From a virus: a stretch of DNA of 64,000 bases. Of the stretch, positions 1 through 64,000 are shown piece by piece. Position numbers and translations under genes: made by a program. Location of the stretch: positions 3,526 through 67,525 of the IMG/VR virus record IMGVR_UViG_3300021255_001584. One strand, given 5' to 3'. The notes beneath the pieces are model-generated. The model did no database searches and was not told the DNA's origin. It was given only the letters and a program-made list of their open reading frames with translations. Within the stretch, counting starts at the first letter, position 1; each line of letters starts with the position of its first letter.

Positions 1-27
1 TTACAATCACGACGATAGATTAATTCT

Positions 28-294
28 TCATTCATCGTCAACCTCCGGATAATGGTGAGCCACCTCAATACTATGACCGCACTTATCACAAGTATACATA
101 TAATCAGTATAATGATTATGGCCAATAGCCTGCTGAAATTTGTAATGTCCGCCGCAATTAGAACAAATACCATTATTCCATATTGTATTACTGGCACAAG
201 AACGCACAATAAATAGTACAATTAAAAGAATAATAGCAATAGCAAGAAATTCCCAGTCAAAGGATTTTGAATATTCTCTTCTATAATATGACAT
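28..294 (-). CDS. small membrane-anchored Zn-ribbon protein, hypothetical
   Basis: N-terminal hydrophobic helix plus CxxC...CxxC; coupled to upstream gene. Confidence 0.6.
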   Translation of the reverse strand: MSYYRREYSKSFDWEFLAIAIILLIVLFIVRSCASNTIWNNGICSNCGGHYKFQQAIGHNHYTDYMYTCDKCGHSIEVAHHYPEVDDE

Positions 295-614
295 TATTCC
301 TCCACAGGCTCATAAGTCTCTTCAAATACATCACGACGACAAGGATATAGTTCTCCCTTTGGTCCGCGAATAATATAACTACCCCAAGGGCAAAGCATTT
401 GTCCTTCAAGTGTTTGGATCATAAATCCTCGATTTTCAATAAAATCAAATAGGACTTCTACTCTATACATAGCCTCACGCAACCAATCAGGCACTTCACT
501 GTGCAACCAATTTTCAACAGTATCCCAATCTCCATTGGCTGGAATTTGAATTGCTTCAACTGGAATAGGCTTCTTTACATATCGCATTTCTTTTTCCACC
601 ACCTTAATTCCCAT
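294..614 (-). CDS. conserved phage protein, PGDYG-like family
   Basis: KKP-VEAIQ ... TLEG ... YIIRGPKGELYPC..DVFEETYE pattern. Confidence 0.6.
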   Translation of the reverse strand: MGIKVVEKEMRYVKKPIPVEAIQIPANGDWDTVENWLHSEVPDWLREAMYRVEVLFDFIENRGFMIQTLEGQMLCPWGSYIIRGPKGELYPCRRDVFEETYEPVEE

Positions 615-817
615 TCATCTGGGTCTTTTGTATTCCACTCTTCTTCGGCTTCTCCTTCTTCCCATCCAGAAGCGGTGTGGCCGCAAGTTAGACATTCAAT
701 AAATTTTTCAGTTTTTTCAGTAAACCACATTACGCCAAATTCATCACGGCGTGCTAATCCTTCTTCAAAATGACGCATATGATTTTTGCCGCAAAGCGGA
801 CAATTTCGTAATGTCAT
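575..817 (-). CDS. Lar-like (restriction alleviation family) Zn-ribbon protein
   Basis: LRNCPLCG ... CLTCG ... EAEEEWN matches the Lar-family pattern. Confidence 0.45.
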   Translation of the reverse strand: MTLRNCPLCGKNHMRHFEEGLARRDEFGVMWFTEKTEKFIECLTCGHTASGWEEGEAEEEWNTKDPDEWELRWWKKKCDM

Positions 818-1182
818 TAATAATCTCCTCCAAAACCTGCCATATTATGATGCCATCTATCTTTATCATCATAATCATCTGGATAAGTCATTTTCCACTT
901 TAAACCTGCATTTCCTACATCTATCCAAGGGCACCATTCTGGTCGTGGTAAATTCATCCATTCTTGTTGAATATCTTTATTTTCTTTATATTCTGTCATG
1001 GTGGTTTGATAAATAGTCCTGTAATTACCATGACATATTCTAAGCATATATATTTTTCCATTATCATTAGGTATGTCATAAGTGCCCATACAAGGGCATT
1101 CAAGACAACTTTTTGGCATTTCCTTATTCAGTGCTATCATTATGGTTCCCTCACATATGCTTTCGCGCGCATAATATAGCAA
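817..1182 (-). CDS. hypothetical Cys-containing phage protein (true start probably near 1140)
   Basis: MPKSCLECP ... RPEWCP motif common in small phage proteins. Confidence 0.6.
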   Translation of the reverse strand: MLYYARESICEGTIMIALNKEMPKSCLECPCMGTYDIPNDNGKIYMLRICHGNYRTIYQTTMTEYKENKDIQQEWMNLPRPEWCPWIDVGNAGLKWKMTYPDDYDDKDRWHHNMAGFGGDY

Positions 1183-1451
1183 TTACTTACTTCATCATAA
1201 TAAAAATCATAATAAAGTAAATTATATTTAAACATAAAATCTGCTGCTTGATGACAGAGATTATGCTTAATTGCTTCCAGTCTATCAGAATCTGGTTTTC
1301 CATATTGTGCATCAACAGCAAACTCCATTGATATAGGGAATACTTGCTTTTCTATATGAGAATAGGTAATAGTAGTAGCCTGACTTCTATTAAGCATATC
1401 TTCTTCTGTGTAGCCGCCAAGCCACTTGATAATCTTATTCTTGATATTCAT
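1140..1451 (-). CDS. hypothetical protein
   Basis: ORF in tightly packed leftward operon. Confidence 0.65.
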   Translation of the reverse strand: MNIKNKIIKWLGGYTEEDMLNRSQATTITYSHIEKQVFPISMEFAVDAQYGKPDSDRLEAIKHNLCHQAADFMFKYNLLYYDFYYDEVSNCYIMRAKAYVREP

Positions 1452-1455
1452 ATTA

Positions 1456-1644
1456 TCACCATAATAAATACATTAAATAGTCAGGTTCCAATCCTAAATA
1501 CAAAGCAACAATATCTTCGCACTCCTGATAACTTCCACGGGCGGCCGCACCACAGAGTTCTTCTCTACATTCTTCTACGAGGTTTTCTGCTTCAAGTTGT
1601 GAAATGCCGTCTCGCCGCATAAGGATTTCTATAATTTCATTCAT
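1456..1644 (-). CDS. conserved small phage protein
   Basis: ILMRRDGIS...GLEPDY pattern; overlaps upstream gene. Confidence 0.65.
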   Translation of the reverse strand: MNEIIEILMRRDGISQLEAENLVEECREELCGAAARGSYQECEDIVALYLGLEPDYLMYLLW

Positions 1645-1900
1645 TGCTTTTGTTCTCCCACATTCTTAGGCCGCACCGCGGACAGAAATCATAATGGATA
1701 CTAATATACTTATCCACGACACAATTACAATTACTACAAACCGCCATATTATTCATAACTTGCCATTCTGCTTCTCCACCAGTTGAATTATATGCGCGGC
1801 GAAAACCAGCATAATATGCTTGGCGCACGGTGGTATTATCAGGTTCACAAACATCTTTTTTAAAATATTTTTCACATGCTCTATTCATCTTCTGCTCCAA
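1637..1900 (-). CDS. Zn-ribbon hypothetical protein
   Basis: CSNC...FCPRCG. Confidence 0.65.
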   Translation of the reverse strand: MEQKMNRACEKYFKKDVCEPDNTTVRQAYYAGFRRAYNSTGGEAEWQVMNNMAVCSNCNCVVDKYISIHYDFCPRCGLRMWENKSNE

Positions 1901-3020
1901 TCTTGGTCGTTTCCATTTCTGCCATAATATAAGAAGCTAGGGTGCGCGCACGCATATTCATTAGATAGTCGCTACCATCCTTTACCTTTTCGTCTAGTCG
2001 CGCGTATAGATAAGAACGCACGATAGGCGTGTAGGTATTAGCATACATTGCAAAGTCGCGACGTTCTCCCGTTGCTCCAACAACACTATGTACTACCTTA
2101 AACGCAGTATCGCATACTTCAATGTAGTAGCGAATACGCTGAATCACATCATCAGTAAAGTCCTTAAACTCCGGATAGTAGGCAACGAAGTCATCAAGAG
2201 TTCCCTGCTGATACATTTCTACTACGCGCAGAACAGTCAGCGGGCCATTACCACGCATCTTGTGTAGAGCAAGATACTCATCGCCCTTAATCTTAATGCG
2301 ATGAAACGCAGCGTCGCATACAACGTAGCCTTCCTCATCATCGCCCATTTCGTGTGCGGCCGCAACACATTCAGAAAGAGAGTGATGGGGGTATACTTTT
2401 GGATAAAGCAGACCATCAAGTTCCAGACCTTCGCTATCTTCGGTATCATCTAAAATGTTGCGCCGGCCAAGATACCAAAGATTGATACCTTCATAGCGCA
2501 CAACGATGCGGTTGTAGGGAGAAGTAAGCTCAAACATATAGGTGTAGTCACTATCAAGATGCTTAAAGAAATTAGGAATGCGGTCAATTACCTTCTGAAC
2601 CAAATCACCATAGGTGGTGTCGCCGCATTCAGCCTTAAACGCATCAATGGTTCCATTGGTAGAGATTACCCAGCCATCATAGTCCCACCAAATCTTGATG
2701 AGAGAACCATCCACCTTCTGCTGAACGGACGCAGTATCCCAATCAATAGCGTGAACCGCAGAATACTGCTCACCATAGTTAAAAAACTTATCAAACGGAT
2801 GGCACACACAAACCCAATAGCCCTCGTCATTCTGACGGAAAATAGAACCACGAGCTTCCTGAACTTCGCGCAAACCCATATCAGACATAATCTGATTATA
2901 CTTCAATAAGAAATACTGGATACCATCAATTTCGTCAGAACGAATATCCAGATAGTAAGGTTCAGCCGCGAGCAGAGTCTTCCAATCGGGGTGGGTATTC
3001 ATGAAATTCAACAGTTCCAT
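1881..3020 (-). CDS. RNA ligase, T4 Rnl1 family
   Basis: ARG.IF, FDKFFN, motif I KVDGSL, FEL, EGYVV and IKIK nucleotidyltransferase motifs. Confidence 0.88.
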   Translation of the reverse strand: MELLNFMNTHPDWKTLLAAEPYYLDIRSDEIDGIQYFLLKYNQIMSDMGLREVQEARGSIFRQNDEGYWVCVCHPFDKFFNYGEQYSAVHAIDWDTASVQQKVDGSLIKIWWDYDGWVISTNGTIDAFKAECGDTTYGDLVQKVIDRIPNFFKHLDSDYTYMFELTSPYNRIVVRYEGINLWYLGRRNILDDTEDSEGLELDGLLYPKVYPHHSLSECVAAAHEMGDDEEGYVVCDAAFHRIKIKGDEYLALHKMRGNGPLTVLRVVEMYQQGTLDDFVAYYPEFKDFTDDVIQRIRYYIEVCDTAFKVVHSVVGATGERRDFAMYANTYTPIVRSYLYARLDEKVKDGSDYLMNMRARTLASYIMAEMETTKIGAEDE

Positions 3021-3057
3021 TTTTAGGATTCTCCTTTTTCCTTTCCTTTATATAATT

Positions 3058-3086
3058 ATTATAGCAGAAATCTAATGAAATGTCAA
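3058..3086 (-). promoter_or_regulatory. sigma-A-type promoter upstream of RNA ligase operon
   Basis: TTGACA-17-TATAAT on minus strand; lacks the TTAAC box of the array promoters. Confidence 0.75.
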
Positions 3087-3157
3087 CTTTTTCATTAGTA
3101 GAATTTTTTGCCCAGTAGGTATTCCACCATTTCCAAAATTCACTATCGATAGGATAC

Positions 3158-3466
3158 TCATTTGTCAAACCAACTCACCTCGTAGTAATTTGGGACTCTA
3201 CCAGACGCATATGTCGTAATGGGTATTTCAGTAGCATAATGGACTTTAAAACCCAATCCTTGTAATGCTTTAATTGTGGTAGGATAGTCTAGGGTTAGAT
3301 TCAGGGAGTAGTGACCCTGCTTCGCGGCCGCAATAATTTTATCTTTGGTATTTTGAAATTCCTCATTTTCCAACGAATGTTGAGCATTGTAGGTAAGTTC
3401 GCGCATGCCTTCTGCAGAAAATTTAATTACACCCTTCTCCATTTTACAATTCTTCCTCCACAACAT
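3158..3466 (-). CDS. hypothetical protein, paralogue family A
   Basis: IIAAAKQG...LQGLGFKV...VSW. Confidence 0.65.
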   Translation of the reverse strand: MLWRKNCKMEKGVIKFSAEGMRELTYNAQHSLENEEFQNTKDKIIAAAKQGHYSLNLTLDYPTTIKALQGLGFKVHYATEIPITTYASGRVPNYYEVSWFDK

Positions 3467-3705
3467 GATTCAATTTCAAATCCCAAATCTTGTTCTAGCC
3501 ACTCAATTGTATCAGCTGAAACATTATCAATAAAAGTTTGAAACTTTCCTTGATTTGCGGCCTCACGTATCCGCCGCATAACAATAGGACGCTCTACTGA
3601 TGCTATTGCTTCCATTGCGATTTCGTTGGCTTCTGCCGCACAAATTTCATCTTTATTTGTAATAGTATCAAGTTCTTGTAGTATATTAGTTAATTCACCC
3701 ACCAT
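3427..3705 (-). CDS. hypothetical protein, paralogue family A
   Basis: IREAANQG...LEQDLGFEI...VKW; GGAGG RBS and own promoter. Confidence 0.7.
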   Translation of the reverse strand: MVGELTNILQELDTITNKDEICAAEANEIAMEAIASVERPIVMRRIREAANQGKFQTFIDNVSADTIEWLEQDLGFEIESCCGGRIVKWRRV

Positions 3706-3784
3706 AGACTACCTCCATTTTTTCTTATTATAACACGAAATTTCGGGAAAGTCAAACACTCGTTTTATTGTCTTTTCCATTCTT

Positions 3785-4020
3785 TCAAATGAAAATGAAA
3801 TTCCGTAGTAATGGGAAACTTCAAATTGAAATTACGGCGGGTAGGTTTAGGGGAGTTTGAAAATGAAATTCTAGGGGTATAATTTCAGGACAAATGAAAA
3901 TGAAATTCTAAAATGAAATTACGGGATAAAATGAAATTGAAATTCCAGCCGCAAGTTTTAGGGAAAATGAAAATGAAATTCCAAATTCAAAAGTGAAATT
4001 GAAATGAAAATGAAATTCCA
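3785..4020 (+). repeat. cluster of (TGA)AAATGAAATT(C) direct repeats
   Basis: At least 7 copies near 3790, 3858, 3895, 3911, 3927, 3968 and 4005 in non-coding DNA. Confidence 0.85.
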
Positions 4021-4021
4021 G

Positions 4022-4252
4022 TTATACATTATCCCACCGTACAATATTTCTACAATCTTCTGTATAGGTAATTTCAAATCCATATTCAACTAACTTATCC
4101 ATATATTGCCATTCACGAGGCTCTAATTCATAGAAATCATATCCATTATATGCCGCACATTCAATATGATGTTGAAGTTTTTGCCAAGTAGAAATTCCGT
4201 TATGATGGTATTGTTTGGTGATGTGGGCTATTGTGTAAGCATTGAAAGACAT
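4022..4252 (-). CDS. hypothetical protein, paralogue family A
   Basis: IECAAYNG...LVEYGFEI...VRW; own promoter at about 4277-4305. Confidence 0.7.
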   Translation of the reverse strand: MSFNAYTIAHITKQYHHNGISTWQKLQHHIECAAYNGYDFYELEPREWQYMDKLVEYGFEITYTEDCRNIVRWDNV

Positions 4253-5094
4253 AATTATTTACTCCTTTTTTCTTTTATTATACTATGAATTGCGCGAATT
4301 GTCAAGTTTGAATAAAATTATTTATACAAACTATATAAATGTATCTACTGAAACGTTATGAATAAAAGTTGGAACGTTATAGTTTCATACATTTATTGTA
4401 TAACAATAAGATATTCTATTGGTATAATCGCCTTTATTGCAATTTCATTAACACAAATTTCTTCTTGACTTATAATTGTATTAAATTCTTTTAATATTCA
4501 TTATAGAAAATCATTTTATTCTATCATGAAATTTTAAGGAAATTAGATATAACGTCATTATTATTATTAATAAAAACGAAATTCCGTGGATTCCAACTTT
4601 TTCGCGCAGCGAAAAAGTTGGGACCACGAGCCGGAGCGCTTTGCGCGACGGCCACACAAAGGTGTAATTATAAACTTTGAATAAAACATTTTATACAAAA
4701 TATATAAAGTCGCGCAGAACTCTTCTTGAATGGAAGAAAACGAAAGTGGGAGGGTTTCAAGCATGGTACATCCTAGTAAACAAAAGAAAGGAAAGAAAGT
4801 AATTTAATGTAATAAGTAAGGAGTAGGATAGGGCAAACGGTAGGGCATGAAAAATTTGGTACGGAAAATTTCGGTAGGGTAGTGTAGGCAGAGCAAAAGG
4901 TAGGAGTATAGTAGATGGTAGTGCGCCCAATTTCTACTCTTGTCAAGTATTTAACTTTTAAAATTGAAAAATAGTGGTTGCCTTATTTCTAGGTAACTTT
5001 CTATTTTCCTACAAAATTTTACTCCACCTATTATATTGAAGGTAGGGGTAATTTTCTGTCAGAATTTAGTAAGATAAGGGAATAGAAAAAATTT

Positions 5095-5147
5095 GGGTCC
5101 GGGGGTGTCTATATAGACCCCCGGACCCGTTTTTTTTTTATTTTTTA
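5095..5147. terminator. strong GC hairpin flanked by A and T tracts, probably a bidirectional terminator
   Basis: GGGTCCGGGGG...CCCCGGACCC followed by a long T run; lies just downstream of the helicase stop. Confidence 0.7.
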
Positions 5148-5156
5148 GCAATACTA

Positions 5157-6407
5157 CTAAATCGTAGGTTTCATTTTTATAATATGTCCATAATAAATTC
5201 CAGTACCTGATTGTGTAATTTCATACCTATCTTGTATATCTTTCTTAAGTGACGTCCATTTCTTTGGGTATCCAATTTCTGCTATTAATGCTTCTTTATC
5301 TTCTTTGGTTAATTTTCTATTCAAATATATTTCTGGTATCTCCCATTCTGTTCCAGCTATTTGTTCTCTTACTTGTTGTTTGCGCGCAAGGCGTCTGCCA
5401 TTTTCTGCTAACTGACTATTATAATTATATTGTATTTGCCAATCTCCACGTTTTCTTCCTGGGAATTGAATTTGAATATCTTTGTTTCCACTATGAACAA
5501 TTACTATTTGGACATTATCGTCCATTAGGTTCCAACCTGTTGCGTATGCTTCTGTTAATATAATATCATCTACATCATCTGGGTAGCTATGGCTTTGTTG
5601 TAAGTGACTGACGATTGCTAGCTGATTATTTGTCATTGGTTTTAGTGAGTGTTTCGACCAGAGACATACAACTTTTCTTCCAGTATTTTCTTGAATTTCG
5701 CGCGCGAATTGCTCTCCTTGTTCAATTGTGGGCACGAAGATAAGGCGTTTGACTTCTGGATTTGCGCGAAGTAAAACATGAACATCTGAATATTCGTATT
5801 TCTGAAATACTTCATAAGCAAGTAGTTGCTCTTGAATTTGAATTTCATTAATGTATGATTTAAGTCTGGCCCATTTCTCTAGGTTATCTGCGGTGGCCGT
5901 TAGTCCAAACCACCAAATGCCTTTCAGCTCTGCCCAGTGAAGAAGTGTATCTATTGCTACGTAGGAGAGTGACTCTTGCGATAGAATTAGACAGATTACT
6001 TCTCGTGTGCTTTCTGGGTTGCGGCGCCAAATGTTTGCTTCATCTATTCTTACATATTTGATAAGATTGTGAATTTCGTCGCAGCAAATATAGTCAAACA
6101 TTTCCGCGGTTAGTTCGCCGCGTTTTACCATTGAGCCGAATTTTTGATAGTTTAGTATATAGGGTTTGTCAAGTTTTTCGCCCCACATTTGGCATTCGTC
6201 AAGTGCTATCTTTTCTTCTTCACCCATAGTTGTATCAATAAGAATGAGACAGCGTTGCGGCGGAATGCCCAGTTGGCCGGGTATTGTATTTATTGCGGCG
6301 GTTGTTTTGCCCTGGCCGGTCTGTGCTACAATTAAATTTAATCTACCTTTCTGATATTGTTGCCGTTCGTTTATCAAAGCATCTGATAAATGCTTACCTT
6401 CTTTCAT
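5157..6407 (-). CDS. superfamily 2 (DExH) helicase-like protein
   Basis: Walker A AQTGQGKT, Walker B DEIH, motif III TAT, QFPGRKR motif VI-like. Confidence 0.8.
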   Translation of the reverse strand: MKEGKHLSDALINERQQYQKGRLNLIVAQTGQGKTTAAINTIPGQLGIPPQRCLILIDTTMGEEEKIALDECQMWGEKLDKPYILNYQKFGSMVKRGELTAEMFDYICCDEIHNLIKYVRIDEANIWRRNPESTREVICLILSQESLSYVAIDTLLHWAELKGIWWFGLTATADNLEKWARLKSYINEIQIQEQLLAYEVFQKYEYSDVHVLLRANPEVKRLIFVPTIEQGEQFAREIQENTGRKVVCLWSKHSLKPMTNNQLAIVSHLQQSHSYPDDVDDIILTEAYATGWNLMDDNVQIVIVHSGNKDIQIQFPGRKRGDWQIQYNYNSQLAENGRRLARKQQVREQIAGTEWEIPEIYLNRKLTKEDKEALIAEIGYPKKWTSLKKDIQDRYEITQSGTGIYYGHIIKMKPTI

Positions 6408-6528
6408 TTGACTCTCAGCTCCTTTTTGAATTTTCTCAAAAGAAAAGTATTTTAATTATTTTTAAATTATTTTAAATTATTTTAATAAATAAAAATATTT
6501 TATTTTAAAATAAAAAATAATTATTTAT

Positions 6529-6557
6529 TTGACAAAATAAATAATTCGTGTTATACT
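6529..6557 (+). promoter_or_regulatory. rightward promoter with no convincing ORF
   Basis: TTGACA-17-TATACT with extended TG. Confidence 0.65.
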
Positions 6558-6732
6558 AGAATGGGAAATATTTTTTTCTTCAGCTTATTGACAGAAATTT
6601 TTCCTGAGAGGTGGATGGTAAATTTTGTCAGCTTCCAGCTTTTACTACTTGACTTCCAGCTCCTTGAGTTCCAGCTCCCAGCACTTGACTTACTAGAATT
6701 TCCAGACTGCCTCTTCCTTTCCTTCCGTAAAT

Positions 6733-6761
6733 ATTATAGCATAATTTCATAACGAAGTCAA
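6733..6761 (-). promoter_or_regulatory. leftward promoter, probably for the helicase gene
   Basis: TTGACT-17-TATAAT with TG. Confidence 0.65.
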
Positions 6762-6957
6762 GTGGTAGGTTTAGCGCGCTACTATGGTGATATGCTACTA
6801 TGCTAAAGTGCTACTATGGTAGTATGGTAGTGCGATGAATTATTGTTGACTTTTTGTAAATTAGAGTGTACGTGCGGTCTAATTAACATAGGTTTAACTT
6901 GACTTCTTTCTTAAATCTTGATATACTATATATAGAAAAAGAACGGAGGACATCAAA

Positions 6958-7197
6958 ATGATGGATTACACTAAGGCGCAGGAAAAGGCTATTAACGACT
7001 ACCTGGCGGTATGTATTAAAAATAACTATTATTGCCAACATTGCGCGAAGAACGATAACGGCATTTGCTTCTTTGCTTTTCAGTGCTTCGCTAATGATAT
7101 GATGCACTTTGATGATGATGATGATTGCCCCTGTTCTATATGTTTTGAAGATAGTTTTAAAAATTGCACGAAAGGAGATTTGTTTTATGACTGTTAA
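6958..7197 (+). CDS. Cys-rich hypothetical protein
   Basis: GGAGG RBS, downstream of array promoter. Confidence 0.65.
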   Translation: MMDYTKAQEKAINDYLAVCIKNNYYCQHCAKNDNGICFFAFQCFANDMMHFDDDDDCPCSICFEDSFKNCTKGDLFYDC

Positions 7198-7444
7198 AGA
7201 ATTGATTAAGGAACTCCAGAAACTGCCCGAAGATGCTATTGTACTCGGTGACCCCTATCTTAATCAATATTGCATTATTGATAGTATTGATTATGATGAA
7301 GAAACTAATACTATTTCATTTTATGGCGAGGATATTTTTGAAGAACCCGACATCCCCGATGATGTAGACGAAACTAACTACGATCCATATATGGGTAGTA
7401 ATTATTATGATTATGACCCTACGGATTTAGGATGGGATATTTAA
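7187..7444 (+). CDS. acidic hypothetical protein (MTVKELIKELQKLPEDA type)
   Basis: AAGGAG RBS before ATG 7187; common phage N-terminal motif. Confidence 0.7.
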   Translation: MTVKELIKELQKLPEDAIVLGDPYLNQYCIIDSIDYDEETNTISFYGEDIFEEPDIPDDVDETNYDPYMGSNYYDYDPTDLGWDI

Positions 7445-7565
7445 CCCATCTTTTAATTTTATGTTAATTAAATTGTACGTGTCTTTCAATTTACATAAGT
7501 TTAACTTGACATATTAGAATTTTTCTGCTATACTTATACTATCAAATGAAGGGAGAATAATTAAT

Positions 7566-7784
7566 ATGTTTAAGATTGGTGATAAGGTATCGTTGAATTC
7601 TGCTCTTACAATGGATGGTTATATTGTGGGAATTAATATTGACCCTATTGAAGAATCAGATGTTAATTTTGAAAAAAATAATTGGGTAAATTATACCGTA
7701 AGAGTATTTAAGAATTTTTATAAAGATGGTTTTTTTGACTTCCTCCGTTCAGAAGATGAAATAACGATATGTGAGGAGAAATAA
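7566..7784 (+). CDS. hypothetical protein (FKIGDKV, SH3-like start)
   Basis: RBS and promoter in cassette. Confidence 0.7.
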   Translation: MFKIGDKVSLNSALTMDGYIVGINIDPIEESDVNFEKNNWVNYTVRVFKNFYKDGFFDFLRSEDEITICEEK

Positions 7785-7995
7785 TAAAATGATGCAACGT
7801 TATCAGGTAGCAGATAAGAAAATGCAAGCGCTTTGTTCGGCGGCTTGTGATGCAAAAGGTTTTATCTGGAATATCTTTTTTGGCTGGCGGCGAACGTGGC
7901 ACGATGGAGACACAGAAATTATGGAATTTCTGTTGCCACCGCGTTTGTATAATGATTTGCTTTGGGATTGCCGTTATTATTTTCCTAACTCATAG
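7771..7995 (+). CDS. hypothetical protein
   Basis: Second ORF of cassette; ends in a hairpin; start may be 7789. Confidence 0.6.
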   Translation: MRRNNKMMQRYQVADKKMQALCSAACDAKGFIWNIFFGWRRTWHDGDTEIMEFLLPPRLYNDLLWDCRYYFPNS

Positions 7996-8121
7996 AGTTA
8001 GGATTTTATTTTAAGGTTGTGTAAATTAGAGAGTACGTACTTTGTAGTTAACATAGTTTTAACTTGACAGAATACAATTTATAGTATATAATAAATACAT
8101 AAAAAGAAAGGAAATAAAAAT

Positions 8122-8805
8122 ATGGCATTGAAAGTTTTGAGCGACAATAATATTACTTGTGATACTCATGATAGCGGTATTTATTTCTTTGGCGAACGCG
8201 GTCTTACCCCTGATGGTGAATTACTTTGTTCTGTAAAGATTGGATGGGGCGGAGATTTGTCAAGACGTATTTCTCAATATAAGACCCACAGTTGTCAATT
8301 ATTTCATCAACAGTATCATGTTTTAACTAAAAAATTACCCATTCCGTCTGGGTATAATATGGAAACTTTTGCGCATTCTATGCTTGCGCTGCTCGCTATT
8401 GGTTTGCCTTCATATAGCCGTGAATGGTATTATGTAAGTGAACCAGTATATTTTGAATTGTGCAAAGACCCGTGGCAGATTTTTGATGTAAACAAGATGA
8501 AAGCATTAATTAAATTAGCAAAAGAAACTGAAAAAAATAATCGTTATTATATAAATAAAACTGAATATGATAAAATTTATAATCATGATAAAATGATGAC
8601 AGAACAAGTAATAGCGCGTGAAACAATTATTAAACAACAAGCAGAAGAAATTGAAACGCTAAATAAAACAAATCAATCTTATCTTGAACTTGTTCAAGCC
8701 TGCTCAAAAGTGGATAAATTAAAGCAGTATCATTATGAATATAGTGTTCGTTTTCATCTTGCTCCGTGGTGGAAGAAAATATTGATGGCGTTAAATATTA
8801 TTTAA
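8122..8805 (+). CDS. GIY-YIG / T5orf172-like domain protein with coiled-coil C-terminus
   Basis: GIYF...VKIG...RRISQY...E..AH...REWY. Confidence 0.6.
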   Translation: MALKVLSDNNITCDTHDSGIYFFGERGLTPDGELLCSVKIGWGGDLSRRISQYKTHSCQLFHQQYHVLTKKLPIPSGYNMETFAHSMLALLAIGLPSYSREWYYVSEPVYFELCKDPWQIFDVNKMKALIKLAKETEKNNRYYINKTEYDKIYNHDKMMTEQVIARETIIKQQAEEIETLNKTNQSYLELVQACSKVDKLKQYHYEYSVRFHLAPWWKKILMALNII

Positions 8806-8899
8806 GAGGGATTATTCCCTCTTTTTTTAATTGTGTGTAAATTGGAATGTACGTGCTTTGTAATTTACACTTATTTAATAAAAATAGGACGGTTACGCC

Positions 8900-9199
8900 C
8901 TATTCTTCTCCGTTATGTGCTTTATGCACTATTTCCAACAGACGTTTGAAAACATCCAATTCTAAGGAAGTCATATTTTTAGCTGCATCAGATTCAGGGT
9001 CATCAACCCAACTTTTCAGAAAATCTACGGCCTGGCCTACTTCATCAGAGAGGGTGTATTTTTGCAAGATAATATGGTCTTTATCTCTAAAAAGTTCAAG
9101 CGGATCGCCATCCTTAATACCCATAGTGCGGCGAAGTTCCTTCGGAATAACAATGCGGCCCAACTCATCAATGCGGCGAACGATACCAGTAGAAACCAT
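8900..9199 (-). CDS. abrB: AbrB/SpoVT-family transcription regulator
   Basis: STGIVRRIDELGRIVIPKELRRTMGI is the canonical AbrB N-domain; start revised to ATG at 9199 after GGAG. Confidence 0.88.
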   Translation of the reverse strand: MVSTGIVRRIDELGRIVIPKELRRTMGIKDGDPLELFRDKDHIILQKYTLSDEVGQAVDFLKSWVDDPESDAAKNMTSLELDVFKRLLEIVHKAHNGEE

Positions 9200-9325
9200 A
9201 TTTTTTATCTCCTTTGCTTTTCTTGTATATAGTATAACATAGAGTGGGTATAAAGTCAAGTTAAAAATAAGTAAACTATAATGAACGTACAATCTATTTA
9301 ACATTACCTTAAAGAAAAGAGGACT

Positions 9326-18486: not shown

Positions 18487-18627
18487 TCAAGTTAAGAAAT
18501 CGTTAATAATTTCTTTTATTGTAACCTCTTTGGAATCGCATTCAGTGTAATCTATATATATTTCCTCGTTCTCATCGGAGGCACAAAAGGTCATATCATC
18601 GGTGTCAATAGTTACAGTAATAATCAT
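18487..18627 (-). CDS. 46-aa acidic protein, family D (not in ORF track)
   Basis: MIITVTIDTDD...EIINDFLT; promoter and RBS. Confidence 0.75.
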   Translation of the reverse strand: MIITVTIDTDDMTFCASDENEEIYIDYTECDSKEVTIKEIINDFLT

Positions 18628-18751
18628 TTAACTATTCCCCTTTCGTTTTCTGTATATAGTATATATCATCCACACGCAGAAGTCAAGTTAATTATTAGTT
18701 AAATAGACTGTACGTGCAATCTATTTAACATAGAATTAAAAAGAAGGGTGA

Positions 18752-19153
18752 TTACTCACCCTCCGCAGGCTGGGATACAAGAGCCTTAAATCCCACGGTA
18801 TTAAGGTCTTTTACGACCTTGCGCGCGGCGCGCTTGCGTTCCTTTTCCTTTTCGGCGCGCTCTGCCTTTTCCTTGCGCTTCGCCGCTTTATCTGCGCGGT
18901 CGGCAAGCGTCAACTTCCAATCTTCGGCGGCGGCGTAACCGTCAAAGGGGATGTAACCGCCTTCGCCGTTACGCTCGCCACGCGGAATGCTGACCTTGAT
19001 AACAGCAAACTTTTCGTTGCCCTCGCTGTCCACAACAGGAAGGGCGAGTTCGCTTGCGCTAATCGGGAGAATGTCGCTGATGGGGTTCACGGCGTCAATG
19101 ATGGTCTGAAGGACGCGGTTGCGGATTTCGGTTTCAAGAGATGCTTTACTCAT
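18752..19153 (-). CDS. hypothetical protein, family B
   Basis: Same core, PFD motif, basic tail; start revised. Confidence 0.8.
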   Translation of the reverse strand: MSKASLETEIRNRVLQTIIDAVNPISDILPISASELALPVVDSEGNEKFAVIKVSIPRGERNGEGGYIPFDGYAAAEDWKLTLADRADKAAKRKEKAERAEKEKERKRAARKVVKDLNTVGFKALVSQPAEGE

Positions 19154-19228
19154 GGGCGTTATTCCTTTCTGGTTTGTGGTGTTTTCCTTCACCTTCTGGA
19201 ATTATTATAGCAGATGCGGCGGGAGAAG

Positions 19229-19369
19229 TCAAGTTAAGAAATCGTTAATTATTTCTTCTACTGATATTTCGGAAAGGTTACACGAGGAATAGTCAACAGA
19301 GATTTCTTGATCTTCATCAACCGCCCAAACAGAGTTATCATCAGTGTCAATCGTGATGTTAATAATCAT
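19229..19369 (-). CDS. 46-aa acidic protein, family D (not in ORF track)
   Basis: MIINITIDTDD...EIINDFLT; AAGGAG RBS. Confidence 0.75.
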   Translation of the reverse strand: MIINITIDTDDNSVWAVDEDQEISVDYSSCNLSEISVEEIINDFLT

Positions 19370-19494
19370 TTGACTTTCTCCTTTCACTTTCTATAATTAT
19401 TATAGCACAAATTCCATAAAAAGTCAAGTAAATTTTTTGTTAATTTGAATGAACGTGCAATCTAATTAACATTGAATTTAAGGAAAAGTCGGCT

Positions 19495-19941
19495 TTACGC
19501 CGACTTAACAAACTCTGCCAAAACCTCAAAAATCTGTTCGGGTTCATAGGCCGCGCCGCTTTCCCATGCTTCACGGTTCCGCGCTTCATCATCAAACAGG
19601 AAACCGCCGCCGCACGTTTCCCACTTGTTAGTGCCATAGGGGACGATTTTAATTTCATCCCATTTAACACTCGGCAAGTGGCGCCCAAGCCAAAACATTT
19701 TCGCGCCCGATACAAGCGCGTCATATTCCGGCGTGCTGGATTTTGAAAGCCACGAAATCACGCCGATTTCAAAACCCATTTTTTGCAGGCGATTCAGATA
19801 ACGCGCAAGGCGGGAAAGATTTACAAGCGGGCGGGCGATTTCATAGGGGGTCGGGTCGCTGTCAATCAGCATCGGGAGCCAATTTTCCACGCCGTAAAGG
19901 TCTGCAATCGTGCCGTCCATGTCAAACCAAATCTTTTTCAT
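19495..19941 (-). CDS. HAD-family phosphatase, 5'(3')-nucleotidase-like
   Basis: DMDGT motif I, K..WL, K...LFDD. Confidence 0.8.
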   Translation of the reverse strand: MKKIWFDMDGTIADLYGVENWLPMLIDSDPTPYEIARPLVNLSRLARYLNRLQKMGFEIGVISWLSKSSTPEYDALVSGAKMFWLGRHLPSVKWDEIKIVPYGTNKWETCGGGFLFDDEARNREAWESGAAYEPEQIFEVLAEFVKSA

Positions 19942-20063
19942 TCTGTGTTTTCCCCTTTCGTTTTTCTATATATAGTATATACGAAAAGCAATCAGAAGTC
20001 AAGTTAAGTATTTGTTAACTACATTGTACGTGTATTGTAATTAACATGGAATTAAAGCGGACA

Positions 20064-20273
20064 TTAAGTCCGCTCAACCACCATCAGAACCTCACCAGTT
20101 TCGGAATCGCACACGTCCGCAGTTGTAAAGTTATGCCGAATCAAAACCTCACAGACGTGTTCGGCAATATCATCCATATTATCACAGACGTATTCGCGAA
20201 GATTGAGAGTAGAGTTGTCATAGTAGAATACATCGGCGTGAGTGCTGTAAGTGTGATGAATGTTAATAGCCAT
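20064..20273 (-). CDS. hypothetical protein
   Basis: Single-gene cassette; DSETGEVL C-terminus. Confidence 0.7.
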   Translation of the reverse strand: MAINIHHTYSTHADVFYYDNSTLNLREYVCDNMDDIAEHVCEVLIRHNFTTADVCDSETGEVLMVVERT

Positions 20274-20383
20274 AGTCGGTATCCCCTTTCTTTTTTCTAT
20301 ATATATTATACTCTATTGTTTGAAAGAAGTCAAGTTAATTATTTGTTAATTTGATAGCACGTTGATTATAAATAAAGCGGATT

Positions 20384-20689
20384 TTACATTCCGCTTTGTT
20401 CCTTCCATTCTTTATACTTGTTGTCATAAATAGTGAACCAATGCAGACTGGTTATTGTACGTTCCCATGGTTCAAAACTCTTAATACCTCCATCCCATAA
20501 GCAGTAGAAAAAAATGATTATATGGATAGGAATAAATAACAGAATATAAATTAGCCATTTGACTTTCGCAGTCAGAATGACATCGGCATCATGCTCTATG
20601 GTATAACAGTTACAGCAGTATTTTATAAAAGGATGACGCTGTTTATAATTCATCAGGTAGGCAAAATCTTTGTAGCTAATCTTCTTCAT
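20384..20689 (-). CDS. hypothetical membrane protein
   Basis: Single-gene cassette with hydrophobic segment. Confidence 0.65.
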   Translation of the reverse strand: MKKISYKDFAYLMNYKQRHPFIKYCCNCYTIEHDADVILTAKVKWLIYILLFIPIHIIIFFYCLWDGGIKSFEPWERTITSLHWFTIYDNKYKEWKEQSGM

Positions 20690-21061
20690 AATTAGTAGCC
20701 CCTTTCATTTTCTATATACATTATATCAGCTTTCCAGCTTTGTGTCAAGTTAAGTTTATGTTAACTAGAACAGCTCCCAGCTCCGTGTTAAATTTATGTT
20801 AATTAGAATGCTTCGTGTTAGGCGCTCTCTAATTAACACAACCTTAACAACCGGAACACATCCGGCGATTAACATGAATTTAACAGTAGCTTTACCCAAA
20901 GTCAACACTTCCTTAACTCAGACATAACATTCACCTCTTTCCCTATATTCCACCATAGACTATTATAGCACAAAACCAGACCGTTGGCAAGTTAAATGTT
21001 TGTAAATTAGATTGCACGTGTATTCTAATTAACATAATTTCAATATAAGAAAAGAGGCTGA

Positions 21062-21268
21062 TTACATCAACCTCTTAAAATCTTTGGTAACATCAGTCAT
21101 ACTATGAGTAGACCATACTTCAATGTTGGTATAATGCTGCTTGTGGAGTTCCCAAACAATCTTATTCGCGGCGGCCGTAGTATGTGCGTAAACATGATTC
21201 AGATTGCCCTCAAAAGTGTCATACCAGATAGTGTAAAGCGGAAGATTCATGATGTCTGCCTCCTTCAT
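21062..21268 (-). CDS. hypothetical protein
   Basis: Single-gene cassette; start probably the Met after AAGGAGG. Confidence 0.65.
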   Translation of the reverse strand: MKEADIMNLPLYTIWYDTFEGNLNHVYAHTTAAANKIVWELHKQHYTNIEVWSTHSMTDVTKDFKRLM

Positions 21269-21640
21269 TTGATGGTTTAATTATATACCCAAAGCACTTA
21301 AAAGTCAAGTTAATAGTTAGTAAATTAGAGTAGGCGTTGAATCTAATTAACATTAGTATAATAAAAGCCGCGCGGTTAGCTACTCCGCGCGGTGGGCGTA
21401 AACATCATTGACTTGCCCAAGATCAATGGGGAACGGTTTTCGATCGTAAAGTGGGGTCAGTTCTCCACCGCCAAGTGGTCTGTTGCCCCTTGCATCAGTA
21501 GGGCGGCATCCTATCAACGCTCCTTTCTCCCTTTCGACAAGTCTATTATAGCAAAAAATACGATAGAAGTCAAGTTAAAAGATAGTTAATTAGATTATAC
21601 GTTGTGTCTAATTTACATATGCTTAATAAAAAGTGGAGGA

Positions 21641-21856
21641 TTAATCCTCCACATAGAACCGTGGGTAACGTCCGGTTTCATTGTTGCAATTGTAGAAACA
21701 GAACTCATTGTAGAAGTTATCAAAGTTGCGCCACATCCAACCGGGTTTCATGTGGACTGCGAACTGTGAATCAGGCCGCATGTTTGCGGGAACGATGACA
21801 AAGGGCTTGCCTTCCTTGTACAGTTTGCGTGCGATAGTCTTATTAATCTGTTTCAT
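21641..21856 (-). CDS. conserved small phage protein
   Basis: INK..ARKLY..G ... F.FYNCNNETGRY..FY. Confidence 0.7.
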   Translation of the reverse strand: MKQINKTIARKLYKEGKPFVIVPANMRPDSQFAVHMKPGWMWRNFDNFYNEFCFYNCNNETGRYPRFYVED

Positions 21857-22078
21857 TGAAACGTCCTCACTTTCAGGATATGTATTTCATTCCCCTTGGA
21901 ACAATTATATTATAGCAAATAAAAATGAAATTGTCAATATGAAATTAGGAAACTTAATTTGAAATTAACATAAGTTTTAGGATAGTCATATTGAAATGAA
22001 ATTGCGGAAAGTTAAAGGAAAGTAAAATAGAAATTACGTTGTATGTAATTAACATAGAATTAAAATGAAATTCGAGGA

Positions 22079-22462
22079 TTAATAATCCTCGAAATTTTCC
22101 CAGTTAACGCCACAGTCAAGCGCATGAATCATCTGTGCAAGGATATCGGCATGATGCACGCTAATATCACCGTGGTCCCACGGGAAACCAATGGTCTCCC
22201 ACCGTCCGCAATCATTCCAATCATTTTTTTCAACTTCGGGGTTGTAAAGGCCACTATAGCAAGGACTGCCATAACTTCCACTATGGCAAATAGCGTCGCT
22301 GTTAGGATAGTTTTTGAAGGTGACAACCCAACCATGCTGAAAATGGCTGACCTTATCAATATCAACACTATTCGCGCGACATGCGTTAATAAGGTCAACA
22401 AGGGAATTGATATAAGCGGCGTCGATCTGCTGATTGATGAAAGCAATTTCATTGTTAGTCAT
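22079..22462 (-). CDS. hypothetical protein
   Basis: DAICH.GSYG motif; start revised after GAGAGG. Confidence 0.7.
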   Translation of the reverse strand: MTNNEIAFINQQIDAAYINSLVDLINACRANSVDIDKVSHFQHGWVVTFKNYPNSDAICHSGSYGSPCYSGLYNPEVEKNDWNDCGRWETIGFPWDHGDISVHHADILAQMIHALDCGVNWENFEDY

Positions 22463-22598
22463 AGATGATAACCTCTCTTTCATTTGTTGTATATAGTATA
22501 ACATAATTTTTCTAAGAGGTCAAGTTAAATGATTGTGAAATACAATAAACGTTGTGTGTAATTAACATTAAAATAAAAATAAAACGCGGTTTCCCGCG

Positions 22599-22862
22599 TT
22601 AATCATGCCGAATCAAAATTACATTACTATAATGGGTAAGATATGTGATACCATCAATAGTAACTTGGACGACATCTGACTCGTTAAAATCGCGCCATGA
22701 ATCAATATCGCCGCTAACAACTTCATATGTTGGCGTAAAGACAACGGCTTCATCAAATCGTTGCTTTGTATCAAAGCCAATTTGACGATTACCGACTTGG
22801 CATCCAGTGAGGCACAGACAGGCGAGAACAAACAACATGATAGCAACAACAATCTTCTTCAT
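22599..22862 (-). CDS. putative lipoprotein
   Basis: MKK + hydrophobic stretch + LTGC lipobox. Confidence 0.7.
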   Translation of the reverse strand: MKKIVVAIMLFVLACLCLTGCQVGNRQIGFDTKQRFDEAVVFTPTYEVVSGDIDSWRDFNESDVVQVTIDGITYLTHYSNVILIRHD

Positions 22863-23044
22863 TTTGGGATACCGTTCCTTTCTGTGTTTCTATAGATAGT
22901 ATATCATAATCTTTATGAAATATCAAGTAAAAAATATGTAAAATACATAATACGTCTATTGTAATTAACAAACAATTAACTTGACGTTTTAGGATTTGTA
23001 TGCTATAATATTCTTGAAAGTTAGGAAAGCGAGGTATTTTTGAA

Positions 23045-23233
23045 ATGGAAGTTAAGTGCTATGTCGTTGAATTTAATTCTGCTCTTGATGGCCTGTTTGA
23101 GATTCTGGAAGATCATGGTTTTAATTCTTATAACTATCGACTTAGTAGTATATCTGGATATGTGGAAATTGGTGTTTGGTGTTATCCATACCAAATTCGG
23201 GAACTTGAAGAGATTTTCGCACCGTATGTCTAA
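23045..23233 (+). CDS. hypothetical protein
   Basis: GAGG RBS, promoter, hairpin over stop codon. Confidence 0.65.
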   Translation: MEVKCYVVEFNSALDGLFEILEDHGFNSYNYRLSSISGYVEIGVWCYPYQIRELEEIFAPYV

Positions 23234-23314
23234 CATACGGTTTTATTTTGAAATTATGTTAATTACACTTTACGTGTGATGTAATTAATATTGCGATAAC
23301 ATAAGTTATGGGAT

Positions 23315-23464
23315 TCACTCAAAAGTGAATCCCTGCATCATTTCATTAAAAGTCGGAAATGAAACCGGATCATCGGGATTGGCGAAATTATAATCCCACC
23401 ACATGTAAACCTGTTCCTGATCGGTCAAATCCTCCCATGTGCGAACAGTGTTGTGTTTAGTCAT
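23315..23464 (-). CDS. 49-aa hypothetical protein (not in ORF track)
   Basis: MTKHNTVRTWEDL...GFTFE; single-gene cassette. Confidence 0.6.
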   Translation of the reverse strand: MTKHNTVRTWEDLTDQEQVYMWWDYNFANPDDPVSFPTFNEMMQGFTFE

Positions 23465-23588
23465 TTTAGGACACTCCCCTTTCGTTTGTTTCTGTAATGA
23501 TTATATCATATCAGAAATGAAATGTCAAGTTAAAGGATGGTTAATTACATTCAACGTTGTGTTTAATTAACATAAATTTAAAATGAAA

Positions 23589-23729
23589 TTACGGGAGTAT
23601 TAACTCCCGTACTTTCCATTCCATTCCTGTGCAATGTGTACGCCATTCGGCCGCGGCCTGTGCCTCGTCAAAACGGAAATAACGCGCGCTACCTTGAAAA
23701 CCATTGCAATCAATAACGTAAATCTTCAT
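23589..23729 (-). CDS. 46-aa hypothetical protein (not in ORF track)
   Basis: MKIYVIDCNG...RELILP; single-gene cassette. Confidence 0.6.
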   Translation of the reverse strand: MKIYVIDCNGFQGSARYFRFDEAQAAAEWRTHCTGMEWKVRELILP

Positions 23730-23974
23730 TTTAGGAAATCCCCTTTCTTTTCTGTTCTGTATATATTATAGCAAAATGGAAATGAAATGTCAAGTTAAAG
23801 GATTGTAAAATAGGATTTACGTTTGATGTAATTAACATAAAATTAAAATGAAATTTGACTTTGAAATTAAATTCTGTCTAAATATTGTCATAACATAAAT
23901 TTAATTTTGTACTTGCTATGGTTTCGGGATTGTGGTATAATATAATTACAAAGAAAAAAGGAGTGAATTTCAAA

Positions 23975-24145
23975 ATGAAACGTACTCGTAATAGTTTGTC
24001 TTATAAGATTAAAATGTGGTATTATCGGTTGACTTTTAGGGATATTAAACGCGCCTTAAAAACTGGTTGTTCTTTTGCTTTTGAATTTATAATTGGACTT
24101 TTGGGATTTATTTTATTCTTTATTTTTCCTGCACTATTTCATTAA
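23975..24145 (+). CDS. small membrane protein
   Basis: AAGGAG RBS; hydrophobic C-terminus; start revised. Confidence 0.6.
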   Translation: MKRTRNSLSYKIKMWYYRLTFRDIKRALKTGCSFAFEFIIGLLGFILFFIFPALFH

Positions 24146-24273
24146 AATAAAATGAAATGGGTCTAAGTTTCGGGAATGTAAATAAAGGAATTATAGAAAT
24201 GGGTTAAGTTTTAGAAAATTAAAATAAACGTATTTTGTAATTAACATAAGAATAAACTAGAAGGAAACGGGAT

Positions 24274-24534
24274 TTAACCCCGTTTCCTATTCTTGTAAAA
24301 GCTGGCTTTGTTCTGATTGAAACGGTCGTATGCGCTTACTTGTCTATAACTGTTATATTCTGTTTCGGTGATTTCTTTACCATAGATTGCCATGCGTGTA
24401 TGCTTTACGCTTGGCATCCTGCGCGCCTTGTCACATGCTTCAAGTAGATTGTTCGCCGCGATTGCGAACTTAATTTCAGTGCTATGACCTGTTCCGCAAT
24501 GACCTCTGTGACACATCACCATAAAGTACCTCAT
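24274..24534 (-). CDS. hypothetical basic protein
   Basis: GHCGTG...ARRMPSVKH; single-gene cassette. Confidence 0.7.
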   Translation of the reverse strand: MRYFMVMCHRGHCGTGHSTEIKFAIAANNLLEACDKARRMPSVKHTRMAIYGKEITETEYNSYRQVSAYDRFNQNKASFYKNRKRG

Positions 24535-24671
24535 TGTTAAGTCTCCTTTCGTTTCTTTCTAGGTATATTGTACCAAAAAGTTGAGAAGTTGTCAAGTTAA
24601 GTGTTTGTTAATTACACCTGACGTTGAGTTTAATTAACATAGCAGCTTCCAGCTGCAATGTTAAGTTTATG

Positions 24672-24914
24672 TTAAAAATCGCTTATCGGAAAAACTGCAT
24701 GAGCAGCTACCACTATGCCGCCATATTTTTTAGCAGCTGTGATTGCGCTTTTGTAACTGTTGCAGCTGCGGAATAGCCACCAGCTCCCATCCAGCTCTGA
24801 CCAATGTAGCACTTGCCACGGCTTTTCAAGGGCGTACTCATGGACATTGTACACCTTGAGCATACCTGCGGGCGCCTCAATGGAATTAACATAATCATAA
24901 TTTGGACTTAACAT
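24672..24914 (-). CDS. hypothetical protein
   Basis: AGGAGG RBS; last cassette of the array. Confidence 0.6.
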   Translation of the reverse strand: MLSPNYDYVNSIEAPAGMLKVYNVHEYALEKPWQVLHWSELDGSWWLFRSCNSYKSAITAAKKYGGIVVAAHAVFPISDF

Positions 24915-25234
24915 GGATTTAACCTCCTCTTAACCTACTTTTAACTTACTTAACTTTTCTTTAACATACTTCCATTATCATAAGTATACCATACTTATAT
25001 TAAGGTACAAGCCTAATTATATTATATTTATGTAAAGTCAAGTGTTAAATGTGTGTAAATTAGAAGTGCTGTCTACTCTAATTAACATTGCTTAACATTA
25101 AGTTAGGCTTGCCTAACTCGCGCGCCGGCCGAAGCCGAGGTTAACATAAACTTAACAAAAATTTAACAGCGCGCGAAGCCGAGGTTGGCCGTGACTAACT
25201 GGCGGTGAAAAAAAGAGGGCTCGCGCCCTCTTTA

Positions 25235-25537
25235 TTAGCCCTGCCTGTAGGTGTAATAATCGCATCCACAGCTTGCGGCCTGCCACTCGGCAAGGTCTTC
25301 AGCGCTGACGTCGTAGCGGCCAATTTCGTCCCAATACGCGTCAGCCTTGACGTGAAATATAGCAACTTGCATTGCGTACTTCATGGTCATACCGTTTTCA
25401 GCTTCAATGACGCCGCCATGCTGGCCGTCAAGGTAGATAGTCGCGGAGGGCTTGCCGTTGTTGTAGTTGTAGACGATAGTCGCAATGTGGTTCCCGCTGA
25501 TAACATAGGTGACGATGCCGCAGTTGATGATCTTCAT
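25235..25537 (-). CDS. hypothetical protein (GC-rich operon)
   Basis: AAGGAGG RBS; terminator at 25209-25233. Confidence 0.75.
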   Translation of the reverse strand: MKIINCGIVTYVISGNHIATIVYNYNNGKPSATIYLDGQHGGVIEAENGMTMKYAMQVAIFHVKADAYWDEIGRYDVSAEDLAEWQAASCGCDYYTYRQG

Positions 25538-25593
25538 GATTGTATCCTCCTTTTATTTGGTTGGTTGGGAGGGCTTGCGCCCTCCCGTGTTAA

Positions 25594-25791
25594 TTACAGT
25601 CGCCCCGCACGTTCCTGCATGATGCGGCGGGTATTGCCCTCGGGGATGCAGTAGGTCCAGAAGCGGTTGTGGTTGCGGCGGATGCGGCGACGCTGGCGCA
25701 TTTTGCGCTCAATGTTGCGCCAGGTGTAGCAGTAGTTAACAGGGTCGTTGGGGTTCAGACGGCAAGCCTTATTGATGCGGATGGACTTCAT
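25594..25791 (-). CDS. Arg-rich hypothetical protein (GC-rich operon)
   Basis: AAGGAGG RBS. Confidence 0.7.
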   Translation of the reverse strand: MKSIRINKACRLNPNDPVNYCYTWRNIERKMRQRRRIRRNHNRFWTYCIPEGNTRRIMQERAGRL

Positions 25792-25844
25792 AGTATTTAC
25801 CTCCTTTATTGTCGGTGGGAGGGCTTGCGCCCTCCCTTCGTTGG

Positions 25845-26150
25845 TCAGATGTTCGCGAAGTGATATTCAGCGTAGCAGTTGGTGAAGGTAGTGCCGCAGC
25901 GCAGGTAGGTCATTGCCGTGCGGTAATCCATGCGTTCCGGTACTTGGATAGCGATACCGAACAGCTTGAGTTCGCGCTCATTCCCGTAGGGATTGCCGAA
26001 CCCGTCGGTCACCACGTACTGGTAACCGGAGCCAATGCGCTTGAATCCATAGAGGTTCCAGTTCCAGCGAAGCACGCGCTCAGCGCGCTTGAGAATCTGT
26101 TCAGCTTCCTGCGCGAACATGGTATAGATGATGATGGTATTGTACTTCAT
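25845..26150 (-). CDS. hypothetical protein (GC-rich operon)
   Basis: Start revised to MKYNT after AAAGGGGA. Confidence 0.7.
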   Translation of the reverse strand: MKYNTIIIYTMFAQEAEQILKRAERVLRWNWNLYGFKRIGSGYQYVVTDGFGNPYGNERELKLFGIAIQVPERMDYRTAMTYLRCGTTFTNCYAEYHFANI

Positions 26151-26217
26151 GATTATATCCCCTTTCAATATCGTTGGTTGATGTGGCAGGGGCTTGCGCC
26201 CCTGCCGTGGTCGGTTG

Positions 26218-26745
26218 TTAGTCGTCATTCGGGTTGACGATAACGTCAACCTGTACTCCGCGAAGTGCGCCAACCCAAACGCCGTCCAGCGCTTTGGCGA
26301 CAATCTTTTCCCATGCTCTCGCATAGGGAGCGTTCGGGCAACCTGCATCCGGCTGGATATCGTCCCACTTGGTCAGGTCGGTCGGGTACAGCTGGTCAGG
26401 AGTGCCGAAGGTCTGCATGACCTTGCCAGCTTCGGTGCCCATGACTTTCAGCTGATTGCAAGTCACTTTCAGCACACCGAAGGTGTTGACCTGCGCAGCG
26501 TCCATGCGGTCAATGGCGTGCAGGATGCGCGCCTTGGTGTATAGCGCAACGAACACGGAGCCGTTGTGCATGTTCATGCGGCTATTGCCACGCTTGATGA
26601 ACGCGATAGCCACGTAGTCAGCGCGACTGACTTCGTTCAAGTACCAGCGAGCAGCGTCGTAGACGTTCAGCCCCACGGGTACATCCTTGGCGAAGGGCAC
26701 AAAGCGGCCACCCTTGCCCTTGACTTCAATGCGAGTGTTTTCCAT
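26218..26745 (-). CDS. hypothetical protein (first gene of GC-rich operon)
   Basis: AAGGAG RBS, biased codon usage. Confidence 0.75.
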   Translation of the reverse strand: MENTRIEVKGKGGRFVPFAKDVPVGLNVYDAARWYLNEVSRADYVAIAFIKRGNSRMNMHNGSVFVALYTKARILHAIDRMDAAQVNTFGVLKVTCNQLKVMGTEAGKVMQTFGTPDQLYPTDLTKWDDIQPDAGCPNAPYARAWEKIVAKALDGVWVGALRGVQVDVIVNPNDD

Positions 26746-27174
26746 GGTTCAAGCTCCTTTCAATTTAGGCATACTAATGCCCGGTAGGTCGTTTCAGCTT
26801 GTGTGCCCGAACGCAGGAAGCGCCACAAGGCACACGTCGAGAATGTTAACAGGGGCCTAGTACAGTTCCAGCGCTTGCGTATAGGTGGGGGGAAATCCGT
26901 TGCCTGTACTTTACACGATTTGCCTACTATGGGCACACGGGTAGTGTGGTAGCAAACTCCTCGTCTCAACAGGTTTCGCGCCTGCGGGCTTGTACTAGGT
27001 TCAATTTTCAAGGTTCGGTGTCGGTATTTCCCTTACCGGCAAAGCCATTATAACACCGTATGGCCGGAAATACATAATCCGGGGGAATATTGCGGGATTC
27101 CAGCATTTTTTCGGGCTGAACGGGCCGGTACCTGCCCAAATTCCACCAACCGCCGAAAATCCTAACCCAAATAC

Positions 27175-27203
27175 TTGACAAATCCCCTAAAATATGGTAA
27201 ACT
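27175..27203 (+). promoter_or_regulatory. rightward promoter at start of packaging/virion module
   Basis: TTGACA-17-TAAACT. Confidence 0.6.
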
Positions 27204-27247
27204 TTAAAATGAAGGAAGTTGTATCTCCCAAATGGAGATGTAAGCAC

Positions 27248-28561
27248 ATGAAAAAGAAATACTCACTCGACTACTCTATCGAACGTGACATAGACCGTCT
27301 TCACGCAGTAGAAGAAATCCTTGACACGCTTGAAACCAACCCTACCAATTCTGAACTAGAACAAATGGCCTCCTACATCCTCTACGGTAAAGATGAAGAA
27401 GGCAAAAACGCGGTCCAGCGCGGCGAAACCACCGACTCTGATAAACGCTACAAATCGTTTCAACGCGCCGCAGACAAAGTTCACTCCCTTGACGAAATTC
27501 TAGACAATCCACTAGGCGACCAACAATCTCTCCAAACTCTAGAATCTCGCTACATTTATACAAAGAAAAAACCAACCATTCGCCGCCCCAAATATGACAA
27601 AACCACCGGCAAACTAATTGACCCCGGCGACAGCGATGTCCCAGGCATGACTCAACTCTGGGAAACTATCGACCGCCTAGACCACATCAAAGCCGTAAAC
27701 GAGGGCACAATCCCACCAGACGAAGATACTCAAATCTTCACCGACTCCTATCGTTTCTATCAATTTAAACACGCCCTCATAGACATCAAGCGTCACCAAT
27801 ACTATCTTAAAGATAGCTACAAACCCACGCTCCACTTCCTTGCTATCACGCCACCCAAAGCTCAAACCTACGACTGGGATACCGACTCCGCTTATTGGAT
27901 GCCATTATCCCAATGGCAAGACCGCGTAGACAACGCTCTCCTCCACACTATCTCCCACAACCTAGAAGATTACGAAACTCGCCTGAACCCCACAACCGGA
28001 GAAAAAGAAGTGAAATGGGTGGTACGCCGCCACACTTTTGATTGGGAAAATCCTGCCCATATCAGGGCCCTCATCAATCATTACAGTGCCATTTACATGG
28101 AATTGGGCGAGAAACTTGATAGCTGGGGCCGCACCCTAATTTATGATTTTGACCGCTATTTTGATATGGTAGGATTTTCACCTGTGCGCGAATACATTCT
28201 TACACGCAAGATAGATAAAGCTCCATATCCCACTATTGTGGCCGAATTACAAGAAAAATTTGGTCTAAAATACAACGAAAACCATCTCTGCACAATCCTC
28301 TCCAAGGAAATCCCCGAGAAGATGGCAGCCGCCGCAACCAAACACCGTATGCTTCTCACCACACCACAATCTGAACGCAAACAATGCTTTACTTGTAAAC
28401 AATGGTTGCCGCGCAATAACTATTTTTTCGCTACCAACAACAGCCGAAAAGACAAATTCGCCTCCAACTGTAAAGAATGTGAACGCAAAAAACGCATAGC
28501 AAAAGGAGGTCAATCACAATATGACAGACGCAATAAAGACTCGGCGTTGCCTAAAATGTAA
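27248..28561 (+). CDS. hypothetical protein with C-terminal Zn finger, possibly DNA-binding
   Basis: CFTC...CKEC; start revised after GGAG. Confidence 0.65.
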   Translation: MKKKYSLDYSIERDIDRLHAVEEILDTLETNPTNSELEQMASYILYGKDEEGKNAVQRGETTDSDKRYKSFQRAADKVHSLDEILDNPLGDQQSLQTLESRYIYTKKKPTIRRPKYDKTTGKLIDPGDSDVPGMTQLWETIDRLDHIKAVNEGTIPPDEDTQIFTDSYRFYQFKHALIDIKRHQYYLKDSYKPTLHFLAITPPKAQTYDWDTDSAYWMPLSQWQDRVDNALLHTISHNLEDYETRLNPTTGEKEVKWVVRRHTFDWENPAHIRALINHYSAIYMELGEKLDSWGRTLIYDFDRYFDMVGFSPVREYILTRKIDKAPYPTIVAELQEKFGLKYNENHLCTILSKEIPEKMAAAATKHRMLLTTPQSERKQCFTCKQWLPRNNYFFATNNSRKDKFASNCKECERKKRIAKGGQSQYDRRNKDSALPKM

Positions 28562-29468
28562 GCAAGAAAAACCATCATATGAATTTGCCCACACAGAATC
28601 GCCTTTCTTCCCGGGGCATCATTCCATGATTTGTACTTCTTGCCTTGAAAAAATGGTGCGGCAAGACAACTTTAATGAAGTTGATAAACTTTGTCAGTAC
28701 CTAGACTTACCATTTGATATGGACAAATGGGCATCGCTTTATAAGATACATGGTGACCGCACGCTTTCTGCCTACTTTAACACTCTTCTTGACGAAAGAT
28801 ACAACTCCGTATCCTGGTCTGATGAAAACGAAAGATGGCGTATTGCGCGCGAAGAACAAACAATAGACGACGAAATCAAAGAATTGAGTGAAGCCAAAAT
28901 GCGCAAACTTAAAAAAACTTGGTCTCCCGCCTATACGCCCGATGAATTACTCTTTCTTGAAGAATACTACAACCAGATAATTGCTACACAGAACGTTTCC
29001 ACTCCTATCCTAGAACACTACGCTCGTGACCTTTGCGAAATTGAATTGCGCATTAAGAAAGGTTTGCGCGAAGGCCTTGATATAAAGAAGGACATGGACG
29101 CCCGCGACAACATAATTAAAATAGCAAAATTTGAAGCTTCTAATGCTAAGAATGCCGCAGACTTTGAATCGGTAGGTGAACTCATGGTGTACTACGGCAA
29201 AAAGGGATGGCACCCCAAATGGCACACAGAACCAAAAGATGACGTTGATTTCTGTATGCAAAATATTCAAAACTATTTGCGTCGCCTAGTAGTGAATGAA
29301 GGCAATTTCGCAGAACAAGTAGAAGATAAACGCGAACGTTTCAACCTTACAGAACGATTAGAGAATATTGAAAATGAAGAAGTAGAATTTGATGAAACCG
29401 CAAATATTCAATATGAAGATGAAGATGCTCTTCTTGGTGATTTAAATGGCGGAAACGTTTATCCGTGA
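28521..29468 (+). CDS. Zn-finger protein, candidate terminase small subunit
   Basis: CLKC...CTSC N-terminus; directly upstream of and overlapping the large terminase. Confidence 0.45.
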   Translation: MTDAIKTRRCLKCKQEKPSYEFAHTESPFFPGHHSMICTSCLEKMVRQDNFNEVDKLCQYLDLPFDMDKWASLYKIHGDRTLSAYFNTLLDERYNSVSWSDENERWRIAREEQTIDDEIKELSEAKMRKLKKTWSPAYTPDELLFLEEYYNQIIATQNVSTPILEHYARDLCEIELRIKKGLREGLDIKKDMDARDNIIKIAKFEASNAKNAADFESVGELMVYYGKKGWHPKWHTEPKDDVDFCMQNIQNYLRRLVVNEGNFAEQVEDKRERFNLTERLENIENEEVEFDETANIQYEDEDALLGDLNGGNVYP

Positions 29469-31224
29469 TGGCATCGCATTAGAAAAAGGCGTAGTTCTCA
29501 CGAAACAATTTCTTGACGATAATCAAGCACTTTTTACTTCTTATTTGAATTATTGGTTGTTATATCCTGATTTATTTTTGGACGCAATACAGCCAGAAAA
29601 TGACAAAAAACATTTTCATTTATTCTTCTATCAACGTATTGCTCTTCGCGCTTCCATGCGATACCGCTATCACTATTGGACTGCTACTCGCGCTACTTCC
29701 AAATCTTTTACGGCTTATTTAAGTTCTGTTGTGCGCGCGGTCCTACTACCAGGTTCCAATATCTTCATTTCTTCTGATGTAAAAGGCACGGTCATTAAAA
29801 TTGCCGAAGCTAAATTCAATGAAATTTGGCGCCATTGGCCTATGCTTCAAAAGGAACTACAAACACGCGAAAGCGGCGGTCAACAAGGTGAAAAGAAGAG
29901 CGGTAACTATTATGAACTACGTTTCCGCAATGGCAGTATGATTACTGTCGTCTCAAAAGACACCAGCCGTGGTTTGCGCGCGACCGCCGGTATATTAGAG
30001 GAATGCGCAACCATTGAAGAAGAAGATTACAATGAAGTATTACTTCCTCAAATGAACGTAGCACGTCGCGAAGTAGATGGTTCCCTAAATCCAGAAGAAC
30101 CAACTGCCGCGCAAATTTTCATTACTACTGCACGCGAAAAAACTGTATTTATGTACAGTAAACTTATTGAGTGCGCAGTAAATGCTGTTTTGCGGCCAAA
30201 CGAATATTTTGTTTGGGGTCTTTCATATGAAGTGCCTTTACATTATGGCTTAATTGATAAGGCAACATTAATGGATCAACGCTACTCAAATACTATGAAT
30301 GAAGATTCATTTGCGCGTGAATCTTTATCAATCTGGACTGGTAATAGTAAAGATGCGTGGCTTGATTCTAAACGATTAAGTAAACGCAGAACTTTATTAA
30401 AATGCGAGCGTAAAGCACAAGAAAATCCTACAAATCCAAACACATTTTATATGATTGGGGTAGACGTAGCCAGATATTCTGCTAATACTGCGATTATGGT
30501 AGCAAAAGTATTACCAAATTCGCATGGTTTTAAAAAGAATATTGTCTATACAGAAGTTATTCATGGCGCCAATTACATTACCGAACAGGCGCCACGTTTG
30601 AAGAAACTAATACAATTATATAATCCACGAGAGATAGTTATTGACGGTAATGGCCCAGGCATTGGATTGCTTGATGCCATGGTTCTCCCATCATTTGATA
30701 AAAATACTGGAGAGAAATTTCCAGCATACTTTACTTTTAATGATGAAAACCATTTACCGCCAGATAAGAAAAAAGAAATGGACGAACCGATGCCAGAGTT
30801 AAACGCTATTATATACGACATTAAAGCTGGTTCATCAAATGATGACCTTATCCATTCTAACTTCTTCGCGCAAATAAATAATGGTTCTGTATCCTTTCTT
30901 GCTAGTGAAAGAATTGTAAAGGATAAATTATTAAAAACAATTCGCGGCAAAAGAATGTCACTGTATGACCGCAGAGTTTATTTGCTACCTTATGAAATGA
31001 CTTCTCGTCTTATGGATGAATTAAATAATTTGAAGTTAAAACCTACTGGCGTTCAAAACCAATTTAAGGTAGAACGCATTTCAGCTTCCACCCCAAAAGA
31101 CCGTTTTTCTGCTCTTGAATATTGTCTTTATAGGATTAAATATTATGAAGATAAAGAGGCACGAAAAGCAAAGAAAAGAAATTTTGGGCAATATGCCTTT
31201 TTCAGTCCTGGACGTAGGGGGTGA
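29446..31224 (+). CDS. terL: terminase large subunit
   Basis: YQR, RATSKS Walker A-like, ILEEC Walker B, ITTA, nuclease IGVDVA / IDGNGPG / DRFSA. Confidence 0.9.
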   Translation: MAETFIRDGIALEKGVVLTKQFLDDNQALFTSYLNYWLLYPDLFLDAIQPENDKKHFHLFFYQRIALRASMRYRYHYWTATRATSKSFTAYLSSVVRAVLLPGSNIFISSDVKGTVIKIAEAKFNEIWRHWPMLQKELQTRESGGQQGEKKSGNYYELRFRNGSMITVVSKDTSRGLRATAGILEECATIEEEDYNEVLLPQMNVARREVDGSLNPEEPTAAQIFITTAREKTVFMYSKLIECAVNAVLRPNEYFVWGLSYEVPLHYGLIDKATLMDQRYSNTMNEDSFARESLSIWTGNSKDAWLDSKRLSKRRTLLKCERKAQENPTNPNTFYMIGVDVARYSANTAIMVAKVLPNSHGFKKNIVYTEVIHGANYITEQAPRLKKLIQLYNPREIVIDGNGPGIGLLDAMVLPSFDKNTGEKFPAYFTFNDENHLPPDKKKEMDEPMPELNAIIYDIKAGSSNDDLIHSNFFAQINNGSVSFLASERIVKDKLLKTIRGKRMSLYDRRVYLLPYEMTSRLMDELNNLKLKPTGVQNQFKVERISASTPKDRFSALEYCLYRIKYYEDKEARKAKKRNFGQYAFFSPGRRG

Positions 31225-32792
31225 ATAGTGTGAGTGCAAAAGATAGACAAAGATATGATTTTACTAATTTTAAAGTGGCAATAAAAAATCGTGGCCCTAG
31301 ACTCCCAATCGGTGAAAGAGCATATTCACGCTGGGGCTATCGTACAAGTGACCCGGTTCGCTATGAGGATTTTACACTTGAAGAAATTGAACGCATAATT
31401 TGTGAGGGCGATTTAGAATCGTTAAGAGAACTTTCCCGTTATTATTATCGCACTAATGGCGAGTATCGTAATAATATTGATTTTCTCGCGCGTTTATTTC
31501 TTTATGATACAATGGTAATACCAGTATTTGAAGAAGGTAAAGGCTCAAAAGCTCAAATTTTAAAAGCATTTTATAGTGCTTGCAGATTTGTAGATAATTT
31601 AGATTTACCGAATGCTTTGATGCGTATTACCACTGAATGGTTAAAAACTGGTGTCTATAATGGTATTTTGCGGCAACAAGGAGAAAAGGCCGTAATACAT
31701 GAACTACCATTAGAATATTGCCGCACCAGATTTAAGGATATGAATAATTTAAATATCCTTGAATTTAATTTACATTACTTTGATAAATTCCTAAGTGCCG
31801 AATTAAAAGCTGAAATGGTAGAAACTTTTCCAGAAGAAGTCCAAACTGCATTTTGGCAATGGGAAGGCAGCAATAGAAAGCTGGATCCTTGGGTAGAAAT
31901 ACCGGCCGGTGCTGGCGGAGTATGTTTTTGTTTTTCTGGTGACTGTACGCCGCCTTTAATTGCTAGTATTCCAGATTTAAAACAATTAAAGGATGCTGTA
32001 AAACGAGAAGAAAAACGTGATGAAAATGAACTTTATAAACTACTTATTGAAAGGATGCCAATAACATCTGATGGTGAACTAGTTTTCCAATTGGATGAAG
32101 TGGCAGACATTCACTCATCTGTGGCCGCAATGTTAAGTGATATAGACACAGTTGATGTACTTACCACATTTGGTGAAACCGATTTAGAAAGTTTACAAGA
32201 AACTTCCGCCGCAACACAGTCTGCTGACCGCATAGAGAAATATAAGAAAAACGCCTACGACGCATTAGGACGTAGTTCTATAATTTTCAATGCCGATGGC
32301 AGTTCTACACTAGCTTATGCTATTAAGAAAGACGAAGCACTAATGCAGAGTTTTCTTAATATGTATGAAACTTGGATTCGTTTTCATATTAATGAAAAAT
32401 TCGCGCGAACTGGTTTAACATTTGATTTTGAGATACTTCCTACAACTGTATTTAACCGTAAAGATTTACAGAGTACATATTTCAGCGGAGCCCAGTATGG
32501 TTACTCTAAAATGCTTGCGGGCGTATCTATGGGAATTAAACAAATGGATCAGCTTGCAATTATGAATTTTGAAAACGACTTCTTGAAAATGTCAGAAAAG
32601 ATGATACCATTACAATCATCATTTACTACTTCTGGCACCGAAGTTGCTGCCGAAGGAAAAAATGAAAATTCGTCACAAAATAGTTCAAGTTCTTCGCAGA
32701 ACAAAGACATAAATAATAAGGGAGGTCGTCCCGAACTTCCCGACGAAGAAAAATCCGAAAAAACTCAGGCCAACATTGCGGCCGCAGGATAA
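31221..32792 (+). CDS. portal protein
   Basis: Position after terL, size, and PLQSSFT...GGRP C-terminal motif. Confidence 0.75.
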   Translation: MNSVSAKDRQRYDFTNFKVAIKNRGPRLPIGERAYSRWGYRTSDPVRYEDFTLEEIERIICEGDLESLRELSRYYYRTNGEYRNNIDFLARLFLYDTMVIPVFEEGKGSKAQILKAFYSACRFVDNLDLPNALMRITTEWLKTGVYNGILRQQGEKAVIHELPLEYCRTRFKDMNNLNILEFNLHYFDKFLSAELKAEMVETFPEEVQTAFWQWEGSNRKLDPWVEIPAGAGGVCFCFSGDCTPPLIASIPDLKQLKDAVKREEKRDENELYKLLIERMPITSDGELVFQLDEVADIHSSVAAMLSDIDTVDVLTTFGETDLESLQETSAATQSADRIEKYKKNAYDALGRSSIIFNADGSSTLAYAIKKDEALMQSFLNMYETWIRFHINEKFARTGLTFDFEILPTTVFNRKDLQSTYFSGAQYGYSKMLAGVSMGIKQMDQLAIMNFENDFLKMSEKMIPLQSSFTTSGTEVAAEGKNENSSQNSSSSSQNKDINNKGGRPELPDEEKSEKTQANIAAAG

Positions 32793-32797
32793 GGAGA

Positions 32798-34108
32798 ATG
32801 ACTATGGATAGACAGATACCTATTTATTTTGATAGCGTTGTAGTCTCTTCTCCCATCGAAAGAATTTCAGAGTCAAATCCTAATTTGGGCCGCCTCAAAG
32901 TGCGTGTTTTCACCAAGTATGGAAATCGCAATGGCTCATACATTACTGATAAAGTAGCAGAGCAACTTATTAATTCCGCTACACAGGGAACCACTCCAGT
33001 AGTTGGTTTTTTTGACCCTGAAACACAAAGTTGGGCCTCTCACAGCGGCCCCACTCTCGCTAACGCTTATGGTTATGTGGAAAGTTTTTTAGGATGGGAA
33101 CCATTTGAAGACACAGATGGCGTTATTAGAGAATATGCTGTATTCTCAATTATTTTGTTCACTAATTATTTTGAAGAAGCAAATAAAGTATTTGGACAGA
33201 ATCAAAGCATGGAACTAGACCCAGATTCTATTGATGGCGCTTGGACGCGCATTGATAATGTAGAATATTTTGTCTACACAAAAGCAAGTATGCTTGGTTT
33301 TTGTATTATTGGTGAACATGAACCTTGTTTTTCTGTATCCTCATTCTTTTCTAAGAATGATGACGCATATACATCTCAACAAGAGAAGTTCTCTTCACTT
33401 CTGTTTGACCTCAAAGCACAAGTTGAAGAGGCTGAAAAAAATAATGAAGGAGGAGAACAACCAATGAATGAGTTTGAAAACCAGGAAGTTGTAGAACAGG
33501 TTGAAGAGACTCAAGTTGAGAATCCTCAAGTGGAAGAAACACCCGATTCATTTCAGGCTGAAGAAACTGTTGAAACAGAAGAGACTACTGTCACTGAAGA
33601 ACAAACAGAATTTGCTGAAAATGAGGATGAAGCTGTTGAAGAACCCGCAAATGACGAGCCTTCTGAATTTGAAGCCCTCCAACAGCAGTTCAACGACCTA
33701 CAAAATTCCTACAATGAATTACAATCAAATTATGAGAACGCCCAATCTCGTATCACCGAGCTTGAACAGTTCCAGACAAACGCAAATACAGAAATTGAAA
33801 ATTTACGCGCTCAAAACGAGCAATTACAAACTTCTCTACAATCTTACCAAGCTCAGGCAGTAGAAGCCGAGAACAATCGTAAGAATGAATTAGTAGAAAA
33901 ATATGAAAAAGTAATGAGTGAGGAAGAAATTAGTCCAATTAAAGAAGTGGCTAAGGACTTTTCTTATGATGAATTGGAATCTAAGTTAGCAATTACTTTT
34001 GCTAATTCAAAGATCGCTGGCAGTGAAGATAAAGAAATGAAAGTGCCACTACCAGATCCTGAAGAATCACAATTCGCTCTACTTATGAAAAAGTATCGTA
34101 AAAATTAA
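32798..34108 (+). CDS. prohead protease/scaffold
   Basis: NRNGS...QSME...EPCF N-domain followed by acidic coiled coil; position. Confidence 0.65.
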   Translation: MTMDRQIPIYFDSVVVSSPIERISESNPNLGRLKVRVFTKYGNRNGSYITDKVAEQLINSATQGTTPVVGFFDPETQSWASHSGPTLANAYGYVESFLGWEPFEDTDGVIREYAVFSIILFTNYFEEANKVFGQNQSMELDPDSIDGAWTRIDNVEYFVYTKASMLGFCIIGEHEPCFSVSSFFSKNDDAYTSQQEKFSSLLFDLKAQVEEAEKNNEGGEQPMNEFENQEVVEQVEETQVENPQVEETPDSFQAEETVETEETTVTEEQTEFAENEDEAVEEPANDEPSEFEALQQQFNDLQNSYNELQSNYENAQSRITELEQFQTNANTEIENLRAQNEQLQTSLQSYQAQAVEAENNRKNELVEKYEKVMSEEEISPIKEVAKDFSYDELESKLAITFANSKIAGSEDKEMKVPLPDPEESQFALLMKKYRKN

Positions 34109-34122
34109 GGAGGGAAATTATT

Positions 34123-34752
34123 ATGGCTATGAAGAGATTTCCACTAACAAGTGCCAATAGCTATTCTAGCAAGTATCGCCCAGGCGAGAAGCTATATGCT
34201 ACTCTAGAGCTAAACCAGGTAGCTTTCCCAAAGACTGGTATGGTAGTTTCACAGACCCCACTAGGTGACGAGTTCACCCTAGCTGCTCCTTGTGAGAATG
34301 GTATGTGGGTTGTAGCTGACAAGGCTGCTGGGGCCATTAAGTCTCCTGCTGCTGCTACTGATAAGCCTATTGGTATTGTTTATACTACTGAAAAGGAATA
34401 TGATATTTTCCATTATGGTCTACAGACTTTTGGTCGCAAGATTGCTGGCGACTACCCTCGTGTAGGTCTACTAGGTATTGGTGATACTGTAACTACTAAT
34501 TGCCTACAGTATGATGACACTGAATTTAAAGCTGTTACTTCTGGTGATAATCAGAAGACTGCCGAAGAAGCTCTATTTGATGCTCTAAAGGCAATTGAAA
34601 CTACTCCTCTATATGTAGTTCCTGTGGCTGGTTCTGCTGTTCCCAAGATTACTGCTACCAAGCCAAATTCTGGCATTTATGCTAAGGTTGTTAAGTTCTA
34701 TACTGTACCTAACGGCGAGCCCGGCGTTAAGTATCAGATTATTAGTCTATAA
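34123..34752 (+). CDS. capsid-associated (decoration) protein
   Basis: ENG motif; between scaffold and capsid; high-expression codon bias. Confidence 0.55.
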   Translation: MAMKRFPLTSANSYSSKYRPGEKLYATLELNQVAFPKTGMVVSQTPLGDEFTLAAPCENGMWVVADKAAGAIKSPAAATDKPIGIVYTTEKEYDIFHYGLQTFGRKIAGDYPRVGLLGIGDTVTTNCLQYDDTEFKAVTSGDNQKTAEEALFDALKAIETTPLYVVPVAGSAVPKITATKPNSGIYAKVVKFYTVPNGEPGVKYQIISL

Positions 34753-34767
34753 TAGGAGGTGCGAACT

Positions 34768-35874
34768 ATGAATAATCTACAGATTTTAATGAATGGTGTT
34801 TTCGGCCGCAAGGTTCCAGCCGAGTTCGCTGCCGAGAATTATGACTATGAAGCTGCTCTACATGATGAGCTAGTTAAATTACTATGTGATGACAAGGGTC
34901 GTTTTAGTCGTTCCAAGTATCGTCGCAATAAGATTGAGCTATTTGAGCTACTTGAACAGAACCTAGAAGAGGTTCTACCACAGAATATCCAGAACGCCCT
35001 AGATATGTTCTGCGAAGTTATTCGCGTTCCACAGGGTTCTCGCCTAGAGTTCCGTGTAACTCGCGGCAAGCAGCGTGGCCGTCAGTTTGTTACTCGTGCC
35101 ACCGAGTCTGGTAACTATGAAACCTTCCGTCTAGACCGTGATCGTTTTGATGTATATCCACAGGCTATCGGCGGAGCCGGCTATGTTGATTTCGAGCGTT
35201 ATCTTGATGGCGTTGAGAACATGACCGATATTTATGATATTATTCAGCAGGGTATTGTTGACCGCATTTTTGAAATGGTTCAGGAGACTCTACTAAGCTC
35301 TTGGAATCTAGCTGGTCGTCCAGCCAAGAATAAGGTTATTGCTTCTAGCTTTGACCCAGCCGCTATGGTTAAGCTTTGCAACGTAGTTGCTGCTTATGGC
35401 TCTCCAGTGATTTACTGCACTCCAGAGTTCGCTGCTGAAATGGTAAATGCTATTGTTTATAACAATACTACAAAGATTTCTGATCAGGATATGATTGAAG
35501 TACGTGAGCGTGGCTATATTGGCCGCTTCCGTGGTTTCCCAGTTGTTGTAATGCCACAGTCTTACACTGACGAGAAGAATGAGAAGCTAGTTATGAATCC
35601 TTCTTTTGCTTATGTAATTCCTGCCGGTAAGGAAAAGCTAATCAAGCTAGGCTTTGAAGGCTCTCCTTATTTCCGTGAGTGGGATGACCATGAGGGCGAC
35701 AATTCTATCGTTCTACAGGGCTATCTAAAGGTTGGTATCGGTATGGTCGGTACTCCTAATTATTGGGGCATTTATTATAATGCTGGTATTGAAGCAGATG
35801 GCTGGAAGGATTATAATGATAATCTAGATTCTGCGATTGCTACTGAGTATCAGAAGGCACATCCAAACGGCTAA
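34768..35874 (+). CDS. major capsid protein
   Basis: Position, about 370 aa, strong codon bias, terminator after it; start revised after GGAGGT. Confidence 0.75.
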   Translation: MNNLQILMNGVFGRKVPAEFAAENYDYEAALHDELVKLLCDDKGRFSRSKYRRNKIELFELLEQNLEEVLPQNIQNALDMFCEVIRVPQGSRLEFRVTRGKQRGRQFVTRATESGNYETFRLDRDRFDVYPQAIGGAGYVDFERYLDGVENMTDIYDIIQQGIVDRIFEMVQETLLSSWNLAGRPAKNKVIASSFDPAAMVKLCNVVAAYGSPVIYCTPEFAAEMVNAIVYNNTTKISDQDMIEVRERGYIGRFRGFPVVVMPQSYTDEKNEKLVMNPSFAYVIPAGKEKLIKLGFEGSPYFREWDDHEGDNSIVLQGYLKVGIGMVGTPNYWGIYYNAGIEADGWKDYNDNLDSAIATEYQKAHPNG

Positions 35875-35896
35875 TTATTATAAATAAATCACTTCA

Positions 35897-35936
35897 ATGG
35901 GGTGGGTGAGAGTCTCGCCCATCCCATTTTTCTTTT
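35897..35936 (+). terminator. intrinsic terminator after capsid gene
   Basis: ATGGGGTGGGTGAG/CTCGCCCATCCCAT followed by T tract. Confidence 0.75.
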
Positions 35937-35958
35937 AGAGTTAAAGGAGGAAATTATT

Positions 35959-36408
35959 ATGGCAAAAATTACTTTAAAGAATATTAGTTCTGCTACTGTT
36001 GTTATTGGTTCTACAAATGGTACTATGCGTTCTCGCAGTCTAGCACCCGGTCGTATTATTACTCTAACTCCAAGTGAGTATGAAGATTTGATGTATGAGC
36101 CTGGCGTCCAGAATATGATTCGCGGCGGCTACATTAAGATTGATGGTGTACAGGAAGATCGCGCTGTTATTGAAACTCCTACCAATGTAATGGATAAGGA
36201 TGAAATTATTAAGATGATTGATAATAAGGATATTACAGCTTTTGCCAAGTATATCAAGATTGCGCCTTCTGCTGCGAAGGAAACTATTGTACAGTATGTG
36301 GTAGATAATAACATTACTGATAATGCTTTTACCGCTCTAATTAAGACATATTGCGGCGTTGATGTAATTCAGGCTATTTCTGTAAAGCATCAAGCTGAAG
36401 AGAAGTAA
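35959..36408 (+). CDS. hypothetical virion-module protein
   Basis: AAGGAGG RBS; start revised. Confidence 0.7.
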   Translation: MAKITLKNISSATVVIGSTNGTMRSRSLAPGRIITLTPSEYEDLMYEPGVQNMIRGGYIKIDGVQEDRAVIETPTNVMDKDEIIKMIDNKDITAFAKYIKIAPSAAKETIVQYVVDNNITDNAFTALIKTYCGVDVIQAISVKHQAEEK

Positions 36409-36411
36409 CAC

Positions 36412-36900
36412 ATGGCAACACCCTTTCTCAAGGTATATGATGCCTTTCTAGCACGAATAACCGCGGATGAATGGACTCTTGAGGAAGAACTCGCAATCGT
36501 AGAGCGGGATTGGCAAGAACTCCTTAACATCGCAATTTTTAGGTTCAAGTATCCGCGTGTTAGTTTGGAAAGAGAAGAAGTTGAGCCTAGCGGTAACGAT
36601 AATCCACATGAATTAAAAATGTATCAATTTGTTAATGATTTAACAAATGATGAAATTCAATTACTTGCTCTTTATATGAAGCATGAGTGGGTAAAACGTT
36701 GTATTGCTAGTTGGGAGAATATTAGACAGCTCTATGCAGATAAAGATTTTTCACAAGCAAATCATTTAGATAAATTAAATAAATTGGAGGCCGCGATTGC
36801 TAATGATGTGCGGCGCGCAGAAGGTATTTATGACCGTTCGCGCGGAAAGCGGCCAGCAAACTTATTTAAAAAGTTAGCAGGTAAGAAAAATGCCTTATGA
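36412..36900 (+). CDS. putative head-tail adaptor
   Basis: Position and helical composition; DFSQANHL motif. Confidence 0.5.
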   Translation: MATPFLKVYDAFLARITADEWTLEEELAIVERDWQELLNIAIFRFKYPRVSLEREEVEPSGNDNPHELKMYQFVNDLTNDEIQLLALYMKHEWVKRCIASWENIRQLYADKDFSQANHLDKLNKLEAAIANDVRRAEGIYDRSRGKRPANLFKKLAGKKNAL

Positions 36901-37162
36901 TGTAACTTTTGACGGCTATAAAAATAAATTAAAAGGTCGTCTTTACGGAGTGCTTTGTGAAAAAGAAAAAAATGGTGAATGGGAAAAATTTCTTGATTCT
37001 ATTATAATTGAACTTGAAGGATTGGGGCCAACTTGTATTAACTATTGGCCTCTTCTTGGCAAGTTAAATTCATTGCGCCATCTATCATATGAATATTTTA
37101 GAAAAACTATTTTTGAATGTATGAATTTGGTGGGCGCGCTAGAAATAAGGGATAGTGAATGA
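36890..37162 (+). CDS. hypothetical protein
   Basis: Overlapping operon gene. Confidence 0.7.
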   Translation: MPYDVTFDGYKNKLKGRLYGVLCEKEKNGEWEKFLDSIIIELEGLGPTCINYWPLLGKLNSLRHLSYEYFRKTIFECMNLVGALEIRDSE

Positions 37163-38541
37163 ACTATTTAGATGTATATTTTTCCCGCATTAATCATATG
37201 GGAGAAACCACCGCGGAACGTATCCGTAATGGTGGCATCAGGTCGTTTGAAAAATGGCTTGCAGAATCTCCTCATACAATAAGAAATTTATCTGTTGAGC
37301 GTGGGATTTATTTTGATGGCATTATCCTTACAAGTAAGGATAAGGAATATGAAAAAATTATGTTTCTTGAAGTTGCCAATAATGTTCCTCTTTTAATCGG
37401 AGACATTATGAATTGGACTCTTGATGATGGTAGCATTGAAAAATGGATTATCATTCAAGAAGAAAAGAAAGTGAATGGCACTTTTAGAAGTTTTTGGATT
37501 GTAAGGTGTAATTATCTTATGAAGTGGATTGACGCACAAGGGCATTTACAACAATCTTGGGCTTATTTTGTTAGTTCATTGGATAGTAAGATAAAAGGTA
37601 ATTTCCGTACTTGGAATAATTTAATTACACCGCAACCTAATAAATATGCCGAATTATTAATGCCTCGTTATCCAATAGATAGAGCAACAAATTTTATTGT
37701 TGAAGAAGAATCATGGACAGTTGTAGAATATGACCACACAAGTGTCCCTGGTGTAATTTATCTTTCTCTAACAGAAGGTAAAATTAATTCTATCTATGAT
37801 GACGTTGAAAATAATATTGCTGATACGGATAAACGGGCACAATATAAATTATTAATTCCTAATGAAAAACAAGTATTTGATGTTGGAGTAAATATTCTTG
37901 AAACTTTGAATTTTACTTTGACTAAAAATGGAGTTCCTTGTAAAGAGCCCGTTAAAGTGTTGACTACATCTTCAAGATATGTAAAAAAAGAAATTGAATA
38001 TAAAGAAGATAAACAAGTAGAAAAACTGATAACTCAGCAATACGGTGATAATGTTGAATTAGTAATACAATTAGTAAATTATCCTTCTATTACACAACAT
38101 TTATTTATTGATATTAAACCAGAGCAGCAAGGAATAGTGGCACATATTAATGGTGCGGATAAAATACATTTAGGTTATAAAGAAAAATATATTTTAGATG
38201 CGTCAATAGATGATATACAAGATTATAGATTTGTTTTATATAAAACTATTATTATAAATATTGAAGATGCGGAAAAAGAAGAGTATTCAAATTATTTATT
38301 TTTCCCTCATCCTAAATTTCCTAAGAGTTTATTAATAGGAATTTTATCTAATGATTCTATAGATTTATATGAGAAAGAGACTATTCTTGCTAAAGTATCT
38401 TATGATGAAAAAGAAGGTAAATGGTTAGTTATAGCTAATGCTAAAAATAAATTGGGTTATGTTGTGCTAGGATGTTTATATAATTATAATAATCAAGATT
38501 ATTCTATATTTAAAACAATAGAAATTATCCCATTATGGTAG
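37159..38541 (+). CDS. putative neck/head-closure protein
   Basis: Position; beta-rich, RCNY..KW motif. Confidence 0.45.
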   Translation: MNYLDVYFSRINHMGETTAERIRNGGIRSFEKWLAESPHTIRNLSVERGIYFDGIILTSKDKEYEKIMFLEVANNVPLLIGDIMNWTLDDGSIEKWIIIQEEKKVNGTFRSFWIVRCNYLMKWIDAQGHLQQSWAYFVSSLDSKIKGNFRTWNNLITPQPNKYAELLMPRYPIDRATNFIVEEESWTVVEYDHTSVPGVIYLSLTEGKINSIYDDVENNIADTDKRAQYKLLIPNEKQVFDVGVNILETLNFTLTKNGVPCKEPVKVLTTSSRYVKKEIEYKEDKQVEKLITQQYGDNVELVIQLVNYPSITQHLFIDIKPEQQGIVAHINGADKIHLGYKEKYILDASIDDIQDYRFVLYKTIIINIEDAEKEEYSNYLFFPHPKFPKSLLIGILSNDSIDLYEKETILAKVSYDEKEGKWLVIANAKNKLGYVVLGCLYNYNNQDYSIFKTIEIIPLW

Positions 38542-38550
38542 GTGATTTAA

Positions 38551-39072
38551 ATGAATATAAATAATACTCAAAGACGATTTGCCGTAATGGGTGATAATAC
38601 TTTTGTAATAGCTAATAGATTGATGACAGATCAAAAGATATGCCGTTTGTTAAAATATCAAACAAAAGACCCATTAAAGCCTATTGATCCTATTACTGGT
38701 AATAAACAACCGGATGTAGATGGTATAGATTTAATACATAAACAAATCCTTATTGTTCCTAAAGTATTTGATGATAGTACAGAAAAGATGTCTTATATTA
38801 TTTCAGTATTTGATGATTTTACTGTTAATCAGCTTAATCCTGAATTTAAAATTTCAACTGTTCGTTTTGATATAGCTTGTCCATATGACGAATGGATTTT
38901 AAATGAGCAATCTTTAAGACCATATTTAATTATGGAACGAATAGATCAGTTATTTAATGGTCAACCATTGGCTGGTATAGGCAATTTACAATTTTATCGC
39001 GCGGATAATTTAACTTTATCACCTTGGATTGGTGGATATTCAATGAGGTATAGAATCAATGAATTTAACTGA
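38551..39072 (+). CDS. putative tail terminator/completion protein
   Basis: Position; RPYLIMERID.LFNG....GIG.L.F. Confidence 0.5.
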   Translation: MNINNTQRRFAVMGDNTFVIANRLMTDQKICRLLKYQTKDPLKPIDPITGNKQPDVDGIDLIHKQILIVPKVFDDSTEKMSYIISVFDDFTVNQLNPEFKISTVRFDIACPYDEWILNEQSLRPYLIMERIDQLFNGQPLAGIGNLQFYRADNLTLSPWIGGYSMRYRINEFN

Positions 39073-39838
39073 TGATGAAGTTTTAAAATTTCAACGCGGT
39101 TCACCTGTTTTTTTAGACGATATATGCGCGATTTATCCTGCCAAAATGGGAGAAATTGTAGATGAAGGTTATTCAAATTTTCAAAAGTATTTAAGTGTTT
39201 TAATTGCGGAAAAACCTGTCATTAATAAATCTGATGATAGTGAATTAAAAGACTTAATGGAACAACTTACAGATTTTCAATATTTATTAATGATGACGGC
39301 AGTTGACCCAGAGATTAATCAAACAGTAAAAGACGCTTTTAGATTTTTTACTCATGAAAATATTGTTTTTTCTTTAGACCCCGCGCAAATCATTATAGGG
39401 CCAATAGAAGAAAAACACTTATTAACAGAGGAAAAGTTTTATGATTTACAGCGTATCCTCAAACGAATGTATTTCATAGAACAAGAAGGGGAAGAAATTA
39501 TTATTTCTAAAGACGACCCACCGGCAGTAAGAAGATTAAAAGAACAAATGCGAAGAAATAGAGAAAAAGTTCGCAAAGCAAAAGCAAAACAGGCTGCTCA
39601 AGAAGGGTCAGATTTAAAGTTCTCCGACCTTATAGGCAGTATCACCATTGATAACTGCGGTTTAAACATGGAAAATGTTTGGAATATTACATATTACGCT
39701 TTTCACGACCAGCTGAAAAGAATGGGATGGCGTGATCAGTTTAATATAAACAATCAAGCCGCTTTGGCTGGTGCAAAATTGAAAAAGAATCAATTAAAGC
39801 ATTGGATGCGTTCCATTGCGAGCTCTGACAAATCATGA
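39059..39838 (+). CDS. hypothetical protein, possible tail assembly chaperone
   Basis: WNITYYAF motif near C-terminus; adjacent to tail tube gene. Confidence 0.4.
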   Translation: MNLTDDEVLKFQRGSPVFLDDICAIYPAKMGEIVDEGYSNFQKYLSVLIAEKPVINKSDDSELKDLMEQLTDFQYLLMMTAVDPEINQTVKDAFRFFTHENIVFSLDPAQIIIGPIEEKHLLTEEKFYDLQRILKRMYFIEQEGEEIIISKDDPPAVRRLKEQMRRNREKVRKAKAKQAAQEGSDLKFSDLIGSITIDNCGLNMENVWNITYYAFHDQLKRMGWRDQFNINNQAALAGAKLKKNQLKHWMRSIASSDKS

Positions 39839-39857
39839 TTTATAGGAGGTAACTCAC

Positions 39858-40841
39858 ATGGCTGTTAATATTTTTGATAAGTATGGTATTAAGGAAGTTG
39901 CCAACGTTTATTTTGAGGCCCTAGAGGACGATCCTAAGTCTAATGTATATAAGGGTGACATCGTTCTATTCCTAGATACCCTAAAGGTTTCTACTATTGA
40001 GACTACTGCCGAGACCACAGATGCTACTGGTGGTTGGGGCAATCCTAAGCTAATTTCTTGGGACTATGGTAAGGAAATTACCATCACCCTAGAAGATGCT
40101 CTAATTTCTCTTGAATCTCTACGTTTCATGCTAGGCGGTGCTATTCATAAGCCAGCCACTAATGACACTGTAATTGTACATCATACGGAAGAAGTTATTG
40201 CTGGTGCTGGTGGTGCTCTACCACTACCAAAGGATCATATTACTGGTAATACTCTAACTCCAAAAGCTACCGCTAATCATCCAATTCGTTTCATTAACTA
40301 TGGTGGCGGCACTGGAAGTACAGTAGCTGGCGTTCGTACTCAGATTGTTGCTGCAGTAGGCCAGGACGGAACAGTAACTGACAAGGCTATGGCTGCAAAT
40401 GATATTCTAAAGTTTAAGAATACTGCTATGGGCGTAACTACAGCTGCTCCTGCTGCTGAAGGTGACCATATTCGTATTTTCTGGGATGAGCTAGTAACTG
40501 GTGCTGCTAATGCTGATACTGCTGTTGAAGTAACCATTTCTCCTGATACTTTCCCAGGCACTTATCGTGTAGTCGGTGATACTTTCATGCGTTCACAGAA
40601 GACCGGTAAGGATGAAGCTTTCCAGTTTGTAATTGGTAAGGCTAAGGTTCAGTCTGAGGTTACTATTACTCTAGAAGCCGAAGGCGATCCTTCTACTTTT
40701 GAAATGACCCTAAACGTACTACGTGACGATAACGAGCGTGGTAATAAGGAAATGATGAAGCTAATCCGTTATGGCGGAGCTGCTGCTGACGAGACCAATG
40801 CTGGTGACGACATCGGTTCTTTATCTGCTGATGGTCAGTAA
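39858..40841 (+). CDS. major tail (tube) protein
   Basis: TLKVSTIE...ATGGWGN..LISWD...AEGDPSTF; high-expression codon bias; terminator follows. Confidence 0.75.
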   Translation: MAVNIFDKYGIKEVANVYFEALEDDPKSNVYKGDIVLFLDTLKVSTIETTAETTDATGGWGNPKLISWDYGKEITITLEDALISLESLRFMLGGAIHKPATNDTVIVHHTEEVIAGAGGALPLPKDHITGNTLTPKATANHPIRFINYGGGTGSTVAGVRTQIVAAVGQDGTVTDKAMAANDILKFKNTAMGVTTAAPAAEGDHIRIFWDELVTGAANADTAVEVTISPDTFPGTYRVVGDTFMRSQKTGKDEAFQFVIGKAKVQSEVTITLEAEGDPSTFEMTLNVLRDDNERGNKEMMKLIRYGGAAADETNAGDDIGSLSADGQ

Positions 40842-40887
40842 TTAAATAATTAAACTAGGGGCTTTATGCCCCTAGTTTTTATTTTAG

Positions 40888-41748
40888 GTGGTGAATCAAA
40901 TGATTGACCAATATTTTGGTGTAAAAGAACTTTATGAGGTTGTATTAAAAGCTAAAGTTCCTATGCAATTTGGTTCAAGGCGCCTAGAAGAAGGAGAACC
41001 TGTTCTCTATTTTGAGAATGTAAGTATCTCCATGCTTTCTGAAAGAAACTCCCCTATAATGGCGCGAGGCGGTTGGTCCAATATGCCTCGTGTTATTTGG
41101 GAGGATCGTTCAGAAGTTACTTTTTCTTTAACAGAAGGCGTTATGTCCTCTATTAGTATGGGGATATTATTAAGTGCTAATATGACTGAAAAACAAGAAG
41201 GAACTTCTATCGCAGTTCCTATGCGTGAAGGACCTTTTGAATTAGATTCGGATAATAGTTTTGTTTTAAATCATATGCCCATTTTGCCGCCGCGAAAGAA
41301 AGTTTTTATTTATGAATATGAACGAGACGTAGGACAAAAGAAAGTATATGGTGAAATTATACAAAATATACACAATATCGCGGGTGAAATAGTTCCCCGT
41401 ATAAAAGTGAAAGAAGCGGACGCCACCAATCATTATATGGTGGATTATTATTATGAGTATAAGGATGAAGCGTTGATATATTTGATTCAAAAAGAACGCT
41501 TTAATGGATTGTTCACTCTTGAGGGTAAGTTTTACTCCAAGGATGAAAATGAAGGCTTAAATTATACTAATTTAATTTATATGCCAAAAGTAAGAGTTGT
41601 AAGTGATATTAACTTGCGCTTGGGAGAAAGGGCTGATCCAACTACGTCCGTTTTTAACATCGTTGGTATGCCGGAAAAAACGGATGATAGTAATAATTTA
41701 ATAGTGAGAATAACGCGTCTTAATCAAGACATTGATGCTGATATATGA
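40888..41748 (+). CDS. tail tube protein paralogue
   Basis: FGVKELYEV, ARGGWSN..IWED, ADPTTSVF align with 39858..40841. Confidence 0.65.
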   Translation: MVNQMIDQYFGVKELYEVVLKAKVPMQFGSRRLEEGEPVLYFENVSISMLSERNSPIMARGGWSNMPRVIWEDRSEVTFSLTEGVMSSISMGILLSANMTEKQEGTSIAVPMREGPFELDSDNSFVLNHMPILPPRKKVFIYEYERDVGQKKVYGEIIQNIHNIAGEIVPRIKVKEADATNHYMVDYYYEYKDEALIYLIQKERFNGLFTLEGKFYSKDENEGLNYTNLIYMPKVRVVSDINLRLGERADPTTSVFNIVGMPEKTDDSNNLIVRITRLNQDIDADI

Positions 41749-41813
41749 GCCACTTTCCTGGGTGTAGGAAAGTGGCTCTTTTTATTTTGGTGAAAAAGGA
41801 GAGGTGAAAATAG

Positions 41814-44800
41814 ATGGCTGGTCAAGCAAGTGTAATGATAGATGTATCTGCACAAGTTACTGGATATCAAGAATCACTTAATAAACTTAAAGAGAGTTTA
41901 AATAAAATTGATTTAAATTCAGATTTTGGACAACGGGCATTAAATACAATACAAAAAATTCAAAAACAGATTAATGACTTAGATAAAAATTCTAAAAAGC
42001 GTGTGACTTCTGAAGCTGGTATTGAACGAATTACTGGTCAAGCAGCATCTGTTGGGCAGGCTTTGCAAGAAGTTGCCAACATGATGAATGGGATTTCAAT
42101 TGATAATTTAGATCTAAGTAAATTAAGTAGTGATACACAAGATGCTATTAATAAAGCGAGAGAGTTACGCGCTCAATTAGATCAAAGTATGGGCGCTGGC
42201 ATACAAAGTATGATTGCTGATTCTCAAGAGCTTAAAAGTGTGCTGGAGTCTCTTGGGGTTGATCTTAATAGTTTAAATGCGGATAATTTCGTTTCAGTTT
42301 TAAGCGCGGGCTTAAATGATTTAGAAACTAAAACTACTAACTTAAAAGCGCGCATAAGTGAGTTATTTACAGAAATTGGAAATTTAAAACAAGTAAATAA
42401 AGAACTAGAAGGTAATCAAGTATTAAAGTTTCAGAAATCTTTTGACTCAAAATTAGTAAAAAATTATCTAGGTGAAGATTATTTTAATCAAATTAATAAA
42501 TTAGCAGAACAAGCAAAATCTAAAACAACAGATACGAGTTATCATGGAAAAATTGATACAGCTTTTTCAAAATTATTAGATGCTAAATCCTTAAGTGAAG
42601 CACGTGCAGAATTAGAATTAATTTTAAAAAATTGGAAAGAATTAGGATTTGCCAATAAAACTACTTTAGAGGGCATAATAGGCCGAAGTGGACAACATAC
42701 TAAATTTCTTCCAGATGATTTGTTAACTTTTGATCCTAAAATAGTAGCTGAAAAAACAGCAGAAATACAAGATATTATTAATCAAGTTGGAAGTTCTTTT
42801 TCTCCTGAAGGAAAATCGGCCATTTCTACATATTTAGAAGGTGGAGATATTAAAGAAGCGGCAAATTTGACTGCAAAGGAATTAATGGAAGCTACGAATA
42901 ATATTAAAACTCAAATTGAAAAGAATAATAGAGACATAGAAGCTAAATTAGCTGAAAAAAGAAATGCAGAAACAGCATCAAAAAATAATCCATCACAAGC
43001 TGATATTATAGAGGACGCTAAAAAACGAGTCGCGGAATTAAGAGAACAAAATAAACAATTGCAAGAACAGGTCGATCAGCAAGATAAAACTGTTCAACAA
43101 TTATTAAATAAAGAAACATCTGGCGTAAAGGGCTCGGCAGGTGAAGTTTTCTCTGAGGCAACAGCCCAAATTAATCAAGCCACTGAAGCATATAAGCGCT
43201 ATAATGCTGAATTAGAAAAAGGCCGTAATATTAATACTATGGTCGGTAAAATAGAAGGTGTAGTTCAGCGTTGGTTTAGTGTTTATGCTGCGGTTCGTAT
43301 GGTCAGTAATGCTGTACGTTCTGTTATTTCTACTGTAAAAGAGCTAGATAAAACAATCACAGAAATTGCAATTGTTACCGATAAAACTCAGCCAGACTTA
43401 TGGAAGCAAATGCCGGATTACACAAATATGGCTAGACAATATGCTTCTTCTATTTCTGGTGTATATAAAGTTTCTCAGTTATACTATCAGCAAGGTTTGG
43501 AACAAAGCGATGTTATGGCTTTGACAGAAGAAACTTTAAAGATGGCTCGTATTTCTGGTTTAGATTATGCTACTGCTACAGACTATATGACTAACGCAGT
43601 ACGTTCCTTTAAAATGGAAATGCAAGATGCACAGACTGTCGTAGATGTATACTCTAATATTGCAGCAAGTTCCGCTACTAGTACAACAGAACTAGCTACT
43701 GCTATGAGTAAAACTGCTTCTTCTGCCGCGGCTGTTGGCAGTAGTTTTGAAAATACTACAGCTATGATGGCTGTTATGATTGAAGCTACTCGTGAAGCGC
43801 CAGAGAATATCGGTTCTGCTATGAAGTCAATCATTTCTCGTTACGGTGAATTAAAAGAAAATCCAGCGACAATGATTGATAGCGAGGGAGAAGAACTTAG
43901 TCTAAACAAAGTTGACACCGCCTTAAAGAGCGTCGGTATTACAATTCAAGACACTGAACATCAATTCCGTGATTTTGATGATGTAATTATGGAACTAGCA
44001 CAGAAATGGGATACTATTGATAAAAATACTCAACGCTATATTGCCACCGTTATGGCTGGTAATAGACAGCAATCTCGTTTCTTAGCATTAGTTTCTAATG
44101 GAGAACGTTTAGCGGAATTAAGTGAAGAGGCTGCTAATAGTGAAGATACTGCTACATTGCAAGTTTTAAAGACAATGGATAGTATTGAAGCTAAGACACA
44201 ACAGTTACAAACTAGTTTACAATCTCTATATACTTCTTCTGGAATTGAAACTTTATATAAAGGAGTATTGGATTTTGGTAATAATATAGTTAAATCTTTA
44301 ACTGAAATGTCTACTGTTGCTGGAATACCATTGGCTGCTATTACTCAAATTGGGTTAACGTTTTTTAATCTAGCAAATATTGTTACTAACGTTTTTGCGT
44401 TAATTAAAGCGAGAGCTAGTATGAATGCAAATGCTATGGTTGGCATTGCTCAAACAAGCATGCAGCAAAGAGTTAATATAAGTGCCGAAGAAGCTAGGCA
44501 GCAAGCTTTGATAGCCCAGCAACATCTTGAATTTATGCAAGAAGTTAATAAAGCAAAATTTTTACAACATAAATATACTGAAGAACAAATGGTTCAGGCT
44601 ACAAAAGATGCTGAAGATAAAAAAATGCAAGCGGTTCTTACTGCTGAACAAGAACGGGCCGCTATTTTAGCAAAGCAAACTAAAATGAGTATGGGGCTGA
44701 GCGCAGGTAGTTTATTACTTTCTACTATCGGTGGAACTATAAAAGATGATACTAAAGCTAAGAAAGGCATTAAAGGTGCATTTGGAATAGGAAGTTCAGC

Positions 44801-47800
44801 TCTTTCTGCGGCGGCAATGGGAGCAATGATGGGTCCGCAATTTGCAGGAATAGGCGCAATTTTTGGCACAATTACTGGTATTCTTCAAAATTGGGGTATG
44901 ATTTTTGAATCAATGGAAGCAGAAGCCCAACGTATGAAAGAGTCCGCAGATGCCGCGAATAATGAATATTTAACAAAGAAAAATGATTATAAAAATTTAG
45001 ACGAGCAAATAAAGAAATTAAAAGAATTAGAAAAAGCGCAATATGATAGTGAAGAAGCTAAAAAAGAATATATAGATGCTAGTAATAAATTAGCGGAAGG
45101 ACATCCAGAGTTAATTGCGTCTTTAGATGCAGAAGGAAATGCTGTTATTGATTTGGCTGATACTTATGGAGTGCTTACCAGAGCAAGAGAAGAAGCTTCA
45201 AACGCGGCTGAAGAAGCGGCGATAAAGAACTTAGAATATGCTGAAAAATTAGAAGAACAAGCTAATAAAAAGCGTGAAGGACAAGAAGCAGAAAAATGGT
45301 ATACATTTTTTAATGATTTACCTAATAGTTTAGATGCTGGTTTAGCTTCCGCTTATGACAAACTAAAGAAAAGTGCGGGAGAGAAGGCAAATCAATTACC
45401 AACTTTAGATATTTTAAAAGGACAACTTTCTAGAGAGCCGTCTTTATCAGATGTTACTGCTTTATATGATATTGAACATTTAGTACCAAAAGATGCCTAT
45501 ATGGCCTTTTCAACAGAAGCAGCAGAGTTTCAGACTATGACACGTACCAATTATGGTGCAGAATTAACTAGTTCTGCTACTGAAATGTTAAAAGGATTAT
45601 ATAAAGGTATGGGTGATGATGTAGAAAAAACTCTTAACCCATTATTTGATTATATTAATACACAAGATACGGAAGGTATTAAAGAATACTGGAAAGATAA
45701 TCAAGAAGCAATCAAACAAATACACGATAATAACACCAACACTTTAAATCCTATTATAAAGAATTTATTAGAACAAATTGCAGAATTAAACGGTGGATTT
45801 TTAGATATACAAAGCTCTATTGAACAAGCCTCTAATGCTACAAAAGCGGCTGCACGCTCTTCAATGAGTACTTTAGCTTCCATTAAATTTATGGATCAAG
45901 ACAATTCGTTAAATGAATTTTATAAAGGCATGGAAGGTGCAAGTACTTTAGTTTCTAATTATTTAATGAATACTGCGGAAGAATGGAGCGACTTGGAAGA
46001 AAATAAAGGAAAAGGCTATAAAGATTTTATTAAAGCGCCTGAATTTGATAAAGCAATTCAAACAATACAAGAAACTTTAGGAGTCGCTTGGAATGATTTA
46101 TTGCCAAAAGATAAAGCTAAGTTAAATGAGTTAATAAAAAATAAAGGGAAATATACTTCTGATGAATTACAGACTAAAGTAGCTGAAATATTAGGCTTTA
46201 AAATGAATGATATTAATGCTACTGCTGAACAAGCTATTTTAAATAGTTTAGATAATAACTTTTCTATTGGAAAAATGTACGATGCTATTAATTCCCGAAG
46301 AGCTAAACAAACAAACGGTAAAAAATTACGAGGTGGGTTGCTGTCTAATTTACAGCTAGGATTGGATGAATGGCAAGTATATCTTGACACTTATGATCAA
46401 ATTGCTTCATTAATAGAAAATGATACATTATCTCAAAAAGATGGCCAACAAGCCATGAATCGTTATCATGATTTATGGGAGCAAGCTGCTGGTAATGATG
46501 TAGCTCAAGGATTATTAGAAAATTGGACAGATTTTTCTTTAACTGGCTTAGCAGAATTTAAGAAACAAGTATATGAATCTAGTTTAGATCCTAAAGAAGC
46601 GGAACAATTAGTTCAGAGCGCAGAATCTTATGTAAAATCTATGCCAACTAATTTAACAGCAGAATTACAAACTTATGCTCAAAAAGTAACTACAAATATT
46701 GAAGATTTTGAAAAAGCCTTATCCAATAGTACTAAAGGTATGGATTTAAAAACTGCTACTGAACTTGCTCAAAAGACTGGAAAAACTTTAAATGATTTTG
46801 ATTTTAAAGAAGGCAAATTTTTCTTTGATGACTTTGATGCATTAAAAGAAGCTTATTTTAATGAAAATAAAGAATTAAAACAAAATATAGCTAATGCTGC
46901 TAAGGAATTAAAAACTAAATTAGGTAGTATAAATATTTCTGATTTAGGCCAAACTTCAACAGCACTAAGTGATTGGATTTCCCAAGAAAAAAATATAAAA
47001 GCAGTTCAAAACGCAGGTATTAATCCTACAGATTTTCAAAATTATTATGAACAATATCTTTCTGAAGCTAATGTTAAAACACAAACTTTTACTCAATGGG
47101 TCGCACAAAATATAGATGAAGAATTAGCTGCGTCATTAACTAAAATTGATGAATATATAGCGGATGCCACCGCACGTTCTGCTTTAGCTAATGGAGATTT
47201 TGATAACTTTTTAAAAGTCGTAAAACCATTAGATGGTGGGAAGGCTGCACGAGATGCATTAAAATCTGGAGATATAGATTCTTTAGTTGAACAATTTCCA
47301 AAATATGCTAGTGAAATTATTAAGAATTATCAAAATATTAATAATGAAATTTATAATTCTATGACTTCTGGCGCTGGTGAATATGTTGAAGCAAATCAAT
47401 TTAATGCAGCAAAACTTGCTGCTTTAGAGCAAAAAGGTTTGTTACAAAGAATTTCCGGTGCGGGCGCAGAAGCCGTTTATAAGACAATTCAAATTACAAA
47501 TAGTAATATTGATGAATTGCTTAAAATGATTCAAGATGATAAGAGTCTATCTAATGATGAAAAAGCTTCTCAAATTCAAAAAGCTTTTGATGAAGCGTAT
47601 CAAGACCCTTATGAAGTCATGGATGGCTTAATTGAAGAAGGCGGCGTTTCAATTGAAATAATGACCAAATTAGCTGAAATGCTGTATGGGGATGCTTCAA
47701 AAATTAAAGAAGTAGAAGAAAAATTTAATTTAACCCCTGATATTGTTACTGGTAAATATGAAACGAATGGGGATCTTCTTGATAAAATAACCGAACAAAT

Positions 47801-50800
47801 AAATGATATTACTAGTGGAAAATATTATAAAGATAAAATAAATGAACAAATTGCAGATTTAGAGGCTGAAAGAGAACAGCTTAATATAGCTAAACAAAAA
47901 GCAACAAATAAAGAAGATAAAAAAGAGCTTAAATATAAAATAGGTACTATAGGACAAACTATTGCACAGCTACAAGCTGATATTGAAAAATATACTGATC
48001 GTGTTTTAGACTTAAATGAAATTAAAGAAGTTAATGATTTATTAGCTAAAGCAGCTTCAATAACTAATAAGCCATTACGCGATAGAAAAACCACTCTTGA
48101 AGATATCATTAAAAATATGACGGCTTTAACTGAAGAAAATATTTCAGATATAGCTACAAATATTTTTGGCATGCGTTCCGATTCTGAAGAATTTAAAAAA
48201 TTAGGATTATTTAAAGATAATGGTGATGGTACTTCTACATTAGATGTTGCCGCTTTACGAAAGGCGATTTCTGAAAATGTCGGAGATATTAATGATGAAC
48301 TTCAACAACTTTTAGTGGATACTATTCAAAATCAGGCCACAGAAGCTACTAAAGCTCTAACAGATGGTGTCCAAAGTAAAGAAGATAGAAAGAAAATAGC
48401 TGATTCTTATAAAGAATTTGTTGGAACCGATTTGGCCGAAGACGCTTGGAATTGGGACGCTGATTTAAATGCTTTCACTCTTAGTGCAGAGGCTTATACA
48501 ACGTATGTTCATGCTTTAGCGGCTGGCGCTGCCAATGCAGAAGAAGCAGAAGCTATATTAGAGACTGCTCGTGATTCTATTATTGAATCTATGGATATTA
48601 GTGGATTTGTTTCTGATGTGGAAGGCATTAGTGGAAAAGCTGGGCAAAAATTATATAAGCAATTACAGGCATTAAATTCTGAGAAATATATTGATGCAGA
48701 AGGCGACAATACAAAATATATTCAAGCTGCGACAGAGCGACAGATGAAGTTATTACGTAGTGGTGGACAAACTGCTATAGCTATTCTTAAAAATATTAAT
48801 CCAGAAGCTACTCAAGAACAAATTGAAGAAGTTTTCTACGCCCAAGTAAATCGTTATCAAGAGGGTATGGAGCAATTATCAGAAGGGCTACAAGTCAATT
48901 CTATGGTTGCAGATGAAGAAATTCGTAATATTCTCGCACAGCATAGATTTGAATTTGATGCCAATGGCGTAGTTACTACCGTTGGTAATTTAATTGAAGG
49001 TGTACAAGGTGTTTATGAAGCAATTAAAACAAGCGGTGAATCTACTACAACCCAAATTAATAAAGCTTATTCTGATTATTTAACTACACGAGATAAGACC
49101 AACAGTGATATTTCTTCACTTCTTTCTGACGCCTATGGAATGGCTTATGAAGAGTTTGGAAAGATTATTGGCAATCTTGGTATAGATTTTGAGACTGTTT
49201 TAAAAGATCCTAAATCTGGAATTGTAAGTAACGGTTTCGGTGGTATTAATATTGTTGATTTTAAAGCGTTTTCTAATAAATACTTAACTGGTATGCTTCC
49301 AAAAGCTAGCCAAGAATATACAAAATTATTAAGCGCTTATACTGATTCTTCTATTGAGTATATGGGAGAATATAGTAAGGCGGTAGCCGAACAGCTTTCT
49401 AATATTTCTTCTGCAAAAGTTGGACAAAAAGTTAATGTTCAATATTTGCTTGATTTGCTTAATGTAGAAGAAAAAACACTTGGTGATATTCTTGGTAGTA
49501 GTGTAACAGATGGCATACTTACTATTAATGGCGTAGTTAAAGAGCGTCTTTTTGGTTATTTAAAAGGTATACGTGAAACATTAGAGACTCAAGGAAAAGA
49601 TACCTTTGCTATTGATGAAATGCTTAATGAGTTTTTATCAACAGCTCAAAGTGAAATTTCTTCAGCTTCTATAGGCGGAACTTTAAGTGCCGAAACCGCT
49701 TCTGTTCTAGCATCTTATAATGGATTCTGGACTAATAAAATTAGATTTGATGGTACAGCTGTCTTAGAATCAGCTGATGATTTATATACTGCTGCTATTG
49801 ATGTTTACGCGGCTATTAAAGAGTCTTTTGAAAATGATAAATCAGATTTACAAACTTTAAATAATGCTTATGCTACTATTATTAAAGCGTCTACTAGCGA
49901 GGATGCTGCTGTGAATGCTATGCTTAGTTCTGCAGCTAATCTATCTACAGATACATTGAATAATTTTATGACTTCAATGGGTCTTAGATTAGAAGAAATG
50001 CTAAAAGAAAATGGACAAGTTACAGATGCGTGGGCAGATAGTATTGAAAGAGTAGGAGTAGAAACTTATCAAATAAAAGATTGGAATAAATATATAAGTG
50101 ATGTTGAACAAAAATTAGGCTATAAATTAGATCAAACTACTTCTGAATATATTAATTCTTATATTAGTTGGCTTGATAGTGAGGCAAATGTTGCTCCAAA
50201 CGCGAAGGAAGCTTTAATGACCTCTTTAGTGCCTAATTTAGATAAACTTAGTTATGCACAAATTGGTCAAATTGCCAAGACATTTGATTTAACTGTAGAC
50301 GCAATATTAAAACTTGTAGAAGATAATGGTGATAAAACATTTAATGCAAATGGGCTATTAACTGCGCTTGAAGGACAATTTAATCAAGACAATGAATCTT
50401 TTGTACGAGCATTAAATGAGCAAAAAGCAACTGTTTTAACTAACTTTACTAATGCTGTATCTACTTACATTAGTAGCCAGAAAGGTTCCACAGATATTAG
50501 AGTTTTAAGAGACTCTTTTAGAGATTTTGATAAAGCGATTCAAGCAATGGGCTTTGATCTTAATCTAACAATAGGAGAATTAATCCCTGTATTAAATGAT
50601 GGTGGCGCACAGGCCGTTGGAGTAATGTCAAGTATAGCAAAAGATATGAAACAGCAACTTAGTGCGCAAGATGTAGAAAACATCTATCGCGCCCAAGTTT
50701 CTTCATATGTTAATGCTATAGACACAGTTATTTCTGGTCCAGGCGCTATTATTGATGCCACCACTGCTAGTATTATTAATTCCGCGGGCGGAAAAGCTAC

Positions 50801-53800
50801 AGAACTTGCTGGAACTGGTCAATATGTAGTTGAAACTGCGGCAAACTTATATGAAGCCTATAACAAAATATTATCTGATTTAAAGGCTACTGGCGAAGCT
50901 ACATTGGCAGATATTAATAAAGTTGCTGCTTTAGCTTTAGAAAATAAAGACGGTGAGCAACAAGCTATTGATGCACTGGGCGACGCTGCTGGCATGACTT
51001 ATACACGGTTTGGCGAAATTCTTGCACAAGGCGGATATGAGTTATCTGAAGACTTAGTAAATCAACTTACTTCTACTGGTATTATAAAGCAATTAGGTGG
51101 CAGTAAAATGCAAATTGCAGATTTTTCTGCATTTGCTGATTTAATGGGTTGGGACGCTAATTCTGAAGAATATGTTTCTGCTTTTAAGAGTTATAATGAT
51201 TCTTTAATTGAGATGAATAGAAAAGCAGAAAAGAATATTCTTGAAGAGGCGAAGAATCTTGAAAACGCTAAAGCTGGTGATCAATTTAATTTAACGCAAT
51301 TGAGTGCAGAATTAAATGAAGCTTATAAAAAGAATATATCAAGTTCTTCTTCTATTACTGGTGCGTATAATCCTTTACAAGTATTGTCTGATAAACTACA
51401 ACAATATAATGCTGAACTTCAAAATGGCATTTTAACTATTGGTGCGGATGCTAATCTACCAGCTATAATTCAAGAAATTTCTAATACAGCACAGCAATAT
51501 GGCGGTTTATTAAGCAGTGAAATGGCTGAATTGGCTGATGTCTTAGCTAATGTGTTAAAAGGATACACTGACTTAATTAGTGGTGGCATTCAAGGTAAAT
51601 TAACTAATGTACAAGCTGAATCATTACAGGATTGGGCTAATCAACAAGGAGTTGGTGAATTAGATTTTACCCCGACTGCTGAAGGATTAAAATTAGCTAC
51701 TAATAGTGCTATTGAATTATATAATGTATTATCTCAAATAGATTCAATTCAAGGTAATTTAGTATTTGATCAATTAGTTGAATCTTTAAGTTCTGATATT
51801 GGTGGCCAATATGAACATGTATCGGATACTATGGCTGAGATGGCTAAATTGCAAAAAGAATTGGCACAAAATGAGAATGAAATAGCATTAGCCCGTCATT
51901 ATGGTGCAGATGATTCTAATGAGCGCATTCAAAATTTAGAGGTACAGAATTCTAAATTACGAGAACAATTAGGACTTTTAAATAAAATTGCTACAACTCA
52001 ATCTGTAGATCCAAATCAATTTAATTTTATGGATCGCAAATTGCCCGATAGTTTACAAGGTCCATTAAATTATTGGGATTCTGTTGGCAAAGCATATAAA
52101 GCAATTAATACAGCTGGAAAAACCGGATATATGGAAGTACAAGATTATGTTAATATTATTAATGAAATGGCAAATCTTGTACAAATGAGTTCTAATAACC
52201 TTGAATGGATGGGTATGAATGCTTCTAATGCCGAACAACGTGCTGCTGAATTAATTGAAGCTGGTATGGGTGCATTAAAAAATGTTGATGGCGAAGGGGC
52301 AAAAATAGCTTTAGGCGATATAGGACTTGATATGCAAGTTGGCGCAGCTGATATGGGTAAAGGTATTGACTTGGGTGTTAAAGAAATGGCTCGTGGCCAA
52401 ATTGCTATGTTAGATGCAGCCATTCAAATGCTTGAAGCTATTGTTGCCATGGAAAATCTTGGAGATATTGGCGCGGATGGAGATGGCATTTTAGATATTG
52501 GCGATATCTTTGAACTTACTGATAGTGGAGATGTTATCACAGAATCTACTGAAAATGGTGAAAAGTTATATAAATTTACTGATGAATATATCAAGTGGCG
52601 AGATAATTTATTAAAAGCTGCTGAAAATAATAAAGATTTAAGTGATGCATTAGATAACATCAAAATTAATGGTAATACTTTAAAGGAAATTTTTGGTGAT
52701 AAAGAATCTGCTTTTACTAATATTAATCCTCAAGATTATTTTAATATTTTAAAATCTTTTAATGAAGCAGCTAAAAGTGGCGATTTTAATCTAGATAATA
52801 TTGAAAGTAGTGTTTGGAAAACTCTTTCTGAACTTGGATTAACAAAAGGTACAACAATAGATATAGGAGATTACACTATTGGAGTAAGCGGCAATCAAGT
52901 ATATGAAATTGATTGGAAATCTGAATCTACTCAAGAAGCTTTAAAAAAATTGAATGAAGGAAAAGCAGTTACCAAAGAAAATCAAGAGGCATTAAAAGAA
53001 CAGTTAAAATCAGCAATGGATAAATATAATGCTGGTGAACAAATGTCTGAAATAGAAGTTGAGTCTGTTCTTACTATGAAGAATATAATAAAAATAGACG
53101 AGAATGGAGAAACTTATATTTTAGATCAAAACGGAAAACCGGTATATAGAGGTAGTGGAAAAGAACCAAGTGAAGCATTTGAAGGATTAAAAAATGCTTA
53201 TAGAGTAGCTGATTTAGCTGGAATAGATATTAAAGATGTGACAATAGAAGGAAAAGAAGCCTCTGGAGAAATTGAATATGAAACCGGTATAAAAATAAAG
53301 GTTAGAATTAATCCAGAAACTAGTGAAGCAGAATTTACAGAAGATGGCGTTCCAGGTACTTTTAATACTATTGATGATTTACGAAAAGCAGCATATGAAC
53401 AGCAATTAAAACAATTAGTTAATGAGCATAAAAAACAGGATAAAACATATAATACAGAAGATGCTAAACAAGAATTAACTTATGATATGTTCTTATATCA
53501 GCATTATAATATTATCGCAAAAACAGATACTAAAATGTTCACTTCTGATGGCGAAGAAATAAAGAATCCTACCGAAGCTGTTAGAAATGAAATGAAGAAA
53601 GCTTTACAATCTGGTAAGAAAGTTGCGGATGCGAATGGTAATATCATAGATGATTCTTTAAAGAATAATAAAGATGGTTCTTATACATATACTTTACCTT
53701 CTGGTAGTCAAATAGAATTTGTACCTGGCCCTGGTGAAAGTGTGCAGGATGCATTTAATAGATCTTTAAAAGAACAATTAGGAATAGATACTGGCCTATC

Positions 53801-56800
53801 TGAAACAATTTCTTCTGCCCTTACTGAAGTTTTTTCTAGCGATATAATTAAAAATGCTCTTGTAGGTTTAACTGAAATAGAACCAGGTCAACTTCCAGAA
53901 GTAGCATCTGCTATGGGACAAGTTGCTACACAAGCACAAACCTTAGCTGGTATTAATTGGGACCTTATTGCAGAAGGGATTAAGAAAGTCGCAGGTGCGA
54001 ATGGTACTGGCGGAGAGAATCCTCCAACCCCTAGCGGCGGAACAGGTAATCCTAGTGGTGGAACAGGTAGTCCTACTGGTGGAACTGGTGGAATGAATCT
54101 TCAACTTACTTCTCTTGAACTTTCTGCTGCTTCTGTAAATCTTGATACTGCTACAACCGTTACTGCTCCTTCCGCTACTACTATTGAAGCAAATACATTG
54201 AATACTAGTGGTGCTACAATTGATGCCAATAATAGTACATTTACTGGTACTCTTGCTATTAGTAAGCCATCTGGTGATACTGGTGATACTGGCGGTAAAA
54301 GTGGAAAAGGTGGAAAAGGAAGCAATAATAAAGGACAAGATACCCCTAAAACATCAAAAGCGGAAGCCCCAGCACAAGTTGACGCATCTGGATTGCAAGA
54401 AGGCGCATCACAAGCTCAAGGTTCTATAGACGTATTAGGTGGAGTTTTTAGTAGTTTTTCTAGTATTATAGCTGGTATAAACTTAACGCCTGTGAGCGAT
54501 AATGCAGAAACTTTAGGTACTAATGCGGCTAATGCTGCTTCTCCTTTAAGTACTTTGGCATCTACCGTAGCGACATTAATTAGTAAGTTAACCGGAATAC
54601 CAACTTCTTTACCTACTTTAACTTTAACAGTATCTGTTTCAGTTACTGGAACAGGAGCAACTGGTAATGCAACTGGTTTATACAAGGTATTCTCAAAAGG
54701 TAATGTTGGCAAAGCGTTTGCTGCTGGTAAAGGTACTCTTATGGGTGAACTTGGACCAGAATTAGTTGTATCAGGCGGACGCTATTTCTTAGCTGGAGAA
54801 AATGGTGCTGAGTTTGTTGATTTAGATAAGGATGCAATAGTATTTAATCATTTACAGACTAAAAAATTAATGACACAAGGCCATGGTGGACGAGGAAAAG
54901 CTTTTACTAATGAAAAGAATGCAACGACCTTAGCCACTGGCAATATATCTGGTCCTGCCCTTGCAAGTGCGTCTGCTGCTTTAGCCGCATTAAAACAAAT
55001 CCGAGCCATGTGGCAATCAATGCTTGACGCATCAGCCAAAGATCTAGGCTCTCAAGCCGGCCGCGGAGGCGGCGGTGGAGGAGGCGGCGGTGGCGGTGGT
55101 GGAGAAGAAGAACAGCCAACCACTACTACTGATGACATCCAACGCTGGTATAACTGGTTGCGTCAAATTGACCATATTGAAATGCATATCACCGAACAAG
55201 AAAAATTGCAAACTAAATATGAGAATGATAGAATTGCTAATGGTGAAAAGATTTATCAAGCACAGAAGGCACAGTTGAATTTATTAGACCAAGAAATTGT
55301 GCGTAATCAGAAATTAGCTGATTTACAAAAGAAATGGTATGATAATAAAGCTAAAGAGCTAAAAGAATCATCTTATGGAAAAATATTTACATATGATGAA
55401 TATGGTTTACAACAATATGTTGGTGATGATAGACCCGGCTCTGGCGAAGGTCTTGATATTCTTGAAAATCTTACTCGTCGTAATGTTAAAGGTGAAGCCA
55501 TTGATAATGCAAAAACTGCGAAAAAACAATTGAAATATTTACAATCAGTTGGTTTTAATATTTCTGATTTGCTTTATAATGATGATGGTACAAAAGTAGC
55601 TAAGTCTATTTCTTCTTCATTAAAATTAAAGAAATTTAAAAGTGACGATAAAGATAATGATTTATATACTCAAATGATGGAGAATTTCTGGAATAATGTT
55701 GATGCTTGGCGTGATGAACTTGATAGTTTATATGATAGTTATCATGAGCAATTAGAAAAAGTAATTGATAACCAAACTAAGCAGAATGAAATTCTTCAGG
55801 CGTTTGTTGATAATGAATTAGATGTAGAACAGAAATTATTAGAAGCTGTTGAAGCACGCGAACAAGCTGTAATAGATAAATTACAAGAACAAAAAGATGC
55901 TTTAGAAAAATCTAATGAAAGATATATTAAAGGTTTAACTGATTCTCTTAATAAAGAAAAGGATATGCGTCAACAGAATGATAAAGATACTGAACTTACT
56001 AAATTGCAACGTCAATTAGCTATTCTACAACGTTCTGGCGGTTCTGCTTCTCAAATTAAATCATTGCAAGATCAAATTTCTTCTAAGCAACAAGATGCTT
56101 ATTATGATGCAAGACAACAAGAAATTGATGCTATTCAAGAAGCTTCTGATAAACAGTTAGAGAAATTAGACACTCAAATTGATTTACTTACTCAAACTTT
56201 AGAATATCAAAAAGCAAATGGTTTATGGTGGCCAGAAATAAGAGAGAAAATGGCCGGGCCAGAAGAAGCTGCGACCGCATTTTGGAATGAATATTTAAAT
56301 TCTCGCGGTGGTGAATCTGCTTTACAACAAAGTGAAGATTTAAGAGAATTTAAAAAAGCATTTCAACAATGGATGGGATATAGAGAAGATAAAGATGAGT
56401 ATGGCAGTACTTGGAGTAATTTAAAAGATTGGATTGATTCTGAAAATATTATTGGCCAATATACTGGATATTTAGGAGAAATTGATACTGAGGCTCATAT
56501 GACTGCCGCGAGCAATGCTAAAGGTGCTGCTATTGAAGCTTATAATAATAAATATAATGAATTAATAAGTAGTGGTAAAACAGAAGAAGAAGCTAAAACA
56601 GAAGCAAGGCAAGTAGGAATAGAAGCTTATAAAAAATCTATACAAAGTAGTGTTCAGAATACAAATAAATATAAAGGTGAACAAGCTTTAGCAAATTGGA
56701 AAGAAAATGAAACTGCATTGCATCAATTAACTGGTAAATCTTATTATGATTCATTAAATGAAACTAATCAATCAGATTTTGATACTGCATTTTTAGATAA

Positions 56801-57848
56801 ATATACAGAGAGTGGCAATGAAACAGAAGCTTTTAAGGCAGCAGAAGCAGCTGTCACTGATAAATTAACATTTATACCAGATAACAATGTCGCTTATTAT
56901 ACATATAATTCTAAGAAAAAAACAGTGAAAAAAGCGGGTAAACTTGCAGGTGACGGCAGCCGTTCTTATACATTTGATGATGTGATTACAGTAAGTAAAA
57001 AGAAATATTTACATGTAGCAAATGGTGGAAATGAATATATAGCTGCGGCTAATATACCAAATTCATCTGCTATAATTAATGCACTTCAACCTTCTAAAAT
57101 GGGTGTTGATGCAACTGAAGTCAGTACTAGTGATAAAAACTTAAATGAATATGAAGAAAAATTAGCAAAGGGCATTGATGTTGTTGTTCCAAAAGGAACC
57201 GCATTTTCTGGTGATCTTTCATATGAAACTGTAGGTGATGATGGTAAGATACAATCACATGCTTTAACATCAAAGAAAAAAACAAAAGCGCAGGGTACGT
57301 ATCACGCTGCTACAATAAATGGTTTAACGGCCAATGGTGATTTTAAGAGCCTTGTGCTAGATAAATATGAAGGAAATAAATTAGTTGCCAATAGAACATT
57401 AACCGCGACTAATCTAAAAAAAGCTAAAGACGGAAAAGATGCCTATGCTGATATTAAACAAAAATTAAAAAATATAATACCTAAGAAATTTAAAACAGGC
57501 GGCATGGCTGATTTTACAGGTCCTGCTTGGTTAGATGGTACGTCAAAGAAACCAGAAGCTGTTCTTAACGCGGCACAAACTGATTTCTTAAAGAATGATT
57601 TATTAGGTAATAAAAACACTTCATTAATGTCAATAGTTTCACAATTACAAGATTCTTTCAATAACACAGCAACTGGTGCTTCAACCACTTCAACAGATGA
57701 TAGCATCAATATTGAAAATGTTTCAATTAACTTCAATGCTGGAACTATTTCAAGTGATTATGATGCTCGCCGCGCTGGTGATATGGTTAAGGAAGAAATT
57801 CTTAAAATCGCGCGCAAAGCTGGTAATCGTAGTATAGCAAGGAGGTAA
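41814..57848 (+). CDS. giant tape measure protein (5344 aa)
   Basis: TP901-type TMP core (ELDKTITEIAIV...IGSAMKSIISR...AGNRQQSRF), coiled coils, GELGPEL and TGG...DGT..PEAVL motifs. Confidence 0.88.
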   Translation: MAGQASVMIDVSAQVTGYQESLNKLKESLNKIDLNSDFGQRALNTIQKIQKQINDLDKNSKKRVTSEAGIERITGQAASVGQALQEVANMMNGISIDNLDLSKLSSDTQDAINKARELRAQLDQSMGAGIQSMIADSQELKSVLESLGVDLNSLNADNFVSVLSAGLNDLETKTTNLKARISELFTEIGNLKQVNKELEGNQVLKFQKSFDSKLVKNYLGEDYFNQINKLAEQAKSKTTDTSYHGKIDTAFSKLLDAKSLSEARAELELILKNWKELGFANKTTLEGIIGRSGQHTKFLPDDLLTFDPKIVAEKTAEIQDIINQVGSSFSPEGKSAISTYLEGGDIKEAANLTAKELMEATNNIKTQIEKNNRDIEAKLAEKRNAETASKNNPSQADIIEDAKKRVAELREQNKQLQEQVDQQDKTVQQLLNKETSGVKGSAGEVFSEATAQINQATEAYKRYNAELEKGRNINTMVGKIEGVVQRWFSVYAAVRMVSNAVRSVISTVKELDKTITEIAIVTDKTQPDLWKQMPDYTNMARQYASSISGVYKVSQLYYQQGLEQSDVMALTEETLKMARISGLDYATATDYMTNAVRSFKMEMQDAQTVVDVYSNIAASSATSTTELATAMSKTASSAAAVGSSFENTTAMMAVMIEATREAPENIGSAMKSIISRYGELKENPATMIDSEGEELSLNKVDTALKSVGITIQDTEHQFRDFDDVIMELAQKWDTIDKNTQRYIATVMAGNRQQSRFLALVSNGERLAELSEEAANSEDTATLQVLKTMDSIEAKTQQLQTSLQSLYTSSGIETLYKGVLDFGNNIVKSLTEMSTVAGIPLAAITQIGLTFFNLANIVTNVFALIKARASMNANAMVGIAQTSMQQRVNISAEEARQQALIAQQHLEFMQEVNKAKFLQHKYTEEQMVQATKDAEDKKMQAVLTAEQERAAILAKQTKMSMGLSAGSLLLSTIGGTIKDDTKAKKGIKGAFGIGSSALSAAAMGAMMGPQFAGIGAIFGTITGILQNWGMIFESMEAEAQRMKESADAANNEYLTKKNDYKNLDEQIKKLKELEKAQYDSEEAKKEYIDASNKLAEGHPELIASLDAEGNAVIDLADTYGVLTRAREEASNAAEEAAIKNLEYAEKLEEQANKKREGQEAEKWYTFFNDLPNSLDAGLASAYDKLKKSAGEKANQLPTLDILKGQLSREPSLSDVTALYDIEHLVPKDAYMAFSTEAAEFQTMTRTNYGAELTSSATEMLKGLYKGMGDDVEKTLNPLFDYINTQDTEGIKEYWKDNQEAIKQIHDNNTNTLNPIIKNLLEQIAELNGGFLDIQSSIEQASNATKAAARSSMSTLASIKFMDQDNSLNEFYKGMEGASTLVSNYLMNTAEEWSDLEENKGKGYKDFIKAPEFDKAIQTIQETLGVAWNDLLPKDKAKLNELIKNKGKYTSDELQTKVAEILGFKMNDINATAEQAILNSLDNNFSIGKMYDAINSRRAKQTNGKKLRGGLLSNLQLGLDEWQVYLDTYDQIASLIENDTLSQKDGQQAMNRYHDLWEQAAGNDVAQGLLENWTDFSLTGLAEFKKQVYESSLDPKEAEQLVQSAESYVKSMPTNLTAELQTYAQKVTTNIEDFEKALSNSTKGMDLKTATELAQKTGKTLNDFDFKEGKFFFDDFDALKEAYFNENKELKQNIANAAKELKTKLGSINISDLGQTSTALSDWISQEKNIKAVQNAGINPTDFQNYYEQYLSEANVKTQTFTQWVAQNIDEELAASLTKIDEYIADATARSALANGDFDNFLKVVKPLDGGKAARDALKSGDIDSLVEQFPKYASEIIKNYQNINNEIYNSMTSGAGEYVEANQFNAAKLAALEQKGLLQRISGAGAEAVYKTIQITNSNIDELLKMIQDDKSLSNDEKASQIQKAFDEAYQDPYEVMDGLIEEGGVSIEIMTKLAEMLYGDASKIKEVEEKFNLTPDIVTGKYETNGDLLDKITEQINDITSGKYYKDKINEQIADLEAEREQLNIAKQKATNKEDKKELKYKIGTIGQTIAQLQADIEKYTDRVLDLNEIKEVNDLLAKAASITNKPLRDRKTTLEDIIKNMTALTEENISDIATNIFGMRSDSEEFKKLGLFKDNGDGTSTLDVAALRKAISENVGDINDELQQLLVDTIQNQATEATKALTDGVQSKEDRKKIADSYKEFVGTDLAEDAWNWDADLNAFTLSAEAYTTYVHALAAGAANAEEAEAILETARDSIIESMDISGFVSDVEGISGKAGQKLYKQLQALNSEKYIDAEGDNTKYIQAATERQMKLLRSGGQTAIAILKNINPEATQEQIEEVFYAQVNRYQEGMEQLSEGLQVNSMVADEEIRNILAQHRFEFDANGVVTTVGNLIEGVQGVYEAIKTSGESTTTQINKAYSDYLTTRDKTNSDISSLLSDAYGMAYEEFGKIIGNLGIDFETVLKDPKSGIVSNGFGGINIVDFKAFSNKYLTGMLPKASQEYTKLLSAYTDSSIEYMGEYSKAVAEQLSNISSAKVGQKVNVQYLLDLLNVEEKTLGDILGSSVTDGILTINGVVKERLFGYLKGIRETLETQGKDTFAIDEMLNEFLSTAQSEISSASIGGTLSAETASVLASYNGFWTNKIRFDGTAVLESADDLYTAAIDVYAAIKESFENDKSDLQTLNNAYATIIKASTSEDAAVNAMLSSAANLSTDTLNNFMTSMGLRLEEMLKENGQVTDAWADSIERVGVETYQIKDWNKYISDVEQKLGYKLDQTTSEYINSYISWLDSEANVAPNAKEALMTSLVPNLDKLSYAQIGQIAKTFDLTVDAILKLVEDNGDKTFNANGLLTALEGQFNQDNESFVRALNEQKATVLTNFTNAVSTYISSQKGSTDIRVLRDSFRDFDKAIQAMGFDLNLTIGELIPVLNDGGAQAVGVMSSIAKDMKQQLSAQDVENIYRAQVSSYVNAIDTVISGPGAIIDATTASIINSAGGKATELAGTGQYVVETAANLYEAYNKILSDLKATGEATLADINKVAALALENKDGEQQAIDALGDAAGMTYTRFGEILAQGGYELSEDLVNQLTSTGIIKQLGGSKMQIADFSAFADLMGWDANSEEYVSAFKSYNDSLIEMNRKAEKNILEEAKNLENAKAGDQFNLTQLSAELNEAYKKNISSSSSITGAYNPLQVLSDKLQQYNAELQNGILTIGADANLPAIIQEISNTAQQYGGLLSSEMAELADVLANVLKGYTDLISGGIQGKLTNVQAESLQDWANQQGVGELDFTPTAEGLKLATNSAIELYNVLSQIDSIQGNLVFDQLVESLSSDIGGQYEHVSDTMAEMAKLQKELAQNENEIALARHYGADDSNERIQNLEVQNSKLREQLGLLNKIATTQSVDPNQFNFMDRKLPDSLQGPLNYWDSVGKAYKAINTAGKTGYMEVQDYVNIINEMANLVQMSSNNLEWMGMNASNAEQRAAELIEAGMGALKNVDGEGAKIALGDIGLDMQVGAADMGKGIDLGVKEMARGQIAMLDAAIQMLEAIVAMENLGDIGADGDGILDIGDIFELTDSGDVITESTENGEKLYKFTDEYIKWRDNLLKAAENNKDLSDALDNIKINGNTLKEIFGDKESAFTNINPQDYFNILKSFNEAAKSGDFNLDNIESSVWKTLSELGLTKGTTIDIGDYTIGVSGNQVYEIDWKSESTQEALKKLNEGKAVTKENQEALKEQLKSAMDKYNAGEQMSEIEVESVLTMKNIIKIDENGETYILDQNGKPVYRGSGKEPSEAFEGLKNAYRVADLAGIDIKDVTIEGKEASGEIEYETGIKIKVRINPETSEAEFTEDGVPGTFNTIDDLRKAAYEQQLKQLVNEHKKQDKTYNTEDAKQELTYDMFLYQHYNIIAKTDTKMFTSDGEEIKNPTEAVRNEMKKALQSGKKVADANGNIIDDSLKNNKDGSYTYTLPSGSQIEFVPGPGESVQDAFNRSLKEQLGIDTGLSETISSALTEVFSSDIIKNALVGLTEIEPGQLPEVASAMGQVATQAQTLAGINWDLIAEGIKKVAGANGTGGENPPTPSGGTGNPSGGTGSPTGGTGGMNLQLTSLELSAASVNLDTATTVTAPSATTIEANTLNTSGATIDANNSTFTGTLAISKPSGDTGDTGGKSGKGGKGSNNKGQDTPKTSKAEAPAQVDASGLQEGASQAQGSIDVLGGVFSSFSSIIAGINLTPVSDNAETLGTNAANAASPLSTLASTVATLISKLTGIPTSLPTLTLTVSVSVTGTGATGNATGLYKVFSKGNVGKAFAAGKGTLMGELGPELVVSGGRYFLAGENGAEFVDLDKDAIVFNHLQTKKLMTQGHGGRGKAFTNEKNATTLATGNISGPALASASAALAALKQIRAMWQSMLDASAKDLGSQAGRGGGGGGGGGGGGGEEEQPTTTTDDIQRWYNWLRQIDHIEMHITEQEKLQTKYENDRIANGEKIYQAQKAQLNLLDQEIVRNQKLADLQKKWYDNKAKELKESSYGKIFTYDEYGLQQYVGDDRPGSGEGLDILENLTRRNVKGEAIDNAKTAKKQLKYLQSVGFNISDLLYNDDGTKVAKSISSSLKLKKFKSDDKDNDLYTQMMENFWNNVDAWRDELDSLYDSYHEQLEKVIDNQTKQNEILQAFVDNELDVEQKLLEAVEAREQAVIDKLQEQKDALEKSNERYIKGLTDSLNKEKDMRQQNDKDTELTKLQRQLAILQRSGGSASQIKSLQDQISSKQQDAYYDARQQEIDAIQEASDKQLEKLDTQIDLLTQTLEYQKANGLWWPEIREKMAGPEEAATAFWNEYLNSRGGESALQQSEDLREFKKAFQQWMGYREDKDEYGSTWSNLKDWIDSENIIGQYTGYLGEIDTEAHMTAASNAKGAAIEAYNNKYNELISSGKTEEEAKTEARQVGIEAYKKSIQSSVQNTNKYKGEQALANWKENETALHQLTGKSYYDSLNETNQSDFDTAFLDKYTESGNETEAFKAAEAAVTDKLTFIPDNNVAYYTYNSKKKTVKKAGKLAGDGSRSYTFDDVITVSKKKYLHVANGGNEYIAAANIPNSSAIINALQPSKMGVDATEVSTSDKNLNEYEEKLAKGIDVVVPKGTAFSGDLSYETVGDDGKIQSHALTSKKKTKAQGTYHAATINGLTANGDFKSLVLDKYEGNKLVANRTLTATNLKKAKDGKDAYADIKQKLKNIIPKKFKTGGMADFTGPAWLDGTSKKPEAVLNAAQTDFLKNDLLGNKNTSLMSIVSQLQDSFNNTATGASTTSTDDSINIENVSINFNAGTISSDYDARRAGDMVKEEILKIARKAGNRSIARR

Positions 57849-57854
57849 AGGAGT

Positions 57855-59345
57855 ATGGCAATTTTAGAAGGAAACGAAGTTCGGTCTACTGAACCAAAAA
57901 GAATGCAGGTATATTTAGCAACTCATGACGGGGAAGGCAATCGCCTTCCCTTCATGAATAGAGCGTATATAAGTTTTTCTTATGGTGGAAAATATATTGA
58001 AGATTTTAATCTTTTAGCCACTATGGGAGATAGATTAAATAAAAATGTATATGCAAATTTTGAAGATGCTACAAGTGAATATGATACTTTAGATGGACAA
58101 TATTTTTGGGGTACTCATTTCACTACTAATCAATTGGATTTTACATTGTCTACCGATGGTATGACACAAACTGATTTAGAAAAGTTTAAGATGTGGTTTA
58201 AACCCAGTGTGGAACGAGAATTAATATTAGCCGAACATCCAAATAGAGTAATTATGGCTCGTGTTGCAACGCCGCCATCTATTTCTATGATACCTTTTGA
58301 ACAAATTGAATCAATTCGTGTAAATGGTATTTTAAAAGATATTCCAACCGCTTTATATCGTGGAGATATTACTTTATCTTTTATTATGGATGAGCCTTAT
58401 TGGAGTGGTAAGCTATTTTATATGCCTAAATATTTAGACTTAAATACTTTTGAAGGGCAAGAAAATAGTAAAGCTATAACAGATGAAAATGATCCTTCAA
58501 AGACACTAGTCCCAGCAAAAACAGAAGCAATGGTAGATACTATAAATAATAAAGATACTTTAAAAATGTGTTTAGAAGATAATTTACCATATGGACAATA
58601 TTTACCTGAATGTACCTTTTTTGGAAATGATCACTATATGACAAAAGATGATGGAGGCGCGATTGTTGGTGTATCAAAATTGCCAGCGCGTTTAGGTATA
58701 TTAAATATTGATTCTAAAACTGGCGCAACTATTGGTAATAATGAAGATAACTGGTATGTATTTTATTCTGGCACAGCTCCTTCTAAACCAAAAATTAAAT
58801 TTACTATAAAAATGGATTATGATAATAGCGATAAAATTATTTTTCCTAAAGGTATTGATGGAAATAAAAATATTGCTACAATTACAATAGGAACAAAGAC
58901 TTTTACTTATGGACTGCCCGGATTATTTGTTGCTTATAATAAAGCAATTGATATTTATAATGGTTCTAATTCGGCTAGTGTTATAGACCTCCAAGTAGAA
59001 ATGCGTGATCAAATAAAAGAAAATACCATACGTGCCGCCGCGATACAAAACATTAGCAATTCTACCAATTTTATAGATAATATGAAAGCAATTTTTGGAG
59101 ACAACCCGACGGTTACTTATGTAATTGATTCAGCTACTGGCGAAGCATATGGGACATTCACTATAAATTCTTCTGAAATAAAGCAAAATGTTGGTGATAT
59201 GATACGCTCTGATTACTTAATAATAGATGAAAGAAGTAACTTCACTTTTGGAGAAAATATAGATAATGAGCGAGATTGTTTTAAAATTCAAAGTAGTGAA
59301 GAAATTACTGATTTCTTAATATTATTTAAGAATATGTATTATTAA
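57855..59345 (+). CDS. distal tail (Dit-like) protein
   Basis: Follows TMP; FSYGG...DGQYFWG, PYW, FKNMYY C-terminus. Confidence 0.6.
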   Translation: MAILEGNEVRSTEPKRMQVYLATHDGEGNRLPFMNRAYISFSYGGKYIEDFNLLATMGDRLNKNVYANFEDATSEYDTLDGQYFWGTHFTTNQLDFTLSTDGMTQTDLEKFKMWFKPSVERELILAEHPNRVIMARVATPPSISMIPFEQIESIRVNGILKDIPTALYRGDITLSFIMDEPYWSGKLFYMPKYLDLNTFEGQENSKAITDENDPSKTLVPAKTEAMVDTINNKDTLKMCLEDNLPYGQYLPECTFFGNDHYMTKDDGGAIVGVSKLPARLGILNIDSKTGATIGNNEDNWYVFYSGTAPSKPKIKFTIKMDYDNSDKIIFPKGIDGNKNIATITIGTKTFTYGLPGLFVAYNKAIDIYNGSNSASVIDLQVEMRDQIKENTIRAAAIQNISNSTNFIDNMKAIFGDNPTVTYVIDSATGEAYGTFTINSSEIKQNVGDMIRSDYLIIDERSNFTFGENIDNERDCFKIQSSEEITDFLILFKNMYY

Positions 59346-59366
59346 GAGTAAAGGAGGTAGAGACTT

Positions 59367-62300
59367 ATGATAACAAATCGTAATCCACGTAGTTATGAAG
59401 TCTCTATTTGGACGCTTCAAGACAGTTTTATTACTGTCTTGAAGCAGACCAATTTAGAGCATAAAGGATTGATTGAAGAAGCAAAAATGTCTTTAAAAGA
59501 TGATAGCGAAGATACATTCTCTTTTAGAATACCCATGTATATTCATAGAAATGGCCGGCGTATGGAAAATCCGCTATGGTATAATACAACTAATGGCAAT
59601 TTAATAGCGAATTTGCGCAAATTAAAAGTTATTTTTAATAAAGGAAAACAAGATAAACAACGCATTTTTGAATTTTTAATTACTAAGGTTACTGAAAGTC
59701 ATCAAGGATTTGAGACTTATTGTGAAGTTGAAAGCGAGGGGTTAGCTTTTAATGAACTAGGCAAAACTGGTTATAAAATAGATTTATCTGAAGATTTATA
59801 TTTGATGGAATATAATGATTGGAAAGATAAAAATCCTACTCTTGAAGAGACAGAAACTAATGGCTGCCCAATAAATAACATTAATTATTGGGTTGATAAA
59901 GTTATTCCAAATGATGGCTCATTAGGATGGATAGTAGAATATAAGATGGATTGGTCTGATTTTATTATGGGTAATGATAATATAGATCAGTTAAATTCAA
60001 CTAAAATATATGAAGAAGCTTATAATGAAAATTGGAAAATTAATGATGGCGACTTTATTGTCCCTGCGGAAAATTCTTTAATTAGCACAAAAGAAAAATT
60101 ACGCATGGTAACAGCAAACGATAGCAATCGTTATAATTTAACACAAACTATTGCAGAAACTTTTGGAGTTTACTGTAGATATATATATGAGTATGATGAT
60201 AATTTTTATATTACTGGAAGAAAAATACAATTTTATAACTCCGGTCTAAAAGATAAAACAGAAGACATTATTGATTTTAATTATTATTATGATACGGAAG
60301 ATATAAACCGTGAAATGGATAGTGCAGATCAAATCACCAAAATGATTGTGCTTTCTAATAATTCGGACGCAGATTTAATTGATAGTAGTATAACTAGCGT
60401 TTCTGCTAATAAAAGTCTTGAAGACTATTTATTAAATTTTGATTATTTATATAATATTGGTGCTATTACCAAAGAGCAGTATGAAGAAGTACCTAAATTT
60501 GAAGCTAAAATGCGTCAACACAATGAAAAATTAATGGCGTATTCTAATGAAATGCAAGTATGTGAAGAGAAACTTATAGAAGCACGAGCAGAGTATGAGA
60601 ATATGCGAGTTATGTGTGATGAAGATAATGAGCGACTTCAAGAAGAACAGAATTATATTAAACATATATTAAATGCTGAAAAAACCGATTATGATAGAGA
60701 TCCTACAACACTAAGCATGACTGGCTATAATCCAGATATTTGTGTTATATATACTAATTCACAAACTCAGATTCGTGAGTGCTATTTTAAATGGGAAAGT
60801 GTTATATATGATACAAATCATCCTATTATTCTTTTTACGAGTTTAGAAGCAGCAAATGAATATGGTAGAACAAATGATTTAAGTGAATTAGATGCGAAAA
60901 ATTATATTAAATTTGATTCCTCTAATACCGAAGGAATTGAATTAATTAAAGACAAACAAACTCAATTGATCGTAGGAATAAAAAATATTCCAACTAATTT
61001 TAATTCTGCTCTTTTTGCCGTCTATAGTTATAGTCCAGATACATATCATAAAATATTAGCAGAAATATGGGGAAAAAAATATAAAGAAGATAAGGAAAAA
61101 CTTCCAGAATTAAAAGCAATTGTAGATAATTTACACGGTGAAAGAAAGCGGATAGATGATTTTGATAGCGATTATGTTAATCAGAATAAAAAAGGTTTAT
61201 TATATAATTTACAAATTCTTTATGACGAAGAATTAAAGGCTAAAGAACAAGATATTTTAAAATTTGAAAAAATGATGGGACCAGCTTTGCGCGAAGGCAC
61301 TTGGCAACCAGAAGATACTTATGCAAAGTATGGCGATAAAAAATCTTTATTTAATTTGGATTTAAATTCTAATAGTAGCCCTGAAATTTTTTGGGATAAT
61401 ATATTGTTTGATGATGAAGATAAAAATTATTATGAAGAAGGAAGTAATTTAAATAGAGTTTATTATCCTTGCATTGATTTATCAGAATTAATGAATTTAT
61501 TTACATTAACTAATTTAGAAACTATTAATAATGATAGAGACGAAAAAAACCATCCAAATCTTATTACTATTTCTGATTTAGGATTTGTATGGGATGATGT
61601 TACGATTCCTGGAATGAAGAATTATATAGAAGAATATAATAAGACATTGCCAGACGAACAGAAATTAGATGTTATTAATTTTCCTTATATTCTTAATATT
61701 GGTTCTAATGCACAGTTTGGTTTTTTAAGATGCGTTGAAAATTGCAGCACGAGCGATAATAAAAAATCTTATTCTAAAAATATGATTATTCCCGTATTAA
61801 TACTTACTGGTGCTGAAGATTATATAGTGCTAGAAGATGGTAAGACATTAACTAAAGCATTAAAAGAATTAAATGGGAGTATTGGATATATAACTAATAA
61901 TGTTATAAGTGAAACAATACAGAATGGACAAACAGAAGAAGAAATTGTAAAAAATTTACGTTCATTTAAAGCCCTTACTTCTAATGAAAATATTATTTTT
62001 ATAGATGATAATAATTTTAATAAATTTGAAATTGTGTATCCACGTATTAAAATTTCTTCATATAATTTTAAAAATAATACTGATAATTATAGTTTATATG
62101 TTAATCAAGAAGAAAAATCAGTATTATTATCACCTTATTTTTCATATAACATTTTAAATAGATATGATTATGAAGAAGGTGCAATAGATTGGGCAAAATT
62201 AACTACTGATAAATTAAATTTTGTTGACACTGATTTTTCTTATTATATTAATATCAAACCAGAAGTTTTATTTAATTATTATAATGATAATTATCCATTA

Positions 62301-64000
62301 TTTACCTTTAATTATGAGCTTTCCAATACAGGATTAGCAATTTATTTAGATGCTTTAAAAATAATGAAGGAAAATGCGTGGCCAAAAGTAACGTATAATA
62401 TTACTCCTAAAATTATTAAAACTAATTTTATGGAAACAGCATATGATAGAATACACACTTTAGTCCATATAAATGACTATGATTTAAAATTTGAGAACGT
62501 TATGGGCTATATTTCTGGTATTGATTTAGACTTAGATAAGCCTTGGGAAGATAGTATTGAAATAAAAAACTATAAGACTAAATTTGAAGATTTATTTACC
62601 TCTATTGTAGCCTCAACTGCGCAAATGCAAAAAAATTCCACTGTTATTAACGCTCTTTCTTCTGTTATTACAACTAATGGTCAAATTGCACCAGAAAGTT
62701 TACAAAGTAGTATTTTGGGTAATAATTTACAATTAGCTTATACGCAAGGAAATAATGGCACGTTTACTATTGAAGATAAGAGAATATTAGCAGAAAGTTC
62801 TTCTGGCGGCGCTGTAGTTTATACAGCAAGTGGTATTTTTACAGCCACAGAAAAAGATAATGAAGGAAATTATATTTGGAATACTGGTATTCTTCCATCA
62901 GGTATTAGCGCGAATGCCATTACTTCTGGCCGCATAGATACTAATTTAATTAATATTTATAGTGATAATAATTTACGACTACAATTAAATAAAGACGGAT
63001 TATTTGCTTATAAATCTTGGTTTTCTGATGGCGGTACTTTACCACAAGATAAATTAGAAGAAATTAATAAAAGAGATGGAATGGATCCTTCACAATATGT
63101 TGTTCATAATTCAGAAGGACTATTTTTAATTGCTAAAGAGGGCGCAATGCCTGAATATCAAGCGGTTAAATATGCTACAAAAGAAGATAATAATAATAAG
63201 CCATTAATAATTAATGTTAATGGTAAAGATTATGAATTAAATAAATGGCCAGTAATTAAACAAGATGGTACTTTTGATTTTACAAATGAGCGTTATACTG
63301 CACTTACACAAGACGTTAATAGGGTAGAAATTAGCTGGAATGGTTTAAAACTCCGTAATTGGAATAACGATGTAACGTTTTATGCTGATCCAAATACTGG
63401 AGATTTAGTATTAGGTGGTACTTTAATAGAAGGTAGTACTTATTTAACTGTTCCAGAAGAAATTATAGAGCAATTATATGTAAAGCAAAATCCTGAAGAT
63501 AATGGTGCGGATGAAGATGAAAACATGGCTGTTAATAATAATAAACCACAGACTTTTGTAGACCATATCATTGACGCTATAAATACCAATAAAGATATAC
63601 GCTATTTACGTTCAGATATTGTTGCGGTAAAAGCAAGTGATTATTGGGATTGGAAAGCTACAAGTATTTCTGAAAAAATTGTATATGATGCTTTAGAAGC
63701 AGAAGATGGTATTAATAATCGCTTACAAGATGTAAGAGATACTTTACAAAATTTTATTAATAATGATTATGCACCAATTATTGCTTCTATTTCTAGTGTT
63801 ATCGGTAAAGGTATATCAGAAGTAACAAAATTTCCTTCAAATGCGAACAAATATGATGGTGTTAAATTAACTCAAACATATGGGACCTATCCTCCAGGAA
63901 CTTATTGGTATGATGGTACAGAATGGGTATCATTAACAACCAAAAATATTAATTTGGGTACTAATCAAGAATTAAATCTTTTTGGCGCAAATGCTACATT
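59367..64000 (+). CDS. tail tip / baseplate hub (Tal-like) protein, truncated by window end
   Basis: AAGGAGG RBS then ATG; appears open to the window end (hence absent from ORF track); SNRYNLTQTIAETF and NYKTKFEDLF motifs. Confidence 0.7.
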   Translation, partial: MITNRNPRSYEVSIWTLQDSFITVLKQTNLEHKGLIEEAKMSLKDDSEDTFSFRIPMYIHRNGRRMENPLWYNTTNGNLIANLRKLKVIFNKGKQDKQRIFEFLITKVTESHQGFETYCEVESEGLAFNELGKTGYKIDLSEDLYLMEYNDWKDKNPTLEETETNGCPINNINYWVDKVIPNDGSLGWIVEYKMDWSDFIMGNDNIDQLNSTKIYEEAYNENWKINDGDFIVPAENSLISTKEKLRMVTANDSNRYNLTQTIAETFGVYCRYIYEYDDNFYITGRKIQFYNSGLKDKTEDIIDFNYYYDTEDINREMDSADQITKMIVLSNNSDADLIDSSITSVSANKSLEDYLLNFDYLYNIGAITKEQYEEVPKFEAKMRQHNEKLMAYSNEMQVCEEKLIEARAEYENMRVMCDEDNERLQEEQNYIKHILNAEKTDYDRDPTTLSMTGYNPDICVIYTNSQTQIRECYFKWESVIYDTNHPIILFTSLEAANEYGRTNDLSELDAKNYIKFDSSNTEGIELIKDKQTQLIVGIKNIPTNFNSALFAVYSYSPDTYHKILAEIWGKKYKEDKEKLPELKAIVDNLHGERKRIDDFDSDYVNQNKKGLLYNLQILYDEELKAKEQDILKFEKMMGPALREGTWQPEDTYAKYGDKKSLFNLDLNSNSSPEIFWDNILFDDEDKNYYEEGSNLNRVYYPCIDLSELMNLFTLTNLETINNDRDEKNHPNLITISDLGFVWDDVTIPGMKNYIEEYNKTLPDEQKLDVINFPYILNIGSNAQFGFLRCVENCSTSDNKKSYSKNMIIPVLILTGAEDYIVLEDGKTLTKALKELNGSIGYITNNVISETIQNGQTEEEIVKNLRSFKALTSNENIIFIDDNNFNKFEIVYPRIKISSYNFKNNTDNYSLYVNQEEKSVLLSPYFSYNILNRYDYEEGAIDWAKLTTDKLNFVDTDFSYYINIKPEVLFNYYNDNYPLFTFNYELSNTGLAIYLDALKIMKENAWPKVTYNITPKIIKTNFMETAYDRIHTLVHINDYDLKFENVMGYISGIDLDLDKPWEDSIEIKNYKTKFEDLFTSIVASTAQMQKNSTVINALSSVITTNGQIAPESLQSSILGNNLQLAYTQGNNGTFTIEDKRILAESSSGGAVVYTASGIFTATEKDNEGNYIWNTGILPSGISANAITSGRIDTNLINIYSDNNLRLQLNKDGLFAYKSWFSDGGTLPQDKLEEINKRDGMDPSQYVVHNSEGLFLIAKEGAMPEYQAVKYATKEDNNNKPLIINVNGKDYELNKWPVIKQDGTFDFTNERYTALTQDVNRVEISWNGLKLRNWNNDVTFYADPNTGDLVLGGTLIEGSTYLTVPEEIIEQLYVKQNPEDNGADEDENMAVNNNKPQTFVDHIIDAINTNKDIRYLRSDIVAVKASDYWDWKATSISEKIVYDALEAEDGINNRLQDVRDTLQNFINNDYAPIIASISSVIGKGISEVTKFPSNANKYDGVKLTQTYGTYPPGTYWYDGTEWVSLTTKNINLGTNQELNLFGANAT

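What the first reader, a model, noticed from the sequence alone, without database searches (positions are those of the whole stretch)
6856..25086. Array of about 33 gene cassettes bounded by a conserved 32-bp palindrome: candidate phage cassette-shuffling or multi-operator system
Seen: 34 copies of GTWAATTAGA-N4-ACGT-N4-TRTAATTAAC. Length is fixed at 32 bp apart from one 40-bp variant, with the dyad centred on CG, and spacing is 204-1199 bp. All copies are intergenic once starts are corrected, and I saw none outside this interval. Each interval typically holds a complete unit: promoter, RBS, one to three short genes or RNAs, and a terminator. Sites also sit between convergent genes where there is no promoter to regulate (8837, 11107, 12733, 23258, 24214). 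Known: loxP/dif-type recombination sites have this size and symmetry, T4-like PeSL elements promote shuffling of early-gene modules, and the SPbeta repeated element is bound by the recombinase-fold repressor MrpR. Inference: the sites either mark recombination boundaries of an integron-like accessory array with self-promoted cassettes, or form a region-wide binding array. No recombinase is in this window.
Basis: partly seen in the sequence, partly recalled or inferred. Interest (0 to 1): 0.95.

Follow-up and report, generated by a model that had tools for sequence, protein, structure and literature searches.

The report
Palindrome joints between phage gene cassettes
An uncultured large phage keeps its small early genes as self-contained promoter-gene-terminator units separated by one conserved 32-letter palindrome, which looks like a protein docking site and is also the place where related phages have gained, lost and flipped units.

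Summary
There are 33 copies of the 32-bp palindrome plus one 40-bp variant at 6856-25086, against none expected by chance and none elsewhere in the record. Each copy is the core of a roughly 54-bp symmetric element (TTAA-N6-site-N6-TTAA) lying between a terminator and a consensus sigma-70 promoter. The dyad sits 27.5 bp, less often 38.5 bp, upstream of the -35 hexamer. The two arms are conserved base by base but do not co-vary. That pattern fits a double-stranded protein-binding site, not a hairpin.

Ten further IMG/VR contigs carry such arrays; 185,579 bacterial and archaeal genomes and the two nearest described phages do not.

Relatives keep cassette order but differ by at least 10 whole-cassette indels whose junctions lie in or beside a site. 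There is also one block inversion and one relocation. Crossover points vary. The complete 184-kb relative has no tyrosine or serine recombinase but does have a Sak4-type recombinase.

Best reading: a boundary operator of unknown binder that doubles as a PeSL-like recombination joint, not an integron-like system. This scan has noted analogous arrays in other phages.

The parts
6856..25086 (.). Whole array: 34 boundary sites, about 45 consensus-type sigma-70 promoters, about 40 small genes
6856..6887 (.). site 1; promoter(+) on right, -35 at 6899
7463..7494 (.). site 2; terminator(+) left, promoter(+) right
8021..8052 (.). site 3; terminator(+) left, promoter(+) right
8837..8868 (.). site 4; between convergent units, no promoter
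9271..9302 (.). site 5; promoter(-) left, terminator(-) right
10098..10129 (.). site 6; divergent promoters on both sides
10643..10674 (.). site 7; terminator left, promoter(+) right
11107..11138 (.). site 8; convergent terminators on both sides
12069..12100 (.). site 9; divergent promoters, both at 27.5 bp
12733..12764 (.). site 10; convergent terminators on both sides
13299..13330 (.). site 11; promoter(-) left, terminator(-) right
13638..13669 (.). site 12; promoter(-) left, terminator(-) right
14417..14448 (.). site 13; promoter(-) left at 38.5 bp; junction site against G003 (3736 + 4050)
15293..15324 (.). site 14; promoter(-) left at 38.5 bp
16492..16523 (.). site 15; promoter(-) left at 38.5 bp, terminator right; junction site against G001
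17249..17280 (.). site 16; promoter(-) left, terminator right
18006..18037 (.). site 17; promoter(-) left at 38.5 bp
18698..18729 (.). site 18; promoter(-) left, terminator(-) right
19439..19470 (.). site 19; promoter(-) left
20014..20045 (.). site 20; promoter(-) left
20345..20376 (.). site 21, right arm degenerate; promoter(-) left, terminator(-) right
20798..20837 (.). site 22: the 40-bp variant, same arms with a 20-bp centre
21002..21033 (.). site 23; promoter(-) left, terminator(-) right
21320..21351 (.). site 24, centre GGCGTT; promoter(-) left
21585..21616 (.). site 25; promoter(-) left, terminator(-) right
22022..22053 (.). site 26; only a degenerate promoter left, terminator(-) right
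22535..22566 (.). site 27; promoter(-) left, terminator right; one end of the block that is inverted in contig C218
22938..22969 (.). site 28; divergent promoters, both at 27.5 bp
23258..23289 (.). site 29; convergent, no promoter; with site 30 it collapses to a single site in G003
23540..23571 (.). site 30; promoter(-) left, terminator right
23805..23836 (.). site 31; promoter(-) left; a (+) promoter lies 92.5 bp to the right
24214..24245 (.). site 32; convergent, no promoter; other end of the block inverted in C218
24607..24638 (.). site 33; promoter(-) left, terminator(-) right
25055..25086 (.). site 34, terminal, centre CTGT in place of ACGT; conserved in G001 and G003
24908..24965 (+). 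Ladder of TTAAC boxes at 11-bp period in the leader of the last cassette
25141..25167 (+). Three further TTAAC boxes at 11-bp period, between two copies of CGAAGCCGAGGTT

Best explanation
The 32-bp palindrome is the core of a roughly 54-bp two-fold symmetric DNA element: TTAA, 6 bp, GTWAATTA.A....ACGT....T.TAATTWAC, 6 bp, TTAA. It marks the boundaries of the self-contained transcription units (promoter, 1-3 small genes, terminator) that make up the presumed early-gene array of a large, uncultured siphovirus-type phage, probably of a Firmicute. I take it to be a double-stranded docking site for a still unidentified sequence-specific protein, dimeric or larger, probably one that also reads the 11-bp-phased TTAAC boxes fused to the -35 hexamers. 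This protein would co-regulate or insulate the roughly 30 site-linked host-type promoters. Because the same element recurs at nearly every unit boundary and reads alike in both orientations, it also serves as a short patch of homology. At this patch, homology-directed recombination (a Sak4-type recombinase is encoded by the complete relative) has repeatedly inserted, deleted, inverted and moved whole units. The T4-type PeSL elements do the same.

Shown here: the sites, their geometry, their position-specific conservation without arm co-variation, their restriction to this phage clade, and junctions of cassette rearrangements in or at sites.

Inferred: protein binding, the direction of regulation (activation, shut-off or roadblock), early timing, and homologous rather than site-specific recombination.
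For: (1) The sites are not chance: 33 positions against 0.00 expected, plus a 40-bp variant. All lie within 18 kb of the 67.5-kb record. In the complete 184-kb relative G001 they lie only at 22.7-40 kb.

(2) Geometry. In 244 unique sites from 15 stretches of 11 contigs, 193 have one or two flanking sigma-70-type promoters. Of those 216 promoters, the -35 starts 27.5 bp from the dyad in 171, 38.5/39.5 bp in 28 and 22.5 bp in 8 (window alone).

(3) TTAAC-N6-TTAAC boxes occur 26 times in the window against 0.32 expected, all inside the array. In G001, 22 of 23 lie in the array.

(4) Of 33 sites, 21 have a scan-called terminator within 45 bp, with the U-tract ending at the TTAA box. The site therefore lies in an untranscribed gap (by reading).

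(5) Among 153 unique sites, arm positions 1, 2, 4, 5, 7, 8, 10, 15 and 16 are 90-100% conserved. At the variable positions 3, 6, 11, 12 and 14, complementarity equals the permuted expectation. That fits two independently read half-sites.

(6) Site-linked promoters match the consensus less often than internal ones. Perfect 12/12 matches: 31 of 109 against 31 of 42 among promoters with TTAAC abutting the -35 (Fisher p = 7.5e-7; copies are not independent).

(7) Rearrangements. 24 of the 32 inter-site intervals defined by the 33 32-bp sites have a counterpart in G001, all in the same order and orientation; 8 have none. Ten indel events equate one site in one genome with two sites plus 1-5 cassettes in another. 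Flanks switch parent inside or beside the site. One block of about 1.5 kb is inverted between sites in another contig and one gene is relocated to another site.

(8) No PF00589 or PF00239 recombinase in G000, G001 or G002, with positive controls working. An AAA_24/Sak4-type recombinase is present in G001 (E 1e-48) and G002.
Against: No binding protein was found. The only clear DNA-binding domain in the array, an AbrB/MazE-type gene at 8900-9196, is absent from all five relatives tested. No OmpR-type or HU-type domain is present, and only sub-threshold HTH_3 hits. The conserved small proteins have no family or fold match.

51 of 244 sites have no adjacent promoter, which a pure promoter operator does not need.

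The fixed spacing, and the 11-bp step to 38.5 bp, could come from common descent and slippage of 11-bp boxes rather than from selection on helical phase.

The promoters are already near consensus, so activation is not obviously needed.

Homology available for recombination is short: 32 bp at about 75-85% identity, and only about 10-bp arms in inverted orientation. That is little for general recombination and leaves room for a dedicated enzyme.

Crossover intervals rest on diverged genomes (67-95% identity) and 3 of 10 events are noisy.

There are no expression or read-level data.
Confidence: 0.6

Rival explanations
1. A dedicated site-specific recombination system, integron-like or invertase-like. 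An unrecognised phage recombinase, or a host enzyme, binds the two arms and cuts at or near the central ACGT. Because the centre is symmetric, it could excise, insert and invert cassettes.
For: Every change of gene orientation in the array happens at a site. There are clean events in which the two recombining sites share no flanking homology and the junction lies inside the 32 bp (intervals 14-21, 19-21, 20-24). A block inversion has a site at its right junction, and inverted homology there is very short for general recombination.
Against: No tyrosine or serine recombinase in the window's record, the complete relative or the 80%-complete relative. Crossover intervals are not one point: 28-32 (50 of 51 diagnostic positions), 25-49, 50-54 and 62-64 exclude the centre. 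Breaks of homology also fall at promoters that have no site. Order and orientation are otherwise stable across genomes of 67-90% identity. Central sequences differ between sites, which would block strand exchange by a tyrosine recombinase (established knowledge, recalled).
Confidence: 0.12
2. No dedicated protein. The AT-rich element with phased TTAA(C) boxes is an intrinsic upstream (UP-like, curved) element read by the alpha subunits of the host RNA polymerase. It was built back to back, so it can serve promoters on either side, and it spread with the promoter module by descent.
For: The promoter-side arm and TTAAC box occupy about -57 to -36, where UP elements lie (established knowledge, recalled). 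TTAAC boxes also precede promoters that have no palindrome. Three sites in the window serve divergent promoters on both sides at 27.5 bp (10098, 12069, 22938).
Against: G1, C32 and the central ACGT at about -62 are 90-100% conserved, which UP elements do not require. The far arm, at about -78 to -69, is as conserved as the near arm. 51 of 244 sites have no promoter at all yet keep both arms and both TTAA boxes.
Confidence: 0.12
3. A nucleic-acid structure: a DNA cruciform or an RNA hairpin. It could serve as a back-up terminator, an RNase III site, or a hairpin promoter of the kind used by N4-like virion RNA polymerases.
For: It is a palindrome with a 4-nt centre, and it follows terminators.
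Against: Arms pair at only 8-14 of 16 positions. Variable positions show no compensatory change, with observed complementarity equal to permuted at positions 3, 6, 11, 12 and 14. The sites lie between the terminator U-tract and the next start site, so they are mostly untranscribed. Separate G+C-rich terminators are present. The 5344-aa ORF is a tape measure protein, not a virion RNA polymerase. No Rfam family matched.
Confidence: 0.04
4. A titration or architectural array. About 34 high-affinity sites per genome copy soak up a host DNA-binding protein, or organise the region for replication or segregation, with the TTAAC ladder acting as iterons.
For: Many copies are confined to one region. 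An 11-bp-period TTAAC ladder flanks the terminal site and is conserved in relatives.
Against: The fixed spacing to promoters and terminators points to transcription. No array, only 5 single chance-level hits, was found in 185,579 bacterial and archaeal genomes, so nothing suggests a host regulon with this operator. No ParB-like or Rep-like protein was looked for.
Confidence: 0.05

Closest known systems
PeSL (promoter-early stem-loop) elements of T4-type myoviruses (PMC2839356, abstract and passages read; PMC4122927, abstract read)
   Same: Both are composite repeated elements of a strong sigma-70-like promoter next to a terminator stem-loop, and both flank small non-essential genes in a hyperplastic region. 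Close relatives differ by insertion, deletion or replacement of whole units with breakpoints in the repeats. The authors propose homologous recombination over short patches. Units are transcriptionally insulated.
   Different: Here the conserved core is a separate AT-rich 32-bp (54-bp with boxes) two-fold symmetric sequence lying between the terminator and the promoter. It is conserved base by base and does not co-vary, and the terminators themselves are not conserved in sequence. Sites also stand between convergent units that have no promoter. The promoters carry 11-bp-phased TTAAC boxes. The lineage is unrelated: a siphovirus type with a giant tape measure, whose nearest described phages infect Firmicutes. 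Mini-circles could not be tested.
SPBRE, the SPbeta repeated element bound by the master repressor MrpR (PMC10516654, abstract and passages read)
   Same: One conserved motif repeated in many intergenic promoter regions of a large Firmicute phage. It was predicted in silico long before its binder was found, and it acts as a multi-copy operator.
   Different: SPBRE is a 15-bp motif at about 9-10 promoters of a temperate phage, and its binder, with a tyrosine-recombinase fold, is known. Here there are 34 copies of a 32-bp dyad in one array. No integrase-fold gene was found in the complete relative, the binder is unknown, and there is a documented role as a rearrangement junction.
Integron attC sites with IntI
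   Same: An array of gene cassettes, each bounded by an imperfect palindrome. Cassette content varies between relatives at those boundaries.
   Different: No tyrosine recombinase. attC sites conserve structure rather than sequence (recalled), which is the opposite of what one search shows. Cassettes here carry their own promoters and terminators. Both orientations occur. Crossover points vary.
Host-takeover module of Bacillus phage SPO1, and stoperators of cluster A mycobacteriophages (both recalled, not read here)
   Same: SPO1 has a dense block of small early genes with many strong host-type promoters and terminators. Stoperators are dozens of copies of one operator spread over a phage genome and bound by one regulator.
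   Different: I recall no conserved palindromic boundary element for SPO1. Stoperators are short, asymmetric, lie within transcribed DNA and are oriented with transcription. These sites are symmetric and lie in untranscribed gaps.

Membership tests
PeSL-type regulatory cassette joints | Composite repeat of a strong sigma-70-like promoter and an adjacent terminator stem-loop | tested here: met
   28 of 33 window sites have a flanking promoter and 21 of 33 have a scan-called terminator within 45 bp.
PeSL-type regulatory cassette joints | Many copies in a variable region of small genes without known homologues | tested here: met
   34 copies in 18 kb. Of the 30 array proteins scanned against Pfam, 26 had no match with E below 0.001; the 4 with a match were T5orf172, MazE/AbrB, NT5C and a zinc ribbon.
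PeSL-type regulatory cassette joints | Indel or replacement breakpoints between relatives map to the repeats | tested here: met
   10 site-to-site indel events. Crossover intervals lie in or within about 40 bp of the site. 27 of 73 homology-block ends lie within 40 bp of a dyad, 37% against 15% for random positions.
PeSL-type regulatory cassette joints | Excised mini-circles formed by recombination between neighbouring repeats | not testable with these tools
The listed runs are kept only as contigs.
PeSL-type regulatory cassette joints | The repeat consists only of promoter and terminator, with no separate conserved operator-like core | tested here: not met
   A separate 32-bp dyad with 90-100% conserved positions lies between the two. 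It is therefore filed as a variant, not a member.
Integron (attC / IntI) | Tyrosine recombinase encoded with the array | tested here: not met
   PF00589: 0 matches in G000, G001 (100% complete) and G002. The control matched in 14 of 14 genomes.
Integron (attC / IntI) | Sites conserved in folded structure, variable in sequence | tested here: not met
   Sequence is conserved and there is no excess complementarity at variable positions.
Serine invertase / resolvase sites (hix, res) | Serine recombinase gene present | tested here: not met
   PF00239: 0 matches in G000, G001 and G002. The control matched in 12 of 14 genomes.
Site-specific recombination sites in general | One fixed crossover point at the site centre | tested here: inconclusive
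   Intervals 14-21, 19-21 and 20-24 lie near the centre. Intervals 28-32, 25-49, 50-54 and 62-64 do not. The genomes are diverged, so later changes could blur the positions.
Multi-copy phage operator (SPBRE/MrpR-like, stoperator-like) | One conserved motif at many promoters of one phage, at a fixed position | tested here: met
   171 of 216 flanking promoters have the -35 at 27.5 bp from the dyad.
Multi-copy phage operator (SPBRE/MrpR-like, stoperator-like) | A cognate DNA-binding protein encoded by the phage | tested here: inconclusive
   The AbrB-type gene occurs only in this window. PF00486 and PF00216 gave no match and PF01381 was sub-threshold. Only part of the 184-kb relative was examined protein by protein.
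Multi-copy phage operator (SPBRE/MrpR-like, stoperator-like) | Binding and regulation shown | not testable with these tools
   Needs EMSA, pull-down or reporter assays.

The most novel reading that the evidence does not exclude
The 54-bp symmetric element is the substrate of a dedicated, so far unrecognised phage machine. A protein with no detectable similarity to known recombinases or regulators, for example one of the clade-conserved early proteins of unknown fold, would bind every unit boundary. It would both insulate the units and actively catalyse their excision, insertion and inversion. This would amount to an integron without an integrase, confined to one lineage of large gut phages.
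Probability: 0.12. Interest if true: 0.9.

Novelty: new variant of a known kind. Interest (0 to 1): 0.6.

Why it matters
Phage early regions hold most of the unknown host-takeover and anti-defence genes. How they turn over so fast without breaking regulation is only partly understood, and the one described mechanism (PeSLs) comes from T4-type phages of Gram-negative hosts.

This array shows the same logic in an unrelated lineage of large gut phages, with two additions. First, there is a sharply defined, testable sequence element that must be read by a protein. Second, natural comparative evidence covers at least ten insertions or deletions, an inversion and a relocation at that element.

Finding the binder would give a handle on coordinated control of about 30 strong promoters. 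It would also show whether such joints are passive homology patches or active recombination sites. The element and its promoter grammar could also serve as a marker for early, exchangeable gene cassettes in metagenomic phage contigs.

Tried and rejected
**Hairpin or cruciform reading.** Rejected on the co-variation test, arm pairing of 8-14 of 16 and the absence of any Rfam match.

**N4-like hairpin promoters.** Rejected. The 5344-aa ORF has a PhageMin_Tail domain and so is a tape measure.

**AbrB-type gene (8900-9196) as the binder.** Rejected as the conserved binder. PF04014 is absent from G001-G005, and its cassette has no DNA or protein counterpart in relatives.

**Other binder searches, all blank:**
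- OmpR-type (PF00486) and HU-type (PF00216): no match.
- HTH_3: only sub-threshold hits far from the array.

**The 340-aa and 232-aa conserved array proteins as a hidden recombinase.** Rejected by reading. They carry DEDDh exonuclease motifs and match a PHROG annotated as a polymerase exonuclease subunit.

**Family B (three conserved paralogues with Lys/Ala-rich tails).**
- Folded twice: pLDDT 89 for the whole protein, 87 for the N-domain.
- Foldseek best E 0.38-0.6, to SPO1 Acb4 and the Tn916 integrase N-domain.
- VIA best Z 3.7 for the N-domain. For the whole protein the only matches (Z 5.9) were to the long helix.
- No assignment follows.

**Sigma-like protein (27194-28561).**
- PHROG 'sigma factor', E 9e-17.
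- No Pfam match and no PDB sequence match.
- Atlas leads to GerE only at 0.80-0.81, which is chance level.

**Other checks that found nothing:**
- Megablast and blastn of the array and of one unit against 50,697 phage records: no match.
- Literature: the motif words occur only in unrelated contexts. A search on early promoters, palindromes and intergenic repeats listed nothing on this lineage (titles and abstract starts only). Supplements were not consulted.

**Sequencing runs.** No RNA holder was listed. The holders are animal gut metagenome runs kept as contigs: four from one sample that may be the source, and two bovine runs at 0.36-0.37 of words. None was laid, so I draw nothing from them on habitat or expression.

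**Limits of the counts:**
- pools three pairwise comparisons that share events.
- Searches count paralogous and orthologous copies that are not independent.
- In one search only flanks with a BLAST match of at least 130 bp and a score margin of 1.5 were used, so most sites have at most one assigned flank.
- In one search, events 2, 8 and 10 are noisy: 37-39 of 47, 37 of 42 and 17 of 24 diagnostic positions fit.
- The left junction of the C218 inversion is not clean, with about 330 bp of AT-rich unrelated DNA next to site 2587.
- The inverted module in G004 is only 67% identical and its site there is degenerate.

Full report
**Observation**

No match occurred in 100 dinucleotide-preserving shuffles. 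The 34th copy is the 40-bp variant at 20798-20837, with the same arms around a 20-bp centre. Spacing is 204-1199 bp, and no copy overlaps any of the 40 genes in my gene model. The window is bases 3526-67525 of a 67.5-kb IMG/VR virus record rated 38% complete. There are no further copies in the rest of that record.

**Anatomy**

Reading 50 bp on each side and building a symmetrised consensus shows that the conserved element is longer than 32 bp. A TTAA box lies 6 bp outside each arm, which gives TTAA-N6-GTWAATTA.A....ACGT....T.TAATTWAC-N6-TTAA.

On the promoter side the box reads TTAAC and abuts a TTGACA-17-TATAAT promoter.
- In the window, 24 promoters start their -35 exactly 27.5 bp from a dyad, 4 at 38.5 bp and 1 at 22.5 bp.
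- With a slightly looser promoter rule, 28 of 33 sites have one or two flanking promoters and 5 have none.
- The dyad therefore lies near -62 or -73. That figure is my numbering, an inference.

On the other side, 21 of 33 sites have a terminator-like hairpin within 45 bp. Only 2 hairpins with four or more G-C pairs lie away from a site. The terminator's T-run ends at the TTAA box, so the site sits in a gap that is probably not transcribed (by reading).

About 14 further consensus promoters in the array have TTAAC boxes but no palindrome. At least 6 of these abut the stop codon of the upstream gene. The palindrome therefore marks transcription-unit boundaries, not promoters as such. Every change of gene orientation in the array occurs at a site:
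- divergent at 10098, 12069, 22938 and 23805;
- convergent at 8837, 11107, 12733, 23258 and 24214.

TTAAC-N6-TTAAC occurs 26 times in the window against 0.32 expected, always inside the array. This includes a six-box ladder at 24908-24965.

**A DNA site, not a folded structure**

The arms pair at only 8-14 of 16 positions. I pooled 161 sites from six genomes, 153 of them unique. Positions 1, 2, 4, 5, 7, 8, 10, 15 and 16 are 90-100% conserved on both arms. At the variable positions 3, 6, 11, 12 and 14, complementarity between arms equals what random re-pairing of left and right halves gives. Only positions 9, 13 and 15 exceed that expectation, and these follow two sub-families along the array. 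Alternating fixed and free positions argue for selection on specific bases. Missing co-variation argues against a hairpin or cruciform. Two half-sites read by a symmetric protein is the simplest account, but it is inferred.

**Who carries it**

The window encodes a portal, a terminase-like protein, a 5344-aa tape measure and a sigma-like protein. Its portal is about 30% identical to those of large siphoviruses of Enterococcus, Lactococcus and Bacillus and of the gut phage Phass-1. Many promoters carry the TG-extended -10. I infer a Firmicute host.

Pattern scans of IMG/VR found several sites each on ten further contigs. One of these, G001, is a complete 184,104-bp genome with terminal repeats. 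In G001 all sites lie at 22.7-40 kb, and 22 of 23 TTAAC-N6-TTAAC boxes lie in the same region.

The same pattern found only 5 isolated hits in one genome each of 185,579 bacterial and archaeal species. It found none in Phass-1 or Enterococcus phage VRE9_3.

Over 244 unique sites from all stretches, 51, 170 and 23 have 0, 1 and 2 flanking promoters. Of the 216 promoters, 171 lie at 27.5 bp.

I cut the arrays at the 33 32-bp sites, which gives 32 inter-site intervals. Of these, 24 have a counterpart in G001, all in the same order and relative orientation, and 8 have none. Order is therefore largely stable while content is not.

A flank-orthology screen found ten events in which one site in one genome corresponds to two sites plus 1-5 cassettes in another. 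Examples:
- WIN 14417 = G003 3736 + 4050.
- G003 13240 = WIN 23258 + 23540.
- G001 and G004 have a single site where the window has 8021 ... 9271, which enclose the T5orf172 and AbrB-type cassettes.

In the cleanest cases the left flank matches one parent at 59 of 60 positions and the right flank matches the other at 58 of 60. The two parental sites share no flanking homology, so the exchange lay inside the 32 bp.

Diagnostic positions place the crossovers at site coordinates 19-21, 20-24, 14-21, 28-32, 20-38 and 25-49, and in weaker cases at -3..-1, 50-54, 62-64 and 69-71. They are in or next to the site, but not at one point.

Of 73 ends of homology blocks in three pairwise comparisons:
- 27 lie within 40 bp of a dyad (37%, against 15% of random positions);
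- 18 lie away from sites and promoters (25% against 58%);
- some lie at promoters without sites.

Beyond indels, three rearrangements were seen:
- Contig C218 carries WIN 22560-24049 inverted (78.8% identity over 1502 bp) between directly oriented flanks. The right junction is at a site; the left junction is near one but not clean.
- G004 has the family-B1 gene relocated to another site.
- G004 has one module inverted at 67% identity.

**Enzymes**

No tyrosine or serine recombinase domain was found in the window's record, in the complete G001 or in G002, with positive controls working. G001 and G002 encode an AAA_24 (Sak4-type) recombinase at E 1e-48 and 2e-47. RecT, ERF and RecA were not found.

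Varying crossover points, breaks at other repeats, and the gene content together favour homology-directed exchange over a dedicated site-specific enzyme. The available homology is short, though, so I leave 0.12 for the latter.

**The binder**

The array holds one clear DNA-binding domain, an AbrB/MazE-type protein at 8900-9196 (E 1e-12). That cassette is unique to the window. OmpR-type and HU-type domains are absent, and HTH_3 hits are sub-threshold and distant.

The clade-conserved array proteins are:
- two DEDDh exonuclease paralogues;
- an NT5C-like nucleotidase;
- a zinc-ribbon protein;
- an 86-aa protein;
- three paralogues with Lys/Ala-rich helical tails.

The Lys/Ala-tailed family folds confidently but matches no solved structure convincingly. 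The binder is unknown.

One further hint of regulatory coupling: among promoters with TTAAC abutting the -35, site-linked ones are perfect consensus in 31 of 109 cases, against 31 of 42 for internal ones (p = 7.5e-7). The copies are not independent.

**Mechanism, committed**

I think a sequence-specific protein binds the symmetric element at each unit boundary and acts on transcription of the neighbouring units. Because the promoters are near consensus, I lean to shut-off or insulation rather than activation. The repeated element also provides the joints for homology-directed cassette exchange. Confidence is 0.6 for the combined statement. It is higher (about 0.8) for 'protein-read DNA boundary element' and for 'preferred rearrangement junction' taken separately, and low for the direction of regulation.

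**Comparison with known systems**

The closest described system is the PeSL of T4-type phages (PMC2839356, passages; PMC4122927, abstract). PeSLs have the same architecture and the same evolutionary behaviour, but no separate conserved dyad, and they occur in an unrelated lineage.

SPBRE/MrpR of SPbeta (PMC10516654, passages) is the closest multi-copy operator: 15 bp, about 10 copies, binder known.

Integron attC sites fail on three tested features.

My literature searches listed nothing on this motif or lineage. Supplements were closed.

This scan has earlier noted analogous palindrome-punctuated cassette arrays in other uncultured phages, each with its own motif. I did not test those notes.

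**Verdict**

The feature is real, strongly non-random and clade-wide. It is a new variant of a known kind: a PeSL-like joint with an operator-like core. Interest 0.6.

Noticed in passing
41814-57848 (+): A single 5344-aa ORF in the structural module with a PhageMin_Tail domain at residues 539-746. It is a tape measure protein of exceptional length. No other domain was found in the remaining 4,500 residues or so.
   Followed up: partly
8900-9196 (-): An AbrB/SpoVT/MazE-type DNA-binding protein (Pfam E 1e-12) starting MVSTGIVRRIDELGR. It is carried as a cassette found only in this window and absent from five relatives.
   Followed up: yes
15365-16387 (-) and 9326-10024 (-): Two diverged paralogues (about 27% identical) with DEDDh 3'-5' exonuclease motifs (DTET near the N-terminus, H..LDD near the C-terminus). 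Both are conserved at 72-92% in all array-bearing relatives examined. They are the largest genes of the array.
   Followed up: partly
13690-14025 (-), 10297-10620 (+), 18752-19153 (-): Three paralogues, each conserved across the clade. Each has a small alpha + three-strand N-domain followed by a long Lys/Ala-rich helix. The models are confident (pLDDT 87-89) but no solved structure matches convincingly. They are possible nucleic-acid binders.
   Followed up: partly
24908-24965 and 25141-25167: Six plus three TTAAC boxes at 11-bp period flank the terminal variant site (25055, centre CTGT). The second set lies between two copies of CGAAGCCGAGGTT. The block is conserved in G001 and G003 although the gene to its left is replaced.
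   Followed up: partly
27194-28561 (+): A 455-aa protein matching a PHROG annotated as sigma factor (E 9e-17), with a C-terminal four-cysteine motif. It is 82-99% identical in all relatives and lies directly between the array and the packaging genes. It has no Pfam or PDB sequence match.
   Followed up: partly
19495-19941 (-) and 8122-8805 (+): An NT5C-like 5'-nucleotidase that is conserved in relatives, and a T5orf172-domain protein found only in this window. Both are array cassettes.
   Followed up: no
21900-24250; also locus L146 (reverse strand, about 2300-2600): A second short repeat, AAATGAAAT(T), recurs next to sites in the right-hand part of the array. It forms a dense run in the relative that carries the inversion.
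   Followed up: no
6856-21033 versus 21320-24638: Two site sub-families lie along the array: centres like TGYACGTRCA on the left, and centres like ..ACGTTG.. or ATACGT on the right. The same gradient is seen in G001.
   Followed up: partly
14105-15235, 17726-17950, 10175-10250: Perfect-consensus promoters followed by short stretches without an ORF of 30 codons or more in my model. ARAGORN and Rfam found nothing there.
   Followed up: no
24001-28000: G+C rises to 0.44-0.51 at the right end of the array and in the four conserved genes of unknown function at 25235-26745. Elsewhere it is 0.28-0.42.
   Followed up: no
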